Shown here piece by piece: positions 1-64,000 of a stretch of 64,000 bases of DNA. The position numbers were made by a program, and so were the translations under genes. Within the stretch, counting starts at the first letter, position 1. Each line of letters begins with the position of its first letter. The notes beneath the pieces are model-generated. The model did not search any database. It was not told where the DNA came from and was given only the letters and a program-made list of their open reading frames with translations. The stretch is from Candidatus Bathyarchaeota archaeon (GTDB lineage Archaea > Thermoproteota > Bathyarchaeia > 40CM-2-53-6). Location of the stretch: positions 133,859 to 197,858 of the forward strand of contig VBAW01000016.1 of assembly GCA_005888635.1 (NCBI GenBank). Direction: 5' to 3'.

Positions 1-113
1 AACTAATGTGGGTCCTAGGCAAAACTCGGTCTCCAGAAAGAATTCGCGAGCTCATGCTGCAAATTGTGGCAGGGGAGACTACGGAAAGGTCGCCGATAAT
101 GGAGGCCGTTTAA
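1..113 (+). CDS. gatD: Glu-tRNA(Gln) amidotransferase subunit GatD, 3' end (partial; gene starts upstream of window)
   Basis: Frame-0 translation of 3..113 gives LMWVLGKTRSPERIRELMLQIVAGETTERSPIMEAV followed by TAA (111-113). This matches the conserved GatD C-terminus (KLMWVLG...) and lies immediately upstream of gatE as in archaeal gatDE operons. Confidence 0.6.
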   Translation, partial: LMWVLGKTRSPERIRELMLQIVAGETTERSPIMEAV

Positions 114-2018
114 TCGCCATTCGACTACTCAGCTATCGGCCTCAGGGTCGGCCTTGAGGTTCACAGGCAACTAGACACCAGCAGGAAGCTGTTCTGTGAG
201 TGTCCAACAATCCTTTCCATCAAGCCCCCGACGCTCACCCTCGACCGTAAACTTCGACCTACTCAAAGCGAACTGGGCCAGATAGACCCGGCGGTCCTCT
301 TCGAATTCCACAAAGGCCGGACGATCAGGTACGAAGCGGACCCGGAAACGACGGATCTAGTCGAGCTAGATGAAGAGCCACCGCACCGGCTCAACGAAGA
401 GGCGATCGATATCGCGCTAACGATCAGTGCCTTGTTCAAAGCCCGTCCAATGGACGAGATTCATGTAATGCGAAAAGTCGTGATTGATGGCTCCAACACT
501 ACAGGATTTCAGCGAACTGCAATAATCTCCATGTCCGGAACACTCAAGGTCGACGAGAAGGACATCCCAATCCAGCAAATCACTCTGGAAGAGGATTCAG
601 GACGAAAGACGGGAGAAAGCAAGAATACAGTAACGTTTCGACTCGATCGTCTCGGAGTCCCACTGATAGAAATCTCAACCGGGGCCGACATCAACCACCC
701 TGACGAAGCAAGCAAGGTCGCCTTTGAAATCGGTAAGATGCTCCGGGCCACAAAGAGCGTGAAACGCGGTCTTGGAAGCATCAGACAAGACCTCAACATA
801 TCGATCAAGAATGGTGCACTCATAGAGATCAAAGGCGTCCAAGAACTCGAGCTAGTCGCCAAAGTTGTAGAATTGGAAGTACAGCGGCAAACGGCCCTAC
901 TACAGATTCGAGACGAGCTGCGAACGCGAAACCTCAAACCCGCACAACTCAACGAAAATTTTGACGACCTGACAGAGCAACTCTCGTTATCACAGTCCAA
1001 GATTATTCAGTCGGCAGTGAAAAATGGTGGAGTCGTTCTCGGCACTCGTCTAGCTGGTTTCAGGGGTCTTCTCAAACGCGAGCTCATCCCAGGAATTAGG
1101 CTTGGGACTGAGATGGCGAAAAGAGCAGCCTTCTGGGGACGGGTAGGAGGAATATTCCATTCAGACGAACTTCCCGGTTACGGCATAACCGAAAACGACG
1201 TAGAGATAATATCGAAGAGACTCGGATGCGGACCTTCAGACGCTTTTGTCCTCGTCGCAGACGCGAAAGAAAACGCTCTCGATGGATTGAAGGCCACTGT
1301 AGAACGAGCCAAAGAAGCACTCGTGGGAGTTCCGGAGGAGACACGTACAGCGAACCCTGACGGGACGACTCAATACATGAGGCCTCGTCCAGGAGCAGCC
1401 CGGATGTACCCTGAGACGGATGTGCCTCCCGTCCAGATCAGCTCCGAAAGAATCCGGCAAATTGCAGACAATTTGCCTAGGATACCTGAGGAGTTGGCGA
1501 AAGAGATTGGGTCAAAATACGAGATCGGTCCAAAACTTGCGATTCAGTTAGTCAACTCGGACTATCTCGGAATCTTCGATGGAATCGTTTCCAGCGCAAA
1601 GGGAGTCGGGGCGAGTTTCGTCGCAACAGTACTGACGGAGTCGCTGCGTTCACTTTCTAGAGATCAGGTCCCAGTCGAGAATCTGAAGGATTCTCATCTG
1701 ATAGAGGTCTTCGATCTGGTTGCAAAGGGAAAGACCGCAAAAGAATCGGTTCTTGAGATTATCAAGTGGTTATCATCTCATCCTGATTCCAGCGCTGAAG
1801 ACGCTCTCGGAGAACTGAAACTTAGAATGCTGACCAACGAGGAGCTAAGGGGAATCATTTCCAAGGCGCTCGAGTCAAATCGCTCCCTGGTCCACGAGAA
1901 CGGGACGAAGGCGATGGGAAAAATGATGAATTTGGTCATGGGAGAGGTCCGGGGACGAGCTGACCCGAAGATGGTAACCGAACTCTTACGGACACAATTG
2001 GAACAATTCAAAGGGTGA
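114..2018 (+). CDS. gatE: Glu-tRNA(Gln) amidotransferase subunit GatE (5' boundary unresolved)
   Basis: Conserved GatE N-terminal motif DYSAIGLRVGLEVHRQLDTSRKLFCECPT starts at about nt 123 in the same frame as the 432..2018 ORF. The full-length GatD-less GatB-like body follows, with the C-terminal helical domain. There is no ATG/GTG/TTG between the gatD stop (111-113) and the motif, so the true start is unclear. Confidence 0.85.
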   Translation, partial: SPFDYSAIGLRVGLEVHRQLDTSRKLFCECPTILSIKPPTLTLDRKLRPTQSELGQIDPAVLFEFHKGRTIRYEADPETTDLVELDEEPPHRLNEEAIDIALTISALFKARPMDEIHVMRKVVIDGSNTTGFQRTAIISMSGTLKVDEKDIPIQQITLEEDSGRKTGESKNTVTFRLDRLGVPLIEISTGADINHPDEASKVAFEIGKMLRATKSVKRGLGSIRQDLNISIKNGALIEIKGVQELELVAKVVELEVQRQTALLQIRDELRTRNLKPAQLNENFDDLTEQLSLSQSKIIQSAVKNGGVVLGTRLAGFRGLLKRELIPGIRLGTEMAKRAAFWGRVGGIFHSDELPGYGITENDVEIISKRLGCGPSDAFVLVADAKENALDGLKATVERAKEALVGVPEETRTANPDGTTQYMRPRPGAARMYPETDVPPVQISSERIRQIADNLPRIPEELAKEIGSKYEIGPKLAIQLVNSDYLGIFDGIVSSAKGVGASFVATVLTESLRSLSRDQVPVENLKDSHLIEVFDLVAKGKTAKESVLEIIKWLSSHPDSSAEDALGELKLRMLTNEELRGIISKALESNRSLVHENGTKAMGKMMNLVMGEVRGRADPKMVTELLRTQLEQFKG

Positions 2019-2500
2019 CATCGTCCATCCGCGAAACCCCAGAAAAATCCTCAACCGTCGAGCTGGACGAACTCGACCGGAAGATTCTCCAAGCCTACTT
2101 AATCGATGCTCGACTATCTTACAGAGAATTGGCCCACAAGCTAGGAGTATCCACAACCACCATTCAGTCCCGGACCAGCAAGCTGGAAAAGTCAGGCATT
2201 ATTCGAGGATACTCAGCAATCTTTGACCATGAGAAAATAGGGTTTCAACTGACAGCGCTCACAGAAGTATCAGTGGCGAAGGGGAAGTTGTTGGAATTGG
2301 AGAAAGAGGTTGCCAAGATGCCGCAAGTGTTGGCCGTTTATGACGTGACGGGTATCACAGACGCGATGGTGATCGCCAAGTTCAAGAGCCGTGAAGAACT
2401 AAGCAAATTCACAAAGGCGCTGTTGGCGATGCCTTTCGTAGAACGAACCAACACCCACATTGTGCTAACGACGGTCAAAGAAGATTTCAGATTAGTGTAG
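2015..2500 (+). CDS. Lrp/AsnC family transcriptional regulator
   Basis: 161 aa. N-terminal HTH (LDELDRKILQAYLIDARLSYRELAHKLGVSTTTIQSR) plus C-terminal RAM/AsnC_trans-like domain. ATGA overlap with the gatE stop. Confidence 0.85.
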   Translation: MTSSIRETPEKSSTVELDELDRKILQAYLIDARLSYRELAHKLGVSTTTIQSRTSKLEKSGIIRGYSAIFDHEKIGFQLTALTEVSVAKGKLLELEKEVAKMPQVLAVYDVTGITDAMVIAKFKSREELSKFTKALLAMPFVERTNTHIVLTTVKEDFRLV

Positions 2501-2615
2501 AATTTCCCAGCGTTATCCAATTCAGTATGCGGTTCCTTCCGGACCAAAAAAGCACGAGGCTTTCTCGACCTAAGTCAAATAATTCGATTAGCTTCCCAGT
2601 ACAGAGAAGGCTATT

Positions 2616-3668
2616 TCAGTGTATGTACTTCTGAGCCATCAGGAGTTCTGCGTTTAGGATCGAGCATCCGGCACCCCCCCGGACGAGGTTGTGTCCCAAT
2701 ACGATGTACTTTATTCCATTAAACGCAGAATCTTTTCGCAATCTGCCAACACTTACTGTCATGCCTTTGCCCTCATCCACGTCGAGTCTTGTCTGAGGTC
2801 TATCTTCCTCCTTTCGAACGATCACGGGATGAGGTGGCGCACTGGGCAGTTTCAACTTCTGCGGCGTCGATTCGAACTCTGACATTGATTTCGCGGCTTC
2901 TTCTGGGGATGTCGGAGTTCTTGTCTTTGCGAAGACGGCTTCTATGTGCCCATGGATTGTTGGCACTCTTTGGCAACTAGCCGATATTGTAACTGTGGCT
3001 GGTTTGGTTGCAGTGCCGAGAATCTTGTTAGTCTCACGTTCTACTTTCTCCTCTTCGTTCCTAATGAACGGGATGACATTCTCGAGAATATCCAGTGATG
3101 CTACTCCTGGATATCCCGCCCCGGAGATGGCTTGCATGGTTGAGACGATGACTGTTTCGAGACCGAATCGGTCGTAGAGCGGCTTCAGGGAGAGACTGAG
3201 GATTGCTGTTGTGAAGTTCGGATTCGTCACTATGAAACCATCCCACTTGGTTCGACGCTTCTGGTCTTCTACGAGTGAGGCGTGCTCAGCATTCACTTCG
3301 GGGTTGAGCAGTGGGACATCATGGTCCATTCTGTGTGATGATGCGTTCGAAAAGACTGGAAATCCTGCCTTAGCAAAGTCTTCCTCGATAGGTCCCGCTA
3401 CTTCTGTTGGAAGTGCGGAGAAGACGATATCGGGGTCAGCTAACGACCGAGGGGTTGCCTCAACAACCTGTAAGTCTCCCAAATCGTCAAGGACGTCTCT
3501 TTGGATCTGGCCGCCCATTGTAGCTGCATAGGGCTTTCCGACACTCCTGTCGCTAGCCGCGACTGCAGATACTTCCGGCCATGGATGGTTAGCTAGGAGC
3601 TGTACGAACTTCTGACCCATCATCCCCGTAGCCCCGAGGACTACGGCTTTCTTCTTCGCTGGCACCAT
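2616..3668 (-). CDS. asd: aspartate-semialdehyde dehydrogenase, archaeal type (catalytic Cys codon reads Phe)
   Basis: 350 aa, collinear with Methanocaldococcus-type ASADH: GATG(M)VGQ Rossmann motif, SASCQRV, GHIE, ISGAGYPG. The active-site NPNC motif reads VTNPNFTTAI; minus-strand codon TTC occupies plus 3214-3216. Confidence 0.85.
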   Translation of the reverse strand: MVPAKKKAVVLGATGMMGQKFVQLLANHPWPEVSAVAASDRSVGKPYAATMGGQIQRDVLDDLGDLQVVEATPRSLADPDIVFSALPTEVAGPIEEDFAKAGFPVFSNASSHRMDHDVPLLNPEVNAEHASLVEDQKRRTKWDGFIVTNPNFTTAILSLSLKPLYDRFGLETVIVSTMQAISGAGYPGVASLDILENVIPFIRNEEEKVERETNKILGTATKPATVTISASCQRVPTIHGHIEAVFAKTRTPTSPEEAAKSMSEFESTPQKLKLPSAPPHPVIVRKEEDRPQTRLDVDEGKGMTVSVGRLRKDSAFNGIKYIVLGHNLVRGGAGCSILNAELLMAQKYIH

Positions 3669-3734
3669 GTCTTCCCTCTGTAGGACTCGTTCTCTTAGTC
3701 TCTAACTCATCTAGATAGCTGAGAGCCACTTAAC

Positions 3735-4028
3735 TTGGTACCTCCTGTCCCGAATATGTCAGTATCGTTTACGAAACCGGCATTAGAGGGTCCAGGATTC
3801 GGCTTAGACCTTTATAGGCTGGGAACGATCATTGAGCAACGATATTGTATGCCTCAACGATCAGAAGAACTGACCCAGTCTTCGTTGGCGGAAATCTTGG
3901 GAAAGATGTCTGAGAAGGGCTATGCCCTAAACTTCGACGTTACCCTAGAGCTCGCAACTCCCACTTTGAAGGTTGGGACGGTGAGAGTTCACGGAAAACT
4001 CGAGTCTGCAGCCCTCAAGAAGAAATAA
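3735..4028 (+). CDS. hypothetical small protein
   Basis: 97-aa ORF in an otherwise empty intergenic slot. No recognisable motif. Confidence 0.3.
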   Translation: MVPPVPNMSVSFTKPALEGPGFGLDLYRLGTIIEQRYCMPQRSEELTQSSLAEILGKMSEKGYALNFDVTLELATPTLKVGTVRVHGKLESAALKKK

Positions 4029-4135
4029 GCTAATTCAACTCGCCCGATTTACTGACTGAAACTCTCACGTTAGCTTAGGACTGCTCCTACTGCCAGGCAT
4101 CAAGTCCCAAATACCTGCGTGTTCATTGTAATCTC

Positions 4136-4750
4136 ATGAGCCAGCCGTGGATGGGTGCCCCCAACCTTCCAGGGATAGGGGGAACATCGACAAGCCGGTA
4201 TGTAGCCTTAGTCGCAGTCCTAACGGCTATCTTCACCGCCTACGGGTACATTTCAAGCATTGAGCTCCGGACCGTGACGAGATCGTTGGATCTCTTCTTT
4301 CTACTTCCCGCATTCTTCGCTATCCTAGTGTCCTTAACGGGCAAGAAATGGGCCGGAACCATTCTCGGGACGGTCATCGGACTGATCTTCCTGGGCACGC
4401 CCAGCGCTGGGAGCAACTTTTCACCCCATATTACCGCCTCAGTCATTGTAAACGGTCTGGTCTTCGACCTCTACCTGCAGCGTTCCGGCGGCAGCCTTCT
4501 AGACCCGTCGAGAAAACACCTTGTCCTCGCCGGTACGTTGGGAAACCTTGCAATGGCTCCTACCGGCTTACTTGTACTCCAGGCCGTCGGGGTCCCATCA
4601 CTTGCCGTGATATGGACAATTGCGCTGATCGGCGATACCCTGGTCGGCGCGGCAGGTGCATTCTTCGGGACAATAATCGTTGAACGAGTGAAGGGTCTGC
4701 AAGCAAGACGGGTCCTTGAGGCTAAATCGGCTGTAAGAGTCAGAGTCTAA
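4136..4750 (+). CDS. hypothetical polytopic membrane protein
   Basis: 204 aa with about 5 hydrophobic helices, Gly/Ala-rich. Confidence 0.5.
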   Translation: MSQPWMGAPNLPGIGGTSTSRYVALVAVLTAIFTAYGYISSIELRTVTRSLDLFFLLPAFFAILVSLTGKKWAGTILGTVIGLIFLGTPSAGSNFSPHITASVIVNGLVFDLYLQRSGGSLLDPSRKHLVLAGTLGNLAMAPTGLLVLQAVGVPSLAVIWTIALIGDTLVGAAGAFFGTIIVERVKGLQARRVLEAKSAVRVRV

Positions 4751-4873
4751 ACATAGAGACCGCTAAAAAATCGGCCCTGCCATCAGGAACCTCTGCCTTA
4801 CTGGTGGAGGTAACGATCCGCCAATATGCGAAAAGAGTGATCAGCGTAGATCGTTCTACGAAGATGACCGCTA

Positions 4874-5314
4874 GTGGCGAATAACGACAAGACGCACAAC
4901 AATGAGTCTCAGAAAGCCAGCCGCAACGCCAAACTAGTATGCTCTCTCCTTTTCGTCATCACTGTTCTTCTTTCAACTTGGATTGCGGTCGCACACTTTC
5001 ATCTCGCTCGTCTCCAAGGATACATTACCAGCATCATCACTCCCAACGGCTCTGTTCTCCGCGTTACACTGATTGCGGCGTTCGGCGGATTCATCTTGTC
5101 AATCCCGATCTTGAGAAGCCTCTCACCCAAGGACAGGACTTCCAACGTCAAGGTCGAACCAATCCCCCAGTATCGCAATCCAAGAGTTCATCCGCTTTTC
5201 ATGACGTCGAGGCCGGCAAGGGATACGAATTTTGTTATTAGGAAAACAAAGAATCGGGGAAGAATCTCGAGAAACCACGCTGGGGAGCGACTTCCACCTA
5301 GCGATCACGCGTAG
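4874..5314 (+). CDS. hypothetical membrane protein
   Basis: 146 aa with two predicted TM helices and a basic C-terminal tail. Confidence 0.35.
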   Translation: MANNDKTHNNESQKASRNAKLVCSLLFVITVLLSTWIAVAHFHLARLQGYITSIITPNGSVLRVTLIAAFGGFILSIPILRSLSPKDRTSNVKVEPIPQYRNPRVHPLFMTSRPARDTNFVIRKTKNRGRISRNHAGERLPPSDHA

Positions 5315-5384
5315 GACGTGCAGTAATTCTTAATGCCCTGAGCTTGCCTACCATAGCAAAGTCTACTGGAAGAGTGTTTGGCGT

Positions 5385-7211
5385 TTGTGTGGAATATTCG
5401 GCTGCGTTCTTCACGAGGGTTCCCAGGCGGCCCCAATTGTCCATTCCGCGCTCAAACGCCTCGAATACAGGGGCTACGATTCAGTGGGCGAAGTAACCGT
5501 CGATAATGACCGATTGACTGTGAAGAAGGATAGCGGACGATTGGAGGAGGTCCACGCAAAATACAATCTTGACGACCTTCCGGGACCAGTTGGCGTCGGA
5601 CACACAAGATGGGCGACCCATGGAAGACCCGTGTACGAAAACTCTCACCCGCTCGTGGATTGCAAGTCGCGGATCGCCGTGGTTCACAATGGAATTATCG
5701 AGAATTATCTAGAAATCAAGAGAGAACTGGAAGGGAAAGGCCACAGGTTCCAGTCGAGAACCGACACCGAAGTCGTCCCGCACTTGGTGGAAGACTATCA
5801 CTCTCACGGGATGAGTCTAGAAGAGGCGTTCCGCAAGACTGTGAACCGTCTTGAAGGAGCTTACGCGATCGTTCTCACTAGTGCAGAACAGCCGAAGACA
5901 ATACTCTGCGCCCGTCAAGAGAGCCCTCTCGTCTTGGGTCTCGGAGACGGTGAATATTACTGCGCCTCAGATTTCGCAGCATTCTTACCGCTCACCCGGA
6001 AGGCGGTGCTTCTTGACGAGGGAGAAATGGCGGTTCTAGATCCCAAGGGGATGAAGATTCTCAAACTGAAGAATGCCGCTCCGGTAAGACGAGAAGCCAT
6101 TACCATCACTTGGGACCCGGAGTCTGCAAAGAAGCAAGGCTTCCGGCATTTTATGCTTAAAGAAATACACGAACAAGCACAAGCCCTGCGTGACGCCCTC
6201 CGAACGGAGCAAGTATACTACGATCAATTCTCCCGCAAGATCATTGAAGCTGACAAAGTCTTCATCGTAGCTTGTGGGACTTCATATCATGCTGGGCTCG
6301 TCGGCAGCATAGCCCTGGCCAAGATAGCAGGGATCAACGCTCGAGCAGTGATTGCCAGCGAGCTCTCTGAGGAAGCTCTGGATCTAGTAACTTCGAAGAC
6401 CGTCATTCTAGCTATCAGCCAGTCTGGTGAGACGATGGACACTCTCAACGCAGTGCGTGACGCAAAGGCAAAGGGCGCGACGATTCTGAGTGTCCTGAAC
6501 GTGTTGGGCTCCACTCTGATGCGGCTGTCCACCGTCTACATTGACCAGAACGCAGGACCAGAGATAGGAGTGGCCTCAACCAAGGCCTTCACCAGCCAGA
6601 TCGCGGTACTTCTTCGACTCGCTGCAACCATTGGCCGGAAGAAGGGCGAAGTGTCTGCGAAAGAGATTAGCGAGCTAGAAAACGCGCTCCACAAAACCCC
6701 CGCTCTCATCCAGAGCATTCTGAACACTAAGATCGAAGATGTCAAGAAAATAGCGCAGGAATGCGACACCGCATCAAGTGTCTGTTTCTTGGGACGGGGA
6801 ATCAATGTCCCGACTGCTCTCGAAGGTCGTCTCAAACTCTTGGAACTCAGCTACGTCCCAGCGATTGCTTATCCGGCTGGTGAGAGCAAACATGGATTCA
6901 TCGCACTCATCGAAGAAGGATTTCCAGTAATCTTCGTCGCACCTAATGACGACACCCACAAACGGATTGTCGGAAACATTATGGAGATGAAGGCTCGTGG
7001 TGCCCGGATCATTTCAATAATTGAGGAAGGAGATGAAGAGGTCAGAAACCTCTCCGATCGGGTCATTGAAATTTCAGAGTCTCTGCCCTCCCTGGTAACT
7101 CCCCTCGTGTATGTGGTACCATTGCAGCTGCTAGCATACTATCTATCCGTGATCAAAGGGCACGACCCTGACTATCCCCGCAATCTGGCCAAGAGCGTCA
7201 CTGTCGAATAG
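5385..7211 (+). CDS. glmS: glutamine--fructose-6-phosphate aminotransferase (isomerising)
   Basis: 608 aa with MCGIFG Ntn-amidotransferase start, two SIS domains and a C-terminal ...VTVE motif. Confidence 0.95.
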   Translation: MCGIFGCVLHEGSQAAPIVHSALKRLEYRGYDSVGEVTVDNDRLTVKKDSGRLEEVHAKYNLDDLPGPVGVGHTRWATHGRPVYENSHPLVDCKSRIAVVHNGIIENYLEIKRELEGKGHRFQSRTDTEVVPHLVEDYHSHGMSLEEAFRKTVNRLEGAYAIVLTSAEQPKTILCARQESPLVLGLGDGEYYCASDFAAFLPLTRKAVLLDEGEMAVLDPKGMKILKLKNAAPVRREAITITWDPESAKKQGFRHFMLKEIHEQAQALRDALRTEQVYYDQFSRKIIEADKVFIVACGTSYHAGLVGSIALAKIAGINARAVIASELSEEALDLVTSKTVILAISQSGETMDTLNAVRDAKAKGATILSVLNVLGSTLMRLSTVYIDQNAGPEIGVASTKAFTSQIAVLLRLAATIGRKKGEVSAKEISELENALHKTPALIQSILNTKIEDVKKIAQECDTASSVCFLGRGINVPTALEGRLKLLELSYVPAIAYPAGESKHGFIALIEEGFPVIFVAPNDDTHKRIVGNIMEMKARGARIISIIEEGDEEVRNLSDRVIEISESLPSLVTPLVYVVPLQLLAYYLSVIKGHDPDYPRNLAKSVTVE

Positions 7212-7222
7212 GACAACTCTCC

Positions 7223-7621
7223 TTGTCCGACAGATCTTCAGTTGAACAGGAATACTTGGAGTCCAAACTGGAAAGGGCGTTAGACGACGCGTGGTCGAAA
7301 GTCAATATCGCTCTCGACGAGACATCCAAGTCTTCGGCTGATCTCGCAATGGGGATCTGGTTCGCCGCAGAAGCTCTGGAGTACAGCAGCCTTCTTTTCA
7401 ATCTGACTTATGGTTTGGAGGATGTGAAACCTACTATCAAGCCTCGAAAAGGCGAGGCTGCTCTAGTCCTCGTTAAGGACTCAATGGAGCTTCTAAAGCG
7501 AGCACGGGAAGGACGCAAGAGGTCTGCCGCGGATGCTTATGTCAACCTTAGAACAGCCGCCGACTTCCTGAAATCCGCTCATTTGGCGCAAGTCAGGAAA
7601 TCTACTAAGAAACGGGAATAG
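7223..7621 (+). CDS. hypothetical protein
   Basis: 132-aa helical, charged ORF between glmS and cofD. Confidence 0.45.
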   Translation: MSDRSSVEQEYLESKLERALDDAWSKVNIALDETSKSSADLAMGIWFAAEALEYSSLLFNLTYGLEDVKPTIKPRKGEAALVLVKDSMELLKRAREGRKRSAADAYVNLRTAADFLKSAHLAQVRKSTKKRE

Positions 7622-7670
7622 CGTTTAACTAGAGGTTTCGTCCGGGCGAAAAGCTCTCGCAGGTCTCTGC

Positions 7671-8612
7671 GTGTTTCGCGCGATCACTTGTCTAGCCGGC
7701 GGCGTGGGGGCCGCTCGCTTCTTAGATGGTCTCGCAAGAGTATTTCCTCCTGAAAAGATAACCGTTATCGTCAACACCGGAGATGATCTCCAATACCTAG
7801 GATGTCACGTCAGCCCCGACCTCGACATCGTGACCTACACTCTCGCGGGAGTCGTGGACAAAGCAAAGGGCTGGGGCATCGAAGGAGACACGTTCGGCTG
7901 TATGGTCCAACTAGGAAAGTACTCTGCTGAGACCTGGTTCAGGATTGGAGACCGAGACTTTGCAACACACCTTCTACGCACAGCATATCTCCAGCAAGGC
8001 TTCAACCTATCCGAGGTTACCGAGAAGATCAGAAACTCTCTCGGAGTCAAAGTGCGAATCCTGCCTATGACGGACCATATGGTAGCGACGAAAATCAAGA
8101 CCCCAAAGGGCATACTCGAGTTCCAGGAATATTTCGTTAAGAGAAAGTTCCAAGACAAGGTGGAGGATGTTACATACGAGGGAGCAGCGCATGCCACGCC
8201 CGCCCCTGGTGTGATCCCCGCGATAGAGAAGACAGATCTTATCATCCTATGCCCGAGCAATCCGATCTTGAGCATAGGGCCGATTCTGGCGATCCCCGAC
8301 ATTCGCAACAGCATCGCGAAAACACATGCGAAGATTGTGGGAATCAGCCCCATCGTGGGCGGAAAAGCAATCAAAGGGCCTCTAGACCAAATGATGGAGA
8401 GCCTCGGTCTGGAGGTCTCCCCCTTTGGGGTCGCGCAGCTCTACAAGGGCTTGATAAGAGGATATGTTATTGACGAAGTGGACCGAACCATTAGCCCCAA
8501 GATCACGAGCCTCGGTATGAGAGTGATCGCGACAAAGACAGTAATGGATTCTGACGAAGCTAGGGCTAAGCTAGCGGAAAACACGTTGAAGTTTGCCGAG
8601 ACGATCTCATGA
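7671..8612 (+). CDS. cofD: 2-phospho-L-lactate transferase (F420 biosynthesis)
   Basis: 313 aa. N-terminal ITCLAGGVGAARFLDGL matches the CofD/YvcK-family glycine-rich motif. LILCPSNPILSIGPIL motif present. Confidence 0.85.
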   Translation: MFRAITCLAGGVGAARFLDGLARVFPPEKITVIVNTGDDLQYLGCHVSPDLDIVTYTLAGVVDKAKGWGIEGDTFGCMVQLGKYSAETWFRIGDRDFATHLLRTAYLQQGFNLSEVTEKIRNSLGVKVRILPMTDHMVATKIKTPKGILEFQEYFVKRKFQDKVEDVTYEGAAHATPAPGVIPAIEKTDLIILCPSNPILSIGPILAIPDIRNSIAKTHAKIVGISPIVGGKAIKGPLDQMMESLGLEVSPFGVAQLYKGLIRGYVIDEVDRTISPKITSLGMRVIATKTVMDSDEARAKLAENTLKFAETIS

Positions 8613-9274
8613 CCGAGAATTGGGCTGTAATCCCGGTAAAGGGCCTCACAGAAAGCAAAACAAGACTTTCAACATCCCTTCAAGTGGATAAGAGGAGGAT
8701 TCTTGTTGAGGCTTTATTGGAGGATGTTCTTTCATCCATAGTTCGATCAAGAGTTTACGGAATTGTCTTGGTGATTTCTCCGGACGAAAACGTTCGAAGT
8801 CGAATTTTGCCTCAAGAGGTCTCTTTTCTCAAGCAAACAGGCGTAGGTCTGAATCGGGCAATAGAACAGGCGAATAGACTGGCGACGCAAAAACATGCGC
8901 GCTCGCTTACGACGGTTCTCGCTGACATCCCATTAGTTGAGCCTGGAGATTTCAAGGAACTACTGAGTGTTGGCACTGCCGTTCCAAGGGTCGTAATGGC
9001 CCCATCGTTGAAAGGGGGTACGAATGTGATGCTGACCTCTCCTCCCGGCACGATTTCCCCTAGTTATGGAAGATGGAGCTACTCCAAACATCTCCGTCTA
9101 GCACAGATGAAGGGGGTCGATGCCTATTCGATATCCAATTGTCGAGTTTCCTTTGACATTGATACAATGTCCGATTTGATGGAACTTAGGCGACTCGATC
9201 CCGAAAGCAAGACGGCGTCCGCAAGAGCCACGAGTATGATGAAAGTGGTTGTGAGCCCGGCAAGAGTTCGCTAG
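8609..9274 (+). CDS. cofC: 2-phospho-L-lactate guanylyltransferase (F420 biosynthesis)
   Basis: 221 aa. AVIPVKGLTESKTRL N-terminus is typical of CofC/MobA-like NTP transferases. ATGA overlap with cofD. Confidence 0.8.
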   Translation: MTENWAVIPVKGLTESKTRLSTSLQVDKRRILVEALLEDVLSSIVRSRVYGIVLVISPDENVRSRILPQEVSFLKQTGVGLNRAIEQANRLATQKHARSLTTVLADIPLVEPGDFKELLSVGTAVPRVVMAPSLKGGTNVMLTSPPGTISPSYGRWSYSKHLRLAQMKGVDAYSISNCRVSFDIDTMSDLMELRRLDPESKTASARATSMMKVVVSPARVR

Positions 9275-9300
9275 AAGGAGAAAAGGCGACTCACTCAATA

Positions 9301-10035
9301 TTGAGTAGTAACGCTTTTATGAGTACGTTCTTTTCCGCTCTCGCCATGGCTTTCTCGCGGACTTCCCTGAGGCCTACCGCCGTCCTAGCCGGTAGTGCGA
9401 CTTTCGGGGCTCTGGCTTCACTCATAACGCTAGCCGCTCCACCAGCATTGCAGCCTCCGTTTCCGATTCTGTTTTACTTGAAGTTCGACGTGGCGGAGGT
9501 CGTTGACCTAAGTTCGTTCATGATTTTTGGTCCTACTGCTGGTTTGCTGACGGCGTTGATTCACGCCACGATACTTGGAACGGTTGCAGGAGGTGCGGGC
9601 AGTGGCCCATTCTTTGGTCCTAGCTTGAAGTTTCTTGGAGTTCTCTCAACTTACATTGGGCTTTTTCTGGCGTCGAGATTTGGAAGACAGAGTCTGGTGA
9701 GAGCTAGTCTTACGATGACAAGCTTAGCCCTCATTACTCGGGTAACACTCATGACCGCAGCGAACTATTTTTACATCGTATTTCTTGCGCAGACGGTCTT
9801 CGGCGTGGACTACACTGGCTTCGCTCAATTTGTGCTGAGCCAATCAGGCATCAACCTCACAGGCTCCGGACTGATTCTCTACATTCTAGGACTGACCGCG
9901 ATATACAACGCCGTTCACGTAGTCTTCTCCGTGGTTGTATCGCTGCTTCTCGTGAACGCCTTGATGAAAAGAGCACCGAACTTGCTTCAATCGAGAGCTT
10001 GGATAACAAGAGTCCTAAATTCGGCATCGGGGTAG
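9301..10035 (+). CDS. hypothetical polytopic membrane protein (possible transporter S-component-like)
   Basis: 244 aa with 6-7 TM helices. Its 3' end overlaps the decayed purA 3' region on the opposite strand. Confidence 0.55.
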   Translation: MSSNAFMSTFFSALAMAFSRTSLRPTAVLAGSATFGALASLITLAAPPALQPPFPILFYLKFDVAEVVDLSSFMIFGPTAGLLTALIHATILGTVAGGAGSGPFFGPSLKFLGVLSTYIGLFLASRFGRQSLVRASLTMTSLALITRVTLMTAANYFYIVFLAQTVFGVDYTGFAQFVLSQSGINLTGSGLILYILGLTAIYNAVHVVFSVVVSLLLVNALMKRAPNLLQSRAWITRVLNSASG

Positions 10036-10161
10036 GCTATCTTATCTTCGCAACCAGAGCGGGCTTCGTCTTCGTGCTCTTCGAGATGGATCTCCGGTCT
10101 ATGAGGTCTGCTTCCCAAGCTCCTGTTCCTATCAAGCTGACTGGAACGCCGGTGTCTTTTT

Positions 10162-10994
10162 CTATCTTCGATACAAAGTCCCGTCCTTCTTTTGGCAGAT
10201 TTGAGTACGTTCACGTCCAGTAACCGTGCCGTGTTCCATCCAGCCCCGTCTAAGAACTTCTTCCCTGTCCAGTTGTCCTTCGAGAGGTCCCTCTCCTACT
10301 CGAGTAACGTAGGCTTTGAAAATAATCATCACATCATCGACATCTGTTGGGCCGATTCCAACATCCGCACATGCTTGAGATGCAGTGACGTCCTTTGACG
10401 TAACATACGGATACGTTCCATGGTACAGACTCAAGAATGTTCCTTGAGTCCCTTCAACCATCACATTCCGACCTTTCGATAGTGCTTGGTGAATCTCAGC
10501 AACTGTATCAGTGACATAGGGTCTCAAACTGGTTTCTTGTCTGGCCAATTTCACCATACGGAGCGCTCTTTCTGCATTGCACGCCCCTACTCCGCTCTTG
10601 GTTGAGCCGATCTTGTTCGAGAGATGTTCAGATTCGCACTCCTGAGTCTTATGCCGCTCTTCCAGCATTGCGCATTGATAGTCGACGCTGATTCTATTCT
10701 CAGAGTCAGTTTCCTTGATCTCATTTAGGAGAATCGCGGTTTCTACCGGCACTCCCGCGCCTATCATCAGACGCGTAGAACGACTTACGAACCCGCTAGG
10801 CATGAGTCTAAGATGATACTCTTTCCCATCGTGAAAGACGGTGTGACCTGCGTTCGGTCCGTTTCCTCCTCTAACGCATATGTCGGGTTTGTCCTTTAGG
10901 GCCAGGTAGGCAGCTATCTTGCCTCTAGGGGACGATTTGCATCGTCTTTCCCTTCGTCCCCAAAGAAACCCCCGACGATTACGGTACAGGGCAA
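10162..10994 (-). pseudogene. purA: adenylosuccinate synthetase remnant (disrupted)
   Basis: Minus-strand translation starts MPCTVIVGGFFGDEGK at TTG 10994 and then loses frame. After a 23-nt insertion (plus 10924-10946, containing the GACGATttgcATCGTC hairpin and a TAG) it resumes GKIAAYLALKDKPDICVRGGNGPNAGHTV...EGTQGTFLSLYHGTYPYVTSKD...TGRER. This is collinear with archaeal PurA, but the motif after TGRER is out of frame and the last roughly 100 aa are not recoverable in any frame. Confidence 0.6.
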
Positions 10995-11097
10995 TTGGAT
11001 TTCCGAGGGGGATGGTACGGAGGTTGAATAAAACTTTGGAAGTGATTTTTTTTCTCGATTACAGCCTAAAGAGACTAATGACTGTCTGTTAATGGTC

Positions 11098-11117
11098 GGC
11101 CAAAAAATCCGCCCATC
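11098..11117 (-). terminator. GC-rich element followed by T6 tract downstream of the DUF4331 gene
   Basis: Minus strand reads GGGCGGATTTTTTGGCC 17-36 nt after the stop at 11134. Oligo-T tracts are the usual archaeal intrinsic termination signal. Confidence 0.35.
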
Positions 11118-11133
11118 TAGCCTCTGAGTTGCG

Positions 11134-12570
11134 TTATGGATCGTGGGAGTGTTCGTAGCCTGGGACTGGATGCGGCAGGTACGGGAAGACGGTCAGGAAG
11201 GGACTTGTGTTGGGCGGTTGTATCGGGCTTGAGTCTACCCCGTCTCCTACGAGAGCTGCTGCTCCATCGGGAGTGAAGCTTGGGTCTACTAGTGGTAGGG
11301 TTACTCCTGCGATTGCCCGAATTTCGATATCGATCACGTCGTCTCCTACTCGTCGTCCGTTGGGGAATCCTGCGGCGTCTCCCGCTATGAGGCCAAGACG
11401 ATTCGGGCTGGTCGTGTTGGGTTGTATTGCCATGTTGAGCCGCAGATAATCTGCTTGGACACTTCCTGTGAAGTTTTGGAAGCCGGGCACAATTCCCGAA
11501 GGTATGCCTGTCAACAGGATAGCAACGAGGTCCGCTCTGGGTTTGCTGTATCCTGCTAAGTTGGGGAAGATCCCAGGGTAAAGGATCGGTAAAAGCTTCT
11601 GGAGTTCTGGAGTCTGGTAGTATTGCAGGAATTGAGAGTCAAACCGTGGGTTCACTGTGTTCCACACGTCCTTCTTCCCAAGTGGAATTATCACTTCGTT
11701 GATGAGTGGCATTCCGAGCCGAGACACCTGTGTGAATGGTCCTGTTTGGATGCCGGGAGATGTGTCCTCGTCAAACTGGCCGTTGTCATCGTCGTCTCCG
11801 TCGCCGGGTAGGATTGTGGCTTTCCTTCGGCTCGCGGAGGCCCATATTCCCACCACTGAATTCTTGTTCAACGGATCTGTTGAATTGGAACCGTCACTTG
11901 TCAACTGTTTCTTCGAGACTTGAAGTGCGATTGTGTGAACGCTGAACCCTTTGGTTGTGTCCACTCCTGGAGCTGCTGGCGTAGGGATGAGGTGTAGGTT
12001 CTGAAAGGGTCTGAGTGTCGCCAGGTCAAAAATGGACCCTAGGTCAACGTAGAATGCTTCGTCTCGTTGTCCAGCGAAGACCGTCGAGTTGTCATTGAGA
12101 ATGTTAACGGCCGCATTTGCTAGGTCGGTATAGTTGGGGGTGGATCTCGGGCCAATGTTTACGGGAGGTGTCGAAAGTTTCGTGCCCAACACAGTTGGAG
12201 TTCCGCTTCGTCTTGGTCCCAAGACCTTCGTAACGGAATAGAACTGCTTGACGTTCCATGAGGAGTCTGTTAGGGAACTGATCGGTCCTGTGTTGTACAG
12301 GAAGGTATCAGGGTTCCCGATCTTCGTTTTGAACTTAAACTGATACGTGACATCTTCGATTCCGTCCCCATCGTTGTCAACCATTATTTCGTACAGTACG
12401 TCGTCTCCAAAGGTGTTGAAGTTGGGTCCGCCTGCTGGCTCTTCCAGTGGAATGTAGTTGGCGAGGATTGTGACCGTGTCAGGTTTGTCTGGGCTGACGA
12501 ATGCGTACAGATCCGTATTGTCAGCAACTGGATCTTTGGAGATCTTAGGAGCTTCTCGATGAGATGTCAC
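11134..12570 (-). CDS. DUF4331 family protein, no signal peptide of its own
   Basis: 478 aa beginning MTSHREAPKISKDPVADNTDLYAF. This is the hallmark SHREAP...DP..DxTDLYAF N-terminal motif of DUF4331, which in bacterial homologues follows a signal peptide. GTG start 4 nt after the upstream gene's stop, with a GGAG 8 nt upstream. Confidence 0.8.
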   Translation of the reverse strand: MTSHREAPKISKDPVADNTDLYAFVSPDKPDTVTILANYIPLEEPAGGPNFNTFGDDVLYEIMVDNDGDGIEDVTYQFKFKTKIGNPDTFLYNTGPISSLTDSSWNVKQFYSVTKVLGPRRSGTPTVLGTKLSTPPVNIGPRSTPNYTDLANAAVNILNDNSTVFAGQRDEAFYVDLGSIFDLATLRPFQNLHLIPTPAAPGVDTTKGFSVHTIALQVSKKQLTSDGSNSTDPLNKNSVVGIWASASRRKATILPGDGDDDDNGQFDEDTSPGIQTGPFTQVSRLGMPLINEVIIPLGKKDVWNTVNPRFDSQFLQYYQTPELQKLLPILYPGIFPNLAGYSKPRADLVAILLTGIPSGIVPGFQNFTGSVQADYLRLNMAIQPNTTSPNRLGLIAGDAAGFPNGRRVGDDVIDIEIRAIAGVTLPLVDPSFTPDGAAALVGDGVDSSPIQPPNTSPFLTVFPYLPHPVPGYEHSHDP

Positions 12571-12574
12571 GAAT

Positions 12575-12886
12575 CTATTCTCCTGCGCTCATTTTTTCAG
12601 CGATGAGTGCTGCCAGACCCGAGTCCTTGGTCTTGACGATGGTCTGTCCGTTCATCACGGTGACTTGGTCGCCGCTGACGGTGGCGACAATTGGTTCGGA
12701 GCTTTCGTTTGCAGCGGGCGTCTTCTTCGAAGGTTGCCCTGCGGGCAGGGGGATCTTGCCCATAAGCGCGGTAGCTCCTGCGGCAACGGCAGCGACCCCT
12801 ACTCCGAACTTCAGGAATTCTCTTCGTGAAACCTTCTTGTTCTGGTTATTCTCAGATTCGTTCTCTACTCTTTCTTCTGATGTCAA
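12575..12886 (-). CDS. small twin-arginine (Tat) signal protein
   Basis: 103 aa with a perfect Tat motif SRREFLKFGVGVAAVAAGATALMG (S-R-R-x-F-L-K plus h-region), followed by a roughly 60-aa hydrophilic domain. Its stop lies 4 nt from the DUF4331 start. Confidence 0.65.
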   Translation of the reverse strand: MTSEERVENESENNQNKKVSRREFLKFGVGVAAVAAGATALMGKIPLPAGQPSKKTPAANESSEPIVATVSGDQVTVMNGQTIVKTKDSGLAALIAEKMSAGE

Positions 12887-13006
12887 TAGATTTCGGGCGG
12901 TTCTTGTCTATAATCGCACTTAACGGTTTTTCCAGATTTCGCCGGATTCTTTCCATATTGCACTGGGAGATAGATGCAGGCTTCGTAAGATCAGTCGAAC
13001 GGCTTC

Positions 13007-13315
13007 CTATTTCCAGGTAACTCGAAGGAGGTTCGATATAGCTAGTGCTTCACCGACATTGACCAGTAGCATGTAGAACGATGCTTGGTCTACCAGAGTC
13101 GTTGCGGAGCTGACGTTGACGTTCTGAAACAGAAATAGCCAGAACACCAATATCGACAGATTGAGGATGACGAAGAAACTTCCGAAGAGTACCAGTCCCA
13201 GCGTGAAAGAGGATCTGATCCTGCGATAGGTTCCGATGTAAATTGCCAACAGCACGAGCGTCATTGCGATGTTCGCGAATGCGACGATAGCGCTAGCCCA
13301 CAATGCAAGGGACAA
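13007..13315 (-). CDS. small membrane protein (3 TM)
   Basis: 102-aa hydrophobic ORF directly downstream of the wHTH regulator, same strand. Confidence 0.5.
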   Translation of the reverse strand: MSLALWASAIVAFANIAMTLVLLAIYIGTYRRIRSSFTLGLVLFGSFFVILNLSILVFWLFLFQNVNVSSATTLVDQASFYMLLVNVGEALAISNLLRVTWK

Positions 13316-13326
13316 TTCTTTTCGAT

Positions 13327-13749
13327 TTACTCCTTGGCCGTTGCGCTTATCTTTCTTGTTCCAATTCTACTCCAAATCTCATCAAGGATTGGAAGGGCCT
13401 CTTCCATTTTCGCTGTCAGGAAGAGAACAGCGCCGTAGCTTCCTTTGTTCACAAGGGAGACTAGACCATTCTCCTCTAGTATCCTAACGTGATGCTGGGC
13501 TGTCTTGTAGTCCACTCGCAGAGTCTCTGCTAACTGATTCGCATTACAGGGACGATTCTGGAGAATTTTGATTATTTCGGCTCTGTTGGGTCCGCCTCGA
13601 GTGCCACCCAGCAGATACCAGAGCAACCGTCTGAGATATTTGTCCTGATTCGGTGAGCTGGACTGAGTGTCTCTGACTTCCGCGATCAGAACGGGGGTTC
13701 TGTGCAAGACTTCCGACACTTTGAGGGGCAGTTGTGGGATCCGTATCAT
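13327..13749 (-). CDS. ArsR-like winged-helix transcriptional regulator
   Basis: 140 aa. HTH core NANQLAETLRVDYKTAQHHVRILEENGLV is typical of the ArsR/SmtB fold. Confidence 0.6.
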   Translation of the reverse strand: MIRIPQLPLKVSEVLHRTPVLIAEVRDTQSSSPNQDKYLRRLLWYLLGGTRGGPNRAEIIKILQNRPCNANQLAETLRVDYKTAQHHVRILEENGLVSLVNKGSYGAVLFLTAKMEEALPILDEIWSRIGTRKISATAKE

Positions 13750-13888
13750 AGATATGATTCTCGAGGGATTGCTGGGAATCTTTTGAAGTCCCCCTTTCTA
13801 ATTTGCGCTGTTATAATGGTTCCCGACGCACTTCATGAAAAATGGCGGGATGAAGAACAGGGTCTTAGCTTTGCTAGGGACTGTGCTT

Positions 13889-13922
13889 GGGCGGGCTTTT
13901 CTTGATTGATGTCAGCCCGCCC
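13889..13922. other. perfect 9-bp-stem hairpin GGGCGGGCT-N16-AGCCCGCCC
   Basis: Seen directly in the intergenic region between the tatC 3' end and the ArsR-like gene start. No adjacent T-tract. Confidence 0.4.
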
Positions 13923-14057
13923 TGTCGATCGTCATCGCGTTGGCTGAGAACGCTCCGGCATATTTCAGCGGAAATTCATCATTCACCATTGGCAACACCA
14001 GTCCGGGGATTTAACGTGTGTGACGACATGGTTCATCGCAGAGGGGATGATAGTCGA

Positions 14058-14948
14058 TCAGACTCTTGCCTTCCCACAGAGTCCGCAAAATACTCCGCCG
14101 GAGTCCATTTCACCTCCACAGTAGGAGCATTTCGTCTCTCCCGTGGAAAAACGCACCCCCACTACTTCGTCCTTCTCGTATCTTCTCGCATACCACATTG
14201 CCCCCTCGATCAATATTATCATGGGAATGAACAGCGCTATGTCGGCCAATGGTCCTCCGTCTGGAGAGGCCAGTGCGGTGCCGACCAGGGTGACCGCCCA
14301 GACGTATTTTCTATTCTTCCTCAAGACACTTGTTCCAACGACGTGCAGTTTCACCAACAGGACGAAAATGACAGGTATCGTAAACGCGAATCCAGAGACT
14401 ACTAGAACGAAGAAGATCAAGTTGTAGAAGTCGTCCGCGTAGATGTAATTGGAAAATCCGACGAATCCGAAGAATGATAGTGAGAATATGAAAACGAAGG
14501 GCAACAATACAAAGAATGCGAAGAGTGCTCCCGCGACGAAGAGCACGGAGAAAGCCGCGACAAATGGATAGAGAGACTGGCGCTCGCTAGGTTTTATCGC
14601 GGGATCAACGAATTTGTAAATCTCATACGCCAATACAGGAACGCTCGCAGCAAAACCGAACACCGCTGCCCCGACCACTATTATTTCCAAAGGAGCAGTA
14701 ACGGTGCCTCCGATCAGAAAATACTGGGGAGGCAACAAGCTCTCCCTGATTCCAAGGAGGACTGCAGTGATTAGCGGTTTGTAGATCTGAAATGGATTCT
14801 GGTAGACTGATACAGGGTCAGCAGGAAAGACGAGGAAAAATAGTGTTGCACCGAGGAAGGCGTAAATCCATATTTTGATCCGGCGTGAAAGCTCGTTAAT
14901 ATGGTCCCATAACGGGAGAACTTTCTCGGTTTCGTTAGGGTCGGACAA
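14058..14948 (-). CDS. tatC: Sec-independent translocase TatC with C-terminal zinc-ribbon extension
   Basis: 296 aa. N-terminal LWDHINELSRRIKIWIYAF matches the TatC signature (LxxHLxELRxRL) and there are 6 TM helices. An extra C-terminal tail CSYCGGEMDSGGVFCGLCGKARV supplies a CxxC...CxxC motif. Confidence 0.85.
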   Translation of the reverse strand: MSDPNETEKVLPLWDHINELSRRIKIWIYAFLGATLFFLVFPADPVSVYQNPFQIYKPLITAVLLGIRESLLPPQYFLIGGTVTAPLEIIVVGAAVFGFAASVPVLAYEIYKFVDPAIKPSERQSLYPFVAAFSVLFVAGALFAFFVLLPFVFIFSLSFFGFVGFSNYIYADDFYNLIFFVLVVSGFAFTIPVIFVLLVKLHVVGTSVLRKNRKYVWAVTLVGTALASPDGGPLADIALFIPMIILIEGAMWYARRYEKDEVVGVRFSTGETKCSYCGGEMDSGGVFCGLCGKARV

Positions 14949-15096
14949 AGATCAGTTTTTTCCCCCGTAACCTCTGAGGAGTCCCAACATTGCGTTTTCA
15001 GTAACCTTGTGCCTGATTCGGATTGTCATTAAGAGAAACATTACCACCGGTAGAAATCTGGGCTTGGGCCGAGTCGTACGATCTACTGGCTCTGAG

Positions 15097-15381
15097 TTAC
15101 TTTTGCGCCAATCTCACGATTTCGTCGGAGATTTCTTGGCGGGTCTTTCCTTGAGTGCTGATTCCCAGTTTCTGTGCTGTATCAATAAGAGAGTCGGGAG
15201 TTGACACTATTGTCGAGGAGCTCGACGTTGGTTGCATCAGACCTTTCGATGCGTCATCGAACTCCTTTCGAGCCTTGCCGATTGATCTCGCCAGTTCCGG
15301 TATTTTCTGCGGTCCCCAGATCAGTATCACAGCTAGTACGCCTAAGATGAGCAGTATCTGAAACGGATCACCGATGGCCAT
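15097..15381 (-). CDS. tatA: Sec-independent translocase TatA/E
   Basis: 94 aa with an N-terminal TM helix plus amphipathic helix and the GPQKIPELARSIGKA motif. Confidence 0.8.
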   Translation of the reverse strand: MAIGDPFQILLILGVLAVILIWGPQKIPELARSIGKARKEFDDASKGLMQPTSSSSTIVSTPDSLIDTAQKLGISTQGKTRQEISDEIVRLAQK

Positions 15382-15492
15382 ATGATTTCCTTGCTATCTC
15401 GGAAACAGTTCCCAGCTTTAACTGTTTACCATAATCATTACCAAATGATCATCTGAGCTCGCGAAAGCTTATGCGTCGCTCGGATTTCTCGA

Positions 15493-16260
15493 TTGGAAGG
15501 TCGTCGATCGCTGAAAATTGTCGTCTGTGTGCGTCGTGTCCCGGACACGGCAGCCCGTATCAGAATAGCTTCTGATGGAAAGTCGATTGATACTTCGGAT
15601 GCTGAATTCGTAATAAACCCTTACGAAGAATATGCTCTCGAGCAGGCCGTGCAGCTCAAGGAGAAGCATGGGGGTGAGGTCACAGTCGTTACGTTGGGTC
15701 CAGAGAAGACGACCCAGGTCATCATGAAGGCACTTGCCCTCGGGGCTGATAAGGCGGTTCATCTCAAGGTGGACAAGATCCCTGAAGACCCTGGCTCAAT
15801 TGCAAGAGCGATCGCTAACGAGTTGAAGGGGTCGGAATTCGATGTCCTTCTTTTCGGAAAGAAAGGCGTCGACGATGACAACCAACAGGTCGGCCCCATG
15901 GTCGCAGAATTGTTGGGGATTCCCTGCATAACCCAAATCGTCAAGCTAGATGTATCCGACGGAAGAGGGGTTGCGCACAGAGAAGTAGAAGGAGGATCAA
16001 TAACGGTGGAAACGACCCTTCCCGCAGCGTTTACCGCAGAAAAGGATCTGACTGTTCCTCGCTACGCCTCTCTCAGGGAGCTTGTAGCCGCAAGAAAAAA
16101 GCCGATTATCGTAAAGGACGTCCAACTACGGGCACTCTCTCTCGAGATCATTTCCGTCCAAAATCCTCCCCCCCGCCCTCCGGGAAAGATAGTTGGAAAA
16201 GGGGTTGATGCAGTCCCCACACTAGTGAAGCTCTTGCATGAAGAGGCCAAAGTGATCTAG
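15493..16260 (+). CDS. etfB: electron transfer flavoprotein beta subunit
   Basis: 255 aa with LKIVVCVRRVPDTAARIRI and VINPYEEYALEQAV motifs typical of EtfB/FixA. TTG start. Confidence 0.85.
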   Translation: MEGRRSLKIVVCVRRVPDTAARIRIASDGKSIDTSDAEFVINPYEEYALEQAVQLKEKHGGEVTVVTLGPEKTTQVIMKALALGADKAVHLKVDKIPEDPGSIARAIANELKGSEFDVLLFGKKGVDDDNQQVGPMVAELLGIPCITQIVKLDVSDGRGVAHREVEGGSITVETTLPAAFTAEKDLTVPRYASLRELVAARKKPIIVKDVQLRALSLEIISVQNPPPRPPGKIVGKGVDAVPTLVKLLHEEAKVI

Positions 16261-16263
16261 GCA

Positions 16264-17247
16264 GTGACAGGAGAAGTTCTAGTTCTTGCAGAGTCATCAG
16301 GACCTGCCTTCCGCAAAGCTGCCCTGGAAGCGGTCACCGAAGGAAGAAGACTTGCGGATCTTCTCAGGGTGAGTGAGATTGTTCTAGCAATTGGAAACGG
16401 CTTGAAGGATCCCGCGAGTGAGCTCGGAAAGTATGGAGCCGACAAAGTGATTTTGGCAGATGACCCTTTATTGGCAATCTTCCACCCCGATTATTATCGA
16501 CAGATAGCGCTAGAGGCAATCAAGCGAGTTAACCCAAGCATTATTCTCGCTGCGGCAACTTCTACGGGAAAAGACTTGGCGCCACGATTGGCGATTCACC
16601 TAGATACAGCTGTTGCGAGTGAGTGCACTCATTTGGAGATGGAGAACGGGAAGCTCATAGCGACCCGGCCTGCTTATGCTGGCAAGGTCTTGCTCAGAGT
16701 CAAAGTCAACAGCTCGCCCAGCATCGCAACTCTCCGACCAAATGTCTTTACCGCAAGAGAAGCCGTACCTGGAAAGAAACCGACAGTCGAGCAAATCGCG
16801 TTCAATCGACCGGATTCACGGATGATTGTGAAGGAATTCGTTACTCAAGGGGCGAAGAAACTAGATCTCACAGAGGCCAGCGTTATAGTTTCGGGCGGCC
16901 GGGGAATGGGTGGACCCCAGAATTACAAGATTCTTGAGGAATTGGCTGAGGTCATGGGCGGAGTTGTCGGAGCATCAAGAGCCTCTGTGGATGCCGGTTG
17001 GAGGCCTCACTCAGACCAAGTTGGCCAGACAGGGCGTACTGTTTCTCCGATGCTGTACATTGCCGCGGGCATTTCAGGCGCGATTCAACACCGCGTAGGA
17101 ATGATCAACTCTAAGGTTATCGTCGCGATCAATAAGGATCCGGAAGCTCTCATCTTCGGATTCGCGGACTACGGCATTGTCGGAGATGTTTTCGAAGTGG
17201 TCCCAGCGCTTACGCGCGAAATGAAAGCGTTCTACGGAAAAACGTGA
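16264..17247 (+). CDS. etfA: electron transfer flavoprotein alpha subunit
   Basis: 327 aa with FAD-binding C-terminal domain motifs VSGGRGMGGPQNY...YIAAGISGAIQHRVGM typical of EtfA/FixB. GTG start. Confidence 0.85.
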   Translation: MTGEVLVLAESSGPAFRKAALEAVTEGRRLADLLRVSEIVLAIGNGLKDPASELGKYGADKVILADDPLLAIFHPDYYRQIALEAIKRVNPSIILAAATSTGKDLAPRLAIHLDTAVASECTHLEMENGKLIATRPAYAGKVLLRVKVNSSPSIATLRPNVFTAREAVPGKKPTVEQIAFNRPDSRMIVKEFVTQGAKKLDLTEASVIVSGGRGMGGPQNYKILEELAEVMGGVVGASRASVDAGWRPHSDQVGQTGRTVSPMLYIAAGISGAIQHRVGMINSKVIVAINKDPEALIFGFADYGIVGDVFEVVPALTREMKAFYGKT

Positions 17248-17260
17248 AGACTACGGGTTC

Positions 17261-17611
17261 TCATTCCATATGGGATTTGAGAAACCGCCCGATTTCCTGA
17301 CTCAAGGGGCTTCTCGAGACGTCAATGACGGGCATCTCCATGTTACCAGCCTTCACGTTGTGGCTGAAATCAGACATGGGAGCGAAGCTGATCGAGGCAA
17401 TGTAGAGTTCACCTTTCGCGTACTCTTCAGGCATCTCAGGAGGCGGAATCGGCTGAGAGACGAAGACGACTCCCTCACACCAATTTAGAAGAATGGGTTG
17501 CCCCATTTTCATGATGATGGCAAGAGAGTTCACTAGCTGCTGAGGGTTGTCGTATTTGACGAGTTCGCGGACAACAACCCGCTTCAGTGGTTCATGGGCT
17601 ATTTCGACCAT
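17261..17611 (-). CDS. hypothetical protein
   Basis: About 117 aa, counted from the internal Met (MVEIAHEPLK...). The longer 205-aa ORF upstream would overlap fixX in another frame. Confidence 0.35.
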   Translation of the reverse strand: MVEIAHEPLKRVVVRELVKYDNPQQLVNSLAIIMKMGQPILLNWCEGVVFVSQPIPPPEMPEEYAKGELYIASISFAPMSDFSHNVKAGNMEMPVIDVSRSPLSQEIGRFLKSHME

Positions 17612-17679
17612 TGACGATTCAACTTCACGCTCGGAGGTCTGCGAGTGGCCTATTTGTTGGTTAAGAGGATTTGGGATAC

Positions 17680-17973
17680 TTATCCGAGCTTGAAAGCGAC
17701 TCCTTTTCCGCCTGAGGGATATTTCCAGCTGATCGCGCCAGCGCCGATCTTGTGACACACAATCAAGCAAGCCCCTGTCTCCATGCATCCCTCGGTGTTG
17801 TAGTTCAGCTTCTCCTTCCAGGCGTAGACTTCGGCTGGGCATATGTAGAGACATGGTTTTGATTCGCAGTGATTGCATTTGTCGGTATCGACTACGATGA
17901 ATGGTTCTGCGTCCTTCGCAAAACTTACGAGCGCCAGCCTCTTGTCAAGCGTTAGGGATTCTTCAGTGGGCAT
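17680..17973 (-). CDS. fixX: ferredoxin-like protein FixX
   Basis: About 97 aa from MPTEESLTLDKRLALVSF. CNHCESKPCLYICPAEVY and EGCMETGACLIVC cysteine clusters, plus the C-terminal WKYPSGGKGVAFKLG that is typical of FixX. Confidence 0.75.
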   Translation of the reverse strand: MPTEESLTLDKRLALVSFAKDAEPFIVVDTDKCNHCESKPCLYICPAEVYAWKEKLNYNTEGCMETGACLIVCHKIGAGAISWKYPSGGKGVAFKLG

Positions 17974-17975
17974 CG

Positions 17976-19256
17976 TTAGAACGTCCTTGCTCCTCTGATC
18001 AAGTCGCGTATTAGAGTGAATATTGAGACTCGGCCTTTCGCCTGCAATCTCACTTCCCTGGAGATCTTTCTCTTTCCCGTTCCATCCACCCGGTAGACTG
18101 CCTCGGCGGCTGAGCACACGAGTTCTGGATAGACCGTGTATAATCGCCTGTTCCTTAGATACGCCGGGACACGGTGGAAAGTGTACATGTCTTTGAGAGC
18201 TGGGTCTTCATGCAATTTTCTTTCGAACACCTTCAGGGAGTTCGCTGAATAGTCTTTCTTCTTTCGAGCTTCCAAAACAGTTTGAGCCGCGGCGACCCCG
18301 GCTTGAATAGCCATGTCGACTCCTCGGAACGTGTAACCGTTGTTCAGGAGATGGCCCGCCGCATCTCCCGCAACAACCATCCCATCGGTATATGGACGGC
18401 TGAGCATTTTTGGGCCGGCTTCAGGGATCATATGCGCATCGTATTCGACAGTCTTTCCTCCTTTGATGAAGCGCTGCACCTTTGGGTGTTCTCGGAGTTT
18501 CTCCATGAAGCTGTAGGATTGAGTCTTCTGTGAGGAAACATCGTCTCCCCCAACAACCATGCCGAGCGCTAAGCTGTCTTGGTTTGTGTAGAGGAACCCT
18601 CCGCCTCGGAGTCCTCCCGAGCACGCTCCGATAAAGACATGGGCCGCTCCCTGGCCTGGTTCGAGACCGAGACGTTCCTCTATCTTCTCGCTCGGCAGCT
18701 CTATAACGTCCTTTACTCCCATGGAGATTTGGCTCGGTTCAAGCATCGATGCGAGACCCGCTCTCCGTGCTAGCCCAGTCGTCGTCCCGTCGCAGGCGAT
18801 GACCACATCTGTTGGGATCTTGTCTTGGCCAGCAACGATTCCTCTTACACGACTGCCGTCCATGATCAGGTCGTCGACTCTGCTTTCGGTAATGAGGGAC
18901 GCTCCCGCCTTTTCCGCCTCCTCAGCTAGCCATTTGTCGAACTTCGCTCGCTTCGCTGTAAAACTGCCTTCTGCATCCTTAGACTCGAATTCGAAGGAGA
19001 ACGCATTGTCTGAAGTCATAAATGTGATACCCTCCTTTCGCACAAAGCGTTCGACAGGGGCATCCTTCCATGAGTCCCCAAGAAGTTTCTTGAGGGCATA
19101 CGAGTATATTCTTCCTCCAAACACGTTCTTTGATCCTGGAAAAGTTCCCCGCTCCACGAGCAAAACCTGAACTCCCTCTCTCGCAAGTGTAATTGCTGCT
19201 GCGCTTCCAGCCGGACCTGCGCCGACTACGGCGACTTCGAAGCCTTCAAGTGACAT
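17976..19256 (-). CDS. fixC: FAD-dependent ETF:quinone-type oxidoreductase FixC
   Basis: 426 aa with a GAGPAGSAAA dinucleotide-binding motif and FixC/ETF-QO-like body. Immediately upstream of fixX. Confidence 0.85.
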   Translation of the reverse strand: MSLEGFEVAVVGAGPAGSAAAITLAREGVQVLLVERGTFPGSKNVFGGRIYSYALKKLLGDSWKDAPVERFVRKEGITFMTSDNAFSFEFESKDAEGSFTAKRAKFDKWLAEEAEKAGASLITESRVDDLIMDGSRVRGIVAGQDKIPTDVVIACDGTTTGLARRAGLASMLEPSQISMGVKDVIELPSEKIEERLGLEPGQGAAHVFIGACSGGLRGGGFLYTNQDSLALGMVVGGDDVSSQKTQSYSFMEKLREHPKVQRFIKGGKTVEYDAHMIPEAGPKMLSRPYTDGMVVAGDAAGHLLNNGYTFRGVDMAIQAGVAAAQTVLEARKKKDYSANSLKVFERKLHEDPALKDMYTFHRVPAYLRNRRLYTVYPELVCSAAEAVYRVDGTGKRKISREVRLQAKGRVSIFTLIRDLIRGARTF

Positions 19257-19384
19257 TGTTGGCGCTCCGAGGTTATTCGGGAGTTTATTTCAGTTTGAGT
19301 CTAAGCCTTGGCTGACGAGACTCGATACGTTTCATTAGTTGACTCGCAGCAAAGGCAGCCATCAGCTGTCCAAACGAGTGTGCA

Positions 19385-19882
19385 CTAATGGTCCGCTTCT
19401 TTCTCATATCTCTGCCGTAGAATCTCTTGGATCAACTCCACAGCACGCTTGATCTGCCTTTGCATTGCCATCGGATCGTATCCCACCGGAGGCTTCGTAT
19501 CGAGATATCGTCGATACATGTCAAAATCAAGGAACTTTTTGCTCGTCTCGAAGATGTTCATCAGAGCTGCGCTATCCATATTCTCCAAGTCTGAACGGCG
19601 GCAGTGGTAGAATCCATTCTCTCGGGCGAACGTAATCTTTTCATTTCCGAAAGAATCGTTGTACACATCTTCCCACAGGTTCCGATCCACCTCACTTTCC
19701 TCAACAAGACCTTTCGAGATCTTTGACTGGTACACCTCGAATAGGTGGCTCGCCTGAGGCTCGGGAATCTCAAGCGCCTTGGAGACTTCCTGAAATGACA
19801 ATCCTTTCTTTCTTAGGTAATAGCAGGCCTCTTCGAGATACGGCAATGCATCCGTATCCACCTCAGTCACTCCTACCATTCC
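19385..19882 (-). CDS. hypothetical protein with HTH-like segment
   Basis: About 165 aa from MVGVTEVD. Contains GLSFQEVSKALEIPEPQASHLF, which looks like an HTH. Confidence 0.4.
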   Translation of the reverse strand, partial: GMVGVTEVDTDALPYLEEACYYLRKKGLSFQEVSKALEIPEPQASHLFEVYQSKISKGLVEESEVDRNLWEDVYNDSFGNEKITFARENGFYHCRRSDLENMDSAALMNIFETSKKFLDFDMYRRYLDTKPPVGYDPMAMQRQIKRAVELIQEILRQRYEKEADH

Positions 19883-19973
19883 TCGAATATGGGCGAGAAG
19901 ATTCAGATGAATAATAAGTTGAAGTCGTCCACACTCAGATTGGTTAGAAGGACGGGTTCTAACGGTCGGAGGG

Positions 19974-20396
19974 CTAATAAGCCATTTTCGGAAGACTGCT
20001 CTTGAAGTATCGCCTGCATTTCCTGCACTGTAGTCTGCCTTCCGAGATTGGTCGGAGTGGTGTCTCACAGAAAGGGCACATGTCGAGTCTAGCCAAATTG
20101 CTAGGTTCTTCGAGGTCTTCCAATTTAGATTTTGAACCGAGCCGAGCCGGTAAAGATTGAGAGTGCCTTCTGCCGTAAAAAGCCAAGATAACAGCTGCGA
20201 CGATCACCGCAGATATGCCGATTGTTATCTCCGGCCAAACGCTTGCCCATGCGTTTGACACGTACGCTTGCATGAAGGGATTGTGAGTGTATTCAAGATA
20301 CAACCAAACAGCAAGCAGTAGATTGGCGGCTGATTGTATCACCAACAGAGGACCGTACCTTGAGCTGAGTAGTGAAGGTAGTCTTGTTGTTCTCAT
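19974..20396 (-). CDS. membrane protein with C-terminal zinc ribbon
   Basis: 140 aa with two TM helices and CPFCETPL...CRKCRRYF. Confidence 0.45.
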   Translation of the reverse strand: MRTTRLPSLLSSRYGPLLVIQSAANLLLAVWLYLEYTHNPFMQAYVSNAWASVWPEITIGISAVIVAAVILAFYGRRHSQSLPARLGSKSKLEDLEEPSNLARLDMCPFCETPLRPISEGRLQCRKCRRYFKSSLPKMAY

Positions 20397-20558
20397 CTTG
20401 GCTTATCCCAGTATAATTGAGTACGATACCGAGGGATATCTTACCGGTCCTGAAAAATAAGGCTACCTGAGAAATGGAGACCCCACTTGAGAGTCACGGT
20501 GAGGGCTTCTCAGTGGTTGTTGAGGATCGAAGCTTTAGGCAGCCTCAGGGTGAGCTAA

Positions 20559-21785
20559 CTACCGGTAAGCCTCGTATTCGGTGCCCAGGAGACTCACGGC
20601 TATCTTCTGGACCATTATTTCATCAGTGCCTTCATAAATCCTGCAGACCCGAGTATCGACCAAGTGCCTTGGAGCTCTAGTCTCGAAGCTGTAGCCGCTT
20701 GAGCCAAGAATCTGAACTGTTCTGTCTGCAGCATCGAATGAAGCGTTTGATGCGAAGTACTTTGCCTTGGCAATCATCACGTCTGCGTAGTCTCGCAAGT
20801 CTTTGTCTTCTGGATCCGAGTCGCTTTTCTGTTTCAGAAGCGCCGCCTTGTACACCACGTTCTTCGCTGCTTCAAGATTGGTTGACATTTCCCCAATATG
20901 CCGCTGGACGAGTTGGTGTTTTGCTATCGGTTTTCCATGCTGGATTCTCTGCTTGGAAAATGCAACTGCCTCGTTGATGCAGTCCTCGATAACTCCTAAG
21001 CACCCGGCGGCAACGCTAAGTCGGCCGCTCATCAACCCCGAATAGGCTATGCTCAGCCCTTTGCCCGCGGGTCCCATTAGGTTCTCTCTTGGGACCTTGC
21101 AATTGTCTAGGAAGATTGAGCCAGTGTCTGACGTCGGCATTCCGAGTTTGTGTTTCTGTTGCTGACTCGAATATCCTTCGAAATTCTTCTCAACAATGAA
21201 CGCGCACATCCCTTCTCGCTTACCCTTCGGGTACGCAAAAATGACGGCGACATCTGCTATGCTGCCGTTTGAAATCCAGGCCTTACTGCCATTCAGTACG
21301 AAGTTGCTCCCCTTCTCCTCAAATGTTGTGCGAAGAGATGCGGGATCGCTTCCCGCGGTTGGTTCGGTCAGTCCAAAACACATGACCTTCTCTCCTCGCG
21401 TGGCTGGAGGAAGGTAGCGCTGCTTCTGCTCCTCGCTCGCCCATTTCTGAACGGTTACTTGTCCCAGAGAGATATGACCGGAGAGGAACGTTCGGACCCC
21501 AGTTCCTTCTTGGCCAATCCTTTCTAGGGCTAGGGCATAAGTCAGTACGTCTGCTCCTTGGCCTTCGCCGTATCGCCTTGAGATTGGTAATCCTAGAAGT
21601 TGCGCTTTTCTGAAAATTGGTGCAAGGCGATCATTGAACTTTCCGGCTAGGTATGCTTCGTCCTCCAACGGACGAAGTTCTCTACATGCCCTATCAACCT
21701 CATCCAGTACGAACCTTTGCTCATCGGACACGTCAAAATTCATGTGCGATAGATCTGCAAATCCAGAGTCAACAACAGTCTTCAT
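20559..21785 (-). CDS. acyl-CoA dehydrogenase
   Basis: 408 aa with the ACAD N, middle and C domains (CFGLTEPTAGSD, YEGTDEIMVQKIA). Confidence 0.9.
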   Translation of the reverse strand: MKTVVDSGFADLSHMNFDVSDEQRFVLDEVDRACRELRPLEDEAYLAGKFNDRLAPIFRKAQLLGLPISRRYGEGQGADVLTYALALERIGQEGTGVRTFLSGHISLGQVTVQKWASEEQKQRYLPPATRGEKVMCFGLTEPTAGSDPASLRTTFEEKGSNFVLNGSKAWISNGSIADVAVIFAYPKGKREGMCAFIVEKNFEGYSSQQQKHKLGMPTSDTGSIFLDNCKVPRENLMGPAGKGLSIAYSGLMSGRLSVAAGCLGVIEDCINEAVAFSKQRIQHGKPIAKHQLVQRHIGEMSTNLEAAKNVVYKAALLKQKSDSDPEDKDLRDYADVMIAKAKYFASNASFDAADRTVQILGSSGYSFETRAPRHLVDTRVCRIYEGTDEIMVQKIAVSLLGTEYEAYR

Positions 21786-21877
21786 GTCACGATTACACTA
21801 TTCCTAGATTATCTAGCTCCACGTTTTCTGGAAAAGTTATATCATTGGGTTCTTAGCCATTTGCCCGAGGCCAATAG

Positions 21878-22042
21878 TTGCCCATTCAAGTTGAGGAAGA
21901 AGACATCCCCTTCTTCGCTGAAGTAATAGCGGGCGGACGAATCACCATACCAGAGGAAATTAGAAAAATCTTCGGCGTGAAAGATGGAGACCACGTCATG
22001 TGTCGTGTAAGGCTCGTAAAGAGGGCCGAAGACATAAAGTAG
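21878..22042 (+). CDS. AbrB/MazE/SpoVT-family small DNA-binding protein (below the ORF-track size cutoff)
   Basis: 54-aa ORF from TTG: MPIQVEEEDIPFFAEVIAGGRITIPEEIRKIFGVKDGDHVMCRVRLVKRAEDIK. It matches the swapped-hairpin consensus G-R-[IV]-T-IP-x-E-IR-K-x-LG-[IV]-x-x-GD-x-V. Confidence 0.45.
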   Translation: MPIQVEEEDIPFFAEVIAGGRITIPEEIRKIFGVKDGDHVMCRVRLVKRAEDIK

Positions 22043-22132
22043 AAGATACTAAACTATTCTCCCTGATTTCGCCCTCTGTGTTCTGACAATCTTAAATAAC
22101 CTCAAAGCACTCGATCCATTCTGGCACCCCAG

Positions 22133-23158
22133 TTGACACTGGACGTCTCCGATCCAACCGAGGTCGTAGACGGCTTTCGAAACAAGTCAATTCTTGTCAT
22201 TGGGGACCTTATCGTCGACCGATACGTTCATTCTCAAGGTCGAAAGCTCTCTCGTGAGGCCCCTGTGCCGGTGGCCGACTTTATCTCTGAAGAGCTTCTT
22301 CTCGGAGGAGCCACCAACCTTACCAACAATCTCGTCGCCTTAGGCGCGAAGGTCAAGGTCCTCGGGGTCGTTGGAAAGGACGAGGCCGGGCGCTGGATCG
22401 AAGAAGAGCTTCGCCGAAAGGGAGTAGACGTCTCGGGGATCGTGGTCAACGATAGGCCTACCAGCCTGAAAACGCGGTTTATCCTGAACCATCGACAATA
22501 CCTTCGAATCGATAAGGAGTACCGATCCGACGTGGAGCCTCACATCACGAGGCAGTTTCTACAACCCCTGAAAGAGCTGGTGGGAGGGGCTGATAGCGTC
22601 GTATTCTCCGACTATGACAAGGGAGTGATAACGCCCGAATTGATCAGCAACGTCGTAGAGGAATGTCGGGTGCAGAACAAGAAGGTCCTGGCTCAGCCAA
22701 AGGTACGCCACTATCTAGACTACATCGGAGTAACGATGGTCAAGTCCAATGCACGTGAAGGCAGCATTGCCACCGGTGTCTCGATGGTGAATGATACTTC
22801 GCTTCGCAACATGGGACACAACCTGATGACCCGGCTCGAATGCGAGAGTCTTCTACTGACCCGAAGCGAGCACGGCATGATCTTGTTCGAGAAGAAGAAC
22901 ATCACCAGCTTCCCAGCATTCAAGGGCCCGAAGCCGGGATTCAACGCTGTGGGTGTACGAGATTGCCAGACTGCGGTTCTCGCAATGTCCATGGCTGCTG
23001 GAGCTTCTGTCCGAGAGGCTGTTCTCCTCGCCGGTCTGGCTGCCGCCCAGCAAGCGGACAAGATCGGTACTGTTGTAGTGGATCTGAACGATCTTCGATC
23101 TCAAGCTAGCACAACGTTAGAGCTTGCAGAGCATATAGTTCAGGTCCCGGTCCACTAG
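22133..23158 (+). CDS. PfkB-family carbohydrate kinase (ribokinase/RfaE domain I-like)
   Basis: 341 aa with ILVIGDLIVDRY and a C-terminal anion-hole region (GAGD-like VGVRDCQTAV). Confidence 0.8.
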   Translation: MTLDVSDPTEVVDGFRNKSILVIGDLIVDRYVHSQGRKLSREAPVPVADFISEELLLGGATNLTNNLVALGAKVKVLGVVGKDEAGRWIEEELRRKGVDVSGIVVNDRPTSLKTRFILNHRQYLRIDKEYRSDVEPHITRQFLQPLKELVGGADSVVFSDYDKGVITPELISNVVEECRVQNKKVLAQPKVRHYLDYIGVTMVKSNAREGSIATGVSMVNDTSLRNMGHNLMTRLECESLLLTRSEHGMILFEKKNITSFPAFKGPKPGFNAVGVRDCQTAVLAMSMAAGASVREAVLLAGLAAAQQADKIGTVVVDLNDLRSQASTTLELAEHIVQVPVH

Positions 23159-23160
23159 TA

Positions 23161-23988
23161 ATGGAACAGACGCAGATCCCTTTTGGTATGCTGCTGCAGA
23201 AAGCGGTCAAGATTAGAACCCACATTCTGGAAATGCTTGCAGAGGCCAAGTCGGGTCATCCCGGAGGAAGCCTCTCAGCTGTCGAGATCCTAGTCTCGCT
23301 CTACTTCTACAAGATGCGCCACGATCCCAAGCGGCCCGATTGGCCTGACCGAGATAGGTTTGTCCTCTCCAAGGGTCACGCTGCTCCTGTTCTATTCGCT
23401 ACGCTCGCAGAGGCAGGCTATATTCCAATAAGCGAGCTGAAGACTCTGCGAAAGCTGAACAGCAGACTGCAAGGGCATCCGGACCACCGGGTGCCTGGAG
23501 TGGAATTCCCCGGAGGTTCGCTGGGAATCGGATTGTCGGCTGCGATAGGCATGGCACTTGCGGGCAAGATCGACAAGAAAGACTATCGAGTCTACGCGTT
23601 GCTGGGAGATGGGGAGTTGGACGAGGGCGAGACCTGGGAGGCGGCCATGGCGGCGCCGAAATTCAAACTGGGCAATCTCACGGCCATCATTGATCGGAAC
23701 GGGATTCAACAGGATGGTCTAACTGAACAGATCATGCCGATGGAGCCTCTAGCCTACAAGTGGAAAGCCTTCAACTGGCACGTTCTAGAGGTTGATGGGT
23801 TCGATCTCCGCCAGGTAATCGAAGCCTTGGAAAAAGCCGAGAACATGCGGAACCGGCCCACTGTCATCATTGCACACACAGTAAAGGGCAAGGGAGTATC
23901 TTTCATGGAGTGGGACCCCGCCTATCATGGCAAGGCACCGGACAAGGATACAGTGAAGAAACTGGTCGAGTCTATGAGGAATCAATAA
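23161..23988 (+). CDS. tkt: transketolase, N-terminal subunit
   Basis: 275 aa with GHPGGSLSAVEIL and GDGELDEGETWEA thiamine-diphosphate binding motifs. Confidence 0.9.
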   Translation: MEQTQIPFGMLLQKAVKIRTHILEMLAEAKSGHPGGSLSAVEILVSLYFYKMRHDPKRPDWPDRDRFVLSKGHAAPVLFATLAEAGYIPISELKTLRKLNSRLQGHPDHRVPGVEFPGGSLGIGLSAAIGMALAGKIDKKDYRVYALLGDGELDEGETWEAAMAAPKFKLGNLTAIIDRNGIQQDGLTEQIMPMEPLAYKWKAFNWHVLEVDGFDLRQVIEALEKAENMRNRPTVIIAHTVKGKGVSFMEWDPAYHGKAPDKDTVKKLVESMRNQ

Positions 23989-24025
23989 TGAGCATCGAAT
24001 TGTCCTTTGGTTCAAAGGGTAAGGA

Positions 24026-24979
24026 ATGCTTGGACTGATGCTCGTCCAAATGAGCTCGATGCGGGACGCTCTCGCCGAGGCCCTTCTCGAACTCGGATCA
24101 AAGGATCAGAGAATAGTCGTACTAGGAGCCGACACATCGGTCTCCATCAAGACCAGCCTCTTCGCCGATCGATATCCTGACCGATTCTTCAACGTAGGAA
24201 TCGCCGAAGCTAACATGATCGGGATCGCCGCAGGACTCGCCCTGGCCGGTAAGATACCATACGTCAGCACGTACTCCGCGTTCGTCCCCGGGAAATGTCT
24301 GGACCAGATCCGGAACGCGGTCGCCTATCCGAACTTAGACGTCAAGATAGTCTCCTCCCATGGCGGCGTTAGCGTGGGCCCCGACGGTGCCTCCCACCAG
24401 ACAGTGGAAGACGTGGCGGCAATGCGGGCAATCCCGCACTTGCGAGTCATCGTACCCGCTGACGCTCCTTCGACAAGGGTCTTGATAGAAGAATCTTGGA
24501 GGACTCCAGGGCCCTTCTATATTCGTCTCAGTAGGCCCAGCGTGCCTGAGGTTTATTCCTCGCGCCCCGACCTGAAGGTAGGACATGTCAAGGTTTTGAA
24601 GGACGGGACTGACGTGGCGATCATCGCTTGTGGCGTAATGGTGAACGAGGCGTTGGAAGCTGGCGAGTCTCTGGCTAAGGAGAAAATCTCAGCTGAAATC
24701 GTAGACTGTCACACTCTCAAACCTCTGGACGCAGACACCATTGTCGGTGTCGCAAGAAAGACTGGAGGAATCGTCACGGCTGAAGAGCAGAATATCATTG
24801 GTGGACTCGGGAGCGCCGTTGCAGAATCAACATCAAGCTCCTACCCCGTGCCCATCTCAATTGTCGGTGTCAGAGACACCTTCGGAGAGTCAGGCGAATA
24901 CAAGGAGCTCATGGCAAAGTATGGTCTTACCTCAAAAGATATCGTCAGAGCTGCAAAGAAGCTAGTCGCGTCTAGGTGA
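24026..24979 (+). CDS. tkt: transketolase, C-terminal subunit
   Basis: 317 aa with a pyrimidine-binding domain plus C-terminal domain (FNVGIAEANMIGIAAGLA). Confidence 0.9.
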   Translation: MLGLMLVQMSSMRDALAEALLELGSKDQRIVVLGADTSVSIKTSLFADRYPDRFFNVGIAEANMIGIAAGLALAGKIPYVSTYSAFVPGKCLDQIRNAVAYPNLDVKIVSSHGGVSVGPDGASHQTVEDVAAMRAIPHLRVIVPADAPSTRVLIEESWRTPGPFYIRLSRPSVPEVYSSRPDLKVGHVKVLKDGTDVAIIACGVMVNEALEAGESLAKEKISAEIVDCHTLKPLDADTIVGVARKTGGIVTAEEQNIIGGLGSAVAESTSSSYPVPISIVGVRDTFGESGEYKELMAKYGLTSKDIVRAAKKLVASR

Positions 24980-24986
24980 TTATTGA

Positions 24987-25688
24987 TTGAAGATCTTCCT
25001 CGACACTGCCAACATACCGTCCATCAAGACGTTCGTCGACATGGGAGTCTTGGACGGGATAACCACCAACCCGACACTCATCGCTAAAGAGAACAGGGAA
25101 TTCGTCGAACTCGTAACGGATATTCTGAGACTTGTTCAAGGACCCGTAAACCTTGAGGTGGTTAGTCAGGAGACTGAGGGAATGGTCCGGGAAGGGCATG
25201 ATCTTGCCGCCCTGGGACCCAATGTCGTGGTCAAATGCCCGATGACGGGGGAGGGGCTCAAAGCGGTCAGGGGGCTTCACAAGGATGGCATCAAGACAAA
25301 CGTAACTCTAGTCTTCTCTCCGAACCAGGCGCTTCTGGCGGCGAAGGCTGGAGCGGACTATGTTAGCCCATTCATCGGTCGGCTCGACGACGCCGGGCAT
25401 GAAGGGATGAAGATAATCGAAGAGATTTTGCTGATTTACCGAAATTACAATATTGATACTCAAGTGTTAGTGGCTAGCATTCGTCACCCGGTGCACGTTG
25501 TAGAGGCTGCGAAGCTGGGTGCTCATGTGGCTACGATGCCGGCTGATGTCTTGGACAAGATGGTGAAACATCCATTGACTGATATTGGGCTGAAACGGTT
25601 CTTGGATGATTGGCAGAAGGCGGGTCTCAGGCTTCCGGAAGGAAGGTCGACCGTTCCGAGGGCGAAGCCTCTGGTCCAACGAGTTTAG
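24987..25688 (+). CDS. transaldolase / fructose-6-phosphate aldolase family
   Basis: 233 aa with MKIFLDTANI...TTNPTL and a Schiff-base lysine region VVVKCP. Confidence 0.85.
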   Translation: MKIFLDTANIPSIKTFVDMGVLDGITTNPTLIAKENREFVELVTDILRLVQGPVNLEVVSQETEGMVREGHDLAALGPNVVVKCPMTGEGLKAVRGLHKDGIKTNVTLVFSPNQALLAAKAGADYVSPFIGRLDDAGHEGMKIIEEILLIYRNYNIDTQVLVASIRHPVHVVEAAKLGAHVATMPADVLDKMVKHPLTDIGLKRFLDDWQKAGLRLPEGRSTVPRAKPLVQRV

Positions 25689-25808
25689 GAATCTGCCTGC
25701 CGAATGTCGTCTCCTATCGTGCTTGATGCTTCAACTCTGTTCTAGGCTAATTGGGAGTCTTCGCCGTCAGTCTTTTGAATAGGTGATTATTCCTCTCTCT
25801 GTTGCCCT

Positions 25809-27440
25809 TTGGCGAAGTACATATTCGTCACCGGCGGAGTAATGTCCGGAATAGGAAAGGGAGTCATCGCAGCTTCTATCGGCAAAATTCTTCAAGTCCG
25901 AGGACTGAAGGTCACCGCCGCAAAGGTCGACCCCTACCTCAACTATGATGCAGGAACGATGAACCCGTACATCCACGGCGAGGTCTTCGTGACGGAAGAC
26001 GGGGGCGAGACCGATATGGACATCGGCACCTACGAGAGATTTCTAGACATCAACGTTCCAAAGAGCCACAACATTACGACCGGACAGATCTATTCCTCTG
26101 TCATCGAACGAGAGAGAAGGGGAGACTTTCTTGGAAAGTGCGTCCAGATAATTCCACACATTACCGACGAAATCAAGGGTCGTCTTCGAAATATCGCACG
26201 CGAGGATGCGGGTGTTGTGATAGTGGAGATAGGTGGGACTGTCGGCGACATCGAGTCCCTCCCCTATCTAGAAGCTGCCCGTCAATTCAGGTTCGACGAG
26301 GGAATCGGAAACGTCGTCAATGTCCACGTCACCCTCGTTCCGATGCTCGATGTTGTCGGTGAACAGAAAACCAAGCCAACACAGCACAGCGTTCAAGAGC
26401 TTAGACGCATAGGCGTCCAGCCTGACGTTATTGTTGCTCGAAGCAAGGTGCCTCTTAAGCCAGAGCCGCGAAAGAAGATCGCTCTCTTCTGCAACGTCGA
26501 AGAATCCGCGGTCTTCACCTCCCAAGACATCGCTAGCATCTACGAATCACCTCTCCTTCTAGACGAACAGGGTCTGGGCAGTTACATGGTCAATAGGCTT
26601 CAATTGTCAAGCAAGGAGCCCGAGTGGAGCCCGTGGAAGAAGATGATCAAGACCCATCTTGGACCGGAAAACCAGGTTACAATCGCAGTCTGCGGGAAAT
26701 ATGCCGAACTCGCTGACTGCTATGTTAGCGTCAACGAAGCGCTTCGTGATGCAGGCGCTACCCTAAACGCAAAAGTTGATCTGGAGTTTATTGAGACTGA
26801 CGATTTCGAGACGGATCCCTCAAGGGTCCGCGTATTGTCCGGGTTCGACGGACTCTTGGTGCCGGGAGGGTTTGGGTCGAGAGGCTCCGAGGGAAAGATC
26901 AGAGCAATAGAATACGCGCGAACTCACAACATTCCATTCCTAGGAATCTGTTTCGGATTCCAACTAGCAGTGGTCGAATATGCCCGGAGCCTAGGAATGA
27001 TGGATGCGGCCAGCTCAGAGCTGACCTCAGACTCGAAAAATTACGTTATTGACCTAATGCCGGAGCAGAATAGCGTGTTGGAGAAGGGCGGGACCATGAG
27101 GCTGGGAGCGCATGAAATCTCCATTGACACGGAAAGCATCGCATACTCGCTCTATCAGAAAACGAAGGCTTGGGAGAGGCATAGGCACCGGTACGAAGTC
27201 AACCCCAAGTACATTCCACAACTCACATCGAAGGGATTAAGATTCTCAGGAAAGAGCGACGCCAGCCGGAGAATGGAGATTCTTGAACTACCGAGCAACA
27301 CTTTCCACTTTGCGACGCAGTACCATGCAGAGTTCAAGTCCCGACCTGGACGACCCTCGCCACCGTATATGGGACTCGTGAAGTCGTCGCTTTCGAAGAA
27401 TCTGAAGCTGGAACCCAAACAGGTTATGACGCGCCAGTAA
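25809..27440 (+). CDS. pyrG: CTP synthase
   Basis: 543 aa with [15 protein letters not shown], and a GATase domain with GICFGFQ and HRHRYEVN. Confidence 0.95.
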
Positions 27441-27459
27441 ATCTTCGAGGGAACTATGT

Positions 27460-28077
27460 ATGGAATCGAAAACTGACGCAGCGTCTAAGGTCGTTACCGG
27501 GCACCGCACACCGGTAGTTACCATTACCGTGACGGCCGTCTTCACGGCGCTGGTCTTTCTCTCAACATACCTGTTTCAGATTCCGATCCCTGCAACTCAG
27601 GGATACTTCAATCTCGGAGACATCATGATCTTTATCACCTCACTGACGTTTGGACCGACAGTGGGTGGATTCGCAGGCGGAATAGGTTCGTTCTTGTCTG
27701 ATGCTCTCGGCGGATTCGGCACTTTTGCACCGTTCACTCTGATCATAAAGGGGCTGGAAGGGTATGTTGCTGGACTGATCTCAAGGCGGAGTCTTCAGCG
27801 TCGGACCCTAATGATTGCTTGGGCTGCAGGTAGCGTGGTTATGGTTCTTGGATATTTCGCGACGGAATCATTCCTTATTGCTCTGGTCTTCGGCTCATCG
27901 TCCGCAACCGGGATCGTTGCCGCGTCAGGAGAGGTTCCATTCAACATTCTACAGGTTGTCGGAGGGGGAGCAGTCGGGATCCCTGTCTCGATAGGACTAA
28001 AGTATGCATTCCGCTCAACGCCCTATTTCTCCAGAATTCTAGGTCCTGCTCCTCGTCGTCAGCCTGAGAAGAAATAG
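27460..28077 (+). CDS. ECF-transporter S-component-like membrane protein
   Basis: 205 aa with 5-6 TM helices and YFNLGDIMIFITSLTFGP, typical of ECF substrate-capture proteins. Confidence 0.55.
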   Translation: MESKTDAASKVVTGHRTPVVTITVTAVFTALVFLSTYLFQIPIPATQGYFNLGDIMIFITSLTFGPTVGGFAGGIGSFLSDALGGFGTFAPFTLIIKGLEGYVAGLISRRSLQRRTLMIAWAAGSVVMVLGYFATESFLIALVFGSSSATGIVAASGEVPFNILQVVGGGAVGIPVSIGLKYAFRSTPYFSRILGPAPRRQPEKK

Positions 28078-28320
28078 CTAAGGCCCGCTAGGCTGGGCTA
28101 CGCAGATGTAGAGCACGTTGCTGCCTCTAACTATCAGGCTTCCATAGTTCGTGGCCGGGTCGCCGCCACGGTATTCTCTAGCTCCGTCGAGGATGATGTT
28201 CATGTGGCTATCGCAGTCAATCATCTTGCCCCGATACTCAGTATCGTTCTTCAGCTTGACTGCCACGTCGCCGTTCATCTTGCGGATGAGAAGGTTGAGT
28301 GGCTTTCTCGATGGTTCCAT
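28078..28320 (-). CDS. Sm-like (LSm/SmAP) protein
   Basis: 80 aa: PLNLLIRKMNGDVAVKLKNDTEYRGKMIDCDSHMNIILDGAREY...LIVRGSNVLYI, carrying Sm1/Sm2 motifs. Confidence 0.8.
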   Translation of the reverse strand: MEPSRKPLNLLIRKMNGDVAVKLKNDTEYRGKMIDCDSHMNIILDGAREYRGGDPATNYGSLIVRGSNVLYICVAQPSGP

Positions 28321-28607
28321 GCGGCGGCCTTATCGCGGCTGTTCGGCTGAGGCCATAAAAACTCTTTGTCAAACCACGGCGTTCGGATCTTGGACTCTCA
28401 GTCTAGCTAGCTCTCTGAGTCTTCTCTCGCCAGCATCTTCTGGTTATGCTGTTCCTTCCTGAAATCGGTCTTCAGCTTTCCGCATCTTATGCATCTAGCC
28501 ATCTGTCCTCTTCCGCGCCATTGGTGCGAGCATCCCGGCATTCTTGTCAATGCTAGAAGTGCAGGTCTAGTTCTTAAAGTCCACGAAGCCAGACGCAGAT
28601 TCGGCGG

Positions 28608-29144
28608 TCATTCTAGAGCTTCAGCCGGAGGGAGAAGATAGAGTGTCTCCCGGTCAGAAATGATCGTCGATCGCGCGGGTTTCAGCAGAGATTCAGGATT
28701 TGGCAGTCCGGGCTGCTGGAAGAGAGTGAACGCTAGGAGCGCGTCTGGGCGGCTAATTCTCTTAAGATCGGCGATGAAAGCCGAATGATTCGACTCTGCC
28801 TTCGCCGTGGAGATGGAGACTGAGCAGTCTGATGAAGCGTCCTTGATCGGTAGCGAGTTTGAGCTTGCCAACACGTAATCGGTATTAGCTGTCTTTCTTC
28901 TCCTCGCGATTCGCAGCATCCTTCTTGACAAGTCGATGCCTATCGCATGATCGTAGATCTCGTGCGCCTTTTCGAGGAAAGTGCCGGTTCCGCAACCGAT
29001 GTCGATGAGAACTCGGAAGTGTCCGGTTCCAAGGAATCCTAGGACCGTTTCGTATTTGCTCGATTGTTCCTCCCCGTATAGTTCGTCGTATGAGCCGGAG
29101 AGTGCGTTGTACCATTCTGCGACTTGCCTATCGTCCTTTTCCAA
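28608..29144 (-). CDS. class I SAM-dependent methyltransferase
   Basis: 178 aa with VLIDIGCGTGTF motif I. Confidence 0.7.
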   Translation of the reverse strand: MEKDDRQVAEWYNALSGSYDELYGEEQSSKYETVLGFLGTGHFRVLIDIGCGTGTFLEKAHEIYDHAIGIDLSRRMLRIARRRKTANTDYVLASSNSLPIKDASSDCSVSISTAKAESNHSAFIADLKRISRPDALLAFTLFQQPGLPNPESLLKPARSTIISDRETLYLLPPAEALE

Positions 29145-29198
29145 ATCATACTGATATATTGCGGATAGAGAGTTGAATCTTTCTGACGTGGATCTTCG

Positions 29199-29990
29199 AT
29201 GGTGGTCTTGGTCTCCCCTGGGCTAGATGAGGCTCGTTTGGAACTATGGAAGGCGTTGGAGGCTCGGATGATGGTGACGATGGTCGCGAATTGCACTATC
29301 AGCTATTCCGGCCGGACGGGCAGCGACATCGGAGAGGGTGAACGTCTAATCGTTCTGAAGGGTGATGGTTGTGTGCTGGTTCACAGGAGCAGGGACTACC
29401 AGCCTGTTAACTGGCAGCCGTCTGGTTGTGTCTTCCAGACTCGGATCGAGGATGGGCGTCTGATCGTAAAGGCTGTCCGCCCCAGTCCATTGGAGACGCT
29501 GAATATCGAAATTGACAGGATTGACTTTCTCAGCGCTTTCCGTTTGAAGGACGAGGCCGAGTTTATCCTCCACTCAAGTGAGGAGGAAATGCAGAAGGCC
29601 ATACTCGCAGAACCGGATCTGATCGAGCAAGGGCTTCGAGTGATAGATTTCGAGAAAAAAGTTGCTCCCGGATTCGTCGACGTTTACGGAATCGACTCTC
29701 AGGGAAACACGGTGGTCATTGAGATCAAGAAGGATCCGGCTGGAGCGGCTGCAGTTAAGCAACTCGTAGAATACCTAAAGTACCTTTCACCGGCAGAGGG
29801 TAAGAAGCTTCGACCTATCATAGTCGCACCGTCTCTCGCCAAGGGCGTTCTGCCGACGGTGGAGAAGATGAAGATCGAGTTCAAGCCGCTGACGCTGCAG
29901 AAGAGCTTCGAAACGTTGCAGAAGCGTATGAAGTCCGACCAGAAGGCGTTGAAGGGATGGCTCGGAGATGCTCCTTCAGAGAAGTCGTGA
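29199..29990 (+). CDS. nucS: endonuclease NucS/EndoMS
   Basis: 263 aa with an N-terminal NucS DNA-binding domain and a C-terminal RecB-like nuclease core (VDVYGIDSQGNTVVIEIKK...QLVEYLKYL). Confidence 0.8.
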   Translation: MVVLVSPGLDEARLELWKALEARMMVTMVANCTISYSGRTGSDIGEGERLIVLKGDGCVLVHRSRDYQPVNWQPSGCVFQTRIEDGRLIVKAVRPSPLETLNIEIDRIDFLSAFRLKDEAEFILHSSEEEMQKAILAEPDLIEQGLRVIDFEKKVAPGFVDVYGIDSQGNTVVIEIKKDPAGAAAVKQLVEYLKYLSPAEGKKLRPIIVAPSLAKGVLPTVEKMKIEFKPLTLQKSFETLQKRMKSDQKALKGWLGDAPSEKS

Positions 29991-30031
29991 TCGTTCGAAG
30001 GAAAAACTCGGGCGCAATCTGTTACGTTCTC

Positions 30032-31165
30032 TTAGTCTTCTTCTGATGGAAACTTCTTCTTCGAAGCTTCGGAAGACTTGACACCGTCCTTACTGTCCAT
30101 CCCGTCTGAGCTCTTATCATCCGATTTGAATTGACTCTTCTCAGAATTCTCTTGGGTTGTTGCAGTATCCTCAGGAGTTGATGGTTTAGCTAGACTTGGA
30201 CTGATTGAAAGATCTAGGCGCGGTTTAGTTGCTTCAGAGCCTGATCGGGGACTTGCGCTAGGCACTGGATTCCTGGGAAAATTGGTCGGGCGAGGCGGTC
30301 TGGGGAGAGCCTTGGGGACCAAGGGGTTGGTCATTGGCCCGACGATAACGCTTGGCGGGACTATTTTCGGCGCAGGTGCTGGGATGTAGGGCTGTCTCAG
30401 TCCGCCGGAGTCGGAGACTGATGGCACCTTTCTAGTGGGAGATGAAGGCCTGAGGATTCCCCGGGATTCTCCTATGAATTTGGGGCTGTCTTCCCAGCTG
30501 GAACCGCCTTGATTCGGTGGCGCAGGCATAGTTGGTCTGTCGAATGCTCTCTCGGAAATGACTGTCTGTGGCGGTGGCCTTTCAGCTCCTTTCTCAGTTA
30601 TCATCATTGGTTTCATAAGAGCGGGCGTGCTTGTTGGCAGGGCTTCGATCCTCGGTGGAGGAACTCCTGTCTCGCGACCGAAGGGAACATCGTCGCGGTT
30701 TGCTCCCGTGGATCTTGCGCTCATTGGCGGGCCAGCCTCTAGCGGTGTTCGAAACGCTTTCTCCCACGATCCTGGACGGGGTTCGGTCTGACTGGGAGCA
30801 ACGGTTGGAGTTGTTGCAATCACGGGGGCTGGGTGAACTTTTTCGATTTTCAGCTCAGCGACCTGGGCCTCAAGTACGAGGTTACGTTTCATCAGATTCT
30901 CTAGCATCTGCAATGCTCTTTCTAGTCGAATACCTGGGCGCAGTCCTCTCTGGAACTTGAAGGCTAGGGTGATGGCGAGTGTCGCGATTATGACCATAAC
31001 AGCAATGTCGATAGTACTGAACGATAGCTGTGGGAATCTCTGCAGACTGCCGGCCAATTGGTCTGCGACAGAGGGGTTATTGGCGTAGACTAGGAACAAC
31101 CAGTATGAGAGCCAGCCTACGAACGCGGTCTCTATAGCAACGAGCTTGATAAGGAGTCTTCTCAA
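30032..31165 (-). CDS. membrane-anchored coiled-coil / proline-rich protein (paralogue 1)
   Basis: 377 aa with an N-terminal two-TM anchor (WLSYWLFLVYANNP...IAVMVIIATLAITLAF), a short coiled coil, then a Pro/Ser-rich low-complexity tail. Confidence 0.6.
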   Translation of the reverse strand: MRRLLIKLVAIETAFVGWLSYWLFLVYANNPSVADQLAGSLQRFPQLSFSTIDIAVMVIIATLAITLAFKFQRGLRPGIRLERALQMLENLMKRNLVLEAQVAELKIEKVHPAPVIATTPTVAPSQTEPRPGSWEKAFRTPLEAGPPMSARSTGANRDDVPFGRETGVPPPRIEALPTSTPALMKPMMITEKGAERPPPQTVISERAFDRPTMPAPPNQGGSSWEDSPKFIGESRGILRPSSPTRKVPSVSDSGGLRQPYIPAPAPKIVPPSVIVGPMTNPLVPKALPRPPRPTNFPRNPVPSASPRSGSEATKPRLDLSISPSLAKPSTPEDTATTQENSEKSQFKSDDKSSDGMDSKDGVKSSEASKKKFPSEED

Positions 31166-31258
31166 ACTATCCTTCTCTCCTCCTTGGGAGCAACAAGTGG
31201 AACTCTGCTTGGTAAGAGCCTAAGACTTGCTGTAACTGGCTCAGATGGGTCAAAGTCC

Positions 31259-32641
31259 CTATTTTGCCTCTCCGACTCCTCGATCTTTCCGCAAAGTCTT
31301 CAATATCGTATCTAAGGCGGTGTCCCAATCCATCTCTCCTCCGCCCCCAGTCGCTGCTGGAGGGTTCTTCGATTCGGCCCCCGGGTTTGTCGAGGACAGG
31401 TCACCGAATGATTGGGGTTTCTCTGAGGAGTCGGGTGATTCTTTGTCTGGGGTCTGGGTAGGTGGCTTCCAGGGCTGAGGCATTGGCATTGGTCCTCCAA
31501 GAGGAGGAGGTGGTCGAGGTCCGGGTTGACCTTGTCCAGGTTGGGGTCCCATTCCGGGTGGGGGTCGGGGTGGACCTGCACCGAATGGTCTTGGGGGTGC
31601 CATAGGTGGTGCCATAGGTCGTTGTTCTCCGGGTCTTCCCGGACCTTGTGTGACGAAGGGGCGGGGTCCACCCTGTGTAGGGGGTAGCGGGGGTCTCATG
31701 GGCATGGGGGCAGGTCGAGGAATTCCTTGGGGTGGCGGGGAGCCCTGTGGATATGTGGATCCTGATGATGGGGTCCATTTGGTCGGGAGTGGCGGGATAG
31801 ATCTTACTCCAGAGGTCTCGGAAGACGGCGCGATCCGCGGCCGGTCTGGAGGAGCCCACTTTGACGGGACTGCTGAGGACTGTGAACTTTGAGGCTGACC
31901 TGCGGGGGAGGGGAACGGGACGCCTTGTCTTGCTGATGTGTCAAGTCCCGGTTTCTGGAATACAGGCCCTGTCTCTGATCTCCGATTGTCCATGGTCGAC
32001 GGAGGGGCATTCCAAGCCGGGCTTGGTCCGGGTCTAGGCGACTGCTCGGTTGGTGGGCGGATTGTCGAACTGGGTGGATTCTGGGGGGTAGGTTGGAAAG
32101 GCGAGGAAGTAGGTCTCGACGCTTCAGCTCGCAAGGTCTGTAATACCGCGGAGGCACTCTTTCCCGCTACGTCCTGTTTCTGGGCCGGGAACGTATCGGT
32201 CGAGGACTTGGCAGCTGTTGACCATGTCAGGCTCGGGCTGGCTCTTGGACTGCTCGGGCTAGAACTCTTTGGTAATGGTGGAACCGCGTAGACTGTATGC
32301 TTTGACCCGGTGGAAGGCGGAGCGCCTGTGGGGAGGATCTGTCTCGAGGGCGAGGCGGTCGGAGTGCCTGTTGAGAGTATTGATCCTGGTTTGAACGATT
32401 TTGATTTCTGAATTCTTCCGACGAGGCCTTGGTCACCGTGCCGTCTCTTGAGGAGCACGTATCCAAAACCGGATCCTCCACCTAGGCCGATCGTTAGAAC
32501 TATGAACGGTGAATAGGGTCCGATTGAGGTGTTAACGTAGTTCTGGAAATAGATATCGTTCAGATACTGGTTGACGAGCCAGAAGGTGAGGAATAGGTTG
32601 ACGAGGATAGAGATGGTTGTTCCGATTCGTATTTTGACCAC
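31259..32641 (-). CDS. membrane-anchored proline-rich protein (paralogue 2)
   Basis: 460 aa with a related two-TM anchor (FWLVNQYLNDIYFQNYVNTSIGPYSPFIVLTIGLG), then a roughly 380-aa Pro/Gly/Ser-rich tail containing a 12-nt tandem duplication (PMAPPMAPP). Confidence 0.6.
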   Translation of the reverse strand: MVKIRIGTTISILVNLFLTFWLVNQYLNDIYFQNYVNTSIGPYSPFIVLTIGLGGGSGFGYVLLKRRHGDQGLVGRIQKSKSFKPGSILSTGTPTASPSRQILPTGAPPSTGSKHTVYAVPPLPKSSSPSSPRASPSLTWSTAAKSSTDTFPAQKQDVAGKSASAVLQTLRAEASRPTSSPFQPTPQNPPSSTIRPPTEQSPRPGPSPAWNAPPSTMDNRRSETGPVFQKPGLDTSARQGVPFPSPAGQPQSSQSSAVPSKWAPPDRPRIAPSSETSGVRSIPPLPTKWTPSSGSTYPQGSPPPQGIPRPAPMPMRPPLPPTQGGPRPFVTQGPGRPGEQRPMAPPMAPPRPFGAGPPRPPPGMGPQPGQGQPGPRPPPPLGGPMPMPQPWKPPTQTPDKESPDSSEKPQSFGDLSSTNPGAESKNPPAATGGGGEMDWDTALDTILKTLRKDRGVGEAK

Positions 32642-32985
32642 TAGTAGTCATCCTCGGGTTTGCTAGTTTTCTTGGGAGGTTTCAGTACGGTCCGGATGGT
32701 TGAGATGAGTCGGGTGAAACCGTAGGCTGATGCGATCATCAGGACGACTACTAGGAATACTGGGTTGAAGGATCCGAAGTATTGTTGTTCGTAGATGTTG
32801 TAGAAATATTCCGTGACTAGCCAGACGCCGAAGAATAGGATGATCCCGTATTCGAGGATGGATGTGAGGAGTGTGGTCTGGTATAGGTTGCTCCCTGCAG
32901 AGTCTTCTCCATGCCAGCCCAACAAAGTTTCGATGTACCTTCTACTTCCACTCTTCTTGGGTTGGGTCTCCTCCTCAACCCCCAA
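32641..32985 (-). CDS. small membrane protein, anchor-only paralogue 3
   Basis: 114 aa. VWLVTEYFYNIYEQQYFGSFNPVFLVVVLMIAS aligns with the anchors of the two downstream genes. Its stop overlaps the start of paralogue 2. Confidence 0.5.
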   Translation of the reverse strand: MGVEEETQPKKSGSRRYIETLLGWHGEDSAGSNLYQTTLLTSILEYGIILFFGVWLVTEYFYNIYEQQYFGSFNPVFLVVVLMIASAYGFTRLISTIRTVLKPPKKTSKPEDDY

Positions 32986-33133
32986 TAATCCTCAACGCAA
33001 GATGCCCGTCTCCGCAATCACCATAAGCGTGCTGTAACCGGTGGAAGATGAAACGCGGTACATTGACCGGTGACAGGGATTATCTTCGCATCGATCTACG
33101 GGCTAAATCAGAGACGACTCATCTTTTCGCACA

Positions 33134-33141
33134 TTAAAATA
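33134..33141 (+). promoter_or_regulatory. candidate TATA box (TTAAAATA) upstream of radA
   Basis: AT-rich octamer 40-47 nt upstream of the radA ATG, in an otherwise GC-balanced intergenic region. Consistent with archaeal BRE/TATA spacing. Confidence 0.35.
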
Positions 33142-33180
33142 CGGCACAGAGCGAAAACAGTCTAGCTCTCAAAGTGAGCC

Positions 33181-34173
33181 ATGGTGACTCAAGAAACCGC
33201 CCGGAAATACGAAGTTGTAGAAGACCTCCCGGGCGTAGGTCCATCAACAGCTGACAAGCTGAAAGAACTCGGCTTCCACACAGTCGAGAGCCTAGCAACG
33301 GCCACGATTAGAGAGCTCGTCCCAGCTGGGATAGGCGAGAAACAGGCCGCCAAGATCATCGGCGTAGCGCGAGACAGCATCTCGCTATCGTTCATCAGAG
33401 CCGACGAACTGATGAGAATGAAGGCTAACGTCCTACGGCTCACAACCGGCAGCAAATCCTTCGACGAACTGATCGGCGGCGGACTAGAAACACAGACGAT
33501 TACAGAAGTCTATGGTGAGTATGGAGTGGGCAAGTCGATCCTCTGCCATCAACTAGCCGTCAACGTTCAGCTTCCAGTAGAAAAGGGCGGTCTAGATGGC
33601 GGAGCACTGTATCTGGACACTGAACAGACTTTTCGTCCAGAGTGGATCGTCCGGATGGCAAAATCCGCGGGGCTGGAGGCAACAGATGTTGCACAGCGGA
33701 TAATCTACTCAGAGGCGTATAATTCCGATCACCAAGTCCTTCTTCTGGAGAAGGCTGATCAGATAATCAAAGACAATAACATACGCGTAATAATAATCGA
33801 CTCGCTAACGTCTCATTTCAGAAGCGAATACCTGGGAAGAGAGATGCTGGCCGAACGGCAGCAACGATTGAACAATCACATGCACAGACTAATACGACTC
33901 GCCAGGGGATTCAACGCCGTGGCGGTTGTGACTAACCAGGTCATGTCCAAGCCCGACCAGTTCTTCGCCAACTCAGTGGACGCTGTTGGCGGCCACATCG
34001 TCGCCCACACAAGCCACACACGGGTCTTTCTACGCCGCGCGGCGACTGGTCCAATAAGGATAGCGCGCCTCGTCTCCAGCCCCTACCTTCCTGAGGGTGA
34101 AAGAATATTCAAGGTCACCGAGACAGGCATACTTGACGTGTCAGAGGAGGACGAGGTCAAGCGTCGTCGGTAA
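33181..34173 (+). CDS. radA: DNA repair and recombination protein RadA
   Basis: 330 aa with an N-terminal HhH domain (LPGVGPSTADKLKELGF), Walker A GEYGVGKS and RecA-fold core. Confidence 0.9.
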   Translation: MVTQETARKYEVVEDLPGVGPSTADKLKELGFHTVESLATATIRELVPAGIGEKQAAKIIGVARDSISLSFIRADELMRMKANVLRLTTGSKSFDELIGGGLETQTITEVYGEYGVGKSILCHQLAVNVQLPVEKGGLDGGALYLDTEQTFRPEWIVRMAKSAGLEATDVAQRIIYSEAYNSDHQVLLLEKADQIIKDNNIRVIIIDSLTSHFRSEYLGREMLAERQQRLNNHMHRLIRLARGFNAVAVVTNQVMSKPDQFFANSVDAVGGHIVAHTSHTRVFLRRAATGPIRIARLVSSPYLPEGERIFKVTETGILDVSEEDEVKRRR

Positions 34174-34202
34174 GACCAAAGAGCTCTATTCCAACGGACT
34201 CG

Positions 34203-34628
34203 GTGAATAGATTCTTCCAGAACGTGGAAGAGCGAGCCTGGACAGATGCGGAGAAGGAGCTTGATGGTATTCGTCAGAAAGCCGAGAACGCTCTCTGGCA
34301 CAAGGGATACGTCAAGGCTCTAGAGGGCTTGCTGTTAACGTACCGGACCAACGATGACAAGTACATCTACCTCCCGAAAATGCTCGGGACCGGCGGAGAT
34401 GAATCGATCAATCAACTCCGAAAAGAGTTCGGAGAGTTTGCAGCCAACGAGATTCACGGAGAATATGACCGGGGATACTTCAAAGCGTTGGAAGATTACG
34501 TCACACTTCTATCGTCGATGAAGAGTCCGTCCCCTGCTATCTCCCCGACTCCTCCGGTACCTGAGGAGAAGAAGGAATCTCCTAAGAAGGATGCGGATTT
34601 AGAACGGTATACAGCAGAATCGTCGTAA
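34203..34628 (+). CDS. hypothetical protein
   Basis: 141-aa hydrophilic ORF after radA. Confidence 0.45.
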   Translation: MNRFFQNVEERAWTDAEKELDGIRQKAENALWHKGYVKALEGLLLTYRTNDDKYIYLPKMLGTGGDESINQLRKEFGEFAANEIHGEYDRGYFKALEDYVTLLSSMKSPSPAISPTPPVPEEKKESPKKDADLERYTAESS

Positions 34629-35007
34629 AGATCATCCAGATAACATAGGATCCCATTCCAATCGTCACGTGCTTGTTCGGACCCTTCAGCACCTCTGGAC
34701 CGTATCCGAGAAGATTCTTCACCAGAAAGACGGAGACGGAATAAACGCCTATTCCCACAGTGATCATACTCAACGTCCCAAGGCCCACTCCCAGGGAGCC
34801 GAATCCTGCAAGGTTGTAGACGACTCCGGCCAAAACGCCAAAGCCGAGCCGCAACCAGTAGACGAGCGAAGCTGGGGGCAAACGGCCGAGGTGGACCTCT
34901 TTGGCTGTCTGGACAGATATGTTCGATCCCGTGCTCGACAAGGCTCGAATGGGGGCCGGCTTCAATCGTGCTGATAACGTTTTGCCGGAAGACATCGTGA
35001 TATTCAC
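34582..35007 (-). CDS. hypothetical small membrane protein (start uncertain)
   Basis: Hydrophobic ORF with Gly-rich TM helices. Its 5' part overlaps the preceding + strand ORF. Confidence 0.3.
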   Translation of the reverse strand: MNITMSSGKTLSARLKPAPIRALSSTGSNISVQTAKEVHLGRLPPASLVYWLRLGFGVLAGVVYNLAGFGSLGVGLGTLSMITVGIGVYSVSVFLVKNLLGYGPEVLKGPNKHVTIGMGSYVIWMIFTTILLYTVLNPHPS

Positions 35008-35048
35008 ATGAAGATTTTATAGAAGCCGGGTCTCCTGGCCGTTCTGCC

Positions 35049-35636
35049 TTGTCGGTGCACGAGACCGAGCCTGAATCCGTTCTCGTACGAGATATCATGT
35101 CAAGGCCTGTTATCACCGCGAAAGAGTCTGACACTGCAGCTGATGTCGCGAAGCTAATGGCCAAGCATAACATCGGATGCGTGCTCGTCTCGGGCAAGAA
35201 AGGAGAAACGGTCGGGATAATTACTGAGCGAGATATCGTTCAGAGAATCGCGGCCAAGAATCTCATCCCGTCGAAAGTGACCGTGGGCGAGGCCATGACC
35301 AAGCCCGTCGTCACAATAAAATCGGGAGCTAATGTCACGGACGCTGCGAAGCTGATGAACCAGCGAAAGATCAGAAGACTCGCTGTAATGGAGAATGGAA
35401 AACTTATGGGAATTTTGACGATGAAAGACATTCTAGAAATTACTCCTGCAATAATCGATCTTGCCTCTGAGAAGAGTAAAGCTGGACTGGGACGGACCCC
35501 CAGGACGAGTACCTCTCGTCTGTCCGGTTATTGTGACGAGTGTGAAACTTGGTCGGAAGCGTTGGTGCAGAAGGATGGAGTCTTCCTCTGTCAGGACTGC
35601 GCAAAGGAACTTGGCCCGGTCGAAGAAGACAACTGA
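35049..35636 (+). CDS. CBS-pair protein with C-terminal zinc ribbon
   Basis: Two CBS motifs (VRDIMSRPVITAK..., AVMENGKLMGILTMKDIL) followed by CDECETW...CQDCAKE. Confidence 0.75.
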   Translation: MSVHETEPESVLVRDIMSRPVITAKESDTAADVAKLMAKHNIGCVLVSGKKGETVGIITERDIVQRIAAKNLIPSKVTVGEAMTKPVVTIKSGANVTDAAKLMNQRKIRRLAVMENGKLMGILTMKDILEITPAIIDLASEKSKAGLGRTPRTSTSRLSGYCDECETWSEALVQKDGVFLCQDCAKELGPVEEDN

Positions 35637-36963
35637 GACCGCAGTAGATCTGGAAGACCGGAATATTCTGGTCAAAGATGCTGACATCTGGAATGGAAAG
35701 GGCTTCACTAGGGGCTGCATTCTGATCCTAGAAGGCCGGATCAAACGAATAGCTCGCAGCATAACGGACAGTGGAGTAGAGACGATTGATGCTCTGGGAC
35801 TCAAGGCTCTACCTGGACTCATAGACGTTCATGTCCATCTCAGGGACATTGGACTCGCCTACAAGGAGGATTTTGCTACTGGAACAGCTGCAGCCGCAGC
35901 AGGAGGATTCACGACGGTGCTTGACATGCCGAACACGGTCCCTCCAACCGATTCCGCTAGCCGCTTGATTGAAAAGCGGAGAGTAGCAGCCCAGAAGACC
36001 TACGTCAATGTAGGTTTTCACGCGGCCGCAGTATCTGATTCTCACGACATAGAATCCTTAGCCGATGCAGGAGCATTCTCGCTCAAACTCTACATGCCGA
36101 AACCTATCGCGCCCTTCGATGTCGAGAATGACCAGGCAATAGAGAAAATGATGCGAACCGCAGGGCGCGTTGGGACGCCGGTAACCGTTCATGCAGAAGA
36201 TCTTGTCACTGGGGAAAATACGAGCAAGACAGATAGCTTCGAGGCGGCCGCAGAGGCTCGGCCTCCAATCTTCGAAACTCGCGCTGTCGATAGACTATTG
36301 AGAATTCAGAAGAAGGCTCGTTGCCACGTCCACTACTGCCACCTAACTCTCCGCTCCAGCCTCACGAAGATCACTGGTTCGACAAGATCCACTAGCGAGG
36401 TCACGCCTCATCATCTCCTCCTCTCCAAGAAGATCTTGTCCAGTCTCAGGTGGAGAGCCTGGATGGTTCCCCCATTAAGATCTGAAGAGACGAGGTGGAG
36501 CTTGCTCAAATCCACACTTACTGGTCTCTGCAGCGTTATCGCCAGTGATCATGCCCCTCACGCCGTCATCGAGAAGGATCAATCCGTCAGCAAGAGTCCG
36601 CCGGGTATCCCAGGATTGGAAACGACACTGCCATTAATGTTGACACTGGTCAACAGACAACAGATGAGTCTCTCGCTCTTAGTGAAACTTCTGTGCGATA
36701 ATCCTGCAAGGATTTTCGGTCTCAAGTCCAAGGCCAAGCTTCGGAGGGGAGCGGATGGCGATGTTGTCTTGGTTGATCTGAAGAAGAAATCTATGATAGA
36801 TTCAAGTAAGTTCTTTTCGAAGGCGAAGTATTCGCCTTTTGATGGGTTCAGGACTCAGGGCGCGGTTCATTCTACCATTGTTGGCGGAGGGGTCGTCTAC
36901 AGGGAGGGAGAGATCGTCGCCGGAGAAGGCTCTGGCTCCGTGTTGCGAAGTGGTTCATGTTGA
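35611..36963 (+). CDS. pyrC: dihydroorotase-family cyclic amidohydrolase (start uncertain)
   Basis: LPGLIDVHVHLRD and VIASDHAPH metal-binding motifs. The nearest in-frame canonical start after the CBS gene stop is absent; TTG 35611 or ATG 35575 would overlap the upstream gene. Confidence 0.75.
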   Translation: MARSKKTTETAVDLEDRNILVKDADIWNGKGFTRGCILILEGRIKRIARSITDSGVETIDALGLKALPGLIDVHVHLRDIGLAYKEDFATGTAAAAAGGFTTVLDMPNTVPPTDSASRLIEKRRVAAQKTYVNVGFHAAAVSDSHDIESLADAGAFSLKLYMPKPIAPFDVENDQAIEKMMRTAGRVGTPVTVHAEDLVTGENTSKTDSFEAAAEARPPIFETRAVDRLLRIQKKARCHVHYCHLTLRSSLTKITGSTRSTSEVTPHHLLLSKKILSSLRWRAWMVPPLRSEETRWSLLKSTLTGLCSVIASDHAPHAVIEKDQSVSKSPPGIPGLETTLPLMLTLVNRQQMSLSLLVKLLCDNPARIFGLKSKAKLRRGADGDVVLVDLKKKSMIDSSKFFSKAKYSPFDGFRTQGAVHSTIVGGGVVYREGEIVAGEGSGSVLRSGSC

Positions 36964-37460
36964 GGTTTGTAGTTGACGGAATGCTCGGAGCCCTATCGCG
37001 CTGGCTGAGAATGCTGGGATACGTGACAGAATATGATTCGAAAGCTGACGACAACATTCTCTTACGAAACTCCCAGACGCTGGACACTGTCCTCTTGACG
37101 CGTGATGAAGAGCTCTACAATAGAGCTCTCGCAAAGAATATTCGTTCAGTGCTGGTTCTCGGCGATACTGAGGAAGCCCGACTGGGACAGTTAGCGAGAA
37201 CTCTCGGAATGTCCCTCGATATCGACATGGCCTCTACTAGATGCCCTGAATGCGGCGGCGAGCTTCACGAGATTTCTAAGCAAGAGGCCTCAGGCGTCGT
37301 CCCGGCCAAAAGCCTCGAACTCTACGATCGATTCTGGAGGTGTAGCAACACCAGGTGTGGGAAGACGTATTGGGTGGGAAGCCACTGGAAACAGATACGT
37401 CACACGCTCGAAGAGGCCCGAACGATAGCGACACAAGAAGAGAAGAACACGGCATGCTAA
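36957..37460 (+). CDS. Mut7-C (PIN-like RNase plus zinc ribbon) domain protein
   Basis: 167 aa. FVVDGMLGALSRWLRMLGY is the Mut7-C/DUF82 signature. C-terminal CPECGG...CSNTRCGK ribbon. Confidence 0.7.
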   Translation: MLRFVVDGMLGALSRWLRMLGYVTEYDSKADDNILLRNSQTLDTVLLTRDEELYNRALAKNIRSVLVLGDTEEARLGQLARTLGMSLDIDMASTRCPECGGELHEISKQEASGVVPAKSLELYDRFWRCSNTRCGKTYWVGSHWKQIRHTLEEARTIATQEEKNTAC

Positions 37461-38065
37461 GTGTAGAAGAGGGCGCGTTATTGGTGAAGACGGCGCGGGT
37501 AGCCGTTGAAACTCATCTGTCAGGAAAAGAGACCCATGGGGCGGCTGAACCGAGTCCTGGCTTGAGAGAAGAGAGAGGAGTCTTCGTAACTCTGCTCGAT
37601 CATGCCAATGGTGGCAATCTGCGGGGGTGTATTGGGATCCCTTTTCCAACTCGATCGCTTCTTGAACAGGTTCGGATTGTGGCAGTGGAGGCAGCGACGA
37701 CAGATTTCCGCTTCGAGCCCGTGGGGCTTGAAGAGTTGCAGAACAGGATTGTCTTGGAGGCGACTGTCCTCTCGGCTATAGAACCTATCTGGGTAAAGAA
37801 TCCGCTCGACTTTAGAGAGAATATTCTGGTTGGGAGGGACGGTCTGATGGTTGAGGGCATGGGAAGTCACGGGCTGCTGTTGCCCCAAGTCGCCGTTGAC
37901 GAAGGGTTTGATAGTGAGGAGTTTCTTTCGCAGTGTTGTTTGAAGGCCGATCTTCCTCCGGATGCGTGGCTTACCGGCGATGTACGGGTCTCCCGGTTTC
38001 AGGGCCAGGTTTTTGCGGAGGAGAAGCCGAATGGTCGGGTGTTTGAGAGGCGTCTGAAACCGTAG
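37454..38065 (+). CDS. AMMECR1 domain protein
   Basis: About 203 aa from MLSVEEGALL, with the LRGCIG motif. Overlaps the Mut7-C stop by 7 nt. Confidence 0.8.
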   Translation: MLSVEEGALLVKTARVAVETHLSGKETHGAAEPSPGLREERGVFVTLLDHANGGNLRGCIGIPFPTRSLLEQVRIVAVEAATTDFRFEPVGLEELQNRIVLEATVLSAIEPIWVKNPLDFRENILVGRDGLMVEGMGSHGLLLPQVAVDEGFDSEEFLSQCCLKADLPPDAWLTGDVRVSRFQGQVFAEEKPNGRVFERRLKP

Positions 38066-38160
38066 TTCAACTCGCGTGGACTCTCACATCTAGACGGCAC
38101 GTGTGTTGGATCTTTCAGAATTCGAGACGTGTCAGATAGAGTGGGGGCTCGGGTTACAGC

Positions 38161-38655
38161 ATGGTAAAACGGAAAATTGTGGATACTTCTCCGGAAGACT
38201 TGTCCAACCTTCAACGCTTGGTTGGCCCGGAAAATGTTCTCGCACATTGCGCAGGGGTCAACTACCAGGTCTACGTCACGGACACACGTCTTCTAGTTGG
38301 GAAGAGATTTACGACCGGAGAGAAGTTCATGAACGTCCCAACAGCGAGCATCAACACTCTAGAGCTGATCACCAAGAGTCTCCTTCCACCGTTGACCTTC
38401 GCGGTTCTCGGCGCGATCGCCAGTTTCCTCATCTGGTGGTTTCCGGGCACTAGAATGTTGCCGTTGCCGGTGTTTCCTTACGATATTACAATGTTGGCGG
38501 GACTCGTTATCTTTGTCGGGTCACTTGTGGTGGCTTGGTGGAGGGTGGGGATTGCGGTCCTTCGGATCCGCGTCAATGATTCTCAGAGCCCTATTACGGT
38601 GAAGCTGGTCAGTACCTCCAAGGCTGAAGCAGTTTTCAAGGCCCTCAAAGGATAG
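38161..38655 (+). CDS. hypothetical membrane protein
   Basis: 164 aa with a soluble N-terminal roughly 60 aa followed by 3 TM helices. Confidence 0.5.
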   Translation: MVKRKIVDTSPEDLSNLQRLVGPENVLAHCAGVNYQVYVTDTRLLVGKRFTTGEKFMNVPTASINTLELITKSLLPPLTFAVLGAIASFLIWWFPGTRMLPLPVFPYDITMLAGLVIFVGSLVVAWWRVGIAVLRIRVNDSQSPITVKLVSTSKAEAVFKALKG

Positions 38656-38703
38656 CAGACAACCAAGACCTTTGGGCCGCTGGAGTTCAGTGTCTCAAAA
38701 CGC

Positions 38704-39531
38704 TTGTTCTTTGTAGAACGCTTAAACTGGTCACCCTTTCTCAGAAGTCTGAGTTTGACAGCCTCAATTCAGGAGGGTGATCTGGTTTTCCTCTATCAAG
38801 ACGCTCGCCGTAACTGGATTGCTCGGGCGGGAGAGGGACGATTCCATACTCACCGAGGGTATCTTGATCTCAAGGATCTTGTCGGGTTAGAGTACGGGGT
38901 CTTCGTCAAAACTAGCCTGGGACAGTCGCTTGCGGTGTTCAAGCCTCGGCTCTTGGAGCTGGTGAACTCGTTCAACAGACCTACCCAGATAATGTATCCA
39001 AAGGACATCGGGTATGCGATCTATCAGCTTGGACTGAAAGACGGCGATACTGCGATTGAAGTGGGCACAGGTAGCGGTGCCCTCACCGGTGCGTTGGCTC
39101 AGGCGGTCGCGCCGAATGGCCGGGTGTACACTTACGAGAACCGGGAGGAGTTCTTGAGGTCGGCTAAGAAGAACGTGGAAAAGACTGGGCTATCAAGTAA
39201 GGTCATTTTTCGAAACATGGACCCATCGGAGGGATTCTTGGAGTTGAATGCAGACGCTGCTGTTATCGATCTCGGTGATCCTTGGAAGATGGTGGGCCCA
39301 GCATGGGAAGCCCTGGCAGGAGGAGGGATGCTGGCAGGCTTCACGCCCACCGTTAACCAATTAGAGAAACTTGCTGAAGCGCTGAGAAAGGGCGGATTTC
39401 TCGTACTTGAAGCGGTTGAGCTCTTGATGCGAGAGTTCAAGACCGAAACAGGGAAGATACGACCCGAGTCGCGAATGATCGGACACACCGCATATGTGAC
39501 GATCGCTCGAAAGGTCATTGTGAAAGAATAA
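38704..39531 (+). CDS. trmI: tRNA (adenine-N1)-methyltransferase TrmI/Gcd14 family
   Basis: 275 aa with IEVGTGSGALTGALAQAV SAM motif and a Gcd14-like N-terminal domain. Confidence 0.8.
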   Translation: MFFVERLNWSPFLRSLSLTASIQEGDLVFLYQDARRNWIARAGEGRFHTHRGYLDLKDLVGLEYGVFVKTSLGQSLAVFKPRLLELVNSFNRPTQIMYPKDIGYAIYQLGLKDGDTAIEVGTGSGALTGALAQAVAPNGRVYTYENREEFLRSAKKNVEKTGLSSKVIFRNMDPSEGFLELNADAAVIDLGDPWKMVGPAWEALAGGGMLAGFTPTVNQLEKLAEALRKGGFLVLEAVELLMREFKTETGKIRPESRMIGHTAYVTIARKVIVKE

Positions 39532-39602
39532 GCGTTCTTACCCCCAACTTATCATTCGGATATCAAGAACTCATTTATTCATACTCACATCTATGTCAAT
39601 CC

Positions 39603-40612
39603 ATGGCTACCTCCAGCCCTCTCCCTCCCATCCGACAAAAAGAAATCGAAGCCTTCCTACAAGCAAATCCACTCGTTCGCCAATGGCTAACCAAATGGAA
39701 ACCAATAACACGAAAACTATACGCAATTGACATAATCAGATTCCAGCAACTATCAAACACGCAAATCGAACAACTCCTCGTCCGTCTAGAAAATAATCAA
39801 ATCAAGCCACGCGAAATACGCTCACTAATCGAAACATCACTTGCCGACCTCACCAACTCCGTACAAGCAAGAATGGACTCAGCAGTGAGAGGATTCTTCA
39901 AACATCACCACGGCAAACTACCTGATACAACCATAAAATACCTAAAAATCCGCGATTATAGAGCGTACCACAAAGACGAACTTCAAGCCTTAATCGGCTT
40001 TCTCGACAAGCCCCCTAGAAGAACTATTCGCGATTATCGCTACAGAGCGGATTGAGAGGAGGAACTGTCCTCCAACCAAAATGGCGTCATATCGAGCAAG
40101 ACTTCAACAACCGAGCGGGCCCGATAGCAATCAGACTCGAAAACTCGTTTCAGGTAGGTCGCAAGAAATCCGGATTCACCTTCATAGGAGACCGAGCAAG
40201 ACAACTAATCAGACGCTCCACCGAGACAAATAAGTCCGAGAGAGGCTACAGAATATACACAGAATCCGATCGCAACATCTTCCCATATTCATATGACTCA
40301 GTACTGACAATAATCAAAACGGCAAAAGACAAAGCTCAGCTACACGATCCGGCTTTAAGCCCGATACACTCATTCCGAAAATTCTTCCGCGAACAACTAA
40401 CCAACGCTGAAATCCACCCCGACCACATCAAAGTCCTTTTCGCCAGATTCGACGACACCGACGCGAAAGAATACACTTCCAAGGAATTCGAGACCCTCAG
40501 ACCAGAGTACGAGCACGCATACGCATACCTGGATTACATGAACAACGCACCCGACACAAGCGCCAACTATCAACCAAACAGACAGAGCAACAAGATATCA
40601 TCAACATACTAA
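39603..40612 (+). pseudogene. tyrosine recombinase/integrase split by a frameshift at about 40052
   Basis: N-terminal 150-aa core-binding-like ORF (39603..40055) and C-terminal 186-aa catalytic ORF (40052..40612) carrying HSFRKFFREQL (HxxR box) and a C-terminal Tyr region (EHAYAYLDY). The two frames differ by +1 at the junction. Confidence 0.65.
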
Positions 40613-40662
40613 GCCAAAGGCTCCAAAACCTCGAAACCGCACTCGCACAACGCCCAAACGAC

Positions 40663-40842
40663 ATGCTCATCCAAACAGTCAACGAATTACTCGACCAAGC
40701 GACACCCCAACAAAGATTCCAATTCTACGAAAAAATCATGGCAAGCCTCTCGACAGAACCAACCTATTCAAAAATCATGCAATTCACCAAACCGCCAACA
40801 ATGATGAGACCGCGAGAAAACAACCCGAACCCTATCGGATGA
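40663..40842 (+). CDS. possible small ORF downstream of integrase
   Basis: 59-aa ORF (MLIQTVNELLDQATPQQRFQFYEKIM...) below the size cutoff. Could instead be noncoding. Confidence 0.2.
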   Translation: MLIQTVNELLDQATPQQRFQFYEKIMASLSTEPTYSKIMQFTKPPTMMRPRENNPNPIG

Positions 40843-41010
40843 CACCCTTTTGACAACAAAATGGTTTCAAACTTCCGAACCTTGGACAACTAAAGCCCAA
40901 AACGCCGGGAACCGTCACACGTTCACACTAATGCAGTTTCGCCCAACAACTACGTAGAATCCCAACCTTTTTCTTCGCTAACTCTCCGAGTGAAACTGGA
41001 GATTTAGACC

Positions 41011-41259
41011 ATGACCGGGTGGTTATCCAAGATCTTCAAGGACAAGAAGGGTTACAAGCGCTTTGCTGACTCGGGAACACCTGTCCATCGTTACGTCGCC
41101 GAAAGGAAATATGGTCGTAAGTTGAAGAACCGAGAAGTGGTTCATCACAAAAACAGAATCAAGACGGACAACCGAAGAAACAATCTCTCGGTATTTTCCT
41201 CGCAGAAGAAGCATCATGCAGTTCACCGCCGCGACAAGAAGCGGTTTGGTAGATGGTGA
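41011..41259 (+). CDS. HNH endonuclease
   Basis: 82 aa: HRYVAERKYGRKLKNREVVHHKNRIKTDNRRNNL...HHAVH, a classic HNH motif. Confidence 0.65.
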   Translation: MTGWLSKIFKDKKGYKRFADSGTPVHRYVAERKYGRKLKNREVVHHKNRIKTDNRRNNLSVFSSQKKHHAVHRRDKKRFGRW

Positions 41260-41575
41260 CTGCTCCATCTCCCACGGGTGCTTGGCCAATGACGACAAAC
41301 AGCAGACGAGCGGAACCTCAATCAACTCCCGATTCGGAGCTTCAAAACACTCAGCTCAAACACCATCCTCAACAACAACGGACTTGACGATTCGAGTATT
41401 TCCACAGGACGGACACACGTAACCTAAGCCTTCAAGTTCATGTTCTTGCCACTTGAAAGTCCAGAACGCGTTATTGACATCCGGAAGATGAGGAATGTGT
41501 ACCTCGGATACTCTAGAGCCCAGCGATGTCTTGATGTCCTGCGTCAGCTCGCTAGGGTGACTGGCTGATCGTGAG

Positions 41576-42304
41576 TTGACGAGGAAGGATCCTAGACAGG
41601 CCCTTCCGGGGTTCGATGTTTATGCGGAGCTGAAACCAATAGCTCCACTCTGGCAATGGTTCCTCGCAGGGTTGCTATTGGTGATCTTTTCACCACCAAT
41701 TTTGTGGTTCGGTAACTTTCCATCGGAGCCTGTGCAGATTCTGATTCTGGCCCTGTTCCTTCTAGGGTGCGCCTTTCTCACCGCGCTATACGTACGTCGA
41801 AAGTGGATTCCCATAGGAATCAGACCGGAAGGGAAAGGAGTGTTGGTTGTCGGGAAAACAATCTCTGAGAATCTTAGTCCTGCTTCTAGAGTCAATTTCG
41901 ACGACGGAGCCATGATCTATTTGGAAAAGCCCGGTGCTCGTCTTCAACTTCGGAAGATGGAAATTAGATTCTCGTCTCGGGAAGACGCGAAACGCGTCGT
42001 TGATTGGTTGGAACGGGGCGTTGGTTCTACTAGTCTTGACAGACGCTCGGGGGTAAGATCAGAGATCTGGGCTCTGGTCTCTAATGGCCCGTATCTCAAG
42101 AGGTCTCGGATAGAGTTCGAGCGGGGCATCTGCTTTGTCGTGGATCCTGGAATGAACATTTTCGAGGTGATTCCGAAACGTGTTCGACGCAAGGACGAGG
42201 TTACTTTGGTAGCGTCTACAGGTTTCTGGCACTATGGAGACGTCGTGATGAAGTTCGACTCGTCAGTCGATGCAAATAGGATCGAACAGCAGTTGAACAC
42301 CTGA
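41576..42304 (+). CDS. hypothetical membrane protein
   Basis: 242 aa with 2 N-terminal TM helices and a soluble C-terminal domain. Confidence 0.45.
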   Translation: MTRKDPRQALPGFDVYAELKPIAPLWQWFLAGLLLVIFSPPILWFGNFPSEPVQILILALFLLGCAFLTALYVRRKWIPIGIRPEGKGVLVVGKTISENLSPASRVNFDDGAMIYLEKPGARLQLRKMEIRFSSREDAKRVVDWLERGVGSTSLDRRSGVRSEIWALVSNGPYLKRSRIEFERGICFVVDPGMNIFEVIPKRVRRKDEVTLVASTGFWHYGDVVMKFDSSVDANRIEQQLNT

Positions 42305-42323
42305 GAGGGGCCCAAGCCTCAGT

Positions 42324-42728
42324 TCAAACGCTGCGCACCGCTCTAGGTCTCAAGCACCACGTTTTGATGGTCCACAATCCTAGAATTGACAGGTACAACA
42401 AGCCGACCACAACAAAAGGGGGCCACCAAGAAGATGCCGGACTGATTAGACCCATCCCAACACCAAGGACGGTTGACAGTCCAAACGCTGTGATTCCCAT
42501 CAGTCGAGCGCCGGACCAACGAGCAATGATAGCCACGCAAAAAATCAGAATCAGTACTCCATCAATAAGAAACCCTGCTGAGAGAAACCCTGCCTTCCCA
42601 CCCTTCCCAAGTAAACTAGCCGTCAGCCCAAAAGTGAACCCAAGGCCCAAGTGCGCCAAGCCCCATATAACAGAAAATATTCCCGCGGCGAATTTGGCTA
42701 ACTTCACCGCGAGCAGACTAGATTCCAT
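42324..42728 (-). CDS. hypothetical membrane protein
   Basis: 134 aa with 4 TM helices. Confidence 0.45.
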   Translation of the reverse strand: MESSLLAVKLAKFAAGIFSVIWGLAHLGLGFTFGLTASLLGKGGKAGFLSAGFLIDGVLILIFCVAIIARWSGARLMGITAFGLSTVLGVGMGLISPASSWWPPFVVVGLLYLSILGLWTIKTWCLRPRAVRSV

Positions 42729-42927
42729 CTTTAGCCAGCACGCAGAACGTATTGTTATTACCTCAATCTGTGATTAGAGCTTTTCTCAAAATCACATTCC
42801 CAGCAAAAGCTGGCAATACCCAATGCGGAGACCTCTTTAGCCATAACAGATCATCGCTGACGCGCTATAATCCAAGAGACCGGAGAACGGTCTCCGCTAT
42901 CACTTCTTAACCTCAAAGGAGGAAGCT

Positions 42928-43416
42928 ATGAAGAAATGCACCATTTCCCTTAGCGATAACCGTATTACCGTCATAGAACGCTATAACTCCAGAGGAGACT
43001 TACGGTTGAAAAAATGTCAGCGTTGCGGAACCATATCCCAAGACGCAGATGTCGTATGCGGGATCTGCGGCACCAATATTGCGAATACTCCTTCGCTAGA
43101 GGATAGCATCGAAGAAGAAATACTCAAAGACCAAAAGTTGAGGGAAGAAGAAAGCAGACGTATCCGGCAAAAGATTCCCAGAGAATCTACGCGCGAACTT
43201 ATGCGAAGGCTCTTACCTTCACTTCTCGCTCTTGCAATCGGCTTTACCCTTTTACTCTACAGATTATCCCAGGCCCTCGCAATGGGGGGAAACTCGGATC
43301 TCCAACCCATTCCTTACCGCGTTTACGCGCAAAACATTTTCCCTAAAACAGAAACCAAAAGAACATCACAATTACATCAAATCACCATGCGCTTGCAAGC
43401 GCCTAATCCTTATTAG
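42928..43416 (+). CDS. zinc-ribbon plus TM protein
   Basis: 162 aa with CQRCGT...CGICG ribbon, a charged helix and one TM. GGAGG 8 nt upstream of the ATG. Confidence 0.55.
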   Translation: MKKCTISLSDNRITVIERYNSRGDLRLKKCQRCGTISQDADVVCGICGTNIANTPSLEDSIEEEILKDQKLREEESRRIRQKIPRESTRELMRRLLPSLLALAIGFTLLLYRLSQALAMGGNSDLQPIPYRVYAQNIFPKTETKRTSQLHQITMRLQAPNPY

Positions 43417-43424
43417 ACTAGAAT

Positions 43425-43826
43425 GTGAAAGTCGTTATTGTGCTTCGCGTAGCTTTGGTTGTTTTAGTTGTTTTCTCCATGATTGCTACAGTGTTTGCAC
43501 AGCCACCCAGTCTCAGGAATTGGACGATCCCATTCACAGGTTCCATTGATGTGCGACTCCACGCTCAAACACCCACTCCGCTCCGGGGCACGTCGTTCAG
43601 CATGATAATCAGTGGTAACATACCATACAAGTCACTATACGAGAATAGCCTCAATATCACTATAAACCGCCAAAACTTTGTTATCTACCAAACCGACCAG
43701 TGCTGCTACGAGGGAATCAATATGCTTTCAAACCTCAACATAACCGCGTCAATGGTCTTTCACGTATCGACAACAGTGCCTTGGAACGGCTCCTTTGTCT
43801 TTCATGCTTGGGTAGAACCATTTTAG
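43425..43826 (+). CDS. secreted hypothetical protein
   Basis: 133 aa with an N-terminal signal peptide (VVLVVFSMIATVFAQP). Asn/Thr-rich. Confidence 0.5.
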   Translation: MKVVIVLRVALVVLVVFSMIATVFAQPPSLRNWTIPFTGSIDVRLHAQTPTPLRGTSFSMIISGNIPYKSLYENSLNITINRQNFVIYQTDQCCYEGINMLSNLNITASMVFHVSTTVPWNGSFVFHAWVEPF

Positions 43827-44418
43827 GCACCAATCCAAGAGACAAAAAACGAAATAACGAATAAAGAATACAACATCAAAGAACGACAGAACAATAGCCT
43901 ACCGCAAACAATCACTACGTTCAAGACACCGCTAATGCTCAAAACACACACATACCAAACCGCTCAACAGAGTTATCACGGTCAACCGCTCGTACCCCTC
44001 GCTATCAACAGAACAGGATCATCAGACAGAAACCTATCAAAACGCAGAACACAGATAACCATGCCTCGTACCTCGGCACTCACGACCATAGGATCACTGC
44101 TCGGGTACCTCGCTCTCCGTAGTCAACTACACAGAGAAACCGATAGGAAGCCATGCAGACAGACCCAAAACGCAGAACGCGTCACACACCCGATACCAGA
44201 TCACCTAGACAAGCACCGCGTCGGAGACAACCGGCGGCGCAATCTGTAATCACTATCAAGAGAAGCTGGGGCGGCCCCAGAGCCCCCGATGACAGAGCAC
44301 GATTCAGGCACGCTAGCGAAGGCGCGATGCAAGAAGCTCAAAAGACCATGAAGACCGGTCATCATGCCCTCAAGGTCATCGGTCTTGACTCTTACCACAA
44401 ATAGAGGGGATTACGAAA

Positions 44419-45024
44419 TTACAGGGGTTTCCCGCATTTCCCGCAATAGATCGCATCCTCATTCTCAAGGTAGCCGCAGTTGCGGCATTTCACTTTGACA
44501 ACGGATTCACTCCTAAGCGGGTTTCCTCCAAATCCTATCCTCAAGCCCTCGCCAGCGGCCTCTGAGACACGCTCAATCGCGGGTGATGCCTCAGACGCTA
44601 CATACGTAGTCACTGGCCTAATCATCCCAAGTCTAAGTGCTCCGAATCCAAGTGCTAAGAGAACCATCCCGATTATTGCCGTGACGAACGATGAATTCAT
44701 CTGGGCTTCCCTTGCTGCGAAGTCAAACTGGTTTGACGTAGGCGTCATCACTGACGTTGCCGCCACTAGGAAGAGGACTAGCCCTATGACAACCATTATT
44801 GCCCCAATGGCCGTCAGTGATCCGCGACCCAAGCCGAATAGTGACCCGTCATCACTACCCATTCGAATCACTGGGAATAACGAGCGAAAGCATGAATTAA
44901 GTCTGTCCGACAGAAGGAACGCTTTATTACGCTTACTTGGTAGCCAGATACTACTACGGGAAGCACTGACCGCCTGACGCGCGCTCGCGCTCCTTCGTCG
45001 CGCTACGCCACAAGCAGCCAACAC
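44419..45024 (-). CDS. membrane protein with C-terminal zinc ribbon (likely starts near 44859)
   Basis: TM helices plus KCRNCGYLENEDAIYCGKCGKPL. Confidence 0.45.
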   Translation of the reverse strand: MLAACGVARRRSASARQAVSASRSSIWLPSKRNKAFLLSDRLNSCFRSLFPVIRMGSDDGSLFGLGRGSLTAIGAIMVVIGLVLFLVAATSVMTPTSNQFDFAAREAQMNSSFVTAIIGMVLLALGFGALRLGMIRPVTTYVASEASPAIERVSEAAGEGLRIGFGGNPLRSESVVKVKCRNCGYLENEDAIYCGKCGKPL

Positions 45025-45246
45025 TGGTTTTCACGCTGGAATCTTTCCGACGCAACAGAAAACCCAGAGGCAGACTACGACATCTTGCTATCAGCAAGCA
45101 TCAAAAAACAGTTCGAACAACTCCAGCCATTACTCACCATACAACACTTAGCCCAACAAGAATCGCAGATACCGACAGTATCAATACTCACACGACGAAA
45201 CTTCACCCTGCAAACAACACAGAATACATCATCACCAAGATAACGC

Positions 45247-45849
45247 CTAACCATAACCAGACACCTCAATCAAAGACTGAAACAGCAAGACACCCTTCCA
45301 GGAAGCAAGACCACCAACATACCCGAACAGCTTCAACAACCGACGAAAAACACGACTCTCGCCTACAAAGATCCAATGCCGAGAGGCAGATCCGCGAACG
45401 TAGCCAGACTGACTACTCATGTACTGAGTAACCAGGTAACGCGAGATACCGCCAATACCGCCCTTCCTATCCTCAACACGAGTAATCCAGCCCTCAAACG
45501 CACCATGAATCTCATACCAAGCATGGCGAATCCAAGCGATTGGAATGAAGCACCCACGATACAACAGGTGAAGGACACCATGTCCCTCAGAGGATCGAAC
45601 GTAGCAATACTCAAACTTCCCAAACATTCGACGAATGCGCTTAACAAGAATCTGCAAAGATTTCTGAACCACTCGTGGAGACCTTGGACTCGAAGTCAAA
45701 GTCAAGAAACGCAGATCAGCACCAACACCACGACCAATCGTTAAGCCAGACAAAGCGCGACGATAACCACGGCGCTGCTTCACAGACCACCAACCAGAAA
45801 CAAGAGAGCGGAAACTGCGCTCACGAATACACGACTGGCATGACTCCAC
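45247..45849 (-). CDS. hypothetical protein (weak replication-initiator-like FLTLT motif)
   Basis: 200-aa Arg/Gly-rich ORF containing RFLTLTSS. A competing ORF exists on the opposite strand, so the coding strand is uncertain. Confidence 0.3.
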   Translation of the reverse strand: MESCQSCIRERSFRSLVSGWWSVKQRRGYRRALSGLTIGRGVGADLRFLTLTSSPRSPRVVQKSLQILVKRIRRMFGKFEYCYVRSSEGHGVLHLLYRGCFIPIAWIRHAWYEIHGAFEGWITRVEDRKGGIGGISRYLVTQYMSSQSGYVRGSASRHWIFVGESRVFRRLLKLFGYVGGLASWKGVLLFQSLIEVSGYG

Positions 45850-46042
45850 ACTACTGACAGAATGCCTACAGAATCGACTTACGGAGACTCGGCAATCATT
45901 GCCCCATCAGTCCTCGCTGGTAACAATACGATCCCGTTCCAGCGATTTACAGTTGGCTCGTTTTCTTATCTGGAACAAATCAATCGCATAAGCGTTCATA
46001 TATGGGAAAGAGCTTGAGCTGTTCGTCACGGGTAGCGTCGCA

Positions 46043-46279
46043 ATGAGTGCTGTTCGCGTTGGAGACTCCGATCTAACAAAGATACTACGCGGAGTCGCAG
46101 TCATAGTGGCCGCGGCGCTGATGATTCTTCCAGCATATTTCAACTATGAGATCTGGAAGACAGGATTCAACCCGGTTGTGTCAATGGCAATTAGCCTGCA
46201 ACTGTTTGCTATTGGAATCGTCATCTTCATTCTCGCAGTGGGCAAAGAGCGACTGGCTCCAAAGTCTCAACCTCAGTAA
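46043..46279 (+). CDS. small membrane protein
   Basis: 78 aa with 2 TM helices. Confidence 0.35.
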   Translation: MSAVRVGDSDLTKILRGVAVIVAAALMILPAYFNYEIWKTGFNPVVSMAISLQLFAIGIVIFILAVGKERLAPKSQPQ

Positions 46280-46333
46280 GGGTCTCATACCGCCGGGCAT
46301 TTGCAACCGATAATCTCCGCGGCCAAGTCCGCT

Positions 46334-47809
46334 CTAGATGGTCGTTAGGGGCGCGTCAATCTGTTTCTCTTGGTCCGATTGAGGCTCGGGGGACGAGACT
46401 CTGTCCGCCCACTCTTTGACGACCTTGACCAATTGCAGTCTCAAATCTTCTCCTATGAGCTGTGATCTTCTAACTGTCCTGATGTTATCTGCGAGCTGGA
46501 TCGAACCGAGCACATCCTTCGTCCACTTTTCGATATCCCTGCGTCCAATGTGATATTCCAGCGATTCTAGCGGGACTATCTTGAGAGCGTCAAGGAATTC
46601 TTGGATAGATGTTGCAAGTATTCCCGAGTATTGTCCGAGTCCTGTGTCAAAGTAGAATGATTTGTCCCGAGGGACTGCAATGATCCCGTCGACCGTGTCT
46701 CCCTCTTCGACCCTTGTATTGGGCCAGAGCTTGCTTCCAGGGAGGATCTTTGCATTGTTTCCGATGTTGCATCCTTGTCCGATTATTGATCTGTCAATCG
46801 ATACGTCGTTGCCGATGACGGCTCTCTCGCCGATTATTGCTGATTTTATGGAGCAGTTTCTTCCGAAGACGGTGTTCTCGAACGCGACTCCGGTCTCAAA
46901 GCTCGTCCCAGACATCAGCCTTGAATTTTCTTTTAAGACGGTCCCAGGTCTAATCTGGACATTTTCCCCAAGCGACGTCTCGTTATCGATCCATGAGGGG
47001 CCAAGCATCTGGGAACCTCGGCCAATCTTGACGTCTCCCCTAGCAAACACTGGTTCGCTTGGGTTTCCGATCAGCCTTGCATCTTTGGGAGGATCCGTAG
47101 CGAAATTTCGAAGGACCCAGTTCACTCCCTTCAGATACCCTTTCAATTCCCCAACATCGACCCAGAATGAGTCTGATGTGTAGCCGAAAAGATGCTTCCC
47201 TAATCTCATCAAATAAGGGAACAGGTCTTTCGCGAAGTCCCATTTTTCATTCTCAACATAGTCCAAGACTTCTGGTTCGAGGATGTAGAAGCCTGTGCTG
47301 ACCAGATTGCTTGGTACAGTACCTGGAGAGGGTTTCTCGACAAACCTGACGATCTCATTCTCCTCGTCTACGATAGCGACTCCGTACGCAGACGGATCAT
47401 CCACATTGGTCAGCGCGATAGAGACTTCGCCTTGTCTATCTGAATGGAACCTCGCCATGTCCGTCAGCGATATTTCGCTGACCACATCAGCCTGGACAAC
47501 CAGGAAAGTTTCGTCTAATAGATGGGCGGCGAGCTTCAGACTTCCAGCCGTTCCAAACGTGACCCCTTCCGGCTCAACAACATACGTTATTCGGACTCCG
47601 AAGTGGGACCCGTCGCCGACGTATCCCATTATCTGATCTTTCAGGTATCCTGGGATTATGATGAGATCCTTGAAACCGTTCCGGGACAGATGGGATAGTA
47701 CGTAATGAATTATCGGGTTTGGACCCAATGGAAGCATTGGCTTAGGCCGGGTGAATGTGAGAGGACGCAGACGTGTGCCTTCCCCCCCGGCTAGGACTAC
47801 GGCCTTCAA
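46334..47809 (-). CDS. sugar-1-phosphate nucleotidyltransferase with left-handed beta-helix and extra C-terminal domain
   Basis: 491 aa with LAGGEGTRLRPLT and a hexapeptide-repeat region (GNDVSIDRSIIGQGCNIGNNAKI). Confidence 0.85.
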   Translation of the reverse strand: MKAVVLAGGEGTRLRPLTFTRPKPMLPLGPNPIIHYVLSHLSRNGFKDLIIIPGYLKDQIMGYVGDGSHFGVRITYVVEPEGVTFGTAGSLKLAAHLLDETFLVVQADVVSEISLTDMARFHSDRQGEVSIALTNVDDPSAYGVAIVDEENEIVRFVEKPSPGTVPSNLVSTGFYILEPEVLDYVENEKWDFAKDLFPYLMRLGKHLFGYTSDSFWVDVGELKGYLKGVNWVLRNFATDPPKDARLIGNPSEPVFARGDVKIGRGSQMLGPSWIDNETSLGENVQIRPGTVLKENSRLMSGTSFETGVAFENTVFGRNCSIKSAIIGERAVIGNDVSIDRSIIGQGCNIGNNAKILPGSKLWPNTRVEEGDTVDGIIAVPRDKSFYFDTGLGQYSGILATSIQEFLDALKIVPLESLEYHIGRRDIEKWTKDVLGSIQLADNIRTVRRSQLIGEDLRLQLVKVVKEWADRVSSPEPQSDQEKQIDAPLTTI

Positions 47810-47958
47810 AGCTGGCGAACTCGATGCCTACTCGCGTTCTTCCTCCATCCGCAGTTCTGGCCGGCCACGCATAATATGCATAGCGGCTAGTCTTGGGACG
47901 CCAAGGGGAACGCGGTGCAGAGGGGTCTAGAAAACAGTTTGTCAGAAAAATGGAGTAG

Positions 47959-48393
47959 TTAGTTCTGTTCGAAGAGCCGCGTCAATCTTTCCGCGACCTC
48001 CTTCAGCTTGTCTTTGTATTCGGCTATTTTTGGGGCGTTGGATTTCGCTAGATCCTCGAAGTAAGAGACGAAATCTTTCATCTCGCTCACCATGGAATCG
48101 ACGGAGTTTGGTCGTTGCGAGAACGGGAAGCCGAAGGGGAATGTTCCCTCATCCTTGCCCTTGTCGGTGAGTTCGTAGCGTCCATCTTCCCTCTTCCTGA
48201 TTGCGCCCTCTTGGACCATCTGATCTAAGAGGGGGTAGATTGAGCCCGGTGACGGTCGCCAGCCTCCCCAGCTCATCTTCTCGATCTCGTCGATAATCTC
48301 AGCGCCATTCTTGGGTGACCGAGTTATCATGGAGATGACCCAGGGTCTGAGCCATCCTCGCCTCATTCCACCCCATTGCCTATGTCCCCACAA
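47959..48393 (-). CDS. PadR-family transcriptional regulator
   Basis: wHTH with GSIYPLLDQMVQEGAI. Confidence 0.7.
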   Translation of the reverse strand: MWGHRQWGGMRRGWLRPWVISMITRSPKNGAEIIDEIEKMSWGGWRPSPGSIYPLLDQMVQEGAIRKREDGRYELTDKGKDEGTFPFGFPFSQRPNSVDSMVSEMKDFVSYFEDLAKSNAPKIAEYKDKLKEVAERLTRLFEQN

Positions 48394-48424
48394 GTCTTGT
48401 CCGATATCGTTTATCCGATATCGG

Positions 48425-49606
48425 CTAATAAGCTCTTCGGTTCATATTCTTAATCCAGAATACTGCCGAGACGCTCCCTATCAAAGCAAGTATGGCTACA
48501 CTGCCGAATGACACTTCTAAGCTCAAGAATTGGGAGACGTATCCACTAGCCAAACCAAGGATCGAAGCGCCTATTGTCTGGCCCGAGGAAAGAACTCCGA
48601 AAGACCGTCCGGATTGCTGACCTATGGAGCCCAAGTAGCGTGACAATTCTGTGTAGGTCAAGGGATACGTGGCGGAAATTGAGAATCCAGTAGCGAGCAG
48701 AGTTATGGTAGCAAGAATCGCGTTTCCTGAAAGTAGTGTGAAGGCAGCAATGGAACCCGAGGCAACGATGTAAGAGATGGCTAGGAGAACATTCGTCGGG
48801 ACGAACCGGGTCCAGCCTCCTGTGGCAATTGCTCCCAAGGACGCGAAGGCAATGAATGCAGAGACTATCAGGTTCGCCTGCGAAACGTCCAAGTGTGCCC
48901 GAGTTCCCAAGAAGATATTCGCGAAGTTCAATATGACAGCGTAAGATCCGCCTGAAATGAAGGCTGCAAGGACGAAGAATACAGGAATGGTCCGCTTTGT
49001 TTGCGGCTTCGAGCTAGATGGAGTTTGAGGATCATCGGACGCGGCGGAGTGTCGACCTCGTAGAAGGGTCAGCGTTAGAATTACGTCAGCTAGAGTCCAG
49101 ACGGCAAACACGACGAATGTTGCACGCCAGCCTACCTCAAGATACAGAGAAGCAGAGATCAAGAACACGAGCAAGACTCCGACGTTACCAAAGGCGCTCT
49201 GAAATCCCATCGACTTCTGCAATCTTGGACCTCCATACGATTTCGAGATAGTCGATATTCCAACAGGATGGAAGAAGCTGGAACCTAAGCGTAGAAAAAT
49301 TACTGAAGTTAACAGACTCAAGAATCCGGTCGCGAAGACGAACGAGACAACCGAGACGGTGATTATTGCTATTCCGATCGCGAGAAGTCTTCCAGGATCT
49401 CTTCCCTCACTGTAATGACCAACCACCGGTTGGAACAAGATATTGACCAAGTAGCCGAGGGCGACAATAATGCCTACTTGGAAAACGGAGATGTTGAACA
49501 ACGCCAAGACAATCGGGAATAGGCTGGACAGGAGGTAGACAGAACCATCGTTGGTAGCGTGGTTCAGAGAGACTACGTAGAGGACCCTATTCGAAGTGCT
49601 AGTCAA
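48425..49606 (-). CDS. MFS transporter
   Basis: 393 aa with 12 TM helices. Confidence 0.8.
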   Translation of the reverse strand: MTSTSNRVLYVVSLNHATNDGSVYLLSSLFPIVLALFNISVFQVGIIVALGYLVNILFQPVVGHYSEGRDPGRLLAIGIAIITVSVVSFVFATGFLSLLTSVIFLRLGSSFFHPVGISTISKSYGGPRLQKSMGFQSAFGNVGVLLVFLISASLYLEVGWRATFVVFAVWTLADVILTLTLLRGRHSAASDDPQTPSSSKPQTKRTIPVFFVLAAFISGGSYAVILNFANIFLGTRAHLDVSQANLIVSAFIAFASLGAIATGGWTRFVPTNVLLAISYIVASGSIAAFTLLSGNAILATITLLATGFSISATYPLTYTELSRYLGSIGQQSGRSFGVLSSGQTIGASILGLASGYVSQFLSLEVSFGSVAILALIGSVSAVFWIKNMNRRAY

Positions 49607-49643
49607 GAGCGGCGACGTGGAGGAATGCCAGTGCCCCGAGATT

Positions 49644-50150
49644 CTATTCTTCGATCTCCGGCACGTGCGAGGAGGCAGGTACGGTGCGGGGACTTCGGTT
49701 TCGTTTGGTTTCTTGGTAGCGAGATTCTATCCAACCGATGACCTTGTCTTCAGTTACTGCCTCAGCTTCTGTCTGTTTGTTTATGTTCTCTGCAATCACT
49801 CTCAGGAATTCTTTAGGGTTGACAGGCTTGATGATGTAGGCATCTGCTTGTTGATTTACGGATTCGACGGCGTTGTCCAGAGTCGGGTATCCTGTGAGGA
49901 TGATTTTCCTCGCTTTAGGAAGCATCCCGTGGATCTTAGAGAGTAGTTCTGTCCCGTCCGTGTCAGGTAGGTTGATGTCGATGACAGCTATATTGTAGAG
50001 TCGAGCTTTGCACTTTTCGAGGGCTTCGGACCCGGTCTGGGCCGTGTCGACATTATAGCCCTCTGGCTCCAAGATTTCCTTGAAGCTGTTCAAGATTCCT
50101 GGGTCGTCGTCGACGATGAGGATACTCTTTCTTTCCATTATCGGAATCAT
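49644..50150 (-). CDS. response regulator receiver (CheY-like)
   Basis: 168 aa with ILIVDDD...D...K receiver motifs. ATGA overlap with the upstream kinase gene. Confidence 0.85.
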   Translation of the reverse strand: MIPIMERKSILIVDDDPGILNSFKEILEPEGYNVDTAQTGSEALEKCKARLYNIAVIDINLPDTDGTELLSKIHGMLPKARKIILTGYPTLDNAVESVNQQADAYIIKPVNPKEFLRVIAENINKQTEAEAVTEDKVIGWIESRYQETKRNRSPRTVPASSHVPEIEE

Positions 50151-53100
50151 ATCTTTCGGTCGAGTGGTATCTCGACTGTGAAGGTCGTTCCCTCTCCAAC
50201 TTTGCTTGAGACTTTGATGTCGCCGTGGTGAGACTCGACTAACTGCTTGGCCACGGCCAGCCCAAGTCCTACCCCTTTATCTCTTGTAGTAAAGAGTGGG
50301 TTGAAGATCTTGGCCTTGATGTCTTCCGGGATTCCTTTTCCTGTGTCTTGGAAGCTGATCGTGGCTAACTCTTTGTTCTTCCACGCCTTTATCTTTAGCT
50401 GACCACCATCGGGCATTGCTTGTAAGGCATTCGCGATTATGTTGGTGAAGGCTCGGCGGAGCAAGTTTGGATCGACGGTCAGTTTGGGAAAGTCCGGCTC
50501 AAAGGAGGTGAGGACTTCTACAGTTGTGGGTATTGAGATCGAGGATCGTGTGTCGTCGATGAGGCCCTGGAGGTCGTATTCGACAAAAGAAGGCTTCGGT
50601 TGTCTGGCGTAGTCTTGGAGGTCGGATACGATCTTGTTCATGAAGTCGGCTTGCTCTCGAATAGTTTCCAGCGTTTTCTCGATGCGCAAGTTCTGCGGGG
50701 CTCCTCCAGATTTCATGCTCTCCATAGCTAGATGGACAGTGTTGATTATCGTCTGGAGTGGATTGCGAAGGTCGTGGCCGACCATTCCTGCTGTCTCACC
50801 AATGGCGGCCATGCGGGTTGAGTTCCTCAGCATTCTGGTTCTTTCCTCAACCACTTCTTCCAATTGTTCCGTGTGAGCTTTGAGCCTCTCCTCGGCTTGC
50901 TTTATGCGGTCGATGTCGACGAAGGCTATTACTGCACCGTCGATCTTGTTGTCTGTAGTCCTGTAAGGACGTATCCAAATCGAATACCAGCGGCCGTTGT
51001 TGTCTTTGACTTCTATTTCCTTGGGGGTAACGCTGTCTATTACATCGGTAATCAGAGAGCCGATATCGGGGGTCTTCGGGTTCAGATTGATGTCGATAAT
51101 CGAACGTCCGACATCGGTCGCGATCAGGTTGAACATCTTCTCTGCGTGGGGGGTGAAACGGCGTATCCGAAGGTCGTTGCCCAGCATGATGATCGGCAGG
51201 TTCGCGCTAACAAGAAGGTTTGTTATGTCATCATTGACCTGGGTGAGTTCTAAGTTTCGGTTTTGTAGTTCTTCGTTAACTGTGGTCAGTTCTTCGTTTG
51301 TGGACTGAAGCTCCTCTTTGGCTGTCTCCAGCTCCTCATTGGTGCTTTGAAGTTCCTCATTGCTCGACTGTATTTCCTCATTGGCGGCCCTCAATTCTTC
51401 TATGGCCGACTCGTTATCCTGTATGATCGACTGCAGATACTCCTTGTTTGCAGAAAGCTCCTGTTCGAGATGTAGGAGCTTGCGATCCTCGGCCATCTGG
51501 TCCCTCGCATACTTTGCGCCCCGGGCTCCGCCCGTCGTTGGGCCTGGGATCGGCCTTGGCAATGCTTCTTCGAACGCTATTAGAAAGTAGGGAAGGTTTG
51601 TCGAGGTCTTCAGCGGGACTACTTCTAGGTTGACGTCGACATATTTACCGTCAGATTTGATGGCAATCTCTTTCTTCCTAACGGTGTCGCCACTCGTCTT
51701 GGCCCTATCTATTGCAGCGCGCAAGTTCGTCATCAATCCTTCCCGGGCCATTTTCAGAACGTTGAGGCTGGCTTTCCCGGGCGCGGGCTCGAGGAAGAGA
51801 CCTGTGCGCCCGCGAAACTGGATAATCTCCAAGTCACTGTTCACGACGACGGTGGCAGGAGAGTATTTGGTCAACAAGATCCGGTCTGCTTCCTTGAAGA
51901 TGGCCTGTTCTGGGACTAGACCTTCTATCGGCCGGGCCTCTAATCTGTTAACGTGCCCAAGTTCAATCCCGTATTTCATCGAGAAGTCGAGTGGAGTACG
52001 TGGAACCATAGGTTTCTTGGAATAGATCTTGAGCCGTTTGTTCGCTACACTGAAAATGTTGTCGAATTCCCCTATGGTTTCGAAGTCCCCAAGGACGAGG
52101 AAGCCGGTGGGTTTGAGGGCGTAATGGAATATTGGAAGCAGTTTCTTCTGCAGAGGCGGCCCGAGGTAAATTAGCAAGTTTCTACAAACGATGAGATCAA
52201 GCTTCGAGAATGGTGGGTCGGCCGTCACGTTTTGCTTCGCGAAGATGCACATCTTCCGGATTGTCTTGTTTATCTGGTAGGAGCCGTTCGTCTTAACAAA
52301 GAAGCGTCGAAGTCGTTCTGCGGAGATGGAGGGGGATGCGCTGTACACGCCCTGCCGTGCCTTTTCTAGCACGTTCTCGTTTACGTCTGTGGCGAAGATC
52401 TGGATTGGCGGCTTGATGCGGGCATTGTCCAAGTACTCGAGCAGATTCATGGCCACGGAATAGACCTCTTCACCAGTCGAACAGCCGGGGATCCATATTC
52501 TGATGGGATCTTCAGCGGACCTGCTTTTCAAAATGTTGGGAAAGATCTCGGTTTTCAGAGCCTCGAGGGTAGCAGGCTCACGGAAGAACGCAGTAACGTT
52601 GATCAGAATATCTTGGAAGAGAGAGTTCAGCTCGCCAGGGTTTGTCTGCAAATACTTCAGGTAATTCGCCATCCGGTTAATCTTCAGAATGAGCATCCGT
52701 CTCAGGATTCGTCTCTTGATTGTGGCGTGTTTGTAGTCGGTGAAATCAACTCCTTTGCCCTTTCGCAAGAGGCTGAAGATCTTTTCCAGGTCGCTTTGAG
52801 GCAACAGCTCTTCCGCTTTTTCCGTCTCCAAGTACGGAACGTAGGGATGCTCACTAATCTTGGTGAGTTCCTGGGCTATCTCCTTGGGGGCGAGTACTAG
52901 GTCCACGAAGCCCGCGGCGACCGCGCTGCGAGGTAGATCGTAATACTTTGCTGATTTCTCATCTTGAGCAATTGTGATCCCACCTTCCGCCTTTATGGCC
53001 TTCAGCCCCTGAACACCATCCATTGAGGTCCCGGAGAGGATCACTCCAATGGCTCGGCCATTCTGATCTAGGGACAAGGATTGGAAGAAGTGGTCAATGG

Positions 53101-53548
53101 GCATATGCTTGCGGTCAACCTCCACGCGCGGAGTAAGGTGGAGCGCTCCCTTGGAAATGGTCATGCTCGTGTTCGGCGGGATCACGTAGACGTTTCTCGG
53201 CTTCACCTGCATGCCATCGGTGACCTCGGTGACAGGCAGCTTGGTTGTCTTGGAAAGAAGCTCAGTCAAGAGACTCTTGTACGTGGGGTCTAAGTGTTGT
53301 ACCAGGACCAGCGCCATGTTGATGTCTGGCGGGAGCTCCCGAAGGAGTTGAGTGAAGGCTTCGAGCCCGCCCGCAGAGGCACCAATGCCCACGACTGGGA
53401 AGGACTCATCTACGGACGTAGCGTGGTCAATAGTCTTCGCCCTCCGAGTAGGTGCCGACTTTATTGGCCTGAACCGGGGTCTCCGCGTACTGGCAACACC
53501 TTTCGTCTTGCTCATTGGTCTTTTACGGTTGACGAGTTCTTGGGCCAT
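50147..53548 (-). CDS. CheB methylesterase - CheR methyltransferase - PAS - HisKA/HATPase hybrid sensor kinase
   Basis: CheB (VVGIGASAGGLEAF), CheR (FFREP...SAS fold), a long coiled coil, a PAS domain, an H-box (HDLRNPL) and HATPase_c. Start taken at the second Met. Confidence 0.85.
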   Translation of the reverse strand: MAQELVNRKRPMSKTKGVASTRRPRFRPIKSAPTRRAKTIDHATSVDESFPVVGIGASAGGLEAFTQLLRELPPDINMALVLVQHLDPTYKSLLTELLSKTTKLPVTEVTDGMQVKPRNVYVIPPNTSMTISKGALHLTPRVEVDRKHMPIDHFFQSLSLDQNGRAIGVILSGTSMDGVQGLKAIKAEGGITIAQDEKSAKYYDLPRSAVAAGFVDLVLAPKEIAQELTKISEHPYVPYLETEKAEELLPQSDLEKIFSLLRKGKGVDFTDYKHATIKRRILRRMLILKINRMANYLKYLQTNPGELNSLFQDILINVTAFFREPATLEALKTEIFPNILKSRSAEDPIRIWIPGCSTGEEVYSVAMNLLEYLDNARIKPPIQIFATDVNENVLEKARQGVYSASPSISAERLRRFFVKTNGSYQINKTIRKMCIFAKQNVTADPPFSKLDLIVCRNLLIYLGPPLQKKLLPIFHYALKPTGFLVLGDFETIGEFDNIFSVANKRLKIYSKKPMVPRTPLDFSMKYGIELGHVNRLEARPIEGLVPEQAIFKEADRILLTKYSPATVVVNSDLEIIQFRGRTGLFLEPAPGKASLNVLKMAREGLMTNLRAAIDRAKTSGDTVRKKEIAIKSDGKYVDVNLEVVPLKTSTNLPYFLIAFEEALPRPIPGPTTGGARGAKYARDQMAEDRKLLHLEQELSANKEYLQSIIQDNESAIEELRAANEEIQSSNEELQSTNEELETAKEELQSTNEELTTVNEELQNRNLELTQVNDDITNLLVSANLPIIMLGNDLRIRRFTPHAEKMFNLIATDVGRSIIDINLNPKTPDIGSLITDVIDSVTPKEIEVKDNNGRWYSIWIRPYRTTDNKIDGAVIAFVDIDRIKQAEERLKAHTEQLEEVVEERTRMLRNSTRMAAIGETAGMVGHDLRNPLQTIINTVHLAMESMKSGGAPQNLRIEKTLETIREQADFMNKIVSDLQDYARQPKPSFVEYDLQGLIDDTRSSISIPTTVEVLTSFEPDFPKLTVDPNLLRRAFTNIIANALQAMPDGGQLKIKAWKNKELATISFQDTGKGIPEDIKAKIFNPLFTTRDKGVGLGLAVAKQLVESHHGDIKVSSKVGEGTTFTVEIPLDRKI

Positions 53549-53675
53549 ACAGAGAGCGCTTGAGGATACTTCTCGTCGTGAGCGTGGGCTTAGCGGAATA
53601 TAAAAGAACAACCCACACCCCTATATTGCATTAATTGGATGAGCAATGGACTTTCGCCTTCCGCCCCACTTCTAG

Positions 53676-54497
53676 TTGGTACAGATGGTTACCCAAGCAG
53701 AAGCAAAGATTCACCGAGTCGGCCCGCGCCACACCATCTACCTAGCTAAGGATCTGGTGGAAGATAGCACCTTTCCATTCAGTGCCAACGAGGATCTCAC
53801 GGTAAGGATTGAAGGAGGCGCTTTGATAATAGACAAGACGGGAAAGAGTGGCTACCGACTTCCTGACATGGAGGCACTGCCAAGTCGTAACCAACATGTG
53901 ATGGAGACCCTGGATAATCTCAACTTTTCTCCTATCGCCTCAAAGGCGGAGAGAATTCGCCAGATGCTGAGCGAAATTCATGAGGCAGAAATGTTAGAGT
54001 CACGTATACGACATATGCCGAAGAGTGAACACGCTATCCTCCTCTGGGAGGAAAAAAGCTTCCTCGACATTGTGCTGTCGGAATTCTTTGACCCTGGTGT
54101 GACTGGAAAAGCTGCTAAAGGACTCCTCTCTGCAAAACCGGCGACAATTGAATCCGTGAGCAACTTGTTGCTTGAGGAAGTGTCGGGTCTGGACAGGCAG
54201 ACGGCCGCGAGGAAGATAAGAGACTGGATGTTAGAGGTCCACTCAACGAACAAGTCCAACCTTCCGACCAGAATCGCAGTGGAGGATTATTCCTGGCTTC
54301 TTCAGAATGGCTCGGCCAAAGGACTCTTGGAGGTAGAGCAAAACATCGGGCTGAGGGTTAGAGAGAATATGACGATACTCTGTGGGTATGACGTCTCGAA
54401 CGTGATTGACCCCAAGCAGTTAGACAAGGTAATGGGTTTCCATGGTTATGCGATCATGGACCATCCGTTCAGAGTGTACAGGAGAGCAGGAGATTGA
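53676..54497 (+). CDS. putative regulator: AbrB/SpoVT-like N-terminus plus MEDS-like C-terminal domain
   Basis: 273 aa. N-terminal AKIHRVGPRHTIYLAKDLVED...LTVRIEGGALII resembles a swapped hairpin. The C-terminal part resembles MEDS-type sensory domains. Confidence 0.45.
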   Translation: MVQMVTQAEAKIHRVGPRHTIYLAKDLVEDSTFPFSANEDLTVRIEGGALIIDKTGKSGYRLPDMEALPSRNQHVMETLDNLNFSPIASKAERIRQMLSEIHEAEMLESRIRHMPKSEHAILLWEEKSFLDIVLSEFFDPGVTGKAAKGLLSAKPATIESVSNLLLEEVSGLDRQTAARKIRDWMLEVHSTNKSNLPTRIAVEDYSWLLQNGSAKGLLEVEQNIGLRVRENMTILCGYDVSNVIDPKQLDKVMGFHGYAIMDHPFRVYRRAGD

Positions 54498-54669
54498 TCT
54501 TGGCCGGCGAGGCACGTACCGGCTCAGACGCAGCCTAGCACGCGTAAACTCTCCCGACTTCTGAAGTCTTCTTGTTGACGTAGGAAGGTTTTTGATTATT
54601 CGGATGGTGTATAAAATGTTATATACGTATCATGCGGACTAAAACCGAGCTGACCTGTTAGGAAGTGCT

Positions 54670-54927
54670 TTGGCCGTGCCCAAGTTCATGCTTAGTATGA
54701 AAGAAAAGCCGTTCGCCGAAATATCTTCTGAAGCAAAGAATAGAGGCGTGACTGTCCAAGAACTGTTGAGGGCCGTAATTGTGCCGGAATGGGCTAGGGA
54801 AAATCTGAAGCCCTCCAATATCGCACAGACTTCGATGCAAATTACGCCCAACCAGACCAAGCCCTCCATGTCCTCCAGACAACGAGACTCGAGGCTCGCA
54901 ATCACCGTCGGCCAGCTGAGGACCTAG
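54670..54927 (+). CDS. possible ribbon-helix-helix (CopG-like) protein
   Basis: 85 aa with EISSEAKNRGVTVQELLRAVIV. Confidence 0.4.
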   Translation: MAVPKFMLSMKEKPFAEISSEAKNRGVTVQELLRAVIVPEWARENLKPSNIAQTSMQITPNQTKPSMSSRQRDSRLAITVGQLRT

Positions 54928-55009
54928 TCAGGAGATGCTCCGCCGGAAAGATGAGCCTGCTCGAAATTCTGCGCAAGCATGTGCAGATCTCTCTGAGGGA
55001 GGTGAGTAG

Positions 55010-55210
55010 ATGAAGAAAGTCAAACCTGGTGATAGGGTGTGGGTCAAGACCCCGCGTGCAATAGTAGAACGTAAGGTTGGAACAGTAATCGCCGCTAGGA
55101 AAACGCCCAAGGGCGTTCGGTACCTTGTAGAATGGGAAGTTGACTTGTTAGAGCGCCCGAATGGACACCACCCCGGATACCTCGCCCACGAGATCGTCCC
55201 AGCAAATTGA
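55010..55210 (+). CDS. small hypothetical protein (DUF2945/TUDOR-like)
   Basis: 66 aa with GDRVWVKTP...GTVI and an SD-like GGAGG upstream. Confidence 0.4.
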   Translation: MKKVKPGDRVWVKTPRAIVERKVGTVIAARKTPKGVRYLVEWEVDLLERPNGHHPGYLAHEIVPAN

Positions 55211-55899
55211 AGGGTCGCTTGATGAAGATCGAAATGTCTCTTCGTTGAGCAGTGAAAGTAGCTGAGCTTCCGTGCCCCAGGAAGTCATGCTTATTCATAG
55301 AGTAGTCCATCCGTAATGAGCAATTTGTGAACTCAAGAAGTTCAGCCGGCTATCTTTAGCCGCTTTTCGTGTTGTCGGAGCGTTTAACCGTACTTTTACT
55401 GTGATACCTCTCCGCTGTCACTTCGGAGACATGATTATCAGGCAAAAGGCGGTGGTGGCGTCCGTTGGTGATGGGCATCTCTTCCAAACAGGGTGTCCCG
55501 GTCGTCGTCTCGACCCTGGGATCCCAACTGCGTCGAACGTCGACCTTACGACTGCTCCCTTCCGGGCCTCGCCGGATTCGACCGTGAGAAGGTAGCAACC
55601 CTCTCTTCAGAGAGTGCTCCTCCGCCGCCGACCTGTTAGGGCAGAGTTTCATTGTTGACAGCCTGGTCTTCTGCCTTGTCGAGGCTACCGCTCACCAGCG
55701 TTAGCGGACTCCCGCATAGGTCGATTTCGGGTAACAGGAAACGACCAGCTTCCCAGTCCCCCACCACCGCCCAAACAGAGCGAGCCGAAACAGTCGATAT
55801 AAGAATATCAGGCGAGAACCGATCGGACACCCGTCTGGGTTCAATTGCTAAGCGAAAAAGGGAGTGCTTTTACATGGATGCTTTTCCGAACCAAGAGAC

Positions 55900-56442
55900 A
55901 TGGACGATGAAGAAGCAGAGCTCGAAGAGGGCGAGTCAGATATCGGGGAGACAGCGGCCGAAGCCCCCGGACGAGTAGCATCAACTAGGACCCTCGTTGA
56001 CATTCCTGTCATTCCTTTTGAGCCACCAACTACAGGAAGCGGCCACGACATTGGAGAAAAACAAGGCAAGCTTCGAACGGCGATTCTTGAACGGGTCTCA
56101 CAGAATGAGCTTGCGAAGTTTAAGGAAGCGTTGAAGGGTCATCTAGTAACAATAACGTTAGGATTCTTTCTCTGGAAAGGCTCGACAAAGACGACGAACA
56201 CTCGGGCTGTGAAGGACTTGGACAATCTGATGAAGATAATTTTCGACGTCCTCGGCAAAGGTCAACAAGGACTGGGTCTATTAGAAGAGGACAGTTACAT
56301 CTGCGAAGTCTATGCGAAGAAAGAGCTGGTCGAGGATCAGGCCGAAGAAGGACTCAGAATCATAATAGAGGAATATGAAGACGAAGAAATGCAAAAGGTG
56401 CTGAAGGAGTTCTATTCGAAGAAAAGCAAGGTATCTGCCTAG
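55900..56442 (+). CDS. rusA: RusA-like Holliday-junction resolvase
   Basis: KDLDNLMKIIFDVLGKG...EEDSYICEV matches the RusA DLDN/K catalytic region. Acidic N-terminal extension. Confidence 0.55.
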   Translation: MDDEEAELEEGESDIGETAAEAPGRVASTRTLVDIPVIPFEPPTTGSGHDIGEKQGKLRTAILERVSQNELAKFKEALKGHLVTITLGFFLWKGSTKTTNTRAVKDLDNLMKIIFDVLGKGQQGLGLLEEDSYICEVYAKKELVEDQAEEGLRIIIEEYEDEEMQKVLKEFYSKKSKVSA

Positions 56443-57389
56443 AGCGGTGGAGCAGTCTCGCTCAATTTCTCTTTGGGAAGTTTGGACCATTTGAGAAACT
56501 CTGCACTGGGCTTCTCCTCCTCGTAGAGTTCTTTTCGACGACACTCCAAAGGATTCGGCTCCTTTCGCGCGAGTTCCGCAGCCGTGATGACTCGATGCCC
56601 CACCTTTTCAGCGGACTTTCTGACTGGTTCTAGGAACTTGTACCAGCCCTCGTCCCTTAGCAGATGATGGTCTATGACCAGAGTTTCGACTTCTTTTGCG
56701 ATCATTTCCATATGAACTAATGCTGTTCGGAAGAATTCCTCACCTATTCGAAATCCTTGCAGATACGTGGGTGGTCCACCCAAGATCACCAAACTGGGTT
56801 TTTCGTCAAGTATGACTTTGACGGTCTTTTTCGAGACTGGCCCTTGAACGTCAGGCGCGAACACGATTTTTTCATCTGACTTCTCTATCATGCAGGGTAA
56901 GACCCATCCAAGGCCTGACTCATCCTCACCGTGTGGCTGTGGGGGCGGGAAGCGGATGGTTGTTTTTCCAAACTCGAATGTTCGATTGTCGGCGGTCTCG
57001 AATTTCTCAGCCCATTTTTCGGCGGACTGCTTGAACATCCAGCCCCGCCGCCGCTGTGCAGTGTTGATGTTGCTCCGAAAGTCCTTGGCGAGGACAATCT
57101 TGCCAGCGTACGTTTTCTCTGAGAGTTCAGGGGTGCTTCCAAGCCAGACAGGGTCAAGGTAGTTTGGAGTGTGATGATCGTTATGATAGTGAGAAATCGT
57201 TATGACCTTGGCCTTGGCCGCGGCCTCGTTGATTCTCTCACGAGCCTCATCCCTCGCTCTGAACTCTCGAGGATGAGGCATCAATCGGAACCTGGGACCC
57301 AAAGCTACCCCGGCATCTAACAGAACGGTCACGTCCCGAGTTCGCACCAGAGTACACATTGAACGGACGCCCAAGCTTTCGAACGCCAA
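56439..57389 (-). CDS. metallo-beta-lactamase-fold hydrolase
   Basis: 316 aa with ISHYHNDHH (HxHxDH). Confidence 0.7.
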   Translation of the reverse strand: MAFESLGVRSMCTLVRTRDVTVLLDAGVALGPRFRLMPHPREFRARDEARERINEAAAKAKVITISHYHNDHHTPNYLDPVWLGSTPELSEKTYAGKIVLAKDFRSNINTAQRRRGWMFKQSAEKWAEKFETADNRTFEFGKTTIRFPPPQPHGEDESGLGWVLPCMIEKSDEKIVFAPDVQGPVSKKTVKVILDEKPSLVILGGPPTYLQGFRIGEEFFRTALVHMEMIAKEVETLVIDHHLLRDEGWYKFLEPVRKSAEKVGHRVITAAELARKEPNPLECRRKELYEEEKPSAEFLKWSKLPKEKLSETAPPL

Positions 57390-57466
57390 GGGCGTGACTG
57401 TTATTGGAGCCGAGGACGAGTTCTCCCAATATCCTCAAGATCAAAGGTCTGTAGATTAATCGCACT

Positions 57467-57847
57467 ATGCGCCATTTTCATAGATGTGTAATTGTCACCG
57501 AGTTTGTTACGGCTCGGTTGGACTCAGTTATTATCCCCCTATCGCCAAACGTTCGAAGAGAGTTAGCCTCCGAATTGTCGCAACGAGTGTCGGACCCGAA
57601 TCACCCTTACTGTCATTATTGTGAGGAGTCGACTTATCATGAGTACGACCCATACTTTCACGCTTGGGTCTGTCAGACTTGCTTCGGGGGAATGATTCGT
57701 GTGGACAAGAAGGACCCGCTCTCAGTCATACGAGCAGAACTAAACAGTCTTGCGCTGCACGTAGCCAAGAGCGGTTATAATGCAGAAGTAAAGGGGAAGC
57801 TTAGGGAAGCTGCTTCGCGACTTCAAAAGCTCGCGGAACAGCCGTAG
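57467..57847 (+). CDS. hypothetical Cys/His-rich protein
   Basis: 126 aa with CHYCEES...CQTCFG. Confidence 0.4.
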   Translation: MRHFHRCVIVTEFVTARLDSVIIPLSPNVRRELASELSQRVSDPNHPYCHYCEESTYHEYDPYFHAWVCQTCFGGMIRVDKKDPLSVIRAELNSLALHVAKSGYNAEVKGKLREAASRLQKLAEQP

Positions 57848-58062
57848 ACCACCCTTCTGTTTACCAACAATTATTGCCGGGGTCCAGACTTACAACCCTA
57901 GACTTTCATTCCGGAAATGAGACGACAAACATCGGTCTAACAGAACGGTTTTATTCATTCATTCCCATCCCCGAAATCGGGTCCGATGACTTCTCTGGCC
58001 CAGCGGACACGTCCTAAGGGACTGGATGAAGTGGATCTTGAGACCCTTAACTACGGGCAAGA

Positions 58063-59355
58063 ATGAGCGAGGACCCATTACATCGGAACCACCCAAAAAC
58101 ACAACCGCATGACCGTGAGACCAGCGGAACAATGAAGCAAGAAACCGAGAAGCTAGAAGCAGTCTCTAGCAAAAGATGGCTAGTCCTCGGCTCAGTCCTG
58201 ACCTCCCGCGTTATCTACACCATCAACTGGTTCAACATCGCCCCGCTACTCGGTGCGACGGGTCTCATCGCTCTCGGACTAAGCATTGATCTGCCGTCTC
58301 AAGGGCTTCTCACGTCTTCATTTCTACTGGGCGCAGGAATATTTCAGATTCCCGCAGGAATCGTCTCGGCGAGATGGGGGCCGAAAAATACCTCTCAACT
58401 AGGAATGTTGATTCTTTCACTCTCTGGAATAGGAGAAGGACTCTCCCCGAACTTCCCGGTACTTCTAGTGTCAAGATTCCTGCTGGGACTCGGAGCTGCC
58501 CTATTCTTCGCACCTGCGATAGGGATCCTCACACCCTTGTTCCGGCAAGAAGAGGAGGGGCTAGTCTTGGGTCTTTACAATAGCTGTTTCAACATTGGGG
58601 GAGCGATCGGGCTGTTCGGCTGGGTAATAGTCACGGACTTCCTCGGCTGGCGAGGTGGCCTGGTGCTAGGTGGCGTCATTGGTGTGATCTCGGTCTTGAT
58701 CGGACAGGTTGTTATTCCTCGCGACAAGGTGATCCCGCGAACTCAAAGGCGATCGATGAGGCCCGTTTTCAGGAATCGAAACATCTGGCTCATTGCTTTC
58801 GGAGTCCTAGGTTTTTGGGGAGCGATCTTTTCGTCGTCCACATTTCTTGAAGCCTACACGAAAGATGTCTACGGAATTACTCCGTATATTTCGGGGTTGA
58901 TGGCTTCAACAATCATGTTCGCAAGCATATTCGGCGGACCATCTGGAGGCTACTTGTCCGACCGACTCAGAAGGCGAAAGATCTTCATCCTAGTTCCAGG
59001 AATGCTTGGATCTCTTGGAATAATCCTGTTCGGGGTCTCTCAGCCACTTGAGCTCTGGCTCCTCATACCTCTCGTCGGATTCCTCGATGCCATCGTATTT
59101 TCCACGATGTACGCTAGCCCTAGCCAGTATCCGGAGGTCGGCCACGAGTATGCGCCTCTCGGAATAAGCATCATCAACTCCGTCCAGATACTCGGCAGCT
59201 TCCCAATCCCGATAATCTTCACATTTCTCGTAAACACTTACGGGCAAAACTACACCCCCGGTTGGTTTTTCATGGGAGGCTTGGCCTTGGTAATGATGCT
59301 CCTGATCCTAGGAATCAAGGAGCCGTTCAAAGCAAATTCGAAACCGTCAAGCTAG
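58063..59355 (+). CDS. MFS transporter
   Basis: 430 aa with 12 TM helices. Confidence 0.8.
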   Translation: MSEDPLHRNHPKTQPHDRETSGTMKQETEKLEAVSSKRWLVLGSVLTSRVIYTINWFNIAPLLGATGLIALGLSIDLPSQGLLTSSFLLGAGIFQIPAGIVSARWGPKNTSQLGMLILSLSGIGEGLSPNFPVLLVSRFLLGLGAALFFAPAIGILTPLFRQEEEGLVLGLYNSCFNIGGAIGLFGWVIVTDFLGWRGGLVLGGVIGVISVLIGQVVIPRDKVIPRTQRRSMRPVFRNRNIWLIAFGVLGFWGAIFSSSTFLEAYTKDVYGITPYISGLMASTIMFASIFGGPSGGYLSDRLRRRKIFILVPGMLGSLGIILFGVSQPLELWLLIPLVGFLDAIVFSTMYASPSQYPEVGHEYAPLGISIINSVQILGSFPIPIIFTFLVNTYGQNYTPGWFFMGGLALVMMLLILGIKEPFKANSKPSS

Positions 59356-60402
59356 TCTGTACAACTCGTCTTGCGGTACCGCGACGAGATCCATTTTCTT
59401 GCCGTCCCTTAGGATAAAGCGTCCCTTTGTGCGGGCGGTCGCCTGGCCAACCTCTGAGACTCTAACTCCCCGATTTCTCAGAGCCTTCATCACGGTCCCA
59501 ACACTGTTCGGCGCGATAGCTACAAGTAGGCACCCAGAACTCATCAGCTTCAACGGATCCAAACCTAGCTTCGAGCAAGTCTTCATGGTTTCCGTCGCCA
59601 CAGGAATTCTATCCGCCCATACTTCGATGCCCAGACCCGAAGCTTCAGCCAATTCCCACAAACCGTTCAAGACTCCGCCCTCAGTCGGGTCGTGCAAGGC
59701 GTGGACCCCTGATATCATCGAGATGCTCATTGCTTCTTCGACTATGCTGATCTGTTTCACGAAACTCTGAGCCTTCCGAATCGTTTCGTCTTTGACCCTC
59801 TTTAGCTGTCCCGAATATTCGGACGCGAGGATCGCGGTCCCCTCAATCCCTGCAGTCTTTGTCATGAGTATCCAGTCACCGACGCGCATGTTGGCTGAGC
59901 TGAGGACTCTACCTCGAATCTCGCCTATCATGAATCCCGCAATGAGCGGTCGGTCCAGATCGTGTGTCACCTCAGTGTGTCCGCCAGCGACCGTGATTCC
60001 TAGACTTCGTGACGCTCGATCGATTCCGCTCATTATTCGAGCTAGTTCTTTCTCACTGGTGCCAAGTGGGAGAAGCAGCGTGCACACGTACCATACTGGC
60101 TTGGCTCCAGTCACAGCGATATCGTTGGCGTTAATGTGAACGGAGTGTTCACCAATGTGCTTTGTCGTCCCAGTGACCGGATCAGCCGTCAAGACAACGA
60201 GTTTCTTTGCAAGCCTCACAACGGCGGTGTCTCGGCCAATTCCGGGTCCAAGAACGAGCCTTGGATTCCGTTTGCCACCGTGAGAATAAACGGCCCTAAC
60301 CATAGAGTCTGGCGGAATCTTCCCGACCCGAAACGAACGAGAACCGCTGGTTCTTCGCATCGATCTCTTATCGAGCACACTCACTTTAGAGGTATTGCTC
60401 AC
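59347..60402 (-). CDS. AIR-synthase-related (PurM superfamily, HypE/ThiL-like) protein
   Basis: 351 aa with VLTADPVTG...GGHTEV N-domain and a C-terminal PurM-like domain. Confidence 0.6.
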   Translation of the reverse strand: MSNTSKVSVLDKRSMRRTSGSRSFRVGKIPPDSMVRAVYSHGGKRNPRLVLGPGIGRDTAVVRLAKKLVVLTADPVTGTTKHIGEHSVHINANDIAVTGAKPVWYVCTLLLPLGTSEKELARIMSGIDRASRSLGITVAGGHTEVTHDLDRPLIAGFMIGEIRGRVLSSANMRVGDWILMTKTAGIEGTAILASEYSGQLKRVKDETIRKAQSFVKQISIVEEAMSISMISGVHALHDPTEGGVLNGLWELAEASGLGIEVWADRIPVATETMKTCSKLGLDPLKLMSSGCLLVAIAPNSVGTVMKALRNRGVRVSEVGQATARTKGRFILRDGKKMDLVAVPQDELYRLA

Positions 60403-60454
60403 GCAGGAATCAAACCCATCAATCTATTAGTGCGAGACGCAAGGTATGTAGACC

Positions 60455-61043
60455 GTGCAGCAAGAACGCTACGCTCTTCTAGAGTTCATCAAAGATGTCG
60501 ATGTTGCTGTAAGGGGAAATTCGTCTGAGTCGGAGATTCTTCTGCATCTCAAACCGGTCCTAGAGAGGTTGGTAAGTTCGCCCGCCTCCGTCCCGGCTAA
60601 AGCCTTCACTCCGCGCAAAGACAGGTTTGCGATGAATCTCATCCAAATGCCAGAGGACGAAGCATACTCGATCATCGGCGGAGTCTGGCACCCATGGCCA
60701 AACTACCCCGATGCACGACCATCTCACGTGGGCCATGATAGGAGTCTACGAAGGTGAAGAACGAGAAGCGCTCTTCCGTAGAGTAGACGACGGCTCCAAC
60801 CCGAAACTAGCGAGGATTCAGCAGGTGAGCGAACGAGTCAACAAGAAAGGACACGTGACAGTCCTAGGTCACAGTGATATACACCGCGTTGACAGTATCT
60901 CCCTCAAACCCACTACGAGCGTGCACATCTATGGTCGGGATATCGGAAATGCCGAGCGCCATAGCTACGACCCAGTTACGGGCGAAATTAGCCGGTTCGT
61001 CTCGGGATACTGCAACGTCTTGCGTGATAATGAGAGATTCTAG
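60455..61043 (+). pseudogene. cysteine-dioxygenase-type cupin, interrupted by a frameshift near 60708
   Basis: ORF 60455..60757 ends ...GGVWHPWPNYPD, and ORF 60711..61043 begins MHDHLTWAMIGVYEGEEREALF (CDO-like IHDH...G....E..F cupin motif). The frames differ by one nt at a CCCC run. Confidence 0.6.
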
Positions 61044-61164
61044 CCCTCGAAGGTCACCTGGGTCACCAATACGCCCGAGCCTGAGGTCCCATCATTAAAC
61101 TAGGCTGGCGTATGGTTTATCTCGGAATGAATTACACCTCTTCCCACTCGGAATCTGATCTGAA

Positions 61165-62841
61165 ATGTCGCAAGAGATACCCGTCATAATCCTGAGAGAA
61201 GGAACCCAGAGATCTAGAGGAAGAGACGCTCAAAGAAGCAACATTATGGCCGCCAAAGTCCTGGCGGAAACCGTCCGTTCGACAATAGGCCCACGCGGGA
61301 TGGACAAGATGATGGTCGGCAGCATAGGAGACATCGTCATAACGAATGACGGTGCAACCATCATGAAGGAAATGGACGTTCAGAATCCTGCAGCCAAGAT
61401 GCTCGTTGAGGTCGCTAAGACCCAGGACAGCGAAGTAGGAGACGGAACCACAACCGCTGTCGTCCTAGCTGGCGAGCTACTTTCCGGCGCTGAAGGACTC
61501 TTGGATCGAGATGTTCACCCTAACGTAATCATAGACGGCTACAGAGCGGCCGCAGAGAAGGCTCAAGAAATTCTTGATGATCTAGGCGTCAGCATCAAAC
61601 CTGACGATGATGAGGAACTGAAACGGATCGCCCTCACCTCACTTAACACGAAAGGAATTTTTGGCTCACAGGAGCATTTCGCGGACTTGGCCGTCGAGGC
61701 TGTGAAAGATGTGATGGAAAAGAGTGGGACCAAGATTACTGCAGATATCGACTTCATCAAAGTAATGAAGAAGCATGGAAAGAGCCTCTCCGACACTGAA
61801 CTCGTCAGCGGCATCGTCATCGACAAGGAAATCGCCCATTCTCAAATGCCTAGAAGCGTAAGCAACGCCAAGATCGCGCTACTCAATGCCAAGCTGGAAA
61901 TAGAAAAGACAGAGATGGACGCAAAGATCAACATAAACAGGCCCGAGGAAATGGAGCTCTTCCTTCAAGAGGAAGAGAATCTTCTCAATGCGATGGCTCA
62001 ACAAATCGCCGATAGCGGTGCGAACGTTCTATTCACGGAGAAGGCAGCTGACGATGAAGTCCTATCAATTCTAGCGAAAAAGGGAATTCTCGCGGTGAAA
62101 AACGTGAGTAGCGGAGACATGGAAAAACTGGCAAAGGCAACAGGCGGAAGCCCCGTCGGCACTCTGAAGGATCTCTCAAAGGCAAGTCTAGGTCAAGCCA
62201 AACTTGTGGAAGAAGTGAAGATCGGTGACGACAAACTCGTCTATGTTCGAGAGGCAAAGAATCCGAAGGCAGTAACAATAATGATACGCGGCGGGTCAGA
62301 GCATGTTGTGGACGAGGCTGAAAGATCCCTACACGACGCGCTTTGCGTAGTCAGGAATGCGCTTGAAGATGGCAAGATAGTCGCGGGCGGAGGCGCCCCC
62401 GAAGCGGAGCTTTCCAAGCGACTGAAAGATTTCGCAACCAAAGCTGGTGGGAGGGAGCAGCTCGCGATCAGAGCCTTCGCGGACGCTTTGGAAGCGATAC
62501 CCGTTGCCATCGCTCAGAACGCAGGGATAGATCCCATCGACATAATGGTTGATCTCAGAGCTAAACACAACACTCCGGCTAACAAATGGTTCGGAGTTAA
62601 CGTATACACAGGAAAGACCGCTGACATGTGGAAGCTGAACATAGTCGAGCCGCTGCGAGTGAAGAAACAAGTTGTAAGATCAGCTACAGAAGCCGTAACA
62701 ATGTTGCTTAGGGTCGACGACGTAATCGCATCAAAGGGCGGTGGATCCGGCGGTGGCGCTGGCGGTCCTCATGGAGGAATGCCTCCGGGCATGGGTGGCG
62801 GTATGGGTGGCATGCCACCCGGCATGATGGGCGGAATGTAG
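61165..62841 (+). CDS. ths: thermosome (group II chaperonin) subunit
   Basis: 558 aa with [14 protein letters not shown] and a C-terminal [14 protein letters not shown] tail. Confidence 0.95.
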
Positions 62842-63913
62842 CCGACACAAAGCTAGCCTAGAATTCTGGCATGGACAGTATTCAAACCCAAGACGCGATT
62901 ACGCAAAGCACTTCGTGGGATTTGGACCCAGGTTTACCAGTACATATGAGCGTACCGGCTAAGCCGTTTTGGTAACCTCTTCTGAGTCCGTAGCTTGGGT
63001 GAAACCCTCGGGCTTGGGAGCAAATGCAACTCAAACCCCTTTTCTCTCCATTCGGCATCGTCCTGGAACTGTGTTCAGAAGGTGCTTCAGTGGAAAATAC
63101 AATGCCCAGTTTCTAGACAGCCTTAGTGAATTGGCCACAGCAAGGAGTAGCTCAGCGGTCACAGTTCCCAGATGCCTCAGGTAGGGGTTGAAGTTGGAAA
63201 CAGGAGTATTCCTGAAGAAGCCACCATCTCCGCTCTGGCTAGCGGGGTCTCCCCAAGTATACGGAAGAAAGCTCTTGGGAAGTCGCGCTAATTGCCGAAC
63301 CCTGGCCGGTGGTCAGTGGTCTGGGGAATCGGTTTTAGAGTGAGCTTGAGCTGATGGGCTTCTCGCGCAAAAGCGGGCATTCTCTCAGAAAAGCGAGGAT
63401 CCTGGATCAGCCTCGGGCTAACGGTCAGGAAACTCACATTGGTTCGCATTGTTTATTTTGCCTGTTTGTTACTGATATGTAATAGGTATTACTTGCTTAT
63501 AAGCCTTCTTTGAAAATGGCCGTACGTCACATCCGGAGAATAGGAGGTCAGACCAGGCTCATCAGTCCACAGGGAGTAGGGCCAGCATCCCCGAACCGGT
63601 ACGGCAGATTCTGACCAGGACCCATTTCCATTGAAGAGAAGCTACTGCCGATTTTGCTTCCTTTTCCGTTAAGTCTTGAGCTGTCCACCAATTTCGACGA
63701 AACGTTTCTTCACAGCCTCCAAGAACCCAGGCTTGTAGTCCCTGTCATGTGAGATTTGGACCTTCAATGGACTGGGCCCTCAAGCCTCCATAAACGGCCA
63801 CTTCGCTTGACGGAGAAAGACGAATAAGCTTCACCGTCCTCTCCACTCTCCTTTTTTTCTCTACTACTATTAGCATCGCTTAAATCTCAGATCCACGTCA
63901 TCTTTATTCGAAA

Positions 63914-64000
63914 ATGGCAGACGAGATTTCCCCTGTGGCTTGCGTGCCATGCGGCATCGACCTAGGCTTGGCTCCGCCCGGTACACTTGTCCGGTGCTGG
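63914..64000 (+). CDS. 5' end of an ORF running off the window (MADEISPVACVPCGIDLGLAPP...)
   Basis: ATG preceded by an AT-rich stretch. Only 29 codons visible. Confidence 0.2.
   Translation, partial: MADEISPVACVPCGIDLGLAPPGTLVRCW

What the first reader, a model, noticed from the sequence alone, without database searches (positions are those of the whole stretch)
10162..10994. purA disrupted by a 23-nt palindromic insertion inside the P-loop and with a decayed 3' end
The adenylosuccinate synthetase reading frame is collinear with archaeal PurA but broken in two places. The first break is between GDEGK and GKI of the P-loop, by a 23-nt insert (plus 10924-10946). That insert carries the perfect hairpin GACGAT-ttgc-ATCGTC and an in-frame TAG. 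The second is after TGRER, where the conserved RRxGW/YxD block and the last roughly 100 aa cannot be recovered in any frame. That region instead overlaps a well-formed membrane-protein gene on the other strand. PurA is normally indispensable for de novo AMP synthesis, so either a second copy exists, the organism salvages adenine, or the lineage is genome-reduced. The small palindromic insert itself could be a footprint of a mobile element or a recombination event.
Basis: seen in the sequence. Interest (0 to 1): 0.55.

Follow-up and report, generated by a model that had tools for sequence, protein, structure and literature searches.

The report
Conserved splicing-type intron inside archaeal purA
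The 23-base "insertion" in the purA gene is most likely a small intron of the kind archaea cut from tRNAs, conserved in soil Bathyarchaeia and only the second such intron proposed inside an archaeal coding sequence; this copy also has a private 118-base deletion that probably disables it.

Summary
Both frame breaks are real, but they are different things.

**Break 1 (P-loop, 23 nt).** This is not damage.
- Exactly 23 nt sit at the same site in 89 of 110 purA sequences (the window plus 109 loci from soil Bathyarchaeia).
- These genes are under strong purifying selection (dN/dS 0.06-0.11, synonymous sites saturated).
- Cutting between the 2nd and 3rd bulge nucleotides, the rule reported for cbf5 introns, removes 23 nt (window 10947-10925, minus strand).
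- That restores GDEGKGK and gives a full-length ORF in 86 of 87 loci.
- The best reading is a splicing-endonuclease intron in a pre-mRNA. Only cbf5 (coding) and Haloferax HVO_1309 (5'UTR) were reported in the literature searched.
- Splicing itself is not shown; no transcript evidence was found.

**Break 2 (after TGRER).** This is a clean 118-nt deletion at 10208|10207.
- It is unique to this window (1 of 91 loci).
- It removes 39 codons, including RRAAPFD and TKLD, and shifts the frame.
- The last 56 codons are intact in the third frame.
- It is either a recent inactivating deletion or an assembly artefact.

The parts
10948..10994 (-). purA exon 1. It runs from the TTG start through the first two bases of Lys16 and encodes (M)PCTVIVGGFFGDEG + AA.
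   Evidence: Translation. In alignment A3, 9 of the 13 variable exon-1 columns are third codon positions of this frame, so the stretch is translated in this frame. In one search, 82 of 88 intron-bearing genes start with TTG and 6 with ATG.
10925..10947 (-). Predicted BHB intron, 23 nt: A-GACGAUGCAAAUCGUC-CCCU-AG. The cuts fall between the 2nd and 3rd nucleotide of each bulge (10948|10947 and 10925|10924).
Evidence: Exactly 23 nt at this site in 89 of 110 sequences. Removal gives GGG AAA GGC AAG (GKGK) and full-length ORFs in 86 of 87 loci. The cut rule is quoted from PMC2738675.
10950..10953 (-). Central 4-bp helix H, 5' strand (AGGG, in exon 1). It pairs with CCCU at 10927-10930.
   Evidence: All four pairs are invariant in 60 distinct sequences. 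Pair probability in the window is 0.86-0.94. The codons GAA GGG AAA are fixed in every intron-bearing gene but vary in intron-less relatives.
10927..10930 (-). Central helix H, 3' strand (CCCU, the 3' end of the intron).
   Evidence: Invariant in 89 loci.
10947..10949 (-). Bulge 1 (AAA), carrying the predicted 5' splice site AA|A.
   Evidence: A 3-nt bulge in the single-sequence MFE fold and in the RNAalifold consensus. Invariant.
10924..10926 (-). Bulge 2 (AGA; AUA in L010), carrying the predicted 3' splice site AG|A.
   Evidence: Only the middle, intronic base varies. The third base must be a purine to keep the Lys codon, and it is A in every sequence.
10931..10946 (-). Intron-side helix h' (GACGA(U)/(A)UCGUC, 5-6 bp) with a variable 4-6 nt loop (10937-10940 in the window).
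   Evidence: The five core pairs stay paired in 299 of 300 cells. Nearly all changes are G-U compatible (GAUGA, GACGG, AUUGUC). The sixth pair occurs as U-A, G-C, C-G, U-G or a mismatch. The loop varies freely.
10908..10924 (-). Exon-2 hairpin directly after bulge 2: (A)GGC...GCC(U), A3 columns 68-71 with 81-84. It may close the bulge in place of the canonical exon-side helix h.
   Evidence: Found by RNAalifold. Pair probability 0.94-0.995. The pairs are invariant, so there is no covariation support. The GGC and GCC codons are fixed in intron-bearing genes but vary in intron-less relatives. Its functional role is inferred.
10958..10967 (-). 5' strand of a long-range exon1-exon2 helix (UUCUUYGGGG). 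It pairs with 10892-10901 (CCCUGAAGGA). A further 6 bp form between 10971-10976 and 10882-10887.
   Evidence: RNAalifold consensus; 99.8% of cells paired. Pair 30-95 occurs as U-G 27, C-G 26, U-A 7 and C-A 0. In the window it takes up the GGGG that would otherwise form the competing helix GGGGACGA/UCGUCCCC. Part of the complementarity is forced by the FFG and LKD codons, so support is moderate.
10892..10901 (-). 3' strand of the long-range exon1-exon2 helix (in exon 2).
10208..10924 (-). purA exon 2, the part before the deletion. It completes Lys16 and runs through GKIAAY... to ...GTVTGRE(R).
   Evidence: Pfam Adenylsucc_synt, E = 6e-65. 95% identical to L004 PurA.
10207..10208 (-). Junction of a 118-nt deletion. 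The missing block is AAGAGCT...CCGAGAC in L004, encoding (R)RAAPFDF...TKLD...GIRD.
   Evidence: DNA alignment with L001-L004. 90 of 91 loci have 189 nt in frame between GTVTGRER and LIGTG; the window has 71 nt with a frame shift. There is no microhomology at the junction, and no relocated copy in the window.
10037..10207 (-). purA 3' part, 56 codons plus the stop. It is intact but shifted out of frame by the deletion.
   Evidence: Pfam positions 381-413 of 416. 95% identity to L004 over residues 295-335.

Best explanation
**The 23-nt element is most likely an archaeal bulge-helix-bulge (BHB) intron in the purA pre-mRNA.**

Proposed mechanism:
- The transcript folds so that the last four exon-1 bases before the bulge (AGGG) pair with the intron's CCCU.
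- This 4-bp helix is flanked by two 3-nt bulges, AAA and AGA, on opposite strands.
- The intron's own hairpin (GACGA/UCGUC) closes the bulge on the intron side.
- The tRNA-splicing endonuclease (EndA) would cut between the 2nd and 3rd base of each bulge.
- An RNA ligase (RtcB) would then join the exons. This removes 23 nt and recreates GGG AAA GGC AAG, which is the GDEGKGK P-loop.
- A long-range exon1-exon2 helix and an exon-2 hairpin probably hold the exons together and present the motif as a three-way junction, instead of the canonical exon-side helix.

Shown versus inferred:
- Shown here: the conservation, the geometry, the restoration of the frame, and purifying selection on the host gene.
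- Inferred: cleavage by EndA, ligation, and the roles of the outer helices.

**The second break is a separate, private event.** This window's copy has a 118-nt frameshifting deletion that removes essential motifs. So this copy is either a very recent pseudogene or carries an assembly error.
For: 1. **Same insert everywhere.** There is an insert of exactly 23 nt at the same site in 89 of 110 purA sequences, from independent soil MAGs and metagenomes; 18 have none.
2. **The host genes are functional.** dN/dS is 0.06-0.11 with dS from 0.8 to saturation. Removing 23 nt gives complete 336-362 aa ORFs in 86 of 87 loci.
3. **Exon 1 is translated.** It varies mainly at third codon positions of its own frame (9 of 13 variable columns). 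It must therefore be joined to exon 2 by removing 3n+2 nt.
4. **The fold is the BHB fold.** The MFE fold and the RNAalifold consensus both give H (4 bp), a 3-nt bulge and h'. 98.5% of cells are paired. Helix changes are nearly all G-U compatible and the loop varies freely.
5. **The cut rule fits.** The rule reported for cbf5 introns, between the 2nd and 3rd bulge residue (PMC2738675), gives exactly GKGK. Two of the four cut registers tested would give GRG instead.
6. **Exon bases in the motif are frozen.** GAA GGG AAA and GGC are invariant in intron-bearing genes but vary synonymously in intron-less relatives.
7. **It is not a dispersed repeat.** It occurs once per locus, always in purA.
8. 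**It appears to be the only purA.** The species-representative genome scan found a single purA in every intron-bearing genome except one bin.
9. **The tree suggests a precise loss.** An intron-less clade (200/200 bootstraps) nests inside the intron-bearing lineages. This implies one gain and one precise loss, as described for cbf5.
10. **The deletion is private and recent.** It is unique to the window, and dN/dS between the window and relatives is 0.055-0.20.
Against: - **No transcript evidence.** The only database protein of this clade with an intact junction (P0121) is a chimera carrying the N-terminus of the intron-less clade.
- **The exon-side helix h is absent.** The canonical helix, formed directly between exon 1 and exon 2 next to bulge 2, is missing. 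The motif is a relaxed HBh' type at best.
- **Little true covariation.** The element is so conserved that only one pair shows a change on both sides. Structural support rests on conservation and on G-U-compatible changes.
- **The synonymous-site dip is only partly intron-specific.** Low third-position variation over codons 1-40 is also seen, more weakly, in the intron-less sister clade.
- **A competing fold exists.** On an isolated 44-nt fragment the helix GGGGACGA/UCGUCCCC is slightly more stable (-13.7 vs -12.4 kcal/mol).
- **The enzymes were not examined.** EndA and RtcB genes of this lineage were not looked at.
Confidence: 0.75

Rival explanations
1. **Pseudogene with a foreign or recombination-derived insert.** The 23 nt would be a disruptive lesion or a mobile-element footprint, and purA would be dead because of it.
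For: The insert breaks the frame inside an essential motif. The window's copy also has a true inactivating deletion. The insert is palindromic. Its 3' arm is an inverted copy of the exon sequence GGGGACGA, which is compatible with origin by a local template-switch event.
Against: 89 independent loci carry it with invariant length and position. The host genes show dN/dS of 0.06-0.11 and are otherwise intact. No other copy exists in the window or in the flanks of the 109 loci. A neutral lesion would not keep its stem, bulges and flanking synonymous sites fixed while dS is saturated.
Confidence: 0.02
2. **Translational recoding.** A programmed -1 frameshift, or ribosomal bypassing of the 23 nt with the hairpin as stimulator, would produce PurA without any RNA splicing.
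For: The downstream frame is -1 relative to exon 1 and stays open far upstream. A stable hairpin sits at the site. The 5' region shows synonymous constraint.
Against: There is no X XXY YYZ slippery heptamer in the exon-1 frame (the codons are GGG AAA GAC). The hairpin starts directly after the Lys codon, with no spacer. A frameshift product would carry about 8 extra residues inside the invariant GDEGKGK P-loop. Bypassing from AAA or GGG to the next matching codon would delete two P-loop residues (sequence reading). Neither route explains the invariant 4-bp helix with two 3-nt bulges.
Confidence: 0.04
3. **A real, conserved RNA element removed or handled by something other than EndA.** Examples are another endonuclease, or a regulatory hairpin with PurA made from an internal start as a protein lacking the P-loop.
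For: The exon-side helix of a strict hBHBh' motif is missing. Splicing has not been observed. Gene callers do find ORFs starting downstream, such as MAAYLALK... and MIGPGVP....
Against: Exon 1 evolves as coding sequence in its own frame, so it is part of the protein. A PurA without GDEGKGK would lack its phosphate-binding loop (established knowledge of the family, Pfam PF00709). The motif matches BHB geometry and the cut rule exactly.
Confidence: 0.08
4. **(Second break only.) The 118-nt deletion is an assembly or consensus artefact.** The organism's purA would then be intact apart from the intron.
For: It is unique among 91 loci. Both flanks keep intact reading frames with dN/dS of 0.055-0.20 against relatives. 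A cluster (P0076) 99% identical to the window's protein over the aligned 73% of the query has the full C-terminus. The rest of the window has long intact ORFs.
Against: No repeat or microhomology at the junction would promote a collapse. Short-read assemblers seldom create clean 118-nt deletions. A real strain-level deletion is equally compatible with the data.
Confidence: 0.45

Closest known systems
cbf5 pre-mRNA intron of Crenarchaeota (Desulfurococcales and Sulfolobales; Watanabe 2002, Yoshinari 2006, Yokobori 2009, PMC2738675)
   Same: It is a short intron inside an archaeal protein-coding sequence and interrupts a catalytic motif. It has a BHB-like, often relaxed, motif at the exon-intron borders. 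The predicted cuts fall between the 2nd and 3rd bulge residues. It is restricted to one clade, with evidence of gain and loss.
   Different: The gene is different (purA, a metabolic enzyme, versus an RNA pseudouridine synthase) and so is the lineage (mesophilic soil Bathyarchaeia). The sequence is unrelated. Length is invariant at 23 nt. The exon-side closure seems to come from an exon-2 hairpin in a three-way junction. Splicing has been shown experimentally for cbf5 but not here.
BHB intron in the 5'UTR of Haloferax volcanii HVO_1309 mRNA (Schwarz et al. 2020, PMC7714728)
   Same: It is an mRNA substrate of the tRNA-splicing endonuclease outside tRNA and rRNA.
   Different: That intron lies in the untranslated leader, so no reading frame depends on it. 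The purA element is in the coding sequence, and splicing is obligatory for the protein.
Canonical hBHBh' introns of archaeal pre-tRNAs (and the BHB processing sites of pre-rRNA)
   Same: The geometry and strand order match: exon - H (4 bp) - 3-nt bulge - h' ... h' - H - 3-nt bulge - exon. The cut positions within the bulges are the same.
   Different: The host RNA is an mRNA. Helix h, formed by the two exons directly next to the bulge, is missing.
IRE1-dependent HAC1/XBP1 mRNA splicing in eukaryotes (own knowledge)
   Same: A small non-spliceosomal intron (26 nt in XBP1) whose removal by an endonuclease plus RtcB-type ligation shifts the reading frame.
   Different: The endonuclease (IRE1) and the recognition motif (two stem-loops) are unrelated. 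It is eukaryotic and stress-regulated. This is an analogy only.

Membership tests
Archaeal BHB intron (substrate of splicing endonuclease EndA) | Two 3-nt bulges on opposite strands, separated by a 4-bp helix (H) | tested here: met
   AGGG/CCCU with bulges AAA and AGA. H is invariant in 60 distinct and 89 total sequences. It is predicted by the MFE fold and by RNAalifold.
Archaeal BHB intron (substrate of splicing endonuclease EndA) | Helix h' of at least 2 Watson-Crick pairs closing the bulge on the intron side | tested here: met
   GACGA/UCGUC, 5-6 bp. 299 of 300 core cells are paired and the changes are G-U compatible. Definition taken from PMC7714728.
Archaeal BHB intron (substrate of splicing endonuclease EndA) | Helix h of at least 2 Watson-Crick pairs closing the other bulge on the exon side (strict hBHBh') | tested here: not met
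   Exon-1 bases ACGA, 5' of H, do not pair with GGCA, 3' of bulge 2. Instead there is an exon-2 hairpin next to the bulge, plus a distal exon1-exon2 helix. The motif is therefore a relaxed HBh'-type, not a strict one. Relaxed motifs are typical of cbf5 introns and are cut by (alpha-beta)2 and epsilon2 enzymes.
Archaeal BHB intron (substrate of splicing endonuclease EndA) | Cuts between the 2nd and 3rd bulge residues give a correct mature RNA | tested here: met
   This removes 23 nt and gives GGG AAA GGC AAG, restoring GDEGKGK. 86 of 87 loci then have complete ORFs.
Archaeal BHB intron (substrate of splicing endonuclease EndA) | The host encodes EndA (a type able to cut relaxed motifs) and an RtcB-type ligase | not tested
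   Neither gene is in the window. Presence in archaea in general is established knowledge. The enzyme type in this lineage is unknown to me.
Archaeal BHB intron (substrate of splicing endonuclease EndA) | Spliced RNA observed, or cleavage shown in vitro | not testable with these tools
   A protein-database search for the spliced junction found only a chimeric protein-level assembly.
Pseudogene (for the clade's interrupted purA) | Relaxed selection and sporadic, decaying lesions | tested here: not met
   dN/dS is 0.06-0.11. There are no other lesions in 86 of 87 loci, and the insert has invariant length.
Pseudogene (for this window's copy) | A lesion that removes essential residues and shifts the frame, and is absent from orthologues | tested here: met
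   A 118-nt deletion unique to the window. Whether it is real or an assembly artefact is undecided.
Programmed -1 ribosomal frameshift site | Slippery heptamer X XXY YYZ, followed after 5-9 nt by a stimulatory structure | tested here: not met
   No slippery heptamer in the exon-1 frame, and the hairpin starts with no spacer.
Adenylosuccinate synthetase (Pfam PF00709) | Full-length match that includes the P-loop and the C-terminal GTP/IMP-binding region | tested here: inconclusive
   The window's spliced product matches the profile up to position 299, and its tail matches 381-413. About 80 profile positions (39 codons in this short archaeal form) are missing. Orthologues are full length.

The most novel reading that the evidence does not exclude
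Soil Bathyarchaeia splice a 23-nt BHB intron out of purA mRNA with the tRNA-splicing machinery. If so, this would be, in the literature searched, the first endonuclease-type intron in a metabolic gene, the first outside Crenarchaeota within a coding sequence, and the first presented by a three-way junction in which an exon-2 hairpin replaces helix h. Its nested loss in a sister clade would imply precise intron loss through a spliced RNA intermediate. More such mRNA introns may be hidden in archaeal MAGs as apparent frameshifts. Every public gene call seen for these purA genes is wrong at the N-terminus.
Probability: 0.7. Interest if true: 0.75.

Novelty: new member of a known kind. Interest (0 to 1): 0.7.

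Why it matters
- **Few cases are known.** Endonuclease-dependent splicing of archaeal mRNAs rests on two reported genes: cbf5 (coding) and HVO_1309 (5'UTR). A 2023 review states that more likely remain to be discovered (PMC10485636).
- **This would be a well-sampled third case.** It covers 89 loci across saturated synonymous divergence, in an uncultured, abundant soil lineage and in a core metabolic gene. That extends the phenomenon beyond hyperthermophilic Crenarchaeota and beyond RNA-modification genes.
- **It offers natural data on substrate requirements.** The loci show which bases the endonuclease substrate tolerates: the loop and the middle base of bulge 2 are free, while H, h' and the bulge ends are fixed.
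- **It has a practical consequence for annotation.** Gene callers mis-annotate these purA genes, truncating them or extending them out of frame, so the calls seen lack the correctly framed P-loop exon. Metabolic reconstructions may therefore wrongly score Bathyarchaeia as lacking AMP synthesis.
- **The 118-nt deletion is of local interest only.**

Tried and rejected
- **Exact-protein lookup** of the window's 213-aa ORF: not on record.
- **Window-wide scan for other BHB-interrupted genes** with a home-made pattern: 153 hits, non-specific. Only the purA hit is credible.
- **Overlapping same-strand ORF pairs elsewhere** (17261-19256, 19385-20396, 35049-36963, 36957-38065): the pairs with Pfam hits on both ORFs belong to different families, and 19385-20396 had no hits. 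No second broken gene was found. The apparently truncated gatE at 432 is continuous in frame 3.
- **tRNA introns as evidence of BHB use:** no tRNA genes in the window or in 34 loci.
- **Rfam:** only the SRP RNA was found; nothing at purA.
- **Transcript evidence via the protein database:** the single intact-junction hit, P0121, is a chimera with the intron-less clade's N-terminus.
- **Synonymous-site constraint as proof of structure:** only partly specific, because the intron-less sister clade shows a weaker dip too.
- **Outer 5' hairpin from the single-sequence fold**: A3 column 24, one side of its second pair, varies without compensation, so it was dropped. The alternative register of the outer helix (GUCGGG/CCUGGC) was also dropped, because many sequences have a C-A mismatch there.
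- **Relocated copy of the deleted 118 nt, or a second purA, in the window:** none.
- **BHB-like motif at the deletion borders** (to test for a processed-RNA origin): none seen by eye.
Full report
**1. What is in the sequence**

purA lies on the minus strand from a TTG start at 10994 to a stop at 10039-10037. The reading frame changes twice.

The first change is between the GDEGK and GKIAAY codons. It is caused by 23 extra bases, 10924-10946, reading GACGATGCAAATCGTCCCCTAGA on the minus strand. They contain the hairpin GACGAT-GCAA-ATCGTC. The 23-mer is unique in the window, even allowing 3 mismatches.

The second change follows GTVTGRER. Pfam matches the spliced N-terminal 255 residues to Adenylsucc_synt (E = 6e-65, up to profile position 299). 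It matches a 56-residue peptide in the third frame to the end of the profile, positions 381-413.

- The TAG inside the insert is in frame with neither exon. The first exon-1-frame stop is at 10916-10914.
- The C-terminus is recoverable.
- The plus-strand ORF 9301-10035 does not overlap purA.

**2. The P-loop insert is conserved, not a lesion**

A protein search showed that the closest homologues listed (72-97% identity) lack the in-frame N-terminal P-loop exon. Many start with the same out-of-frame peptide (...GFLWGRRERRCKSSPRGKIAAY) that the window gives when read through the insert. Relatives at about 78% identity have an uninterrupted GDEGKGKIAAY.

I fetched 29 purA loci from species-representative Bathyarchaeia genomes and 80 from metagenomes.
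- Of 110 sequences including the window, 89 have an insert of exactly 23 nt at this site, 18 have none, and 3 could not be parsed.
- A relaxed pattern for the intron core matches once per intron-bearing locus, always in purA.
- Removing 23 nt gives a complete 336-362 aa ORF in 86 of 87 loci that could be scored. The exception is the window.
- Among intron-bearing genes dN/dS is 0.06-0.11, with dS from 0.8 to saturation.
- In exon 1, 9 of the 13 variable columns are third codon positions of its own frame. It is therefore translated in that frame, and 3n+2 nt must be removed to join it to exon 2.

These results rule out a pseudogene or a mobile-element footprint for the clade. They also rule out an artefact, because the contigs come from many independent assemblies.

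**3. Anatomy: a bulge-helix-bulge motif**

On the RNA, the element reads 5'-...GACGA AGGG AAA GACGA(U) GCAA (A)UCGUC CCCU AGA GGCAAG...-3'.
- AGGG (exon 1) pairs with CCCU (3' end of the insert). This is the 4-bp helix H.
- AAA and AGA are 3-nt bulges on opposite strands.
- GACGA/UCGUC is the helix closing the bulge on the intron side (h').

The single-sequence MFE fold and the RNAalifold consensus of 60 distinct sequences both return this structure.

The strand order is exon - H - bulge - h' ... h' - H - bulge - exon, as in pre-tRNA introns (own knowledge; definitions in PMC7714728).

For cbf5 introns the reported cut sites lie between the second and third residues of the bulges (PMC2738675). 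Applied here, the cuts are AA|A and AG|A.
- The intron becomes 10947-10925, 23 nt.
- The ligated exons read GGG AAA GGC AAG, which is GKGK.
- Of the four cut registers I tried, two would give GRG instead.

Variation across the 89 loci fits the model.
- H, and the bulge bases that end up in the exons, never vary.
- The middle base of bulge 2, which is intronic, is G or U.
- The five core pairs of h' change only to G-U pairs (GAUGA, GACGG, AUUGUC), with one exception, L060. That sequence gains a C-G pair next to an A-G mismatch.
- The sixth pair is dispensable and occurs as U-A, G-C, C-G, U-G or a mismatch.
- The loop is free to vary.
- The exon codons GAA GGG AAA and GGC are fixed in all intron-bearing genes. 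Intron-less relatives use GAG, GGA, AAG and GGG at the same places.

**4. Departures from the canonical motif, and caveats**

The strict hBHBh' motif needs a helix h formed by the two exons right next to bulge 2. That helix is absent here.

RNAalifold instead predicts two other elements.
- An invariant exon-2 hairpin starts at the last bulge base: (A)GGC...GCC(U), 10924-10908.
- A long-range exon1-exon2 helix pairs 10967-10958 with 10901-10892, with a further 6 bp outside it.

Together these give a three-way junction.

On an isolated 44-nt fragment, the competing helix GGGGACGA/UCGUCCCC is slightly more stable (-13.7 vs -12.4 kcal/mol). In the 113-nt context the GGGG is taken up by the long-range helix, and the BHB pairs have probabilities of 0.86-1.0.

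These outer elements are almost invariant, so they have no covariation support. The only hint is pair 30-95, which occurs as U-G, C-G and U-A but never as C-A. Part of their complementarity is also forced by the FFG and LKD codons.

Third-position entropy is low over codons 1-40 (0.28-0.53 bits, against a gene mean of 1.08). The intron-less sister clade shows a milder dip (0.38-0.56 over codons 1-30, against 0.79). Only part of this constraint can therefore be credited to the intron.

The motif is best classed as a relaxed (HBh'-type) BHB. This is also how cbf5 introns are described, and such motifs are cut by (alpha-beta)2 and epsilon2 endonucleases. I could not examine the EndA of this lineage.

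**5. Evolution**

A neighbour-joining tree of the spliced proteins gives the following.
- The intron-less clade L009, L011-L017 and L029 is monophyletic in 200 of 200 bootstraps.
- That clade sits inside the intron-bearing lineages. L007, and L008 with L010, branch earlier.
- Monophyly of the intron-bearing genes is recovered in only 4 of 200 bootstraps.

More distant Bathyarchaeia lack the insert. The simplest history is one gain and one precise loss, which parallels cbf5. This rests on a single-gene NJ tree.

The 3' arm of the intron (UCGUCCCC) is an inverted copy of the exon segment GGGGACGA just upstream. Its 5' arm repeats the exon's GACGA. Origin by a local inverted duplication is an inference only.

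The genome scan found one purA per intron-bearing genome, except in bin BA_23. That bin holds both forms, on a 3.7-kb and a 33-kb contig, and may be contaminated.

**6. Rivals for the insert**

- **Programmed -1 frameshifting.** There is no slippery heptamer and no spacer, and it would put about 8 residues into the invariant P-loop.
- **Ribosomal bypassing** to the next matching codon would delete two P-loop residues.
- **An internal start** is contradicted by the coding-type evolution of exon 1.

Direct evidence of splicing is still missing. A search with the spliced N-terminal peptide found one protein of this clade with an intact junction, P0121. Its N-terminus (MLFGYLLPC...LAMKDK) is that of the intron-less clade, so it is a chimeric protein-level assembly.

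**7. The second break**

Aligned with L001-L004, the window lacks one contiguous block of 118 nt between 10208 and 10207. In L004 this block reads AAGAGCT...CCGAGAC.
- The deletion removes 39 codons plus one base: (R)RAAPFDF...LNGATQIALTKLD...GIRD.
- 90 of 91 loci have 189 nt, in frame, between GTVTGRER and LIGTG. Only the window has 71 nt.
- There is no microhomology at the junction, no relocated copy, and no second purA in the window.
- Both flanks keep open frames. dN/dS against relatives is 0.055-0.20.

The deletion is therefore either very recent or an assembly artefact. The rest of the window has long intact housekeeping ORFs, so it is not a generally error-ridden assembly.

**8. Comparison with what is known, and novelty**

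The literature in the searchable library reports endonuclease-dependent mRNA introns only for cbf5 in Crenarchaeota and for the 5'UTR of Haloferax HVO_1309. A 2020 paper calls cbf5 the only earlier example (PMC7714728). A 2023 review says at least two genes are spliced this way and that more likely remain to be found (PMC10485636). Searches combining Bathyarchaeota, adenylosuccinate synthetase, BHB and intron found nothing on purA.

I file the element as a new member of a known kind, a BHB-type pre-mRNA intron. The strict-motif feature (helix h) is not met, and splicing is untested.

**9. Verdict**

- The interesting object is a conserved 23-nt BHB-type intron splitting the P-loop codons of purA in soil Bathyarchaeia (confidence about 0.75).
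- The window's own copy additionally carries a private 118-nt deletion of uncertain reality.
- Interest: 0.7.

Noticed in passing
P0001, P0004, P0007, P0010, P0020, P0070, P0073, P0098; L001-L008, L010, L030-L109: Public gene calls for the intron-bearing purA genes are wrong at the 5' end in every example inspected. They are either truncated (starting at MAAYLALK or MIGPGVP) or extended upstream in the wrong frame (...GRRERRxxSSPRGKIAAY). No call seen includes the correctly framed P-loop exon.
   Followed up: yes
L002 (DASPWZ010000039.1), L005 (JAJPJY010000094.1), P0007: Contigs carrying this archaeal intron-bearing purA are labelled as bacterial MAGs (Candidatus Dormiibacterota/Dormibacteraeota, 'bacterium Centralia_MAG_577'). 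They are probably mis-binned or mis-classified Bathyarchaeia contigs.
   Followed up: no
L003 and L029 (both from MAG BA_23, VBBR01): One bin holds both an intron-bearing purA (on a 3.7-kb contig) and an intron-less purA (on a 32.7-kb contig). This is either a true paralogue pair or bin contamination by a second Bathyarchaeia population.
   Followed up: partly
P0121: This protein-level assembly (source 'src') joins the N-terminus of the intron-less clade (MLFGYLLPC...LAMKDK) to the body of the intron-bearing clade. It is a chimera that mimics a spliced product.
   Followed up: yes
window 10951-10958 and 10928-10935 (minus strand): The exon-1 segment GGGGACGA is the exact inverted complement of the intron's 3' arm UCGUCCCC. 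The intron's 5' arm GACGA repeats the exon's GACGA. This gives a competing 8-bp helix and hints that the intron arose from local sequence by an inverted duplication.
   Followed up: partly
window 55453-55769 (-): Archaeal SRP RNA (Rfam RF01857, 155 bits, full length). It is the only Rfam family found in the window.
   Followed up: no
window 50147-53611 (-): A 1154-aa ORF fuses CheB methylesterase, CheR methyltransferase, PAS, HisKA and HATPase_c domains. This is an unusual all-in-one chemotaxis-modification and sensor kinase protein for an archaeon.
   Followed up: no
window 7671-9274 (+): CofD (7671-8612) and CofC (8609-9274), both coenzyme F420 biosynthesis genes, overlap by 4 nt. They lie upstream of the unannotated 244-aa membrane ORF (9301-10035) that converges on purA.
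   Followed up: no
window 11134-12570 (-): A 478-aa DUF4331 protein (Pfam E = 1e-138) lies immediately upstream of purA on the same strand. The closest relatives (L069, L077, L081 and others) align to the window at 85-95% identity from the deletion junction up through this gene.
   Followed up: no
window 15493-19256: An ETF beta/alpha pair lies on the plus strand. A FixC-like ETF-QO flavoprotein and a FixX-like ferredoxin ORF lie on the minus strand, followed by an acyl-CoA dehydrogenase at 20559-21785. Together these form an electron-transferring flavoprotein cluster.
   Followed up: no
window 59347-60402 (-): An intact 351-aa protein with AIRS and AIRS_C domains. It could be PurM (de novo purine synthesis) or a ThiL/HypE-type relative. 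If it is PurM, de novo purine synthesis is otherwise retained in this genome.
   Followed up: no

Follow-up and report, generated by a model that had tools for sequence, protein, structure and literature searches.

A small Tat-signal protein as probable export escort of a signal-less DUF4331 protein in archaea and bacteria

Introduction

How does a DUF4331 protein leave the cell when its gene starts directly at the mature N-terminus? This question is raised by a locus of Candidatus Bathyarchaeota, located in a 64,000-nucleotide stretch of DNA which we analyzed as a whole and refer to as the window. Here, a DUF4331 gene lies next to a gene for a 103-aa mini-protein with a twin-arginine signal and close to tatA and tatC. 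The preliminary description of the locus took this as a candidate export module in which the signal has moved to a separate escort polypeptide.

Co-export of a folded partner requires the Tat system. In [NiFe]-hydrogenases, a signal-less, folded and cofactor-loaded subunit crosses the membrane by means of a Tat signal carried by its partner, and hydrogenase gene clusters also encode His-rich Ni chaperones as accessory proteins, along with NiCoT permeases. The signal-less, folded and cofactor-loaded subunit of E. coli PaoABC likewise crosses on its partner's Tat signal (PMC4273604). In the FAD-dependent glucose dehydrogenase of Burkholderia cepacia, the Tat signal of the gamma subunit is needed to secrete the larger signal-less partner (PMC6719666). 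Finally, tatA and tatC can be encoded beside an exported substrate, as in phoD-tatAd-tatCd of Bacillus subtilis (PMC3827258).

Results

Organization of the locus

Six ORFs are co-oriented on the minus strand, with coordinates that match those of the preliminary description (Table 1). TatA was identified by PF02416 (41.6 bits, cut-off 21), with further matches to NF011430 and TIGR01411 that both stay below their cut-offs. TatC covers model positions 1-208 of 208 of PF00902 (124.5 bits, E = 6.5e-36) and scores 122.6 bits against TIGR01912 (TatC-Arch), below the cut-off of 192.6. The extra zinc-ribbon tail ascribed to TatC was confirmed as a CxxC-x11-CxxC pattern: matches to Zn_ribbon_3 and DUF7575 are weak (E about 0.07), and the four Cys are kept in the relatives L001, L005 and L013.

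The ArsR-type winged-helix protein exceeds the PF01022 cut-off (38.2 bits, cut-off 22) and falls below that of the metalloregulator model NF033788 (31.7, cut-off 55). The membrane protein gene begins 11 nt after it. This protein had no match in the local Pfam copy, and PF26119 (DUF8036) is assigned to its relatives in precomputed annotations. Both genes co-occur with the escort/DUF4331 pair in Bathyarchaeota as well as in the Nitrososphaerales locus L023, where the ArsR-type gene is again upstream of the pair.

In the window, the candidate promoter/operator block upstream of the escort gene is not in frame with the escort ORF. It has near-identical counterparts in L001, L002, L005, L011-L014, L018 and L176, and it can still be recognised in the more remote Bathyarchaeota genome L015. 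We found no clean inverted repeat in the block and no Rfam match in window positions 12780-13060, which include it (E up to 10).

Table 1. Features of the locus (positions in the window)
Feature	Position	Strand	Basis
tatA, 94 aa	15097..15381	-	PF02416
tatC, 296 aa	14058..14948	-	PF00902
TatC C-terminal CxxC-x11-CxxC zinc-ribbon-like tail, residues 270-296	14061..14141	-	weak matches and conservation
ArsR/SmtB-type winged-helix regulator, 140 aa	13327..13749	-	PF01022 (HTH_5)
Small membrane protein, ~three-helix, 102 aa, DUF8036-like	13007..13315	-	PF26119 on relatives
Conserved non-coding block upstream of escort gene, candidate promoter/operator	12919..12973	-	conservation
Escort mini-protein, 103 aa, TTG start	12575..12886	-	stand-alone family, adjacency to signal-less DUF4331
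Escort twin-arginine signal region	12758..12886	-	TIGR01409, RR conservation
Escort C-terminal beta-beta-beta-alpha module, residues 64-101, proposed DUF4331-binding part	12584..12697	-	conservation, AF2
AGGAG Shine-Dalgarno-like element for DUF4331, inside escort gene end	12580..12584	-	read from sequence
Signal-less DUF4331 protein, 478 aa, GTG start	11134..12570	-	PF14224
Codons M1-T2-S3-H4 of DUF4331	12559..12570	-	start placement; NH2-X-X-His (ATCUN-like) pattern

The DUF4331 protein has no signal of its own

The 478-aa protein is a full-length DUF4331 protein, as proposed, matching positions 2-421 of 421 of PF14224 from its residue 3 onwards (463.1 bits, cut-off 27; E = 1.4e-138). An AF2 model of moderate confidence (pTM 0.71, pLDDT 63) has a beta-sandwich core and leaves the N-terminus unmodelled; we found no homologue with a solved structure. 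The protein begins with M-T-S-H-R-E-A-P, in which H4-R-E-A-P is invariant. The GTG is preceded at a distance of 7 codons by an in-frame TGA, and no alternative start codon lies between the two. The protein therefore cannot have an N-terminal extension, which upholds the view that it lacks an export signal.

The escort is a stand-alone Tat-signal protein

The escort carries an acidic n-region, the twin-arginine motif S20-R21-R22-E-F-L-K and a 17-residue hydrophobic h-region, FGVGVAAVAAGATALMG. It passes the TIGR01409 cut-off (22.2 bits, cut-off 16.7) and stays slightly below that of PF10518 (19.1, cut-off 22.7). The motif fits the description as a textbook Tat signal, and when the ORFs of the 64-kb window (80 aa or longer) were searched with a strict pattern, the escort was the sole candidate. 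R21, R22 and F24 are invariant in an alignment of the escort family. We rejected membership in TIGR02811, the 'formate dehydrogenase region TAT target', because the signal region alone matches (25.8 bits, cut-off 48.45). Members of that family resemble the escort in being small stand-alone proteins, hardly more than a Tat signal, beside a larger exported enzyme.

The C-terminal module of the escort is conserved across phyla. In the single-chain AF2 model it folds by itself and is well defined (pLDDT about 89-90), with strands at residues 66-71, 74-79 and 82-87 and a helix at 89-100, and is connected to the h-region by a linker of ~20 residues. It has no Pfam family and no PDB fold match, and a search for it inside DUF4331 proteins found it absent.

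Escort and own signal are distributed in a complementary manner

We compared 150 genomes, with 116 signal-less and 33 own-signal DUF4331 genes. An adjacent escort was found for 113 of the signal-less genes but for none of the own-signal genes (Fisher p = 5.5e-30, a value uncorrected for phylogeny that overstates independence, as the loci share ancestry). Two of the three signal-less genes lacking an escort are second tandem copies, the third is a partial hit. This complementary distribution supports the proposal that the signal was moved to the escort.

The pair was adjacent in 79 of 80 species-genome loci, the sole exception being at a contig edge. This recurrence speaks against the refuting outcome named in the preliminary description, an absence of the pair from relatives. 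The groups concerned number at least eight at phylum or class level, with representatives in Bathyarchaeota, Thermoplasmata, Nitrososphaerales, Aminicenantes, Chloroflexota, Dormibacterota and Actinomycetota. DUF4331 is present in three archaeal classes, at odds with the earlier impression that it is unusual in archaea. The further claim that bacterial DUF4331 proteins carry their own signal was only partly right: own-signal forms exist as other subfamilies (Proteobacteria, Bacteroidota, Streptomyces), and signal-less forms are frequent among bacteria as well. Both forms share the PF14224 domain and the invariant mature N-terminus S-H-R-E-A-P. Own-signal proteins have a cleavable, mostly Sec-type signal directly before SSHREAP, which signal-less proteins lack, and their loci contain neither escort nor adjacent tat genes. 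Of 82 escorts, 79 have a twin arginine, as opposed to 14 of 83 own-signal DUF4331 signals, and its presence on some of the latter suggests that an own signal is compatible with DUF4331 folding.

Both export routes converge on a putative metal-binding N-terminus

ATCUN sites are defined as H2N-X-X-His, with a free N-terminal amine and His at position 3 (PMC7701195). After removal of Met, the predicted N-terminus of the window protein is T-S-H and thus ATCUN-like. All 28 signal-less representatives start with M-S-S-H, exactly 3 codons before His (predicted N-termini), and the same start position was seen in the loci with a located motif, many of which have a stop just 1-4 codons further upstream. 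Of the 83 own-signal representatives, 75 have Ala at position -1 and 79 have a small residue at -3, which fits signal-peptidase cleavage two residues before His. According to these sequence comparisons, both export routes would place His at position 3 in the predicted mature DUF4331 protein, giving an ATCUN-like N-terminus. N-terminal acetylation in archaea could block such a site.

DUF4331 genes also recur beside Ni/Co-type permease genes and beside an ECF sigma/anti-sigma pair or an ArsR-type regulator. Sigma/anti-sigma neighbours and a nearby Ni/Co-type permease are common to both classes of loci. The type of permease differs, being NicO in 13 signal-less loci and HupE/UreJ, or an annotated 'nickel transporter', next to own-signal copies. 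A His-rich 123-aa neighbour, itself without a signal, is encoded in 90 of 117 signal-less loci versus 0 of 34 own-signal loci. For the lineage of the window, neither the His-rich protein nor NicO was found within the 64 kb. The permease and His-rich neighbours suggest a metal-related role and, together with the regulators and the His-3 N-terminus, point to DUF4331 most likely binding or handling a metal (Ni, Co or Cu).

Alternative explanations for the pair and its tat neighbours

The junction of the two ORFs reads TAG (12577-12575), ATTC, GTG (12570-12568), confirming the 4-nt spacing described before; AGGAG stands 9 nt upstream of the GTG. As the ORFs are so close and differ by one frame, and as disrupted reading frames exist elsewhere in the window, in purA, an assembly frameshift might have split one ordinary secreted protein consisting of signal, ~60-aa spacer and DUF4331, an explanation which the preliminary description had itself raised against its proposal. 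However, the GAATAGATTCGTG junction and the TTG start recur unchanged in the independent metagenome contig L176, which is 92.7% identical over 6.3 kb. Moreover, the escort family comprises at least 634 clusters, and the homologues listed are all stand-alone proteins of 87-142 aa, none fused to DUF4331. The association also survives changes in spacing, from a 17-nt overlap to a 75-nt gap, and in orientation, the genes being divergent on opposite strands in three loci. Finally, in own-signal DUF4331 proteins the signal abuts SSHREAP without any 60-aa spacer. Given the repeated junction and the stand-alone family, we rejected the frameshift, whose likelihood we regard as negligible. Two genuine genes might still be linked without joint export if DUF4331 were cytoplasmic and the mini-protein acted outside as a sensor, inhibitor or metal-binding peptide. 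Binding between the two is a sequence-based prediction, and the lack of a signal on DUF4331 as well as on the His-rich neighbour would fit a cytoplasmic location. Yet relatives at 40-55% identity with the same invariant N-terminal motif are clearly secreted, the escort occurs exactly where the DUF4331 signal is missing, and the mature escort would be a mere 38-aa module without conserved Cys or His (family alignment) that could serve a function of its own. We thus consider separate fates of the two proteins highly improbable.

If escort and DUF4331 are indeed exported together, the signal might remain uncleaved and its h-region might keep DUF4331 attached to the outer side of the membrane, similar to Rieske proteins, in which the h-region of the N-terminal signal is kept as a membrane anchor. 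Compatible with such an anchor are a weak match to PF10399, the family of Rieske Tat signals, the weak A-x-A site in the c-region of the window escort (…GATALMGKIPLP…) and the linker in front of the folded module; archaea and monoderm bacteria also need means of retaining exported proteins. In many bacterial escorts, however, good A-x-A sites follow the h-region (e.g. …APGAQAA/S, …PPIARA/A, …APSAQA/T; slash, cleavage point), and we consider permanent anchoring rather unlikely. It is also conceivable that the pair is real while the tatA-tatC genes of the window encode an ordinary housekeeping translocase whose position has no mechanistic meaning. A single tatC was seen in the 64-kb window, two genes (regulator and membrane protein) and gaps of 308 and 120 nt part it from the pair, and in L015 the pair is present without tatAC beside it. 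A stretch of ~20 kb is syntenic throughout the lineage of the window, so that tat adjacency there counts as a single evolutionary event, and for 93 of 117 signal-less loci the nearest 3 kb contain no tat gene. On the other hand, tatA or tatC lies within this distance in the remaining 24 signal-less loci (tatA in 22, tatC in 16) versus 0 of 34 own-signal loci, with a chance expectation that we estimate at well under 1% per locus. Across phyla, these tat genes show six or more distinct arrangements: in L071, L080, L081 and L083, escort, DUF4331, the 123-aa gene, tatA, tatC and NicO form a tight operon with gaps of at most 15 nt, and gene orders differ in Dormibacterota, Acidimicrobiia and Nitrososphaerales. 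With PhoD and TatAdCd as a precedent for substrate-linked tat genes (PMC3827258), the restriction of tat adjacency to the signal-less class, in differing gene orders, supports the proposed link to the translocase; a housekeeping role of the window genes is a serious possibility that we place somewhat below even odds.

Discussion

We propose that escort and DUF4331 form a Tat 'hitch-hiker' pair, with the escort as signal-bearing small subunit and DUF4331 as its extracytoplasmic, metal-related cargo, a reading to which we assign a probability of roughly 70%. Since the escort is present where, and only where, the DUF4331 signal is missing, it is very probable that the two proteins leave the cell jointly in the form of a folded complex.

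The closest functional parallel is the gamma subunit of glucose dehydrogenase: like it, the escort is small, is encoded next to the gene of a signal-less partner and has no other evident catalytic role. The two share no kinship in sequence or fold, the folded part of the escort being a three-strand-plus-helix unit of ~38 aa, unlike the five helices described for the gamma subunit, which like the escort had no structural relatives (PMC6719666). The cargo differs as well, being DUF4331 rather than a flavoenzyme, and co-export is in our case deduced from sequence comparison. In hydrogenases and PaoABC, the signal sits on an enzyme subunit that itself contains a cofactor, in contrast to the minimal escort, and the cargo is loaded with a cofactor, which for DUF4331 we infer. 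The loci with adjacent tat genes, sometimes in one operon, resemble phoD-tatAd-tatCd, except that PhoD bears its own signal.

In the co-export model, one transcript would yield both proteins, with DUF4331 translated from its own AGGAG and GTG just past the escort stop. DUF4331 would fold in the cytoplasm and be bound by the C-terminal module of the escort, whose SRREFLK signal would then direct the folded heterodimer to TatC/TatA, encoded just upstream. Outside the cell, the escort signal may be cleaved or may be kept as a membrane tether. As judged from the genomes compared, the pairing of escort and signal-less DUF4331 is a clade-defining trait shared by archaea and bacteria rather than an archaeal oddity.

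Organisation of the escort-DUF4331 locus

The preliminary description of this soil Bathyarchaeota archaeon had listed six co-oriented minus-strand genes running from tatA and tatC to a 103-aa Tat-signal protein, here called the escort, and a 478-aa DUF4331 (PF14224) protein. All six were found exactly as described. The closest named loci belong to Bathyarchaeota MAGs with approximately 80% protein identity.

Positions of features in the window and in homologous loci (L-numbers, other genomes or contigs)
Feature	Position	Strand	Remarks
tatA	15097-15381	minus	Pfam TatA match
tatC	14058-14948	minus	Pfam TatC match
TatC C-terminal tail	14061-14141	minus	zinc-ribbon-like
ArsR-type winged-helix gene	13327-13749	minus	Pfam HTH_5 match
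102-aa membrane-protein gene	13007-13315	minus	11 nt after ArsR-type gene
Upstream block	12919-12973	minus	non-coding, ~55 nt, 5' of escort gene
Escort ORF, 103 aa	12575-12886	minus	S-R-R-E-F-L-K plus 17-residue hydrophobic stretch
DUF4331 ORF, 478 aa	11134-12570	minus	Pfam DUF4331, E = 1.4e-138
Electron-transfer flavoprotein cluster	15493-19256	both	etfB, etfA-like on plus; fixC, fixX-like on minus
purA	~10064-10994	minus	adenylosuccinate synthetase
purA insertion	~10934-10956	minus	23 nt (ACGATGCAAATCGTCCCCTAGAG)
Second purA frame break	~10207-10237	minus	between residues ~255 and 291
L052, tandem DUF4331 paralogues	~3226, ~5000		M-S-S-H-K-E-A-P
L059, tandem DUF4331 paralogues	~3274, ~5000		M-S-S-H-K-E-A-P
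L015, escort-DUF4331 pair and following genes	6659-10471		more distant Bathyarchaeota
L032, 123-aa gene	6362-6733		directly 3' of DUF4331
L082, 123-aa gene	2345-2716		directly 3' of DUF4331

The twin-arginine signal attributed to the escort passed the cut-off of TIGR01409, while its score for Pfam TAT_signal fell just under the threshold. The DUF4331 protein was indeed signal-less: it begins M-T-S-H-R-E-A-P, and position 2 of the Pfam model aligns at residue 3. Read directly, the junction between the two genes consists of TAG, ATTC and GTG in that order, with an AGGAG 9 nt 5' of the GTG. An in-frame TGA lies seven codons 5' of this GTG with no start codon between them, and DUF4331 therefore cannot carry a signal of its own.

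Escort and DUF4331 might nevertheless be one ordinary secreted protein split by a frameshift. This is ruled out by an independent metagenome contig, L176, which is 92.7% identical to the window over 6.3 kb and agrees with it in both the junction and the TTG start, and by the escort homologues listed (from 275 close ones), which are stand-alone proteins of 98-141 aa. Natural fusions were absent from the top 120 escort matches and the top 150 DUF4331 representatives. P0333 has a 158-aa N-terminal extension, apparently because its gene was called too long in a high-GC genome. Across loci the intergenic spacing varies from a 17-nt overlap to a 75-nt gap, so the pairing does not depend on an overlapping junction. 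We also considered that the conserved C-terminal module of the escort is a split-off piece of DUF4331, and rejected this because the only parts of DUF4331 proteins hit by the escort HMM are their own Tat-signal regions.

The zinc-ribbon tail ascribed to TatC is present as a zinc-ribbon-like C-terminal CxxC-x11-CxxC segment. It falls outside the Pfam TatC model, is predicted to lie on the cytoplasmic side and is kept in three homologous loci (L001, L005, L013). The flavoprotein cluster directly adjoins tatA and is syntenic in all close relatives. Within DUF4331, residues ~64-73 form a conserved D-N-D-G-D-G-x-E-D stretch resembling acidic Ca-binding loops, and a C-terminal G-Y-E-H-S-H is invariant; the structural model has low confidence at both and does not place them relative to the N-terminal His.

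The pair recurs in archaea and bacteria

The nearest DUF4331 homologues all begin M-[ST]-S-H-R-E-A-P, including bacterial ones at 65% identity (e.g. Aminicenantes). On three such distant contigs, a small protein with an RR signal and a C-terminal segment like that of the escort is encoded directly 5' of DUF4331. Scanning one genome per species yielded 594 matching stretches, of which the best 80 loci were kept. Recurrence in relatives was evident: the escort profile matched directly beside DUF4331 in 79 of these 80, and the remaining locus starts at a contig edge. The archaeal loci derive from Bathyarchaeota, Thermoplasmata and Nitrososphaerales, the bacterial ones from Aminicenantes, Chloroflexota, Dormibacterota and many Actinomycetota. 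Cultured carriers of the pair include Kribbella catacumbae, Thermogemmatispora carboxidivorans and Streptacidiphilus and Kitasatospora species. The notion that DUF4331 is unusual in archaea was not borne out, as the domain is not rare there.

Wherever the motif was found, the signal-less gene starts exactly three codons 5' of the His codon, often with a stop only 1-4 codons further 5'. The escort gene lies on the opposite strand in three Acidimicrobiia loci. L052 and L059 each contain two tandem signal-less DUF4331 paralogues and a single escort gene, located between them and common to both. At L015, where no ArsR gene lies in the vicinity, the pair is followed by genes whose sequences resemble those for NuoB/C/D-type or membrane-bound hydrogenase subunits.

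Escort genes accompany only DUF4331 proteins without a signal

An exhaustive search recovered 5,606 representative DUF4331 clusters. Among the best 150 representatives, 28 begin M-S-S-H and 83 are complete proteins with an N-terminal extension (median 30 aa). Annotated examples of the latter kind carry ordinary signal peptides immediately before SSHREAP, as in Marinobacter (…SFA before SSHREAP) and Streptomyces (SRRVL…SAA before SSHREAP). The expectation that bacterial DUF4331 proteins have their own signal thus holds for such cases, but the escort arrangement is common in bacteria as well.

We gathered 80 further loci with an alignment of own-signal proteins as query and applied explicit criteria to class each DUF4331 gene of the complete set of loci. 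An adjacent escort was found for 113 signal-less genes and lacking for three, whereas none of the own-signal genes had one (0 with, 33 without; Fisher p = 5.5e-30, uncorrected for relatedness of the loci). Two of the three signal-less genes without an escort are the second tandem copies in L052 and L059, and the third, in L066, is a partial match. The complementarity is without real exception, and it is our chief reason to think that the escort provides the missing signal. The twin arginine is present in only 14 of the 83 own signals and in 79 of 82 escort family members. Such enrichment fits a folded partner that can cross only by Tat.

The escort family

Escorts share a layout of RR, h-region and variable linker, followed at the C-terminus by a conserved module of about 35-38 aa. 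AlphaFold2 models this module as three strands and a helix (pLDDT ~89-90) and leaves signal and linker unstructured. The module has no Pfam family, and a Foldseek search of the model against the PDB gave no match at E up to 0.001. By profile search the family comprises at least 634 clusters; the members listed measure 87-142 aa, all of them without fusion to another protein. Their database names are generic or carried over in error: one source labels P0398, P0401, P0406 and many other homologues 'anaerobic selenocysteine-containing dehydrogenase', which appears to be a transfer error from Tat-signal similarity. The small Tat proteins of TIGR02811 match the escort weakly, in the signal only and far below cut-off.

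Association with tatA and tatC

By six-frame profile searches, on which all neighbour counts rest, tatA lay within 3 kb of DUF4331 in 22 of 117 signal-less and 0 of 34 own-signal cases (Fisher p 0.004), and tatC in 16 of 117 and 0 of 34 (p 0.02). The arrangements differ. The window's lineage has the order tatA, tatC, arsR, DUF8036, escort, DUF4331. Several loci of Thermoleophilia, Gaiellales and other Actinomycetes read escort, DUF4331, a gene for a 123-aa protein, tatA, tatC and the Ni/Co-type permease gene NicO, with gaps of no more than 15 nt and a divergent ECF sigma/RskA pair. Dormibacterota show escort, DUF4331, 123-aa gene, tatA, tatC; in Acidimicrobiia, escort, 123-aa gene and tatA are opposite in strand to DUF4331. 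Nitrososphaerales have arsR, DUF8036, escort, DUF4331 and NicO, with tatA ~0.5 kb past NicO on the opposite strand. Such independent recurrence argues against chance adjacency, and PhoD with TatAdCd offers a precedent for substrate-linked tat genes (PMC3827258). However, the majority of signal-less loci lack a nearby tat gene, the more distant Bathyarchaeota locus L015 has the pair without tatAC, and within the lineage of the window synteny extends over the whole region, all of which weakens the case for a dedicated translocase. That the tatAC of the window is a dedicated copy is thus plausible but unproven.

Sequence features flanking the pair

Among Bathyarchaeota relatives, the block upstream of the escort gene is more conserved than neighbouring coding sequence. 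The block shares the frame of the escort ORF in some relatives, where the annotation takes it as an N-terminal extension (MGQIPGRFGKTVK…), but not in the window or L176. We considered a known RNA such as a riboswitch; Rfam yielded no match, and the block lacks a clean inverted repeat or palindrome. A role as promoter/operator of the escort-DUF4331 transcript is possible.

The insertion in purA splits the P-loop codons (…GDEGK before GKIAAYLA…), shifts the frame and introduces a stop. The two members of an 8-bp complementary pair, GGGGACGA…TCGTCCCC, lie on either side of it. The insertion is also present in L176 and absent from the relative L001. A small mRNA intron, a mini-insertion and a pseudogene are all conceivable explanations; a bulge-helix-bulge intron was discarded because the RNA fold was unconvincing (z = -1.7). 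Through the second break, L176 stays in one frame as far as the end of its contig at residue 291, and this break may reflect a mutation specific to the window or an indel in the assembly.

A predicted common mature N-terminus and a possible metal connection

In the own-signal representatives, the third residue before the His is Ala in 75 of 83 and Gly, Ser or Thr in the rest, and the fifth is A, V, T, G or S in 79 of 83. Judged from these sequences, the pattern is the signal-peptidase rule, with predicted cleavage exactly two residues before the His. Removal of the initiator Met from M-S/T-S-H would give the same N-terminus in the signal-less clade, so that by both routes His is predicted to be residue 3 of mature DUF4331. 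H2N-X-X-His is the pattern of amino-terminal Cu/Ni (ATCUN) sites (PMC7701195). S, T and A all occur as residue 1, and this variation speaks against an N-terminal nucleophile.

The neighbourhood includes NicO in 13 signal-less loci, the archaeal L023 among them, and own-signal copies are adjoined by HupE/UreJ or by an annotated 'nickel transporter'. An ECF sigma/RskA-type anti-sigma pair occurs in both DUF4331 classes and an ArsR-type regulator in archaeal loci. The 123-aa gene accompanies 90 of 117 signal-less and 0 of 34 own-signal loci; in bacteria it lies directly 3' of signal-less DUF4331 in L032, L082 and 88 other loci. Its product belongs to no Pfam family and is built around a conserved, beta-rich core (…vLDIGgdxGALvv…EIEIsP…H…V…R…AAvF…G.Y…). 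His-rich N-termini (e.g. HSHSHGHEHTHE, HPHPHAHA) occur in many members, a trait shared with Ni/Co chaperones. NicO and the 123-aa gene are absent from the window's lineage within its 64 kb, and the latter also from the other archaeal loci.

Together this points to a Ni/Co- or Cu-related role of DUF4331 outside the cell, which we hold with less confidence than co-export. Cytoplasmic loading ahead of Tat export is possible in the signal-less clade. A fuller scheme, which we consider improbable as a whole, would make DUF4331 an unrecognised extracytoplasmic Ni/Co/Cu-binding class with an N-terminal X-S-His (ATCUN-type) site, partnered by secondary Ni/Co permeases (NicO, HupE/UreJ) and controlled by an ECF sigma factor or ArsR. 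For the signal-less clade, Met removal would create the site in the cytoplasm, where it would be loaded with the help of the His-rich 123-aa protein, and the holo-complex would be exported on the minimal 38-aa escort module, often via co-encoded tatAC. If true, DUF4331 would offer a nickel-type parallel to the rule that a protein's site of folding determines which metal it binds.

DUF4331 as a candidate Tat hitch-hiker

The suggestion that DUF4331 travels as a Tat hitch-hiker gains strong comparative support from the complementary distribution. We propose classical Tat hitch-hiking as the mechanism, and co-export of escort and DUF4331 is probable (about 0.7) from the sequence comparisons. Only a few redox enzymes are known to use Tat hitch-hiking, and [NiFe] hydrogenases are one example. 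The closest analogue of the escort is the gamma subunit of FAD-glucose dehydrogenase, a small Tat-signal protein required to secrete the signal-less catalytic subunit (PMC6719666); PaoABC is a further case (PMC4273604). The escort has no sequence or fold relationship to any of these three. The kind of system is known; what is new is that its cargo belongs to an uncharacterised family and its escort to one without a name. Full-text literature searches for DUF4331 and PF14224 found no paper mentioning the domain in the library covered, a search for the HREAP motif returned only misspellings of 'therapy', and the DUF4331 sequence had no match to PDB chains at E up to 1.

The His-3 at the predicted mature N-terminus and the Ni/Co permease neighbours provide a first concrete, testable lead on DUF4331 function. 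If co-export is correct, it would add a large, phylogenetically broad family to the Tat hitch-hikers, in which the escort consists of a signal and a ~38-aa module. The pair would be a convenient minimal system for studying how Tat accepts a signal-less partner, and its presence in cultured organisms means that the uncultured archaeon is not needed for experiments. DUF4331 also provides a natural control, as own-signal and escort-dependent forms coexist within one family and the two solutions never overlap.

Follow-up and report, generated by a model that had tools for sequence, protein, structure and literature searches.

The window, i.e. the whole 64-kb stretch of DNA analysed, contains an island of 6.46 kb (39538–45997) that begins just past the stop codon of the host gene trmI and closes near 46.0 kb. 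Its genes include a broken tyrosine integrase gene, an intact gene of a rolling-circle replication initiator (Rep) and a number of small genes, accompanied by conserved non-coding regions (Table 1).

Table 1. Features of the island and its flanks, in window coordinates
Feature	Position	Strand	Remarks
Host trmI, tRNA m1A58 methyltransferase	38704..39531	+	Pfam GCD14, E = 2.2e-34; TrmI-like_N
attL	39528..39540	+	core ATAAGCGTTC at 39528-39537, plus nTA; empty-site comparison
Second CTTGATA	39561..39567	-	Rep-sense strand, 24 bp inside attL
Tyrosine integrase pseudogene	39603..40842	+	frames 39603-40010, ~40019-40558, 40561-40842
Small HNH endonuclease, 82 aa	41011..41259	+	Pfam HNH_3, E = 2.5e-10; PHROG HNH families to E = 7.5e-13
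242-aa membrane-anchored protein	41576..42304	+	cargo in present copy only; host-like composition
134-aa hydrophobic protein, multi-pass membrane	42324..42728	-	89% conserved in L084; dN/dS 0.26
Structured non-coding element, ~110 nt, long and short hairpin	42790..42915	-	conservation, covariation, folding
162-aa protein, CxxC...CxxC zinc ribbon, one transmembrane segment	42928..43416	+	GGAGG ahead of start
133-aa protein, hydrophobic N-terminus	43425..43826	+	variable cargo
Non-coding replication region	43963..44299	-	80-94% conserved in L084, L091, L097, L099, L104
Candidate double-strand origin	44254..44280	-	hairpin CTGGGGCcgGCCCCAG 44266-44280, CTTCT, nick motif CTTGATA 44254-44260
201-aa ORF, two transmembrane segments, C-terminal zinc ribbon	44419..45024	-	accessory insertion; host-like composition
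64-aa Cys-rich protein, CxxC...CxxC	45075..45269	-	overlaps rep end; conserved with Rep
Rep, rolling-circle replication initiator, 200 aa, intact	45247..45849	-	homologues, PF23343, fold, dN/dS
attR	45988..46000	+	core ATAAGCGTTC at 45988-45997, plus nTA; empty-site comparison
Host 78-aa membrane protein gene, right flank	46043..46279	+	adjoins trmI in empty sites L003, L006

Insertion site, integrase and cargo genes

The 10-bp sequence ATAAGCGTTC occurs only twice in the window, at the two ends of the island, against 0.08 copies expected. In two related Bathyarchaeia genomes, L003 and L006, blastn searches and alignment revealed empty sites, in which position 39540 abuts 45988 and a single ATAAGCGTTC lies between the left attL arm and the right attR arm. 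These empty sites identify the island as an insertion and the repeat as its att core, laid over the trmI stop codon (TAA, 39529–39531). The original prediction had suggested such a core and proposed a search for an uninterrupted junction between trmI and 46.0 kb, which is present in both genomes. It had also suggested the 3′ end of a protein gene, in place of a tRNA gene, as a possible attachment site; no tRNA gene was found within the 64-kb window and the trmI stop lies inside the core. TrmI is 98% identical to the TrmI of Bathyarchaeota MAG BA_7. The abrupt change of composition expected after the trmI stop and up to about 46.0 kb is evident from A+C windows: top-strand A+C is 0.595 for the island and 0.62–0.685 for its backbone segments, and host DNA in 1-kb windows has 0.489 ± 0.037 (maximum 0.573). 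Host-like stretches inside the island are found at 41.0–42.3 kb and in the gene at 44.4–45.0 kb.

When the L001 integrase was used as a tblastn query, its matches were spread over three frames. The reading of this gene as a tyrosine recombinase was correct, but the single +1 frameshift placed at 40052 gives way to three frame-breaking indels (+1 C at 40011–15, −2 at ~40043 and −1 at ~40559). A separate ‘59-aa ORF’ was rejected, as the original integrase reading ran to 40842 and took that ORF in. The gene is unbroken in the sister copies L084, L091, L093 and L094, where it is a single ORF of about 412 aa; an unbroken copy scores 33.3 bits against PF00589 (cut-off 27.1 bits), and dN/dS values of 0.08–0.26 indicate that the integrase is under purifying selection. 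With its three frameshifting indels, the present copy would be unable to excise on its own; to judge from the sequence, it is an integrative plasmid copy immobilised here, with rep, the predicted origin and both att cores intact.

The HNH endonuclease, also anticipated in the original prediction, is conserved in L084, L091–L095 and L104 (dN/dS = 0.06–0.23). Family searches gave no match for the 242-, 134-, 133- and 64-aa proteins, and zinc-ribbon matches were weak for both the 162-aa protein (best Pfam E = 7.6e-4) and the 201-aa ORF. The N-terminal 119 aa of the 162-aa protein are 91–96% conserved in sister copies, with dN/dS about 0.5; the 64-aa Cys-rich protein has a homologue in an ORF at L001 1920–2177 (dN/dS 0.25–0.48). 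The cargo had been described as unrecognisable; this does not hold for Rep, which is related to the Rep of pRQ7/pRKU1, so the cargo is not wholly unrecognisable. In L084 and L091–L094, segment 41273–42300 is missing and segment 43285–43977 is swapped for other sequence; the indel 44290–44977 is missing in these copies and in L001 and present in relic copies. Third-position composition is host-like in the 242-aa protein gene (A+C = 0.43) and in the 201-aa ORF, whose product probably starts at an internal Met and comprises about 146 aa. The two cargo segments with host-like composition are interpreted as later acquisitions.

Rep, strand asymmetry and candidate origins

The ORF with an ‘FLTLT’ motif, in which a rolling-circle initiator had been suspected, has 15 close homologues, and a profile search collected 2255 family representatives. 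PF23343 is matched by 35 of 80 family members (best E = 8e-19), which places Rep in PF23343 by transitive homology. Rep also aligns across about 155 aa, at 38% identity and E = 1e-21, with its counterpart from pRKU1/pRQ7, Thermotoga plasmids of 846 bp, and the suspicion is thereby borne out. Among family members, weak Pfam matches include RepSA (5 members) and Helitron_like_N (1 member), and Rep_1 and Phage_GPA gave no significant sequence similarity beyond one weak match. The AlphaFold2 model of Rep (pLDDT 91) has a predicted HUH/Microviridae-Rep-like fold; its matches in a fold search are HUH Reps, Microviridae replication initiators being the closest in the viral library, and the PDB matches are weak (best E = 1.5e-3). 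The canonical HUH is replaced by VLH in most family members, including Rep, and of the two His only H94, the second, is invariant; two conserved Tyr are spaced i/i+5, not i/i+4. The dN/dS of rep is 0.15–0.23, compared with 0.7–1.55 for the antisense ORF. On contigs of 1.4–1.6 kb, a distant Rep is encoded by the only gene of any size, and terminal k-mer repeats indicate that these contigs are circular.

The compositional asymmetry is strongest at third codon positions. Third-position A+C is 0.77–0.80 in int, which is encoded by the top strand (host genes, 0.45–0.60), and third-position G+T is 0.77 in rep, encoded by the bottom strand. In the sister elements L001, L002 and L097, G+T on the rep-sense strand is 0.63–0.70, with 0.49–0.52 in the flanks. 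A generic ‘foreign composition’ was rejected as the source of the A/C richness, since the skew is strand-specific, with one and the same sign on the DNA strand in int and in the opposed rep. The A/C richness of the top strand is interpreted as a strand-wide mutational asymmetry tied to rolling-circle replication; the strand bearing the nick motif is the G+T-rich one, as expected of a strand displaced as ssDNA.

In the candidate double-strand origin, the hairpin is followed by CTTCTCTTGATAG, a pC194/phiX174-type motif that recurs beside Rep across the family; the predicted nick is at CTTG/ATA, between 44257 and 44256. The origin lies inside a 60-bp block with 90% identity in L001 and L100, a conservation above that of rep, and its hairpin shows covariation. 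Upstream of Rep, CTTCACTTGATA is found in 18 of 47 distant loci (0.77 expected); pRKU1 and the pC194 origin both carry the same motif plus a hairpin, and the pC194 origin reads TTCTTATCTTGATAATA (PMC7072734). The CTTGATA origin is ~1 kb downstream of rep in the present clade and upstream of it in distant relatives and pRKU1. Indels in the non-coding replication region among L084, L091, L097, L099 and L104 are not multiples of three. The second CTTGATA, kept in all trmI-site copies (L084, L091, L085), lacks both a hairpin and the CTTC prefix; it lies ~186 nt upstream of rep once the element is circularised.

The structured element at 42790–42915 is a candidate single-strand origin or small RNA. 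It is 85–91% conserved across elements whose Rep identity is only 50–80%, with compensatory changes at 7 pairs (2.9 ± 1.1 when shuffled, 0–1 in slid controls). Its DNA folding energy is −20.1 kcal/mol (z = −3.4) on the − strand versus −16.3 on the opposite strand; this strand specificity comes from G:T pairs, which could stem simply from the G+T richness of the − strand. An Rfam search with the element gave no match.

Related copies and alternative explanations

Four independent metagenome contigs (L084, L091, L093, L094) carry this element at the same site with the integrase unbroken, and a deletion relic occupies this site in L004, L005, L085, L088, L096 and L102. A second group has the core TAGCTCTTAAnCGG and an integrase that is roughly 45% identical; a second core going with a second integrase type demonstrates site-specific integration, not transposition. 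L002 (about 3.6 kb) comprises essentially rep and int only. Conservation across the family does not extend to the membrane-protein genes, so the conserved core is limited to replication and integration. No circular attP junction was found, and IMG/VR gave no match.

The island is probably a cryptic integrative rolling-circle plasmid of a soil Bathyarchaeon. The original prediction had left the choice between a provirus and an integrative plasmid, possibly degenerate; the degenerate plasmid is retained, and the virus is not, no capsid or morphogenesis gene having been found. Were the island the provirus of a small virus, pleomorphic or otherwise unconventional and perhaps with a genome of ssDNA, it would have the same int, rep and origin, with its membrane and zinc-ribbon proteins serving as virion components. 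The element does encode several small proteins that are membrane-bound or secreted, Microviridae Reps head the fold matches from the viral library, and the G+T skew (to 0.70 in L002 and L097) exceeds that of pRKU1 (0.52), which would be consistent with long residence as packaged ssDNA. Such a provirus is nevertheless improbable: capsid, spike, packaging and morphogenesis proteins were not detected in Pfam, PHROGs and NCBIfam, IMG/VR and the GenBank phage collection contain no relative, and it is the membrane-protein genes that vary across the family.

It is far less likely that the island is a rolling-circle transposon of the IS91/Helitron type, with Rep as the transposase, the 10-bp repeat derived from the target and the integrase a passenger. 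The two conserved tyrosines of Rep, as in Y2 HUH transposases, the weak Helitron_like_N match of one family member and the second CTTGATA near attL would agree with this, but the right end lacks a terminus resembling CTTGATA, all copies of each integrase type share one site and core, and the integrase is under purifying selection. Moreover, ~1.4–1.6-kb circle-like contigs and the 846-bp pRKU1 have no sizeable ORF other than a Rep relative. Least probable of all is an immobile island: ancestral chromosomal DNA that relatives lost by deletion between chance repeats of 10 bp, or else a plasmid–chromosome assembly chimera. Deletions can be mediated by 10-bp repeats, and the sequence probably comes from a metagenome assembly; however, identical junctions recur in several assemblies made independently from separate samples (L084, L091, L093, L094), the boundaries match the sharp compositional switch exactly, integrase and Rep lie at opposite ends, and a related element has a core of its own and lies elsewhere.

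Proposed replication cycle and known systems

As an integrative plasmid, the element would be a ~6.4-kb circle when free, with rep and int diverging from a roughly 210-bp region that includes attP (...CAATCGC-ATAAGCGTTC-TTACCCC...). The tyrosine integrase would recombine attP with the same 10 bp at the extreme 3′ end of trmI; recombination regenerates the stop codon, leaving TrmI unchanged, as seen in the empty sites. The free form would replicate by a rolling-circle mechanism. Rep, presumably a phiX174-gpA/pC194/pRQ7-like initiator of the HUH superfamily with two conserved tyrosines, would bind the hairpin and nick the rep-sense strand at CTTG/ATA; a host polymerase would extend the 3′-OH, displacing this strand as ssDNA, and the structured element on the displaced strand may prime complementary-strand synthesis. 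Repeated ssDNA exposure (C→T and A→G deamination) would account for a strand that is G+T-rich in both coding orientations.

The 846-bp Thermotoga miniplasmids pRQ7, pRKU1 and pMC24, of which pRQ7 was reported to replicate by a rolling-circle mechanism (PMC3398313), have a homologous Rep, with FLTLTSS, EIH and the Tyr-helix in common, and the same TTCACTTGATAG motif after a GC-rich hairpin. Unlike the present element, they are non-integrative, have a bacterial host and encode only Rep, with a true HMH as motif 2, an origin upstream of or within the 5′ end of rep and no marked G+T skew (0.52). HUH initiators of the pC194/phiX174-gpA/Microviridae type share the CTTGATA nick-site core with its CTT(N)T/C prefix and two tyrosines on one helix, but the Bathyarchaeon Rep is much smaller and lacks the first His of HUH. 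pSAM2 of Streptomyces, a bacterial conjugative element that integrates into a tRNA gene, likewise combines a tyrosine integrase (Int) with a rolling-circle initiator (RepSA) and is much larger. Of the cryptic integrated elements of Thaumarchaeota (PMC6563490), 14 of 68 lie in the 3′ end of a protein-coding gene, as verified by comparison of empty with occupied sites. They are also small and archaeal, with a tyrosine integrase and short att sites as their defining features; the host phylum and integrase clade are different, strand asymmetry and an origin are absent from their description, and NitAQ6f-E2 has a rolling-circle Rep of SNJ1 type. SNJ2-type betapleolipoviruses with Rep-Arvir (PMC13107129) resemble the island in being integrated and archaeal, with a rolling-circle Rep, a hairpin origin downstream of rep and terminal regions that are adjacent only upon circularisation. 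However, the Rep-Arvir fold is Rep_trans/TBP-like, not HUH, SNJ2 encodes virion proteins, and its circularisation restores an operon, whereas the Bathyarchaeon rep and int are divergent.

A survey of Bathyarchaeia viruses has no rolling-circle element among its elements. The island would now add a rolling-circle element to Bathyarchaeia, this kind of element being itself already known.

Insertion at the 3′ end of trmI and related elements

The island at window positions 39538–45997 is an inserted element. Two contigs, L003 and the more distant L006 (L-numbers denote other genome or metagenome contigs compared with the window), have an empty site in which position 39540 is joined to 45988 through a single ATAAGCGTTC copy. 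In blastn alignments, the match with both contigs runs to 39540 and resumes at 45988, with a 13-bp stretch common to the two alignments. The multiple alignment of the empty sites reads GTGAAAGA-ATAAGCGTTC-ATATATGGG: a single core, with the attL left arm before it and the attR right arm after it. The original prediction regarded the segment as an insertion and named a test capable of overturning this view; the empty sites turn this test in favour of insertion. They also bear out its proposal that a 10-bp direct repeat is an att core overlapping the trmI stop, since a single copy lies between the outer arms. The window contains ATAAGCGTTC at two positions alone, 39528 and 45988, where 0.08 occurrences would be expected.

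The gene ending at 39531 was identified as trmI (GCD14, E = 2e-34; TrmI-like_N). Its TAA stop is located within the core, so integration leaves TrmI unchanged. There is no tRNA gene in the window. A scan of species-representative genomes showed 98% identity to the TrmI of ‘Ca. Bathyarchaeota BA_7’ (L003) and indicated that the host is a soil bathyarchaeon; the gene-position index had no exact match to the window TrmI. The 22-mer of the predicted attP junction is absent from IMG/VR. Several contigs with Bathyarchaeia-like TrmI and flanks (L005, L023, L031, L053 and L065–L068) bear the names of bacterial MAGs in their records (Dormiibacterota, Methylomirabilota, Chloroflexia, Acidiferrales). L005, with a TrmI identity of 95% and a nucleotide identity of 84–94% to the window, is probably mis-binned; the Methylomirabilota, Chloroflexia and Acidiferrales records of ~42–46% identity may be genuine bacterial TrmI homologues.

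The trmI site is occupied in L084, L091–L095 and in relic copies. A second group of elements (L001, L002, L089, L090, L097–L100, L103 and L104) is bounded by TAGCTCTTAAnCGG and lies between AAA-kinase and LigT genes; the integrase associated with this site, for example in L097, L100 and L001, is ~45% identical to the trmI-site integrase. The pattern, one integrase type with one core and a different integrase with a different core, is that of site-specific integration. The replication proteins (Reps) of L089 and L090 are 91–93% identical to the window Rep, yet these elements occupy the TAGCTCTTAAnCGG site; near-identical Reps at different att sites indicate that rep and int modules have been reshuffled between elements. 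The smallest element, L002 (~3.6 kb), contains little besides rep and int. A second lineage at the trmI site, represented by L004, L005, L085, L088, L096 and L102, is a 2.4-kb deletion relic that keeps rep and the gene of a 201-aa protein and has lost int, the HNH gene and most of the cargo. This relic recurs across several samples, whereas in L003, the contig most closely related to the window, the site is empty. Directly outside the att core of L001, a perfect 110-bp tandem duplication (L001 6260–6479) covers the LigT start; it may have arisen during assembly, or it may be a genuine duplication at the site of integration.

The first gene of the island had been described as a tyrosine recombinase split by a +1 frameshift at 40052. 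The recombinase assignment holds, as shown by the Pfam match of the intact copy; the single shift is replaced by three indels, which break the reading frame of the window copy. The 444-aa Phage_integrase protein of L001 aligns to the window in three different frames, and an uninterrupted ORF of ~412 aa is present in four independent metagenome contigs in which this element occupies the trmI site (L084, L091, L093 and L094). Against the PF00589 cut-off of 27.1 bits, the scores are 33.3 bits for the intact sister copy, 48.8 bits for the L001 homologue and 16.5 bits for the window fragments alone. The Pfam match on the intact integrase stops at residue 295, which corresponds to position 169 of the 172 in the profile; the candidate catalytic residues, assigned by position, are R152 (SGLRGG), K188/189, H256xxR259 and Y291. 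The original int reading frame extended to 40842, so that the ‘59-aa ORF’ corresponds to its C-terminal coiled coil. The dN/dS values of the fragments against intact copies (0.08–0.26) point to recent inactivation. The host flank aligns to L003 across 10 kb almost gap-free, which argues that the indels are real mutations rather than assembly noise. The window copy is therefore unable to excise by itself. The integrase clade is small, comprising 14 clusters, all metagenomic.

Features of the element and of the compared loci (window coordinates unless a contig is named)
Feature	Position or contig	Strand	Sequence, size or composition	Reference
trmI	38704–39531	+
attB			GTGAAAGAATAAGCGTTCATATATGGG
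attP junction (predicted circle)			CAATCGCATAAGCGTTCTTACCCCC
Second CTTGATA	39561–39567	-	24 bp inside attL
int (pseudogene)	39603–40842	+
int indel 1	40011–15		extra C in C-run	intact copies
int indel 2	~40043		2-bp loss, ACAGAGAGC to ACAGAGC	intact copies
int indel 3	~40559		1-bp loss	intact copies
HNH gene	41011–41259	+
242-aa gene segment	41273–42300
Candidate single-strand origin	42790–42915
Candidate double-strand origin	44254–44280	-	hairpin CTGGGGC-GCCCCAG, then CTTCT-CTTGATA-GTGATTACAGATTGCGCC
201-aa gene (indel)	44290–44977
64-aa Cys-rich ORF	45075–45269	-	CxxC...CxxC
rep	45247–45849	-	200 aa
Third codon positions, int		coding on top	A+C 0.77–0.80
Third codon positions, rep		coding on bottom	G+T 0.77
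Third codon positions, host genes		either	A+C 0.45–0.60
Tiny Rep contigs with terminal k-mer repeats	L119; L130; L132; L146/L147		1640 bp (L119); 1489 bp (L130); 3.85 kb (L146/L147)

Predicted rolling-circle initiator

The minus-strand ORF containing an FLTLT motif, earlier considered faintly reminiscent of rolling-circle initiators, is predicted to encode an initiator of the HUH superfamily; plasmid homology, the Pfam matches of its relatives and the predicted fold support the resemblance. In a tblastn search against PLSDB, Rep is 38% identical (E = 1e-21) to the Rep of pRKU1 and pRQ7, 846-bp Thermotoga plasmids. The Rep of pRQ7, a plasmid described as replicating by a rolling-circle mechanism (PMC3398313, citing Yu & Noll 1997), falls in the same clade as that of the window element. 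Rep has 15 close homologues, and a profile search yielded 2255 cluster representatives at E ≤ 1e-3; the cluster entries of Rep relatives carried no annotation of their source. On its own, the window Rep scores below the cut-off of PF23343 (REP_ORF2-G2P; E = 0.12, 13.1 bits, cut-off 27.8). This family is matched by 35 of 80 aligned relatives (best E = 8e-19); in a few of the others the match is to RepSA, Phage_GPA or Helitron_like_N, which are all families of HUH initiators. Transitive homology would place the window Rep in the PF23343 clade. The Rep profile found no match among PDB sequences. Rep-Arvir was rejected as the family of this protein because it has a Rep_trans-like fold (PMC13107129).

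The near-invariant residues of Rep are T50-L51-T52, H94, H115, Y138 and Y143. Motif 1 (uuTuT) is present as FLTLTSSP and includes the threonines and L51. The His-hydrophobic-His pattern of motif 2 reads V-L-H in the window and most members, with the second histidine, H94, invariant, whereas it is H-M-H in the pRKU1 Rep; H115 is a candidate substitute ligand. The motif 3 tyrosines, Y138 and Y143, are located on a predicted helix (131–143) and are spaced five residues apart, compared with four in the canonical family. The AlphaFold2 model built from an 80-sequence alignment (pLDDT 91.2, pTM 0.85) has a beta-alpha-beta-beta-alpha-beta (RRM-like) core followed by the tyrosine helix; a model based on 9 sequences reached a pLDDT of 58 and gave no informative fold matches. 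The top Foldseek matches in the PDB, all weak (E ≥ 1.5e-3), are SIRV1 ORF119 Rep, AAV2 Rep, pMV158 RepB, the Reps of geminiviruses and circoviruses, parvovirus NS1, RAYT and IS200 TnpA. The viral library BFVD gave 161 matches at E ≤ 1e-3, the named ones being Microvirus replication initiators and ORF2/G2P-domain proteins.

The rep frame is under purifying selection, with dN/dS of 0.15–0.23. An antisense ORF at 45376–45744 (top strand) was rejected as a gene; its dN/dS is 0.7–1.55, and its length reflects the scarcity of stop codons on the A/C-rich strand. The 64-aa Cys-rich ORF, which overlaps rep at its 3′ end, has a counterpart after rep in L001, is under purifying selection (dN/dS 0.25–0.48) and has no family match. 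Its product may be an accessory or regulatory zinc-finger protein of Rep.

Candidate origins and minimal replicons

A 60-bp block at 44235–44292 is 90% identical among elements whose rep genes are only ~74% identical at the nucleotide level. On the rep-sense strand, which is the minus strand of the window, it contains a hairpin followed by CTTCTCTTGATAG; both are conserved, and the hairpin covaries (CTGGGG/CCCCAG versus TCGGGG/CCCCGA). The surrounding 340 bp carry indels that are not multiples of three, so the region is non-coding, and ORFs in 43830–44420 were rejected as genes for this reason. Among 47 distant Rep loci, 18 have CTTGATA on the rep-sense strand no more than 250 nt upstream of the Rep match; the expected number is 0.77, and in antisense the motif occurs once. 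The extended consensus in these relatives is CTTCACTTGATA[AG], usually right after a GC-rich hairpin; pRKU1 has gttcaCTTGATAgta after the hairpin CCCCGGGTGTA...TACACCCGGGG, and the pC194 origin sequence is TTCTTATCTTGATAATA (PMC7072734). Taken together, the conserved covarying hairpin and motif, the distant loci, pRKU1 and pC194 led to the assignment of this site as a candidate double-strand origin. The origins of pC194 and phiX174 are of the same type and are nicked between G and A of the CTTGATA motif; the predicted nick in the element is CTTG/ATA.

The origin hairpin of the window copy (44266–44280) has a loop (CTGGGGCGGCCCCAG) 2 nt shorter than that of every sister copy (CTGGGGC-GCG/TAC/TGC-GCCCCAG), a difference that may make the origin less effective in this copy, where the integrase has already been inactivated. 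The second CTTGATA, also rep-sense and kept in all trmI-site copies, has neither the hairpin nor the CTTC prefix. Circularisation would place it ~186 nt upstream of rep, where distant relatives have their origin, and it may be the remnant of an origin or a site of termination.

Another structured non-coding block, predicted to fold into one long and one short hairpin, is conserved even in elements without the adjacent gene. Seven of its pairs show compensatory changes, compared with 2.9 ± 1.1 in shuffles and 0–1 in slid controls. The fold is more stable on the rep-sense strand, the predicted displaced strand, through several G:T pairs. This block is a candidate single-strand origin or, alternatively, a small RNA; an Rfam search of the island, including the block, gave no match.

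Some distant Rep relatives are encoded in very small contigs. In L119 and L130 (~1.4–1.6 kb) the relative is the sole sizeable ORF, and the terminal k-mer repeats indicate circular replicons; another relative is found on a 3.7-kb circle (L146/L147). All of these, together with L132, are candidate minimal rolling-circle plasmids. The L119 contig name gives 345x coverage, compared with 5x for the Rep contig L128 of the same assembly. The 3.7-kb circle has several further ORFs without assignment.

Strand composition and nature of the element

The top strand turns A/C-rich directly after the trmI stop and is host-like again from ~46.0 kb, as originally noted. The A+C fraction over the island is 0.595 (0.62–0.685 in backbone segments), compared with a mean of 0.489 ± 0.037 and a maximum of 0.573 in 223 1-kb host windows. 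Within 39.5–41.2 and 42.25–46.0 kb, GC skew ranges from -0.1 to -0.37, and AT skew from +0.2 to +0.44. The bias is independent of coding direction: int on the top strand and rep and the gene of a 134-aa protein on the bottom strand all have top-strand A+C of 0.64–0.67. In sister elements, the rep-sense strand has a G+T content of 0.63 (L001), 0.69 (L002) and 0.70 (L097), against 0.49–0.52 in the flanks. The 242-aa gene segment, found only in the window copy, and the 201-aa gene have host-like third codon positions, indicating later acquisition.

The G+T-rich strand carries the nick motif and is thus the predicted displaced single strand, on which deamination of cytosine and adenine would account for the depletion of C and A. 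Deamination of single-stranded DNA is well established as a mutational process that produces skew, with the heavy strand of mitochondrial DNA as an example. We infer that the island skew is a replication-strand signature of this kind, which makes the island an unusually clean natural case of replication-strand mutational skew overriding coding-strand composition. The most extreme composition of the host, in the other direction, is at 30–32.6 kb (A+C 0.383; top-strand GC skew up to +0.30, strongly G/T-rich). Two long low-complexity proteins of 377 and 460 aa, rich in Pro and Ser and each with a hydrophobic N-terminal segment, are encoded here on the minus strand (30032–32641); the segment was rejected as a second element, the skew being a coding effect of these proteins.

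Searches of the element proteins against Pfam, PHROGs and NCBIfam revealed no capsid, virion or morphogenesis genes; IMG/VR contains no relatives by Rep profile, and GenBank phages no match for the island or Rep. With neither such a gene nor a viral-database relative, the element is best filed as a cryptic integrative rolling-circle plasmid. A comparison of the cargo proteins with PHROGs, NCBIfam and PADLOC gave nothing beyond the HNH protein and weak zinc ribbons. It is improbable that these elements are instead the integrated form of new archaeal ssDNA viruses or satellites, whose genome is long packaged as a single strand. Such packaging would explain a G+T skew of up to 0.70, far above that of the related plasmid pRKU1, and in this reading a pleomorphic particle lacking a capsid would be built from the small membrane and zinc-ribbon proteins, which vary between elements. 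The plasmid assignment has parallels: pSAM2 combines Int with a rolling-circle Rep by the same logic, and cryptic elements with short att sites and integrases occupy the 3′ ends of protein-coding genes in Thaumarchaeota, one of them carrying a rolling-circle Rep (PMC6563490). A survey of the Bathyarchaeia virome reports no rolling-circle element (PMC10848311), and a full-text literature search for Bathyarchaeia in combination with rolling-circle and integrase found no publication.

The Bathyarchaeia are an abundant group of archaea, most of which have not been cultured. Together with its sister copies, the locus defines a minimal replicon consisting of a 200-aa Rep, a mapped candidate double-strand origin, a candidate single-strand origin, a dedicated integrase and two att specificities, and this is the list of parts that shuttle or integration vectors need. 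The locus also ties a large uncharacterised Rep family (over 2,000 cluster representatives) to the pRQ7 plasmids, which have been studied experimentally, and this tie spans the divide between bacteria and archaea.
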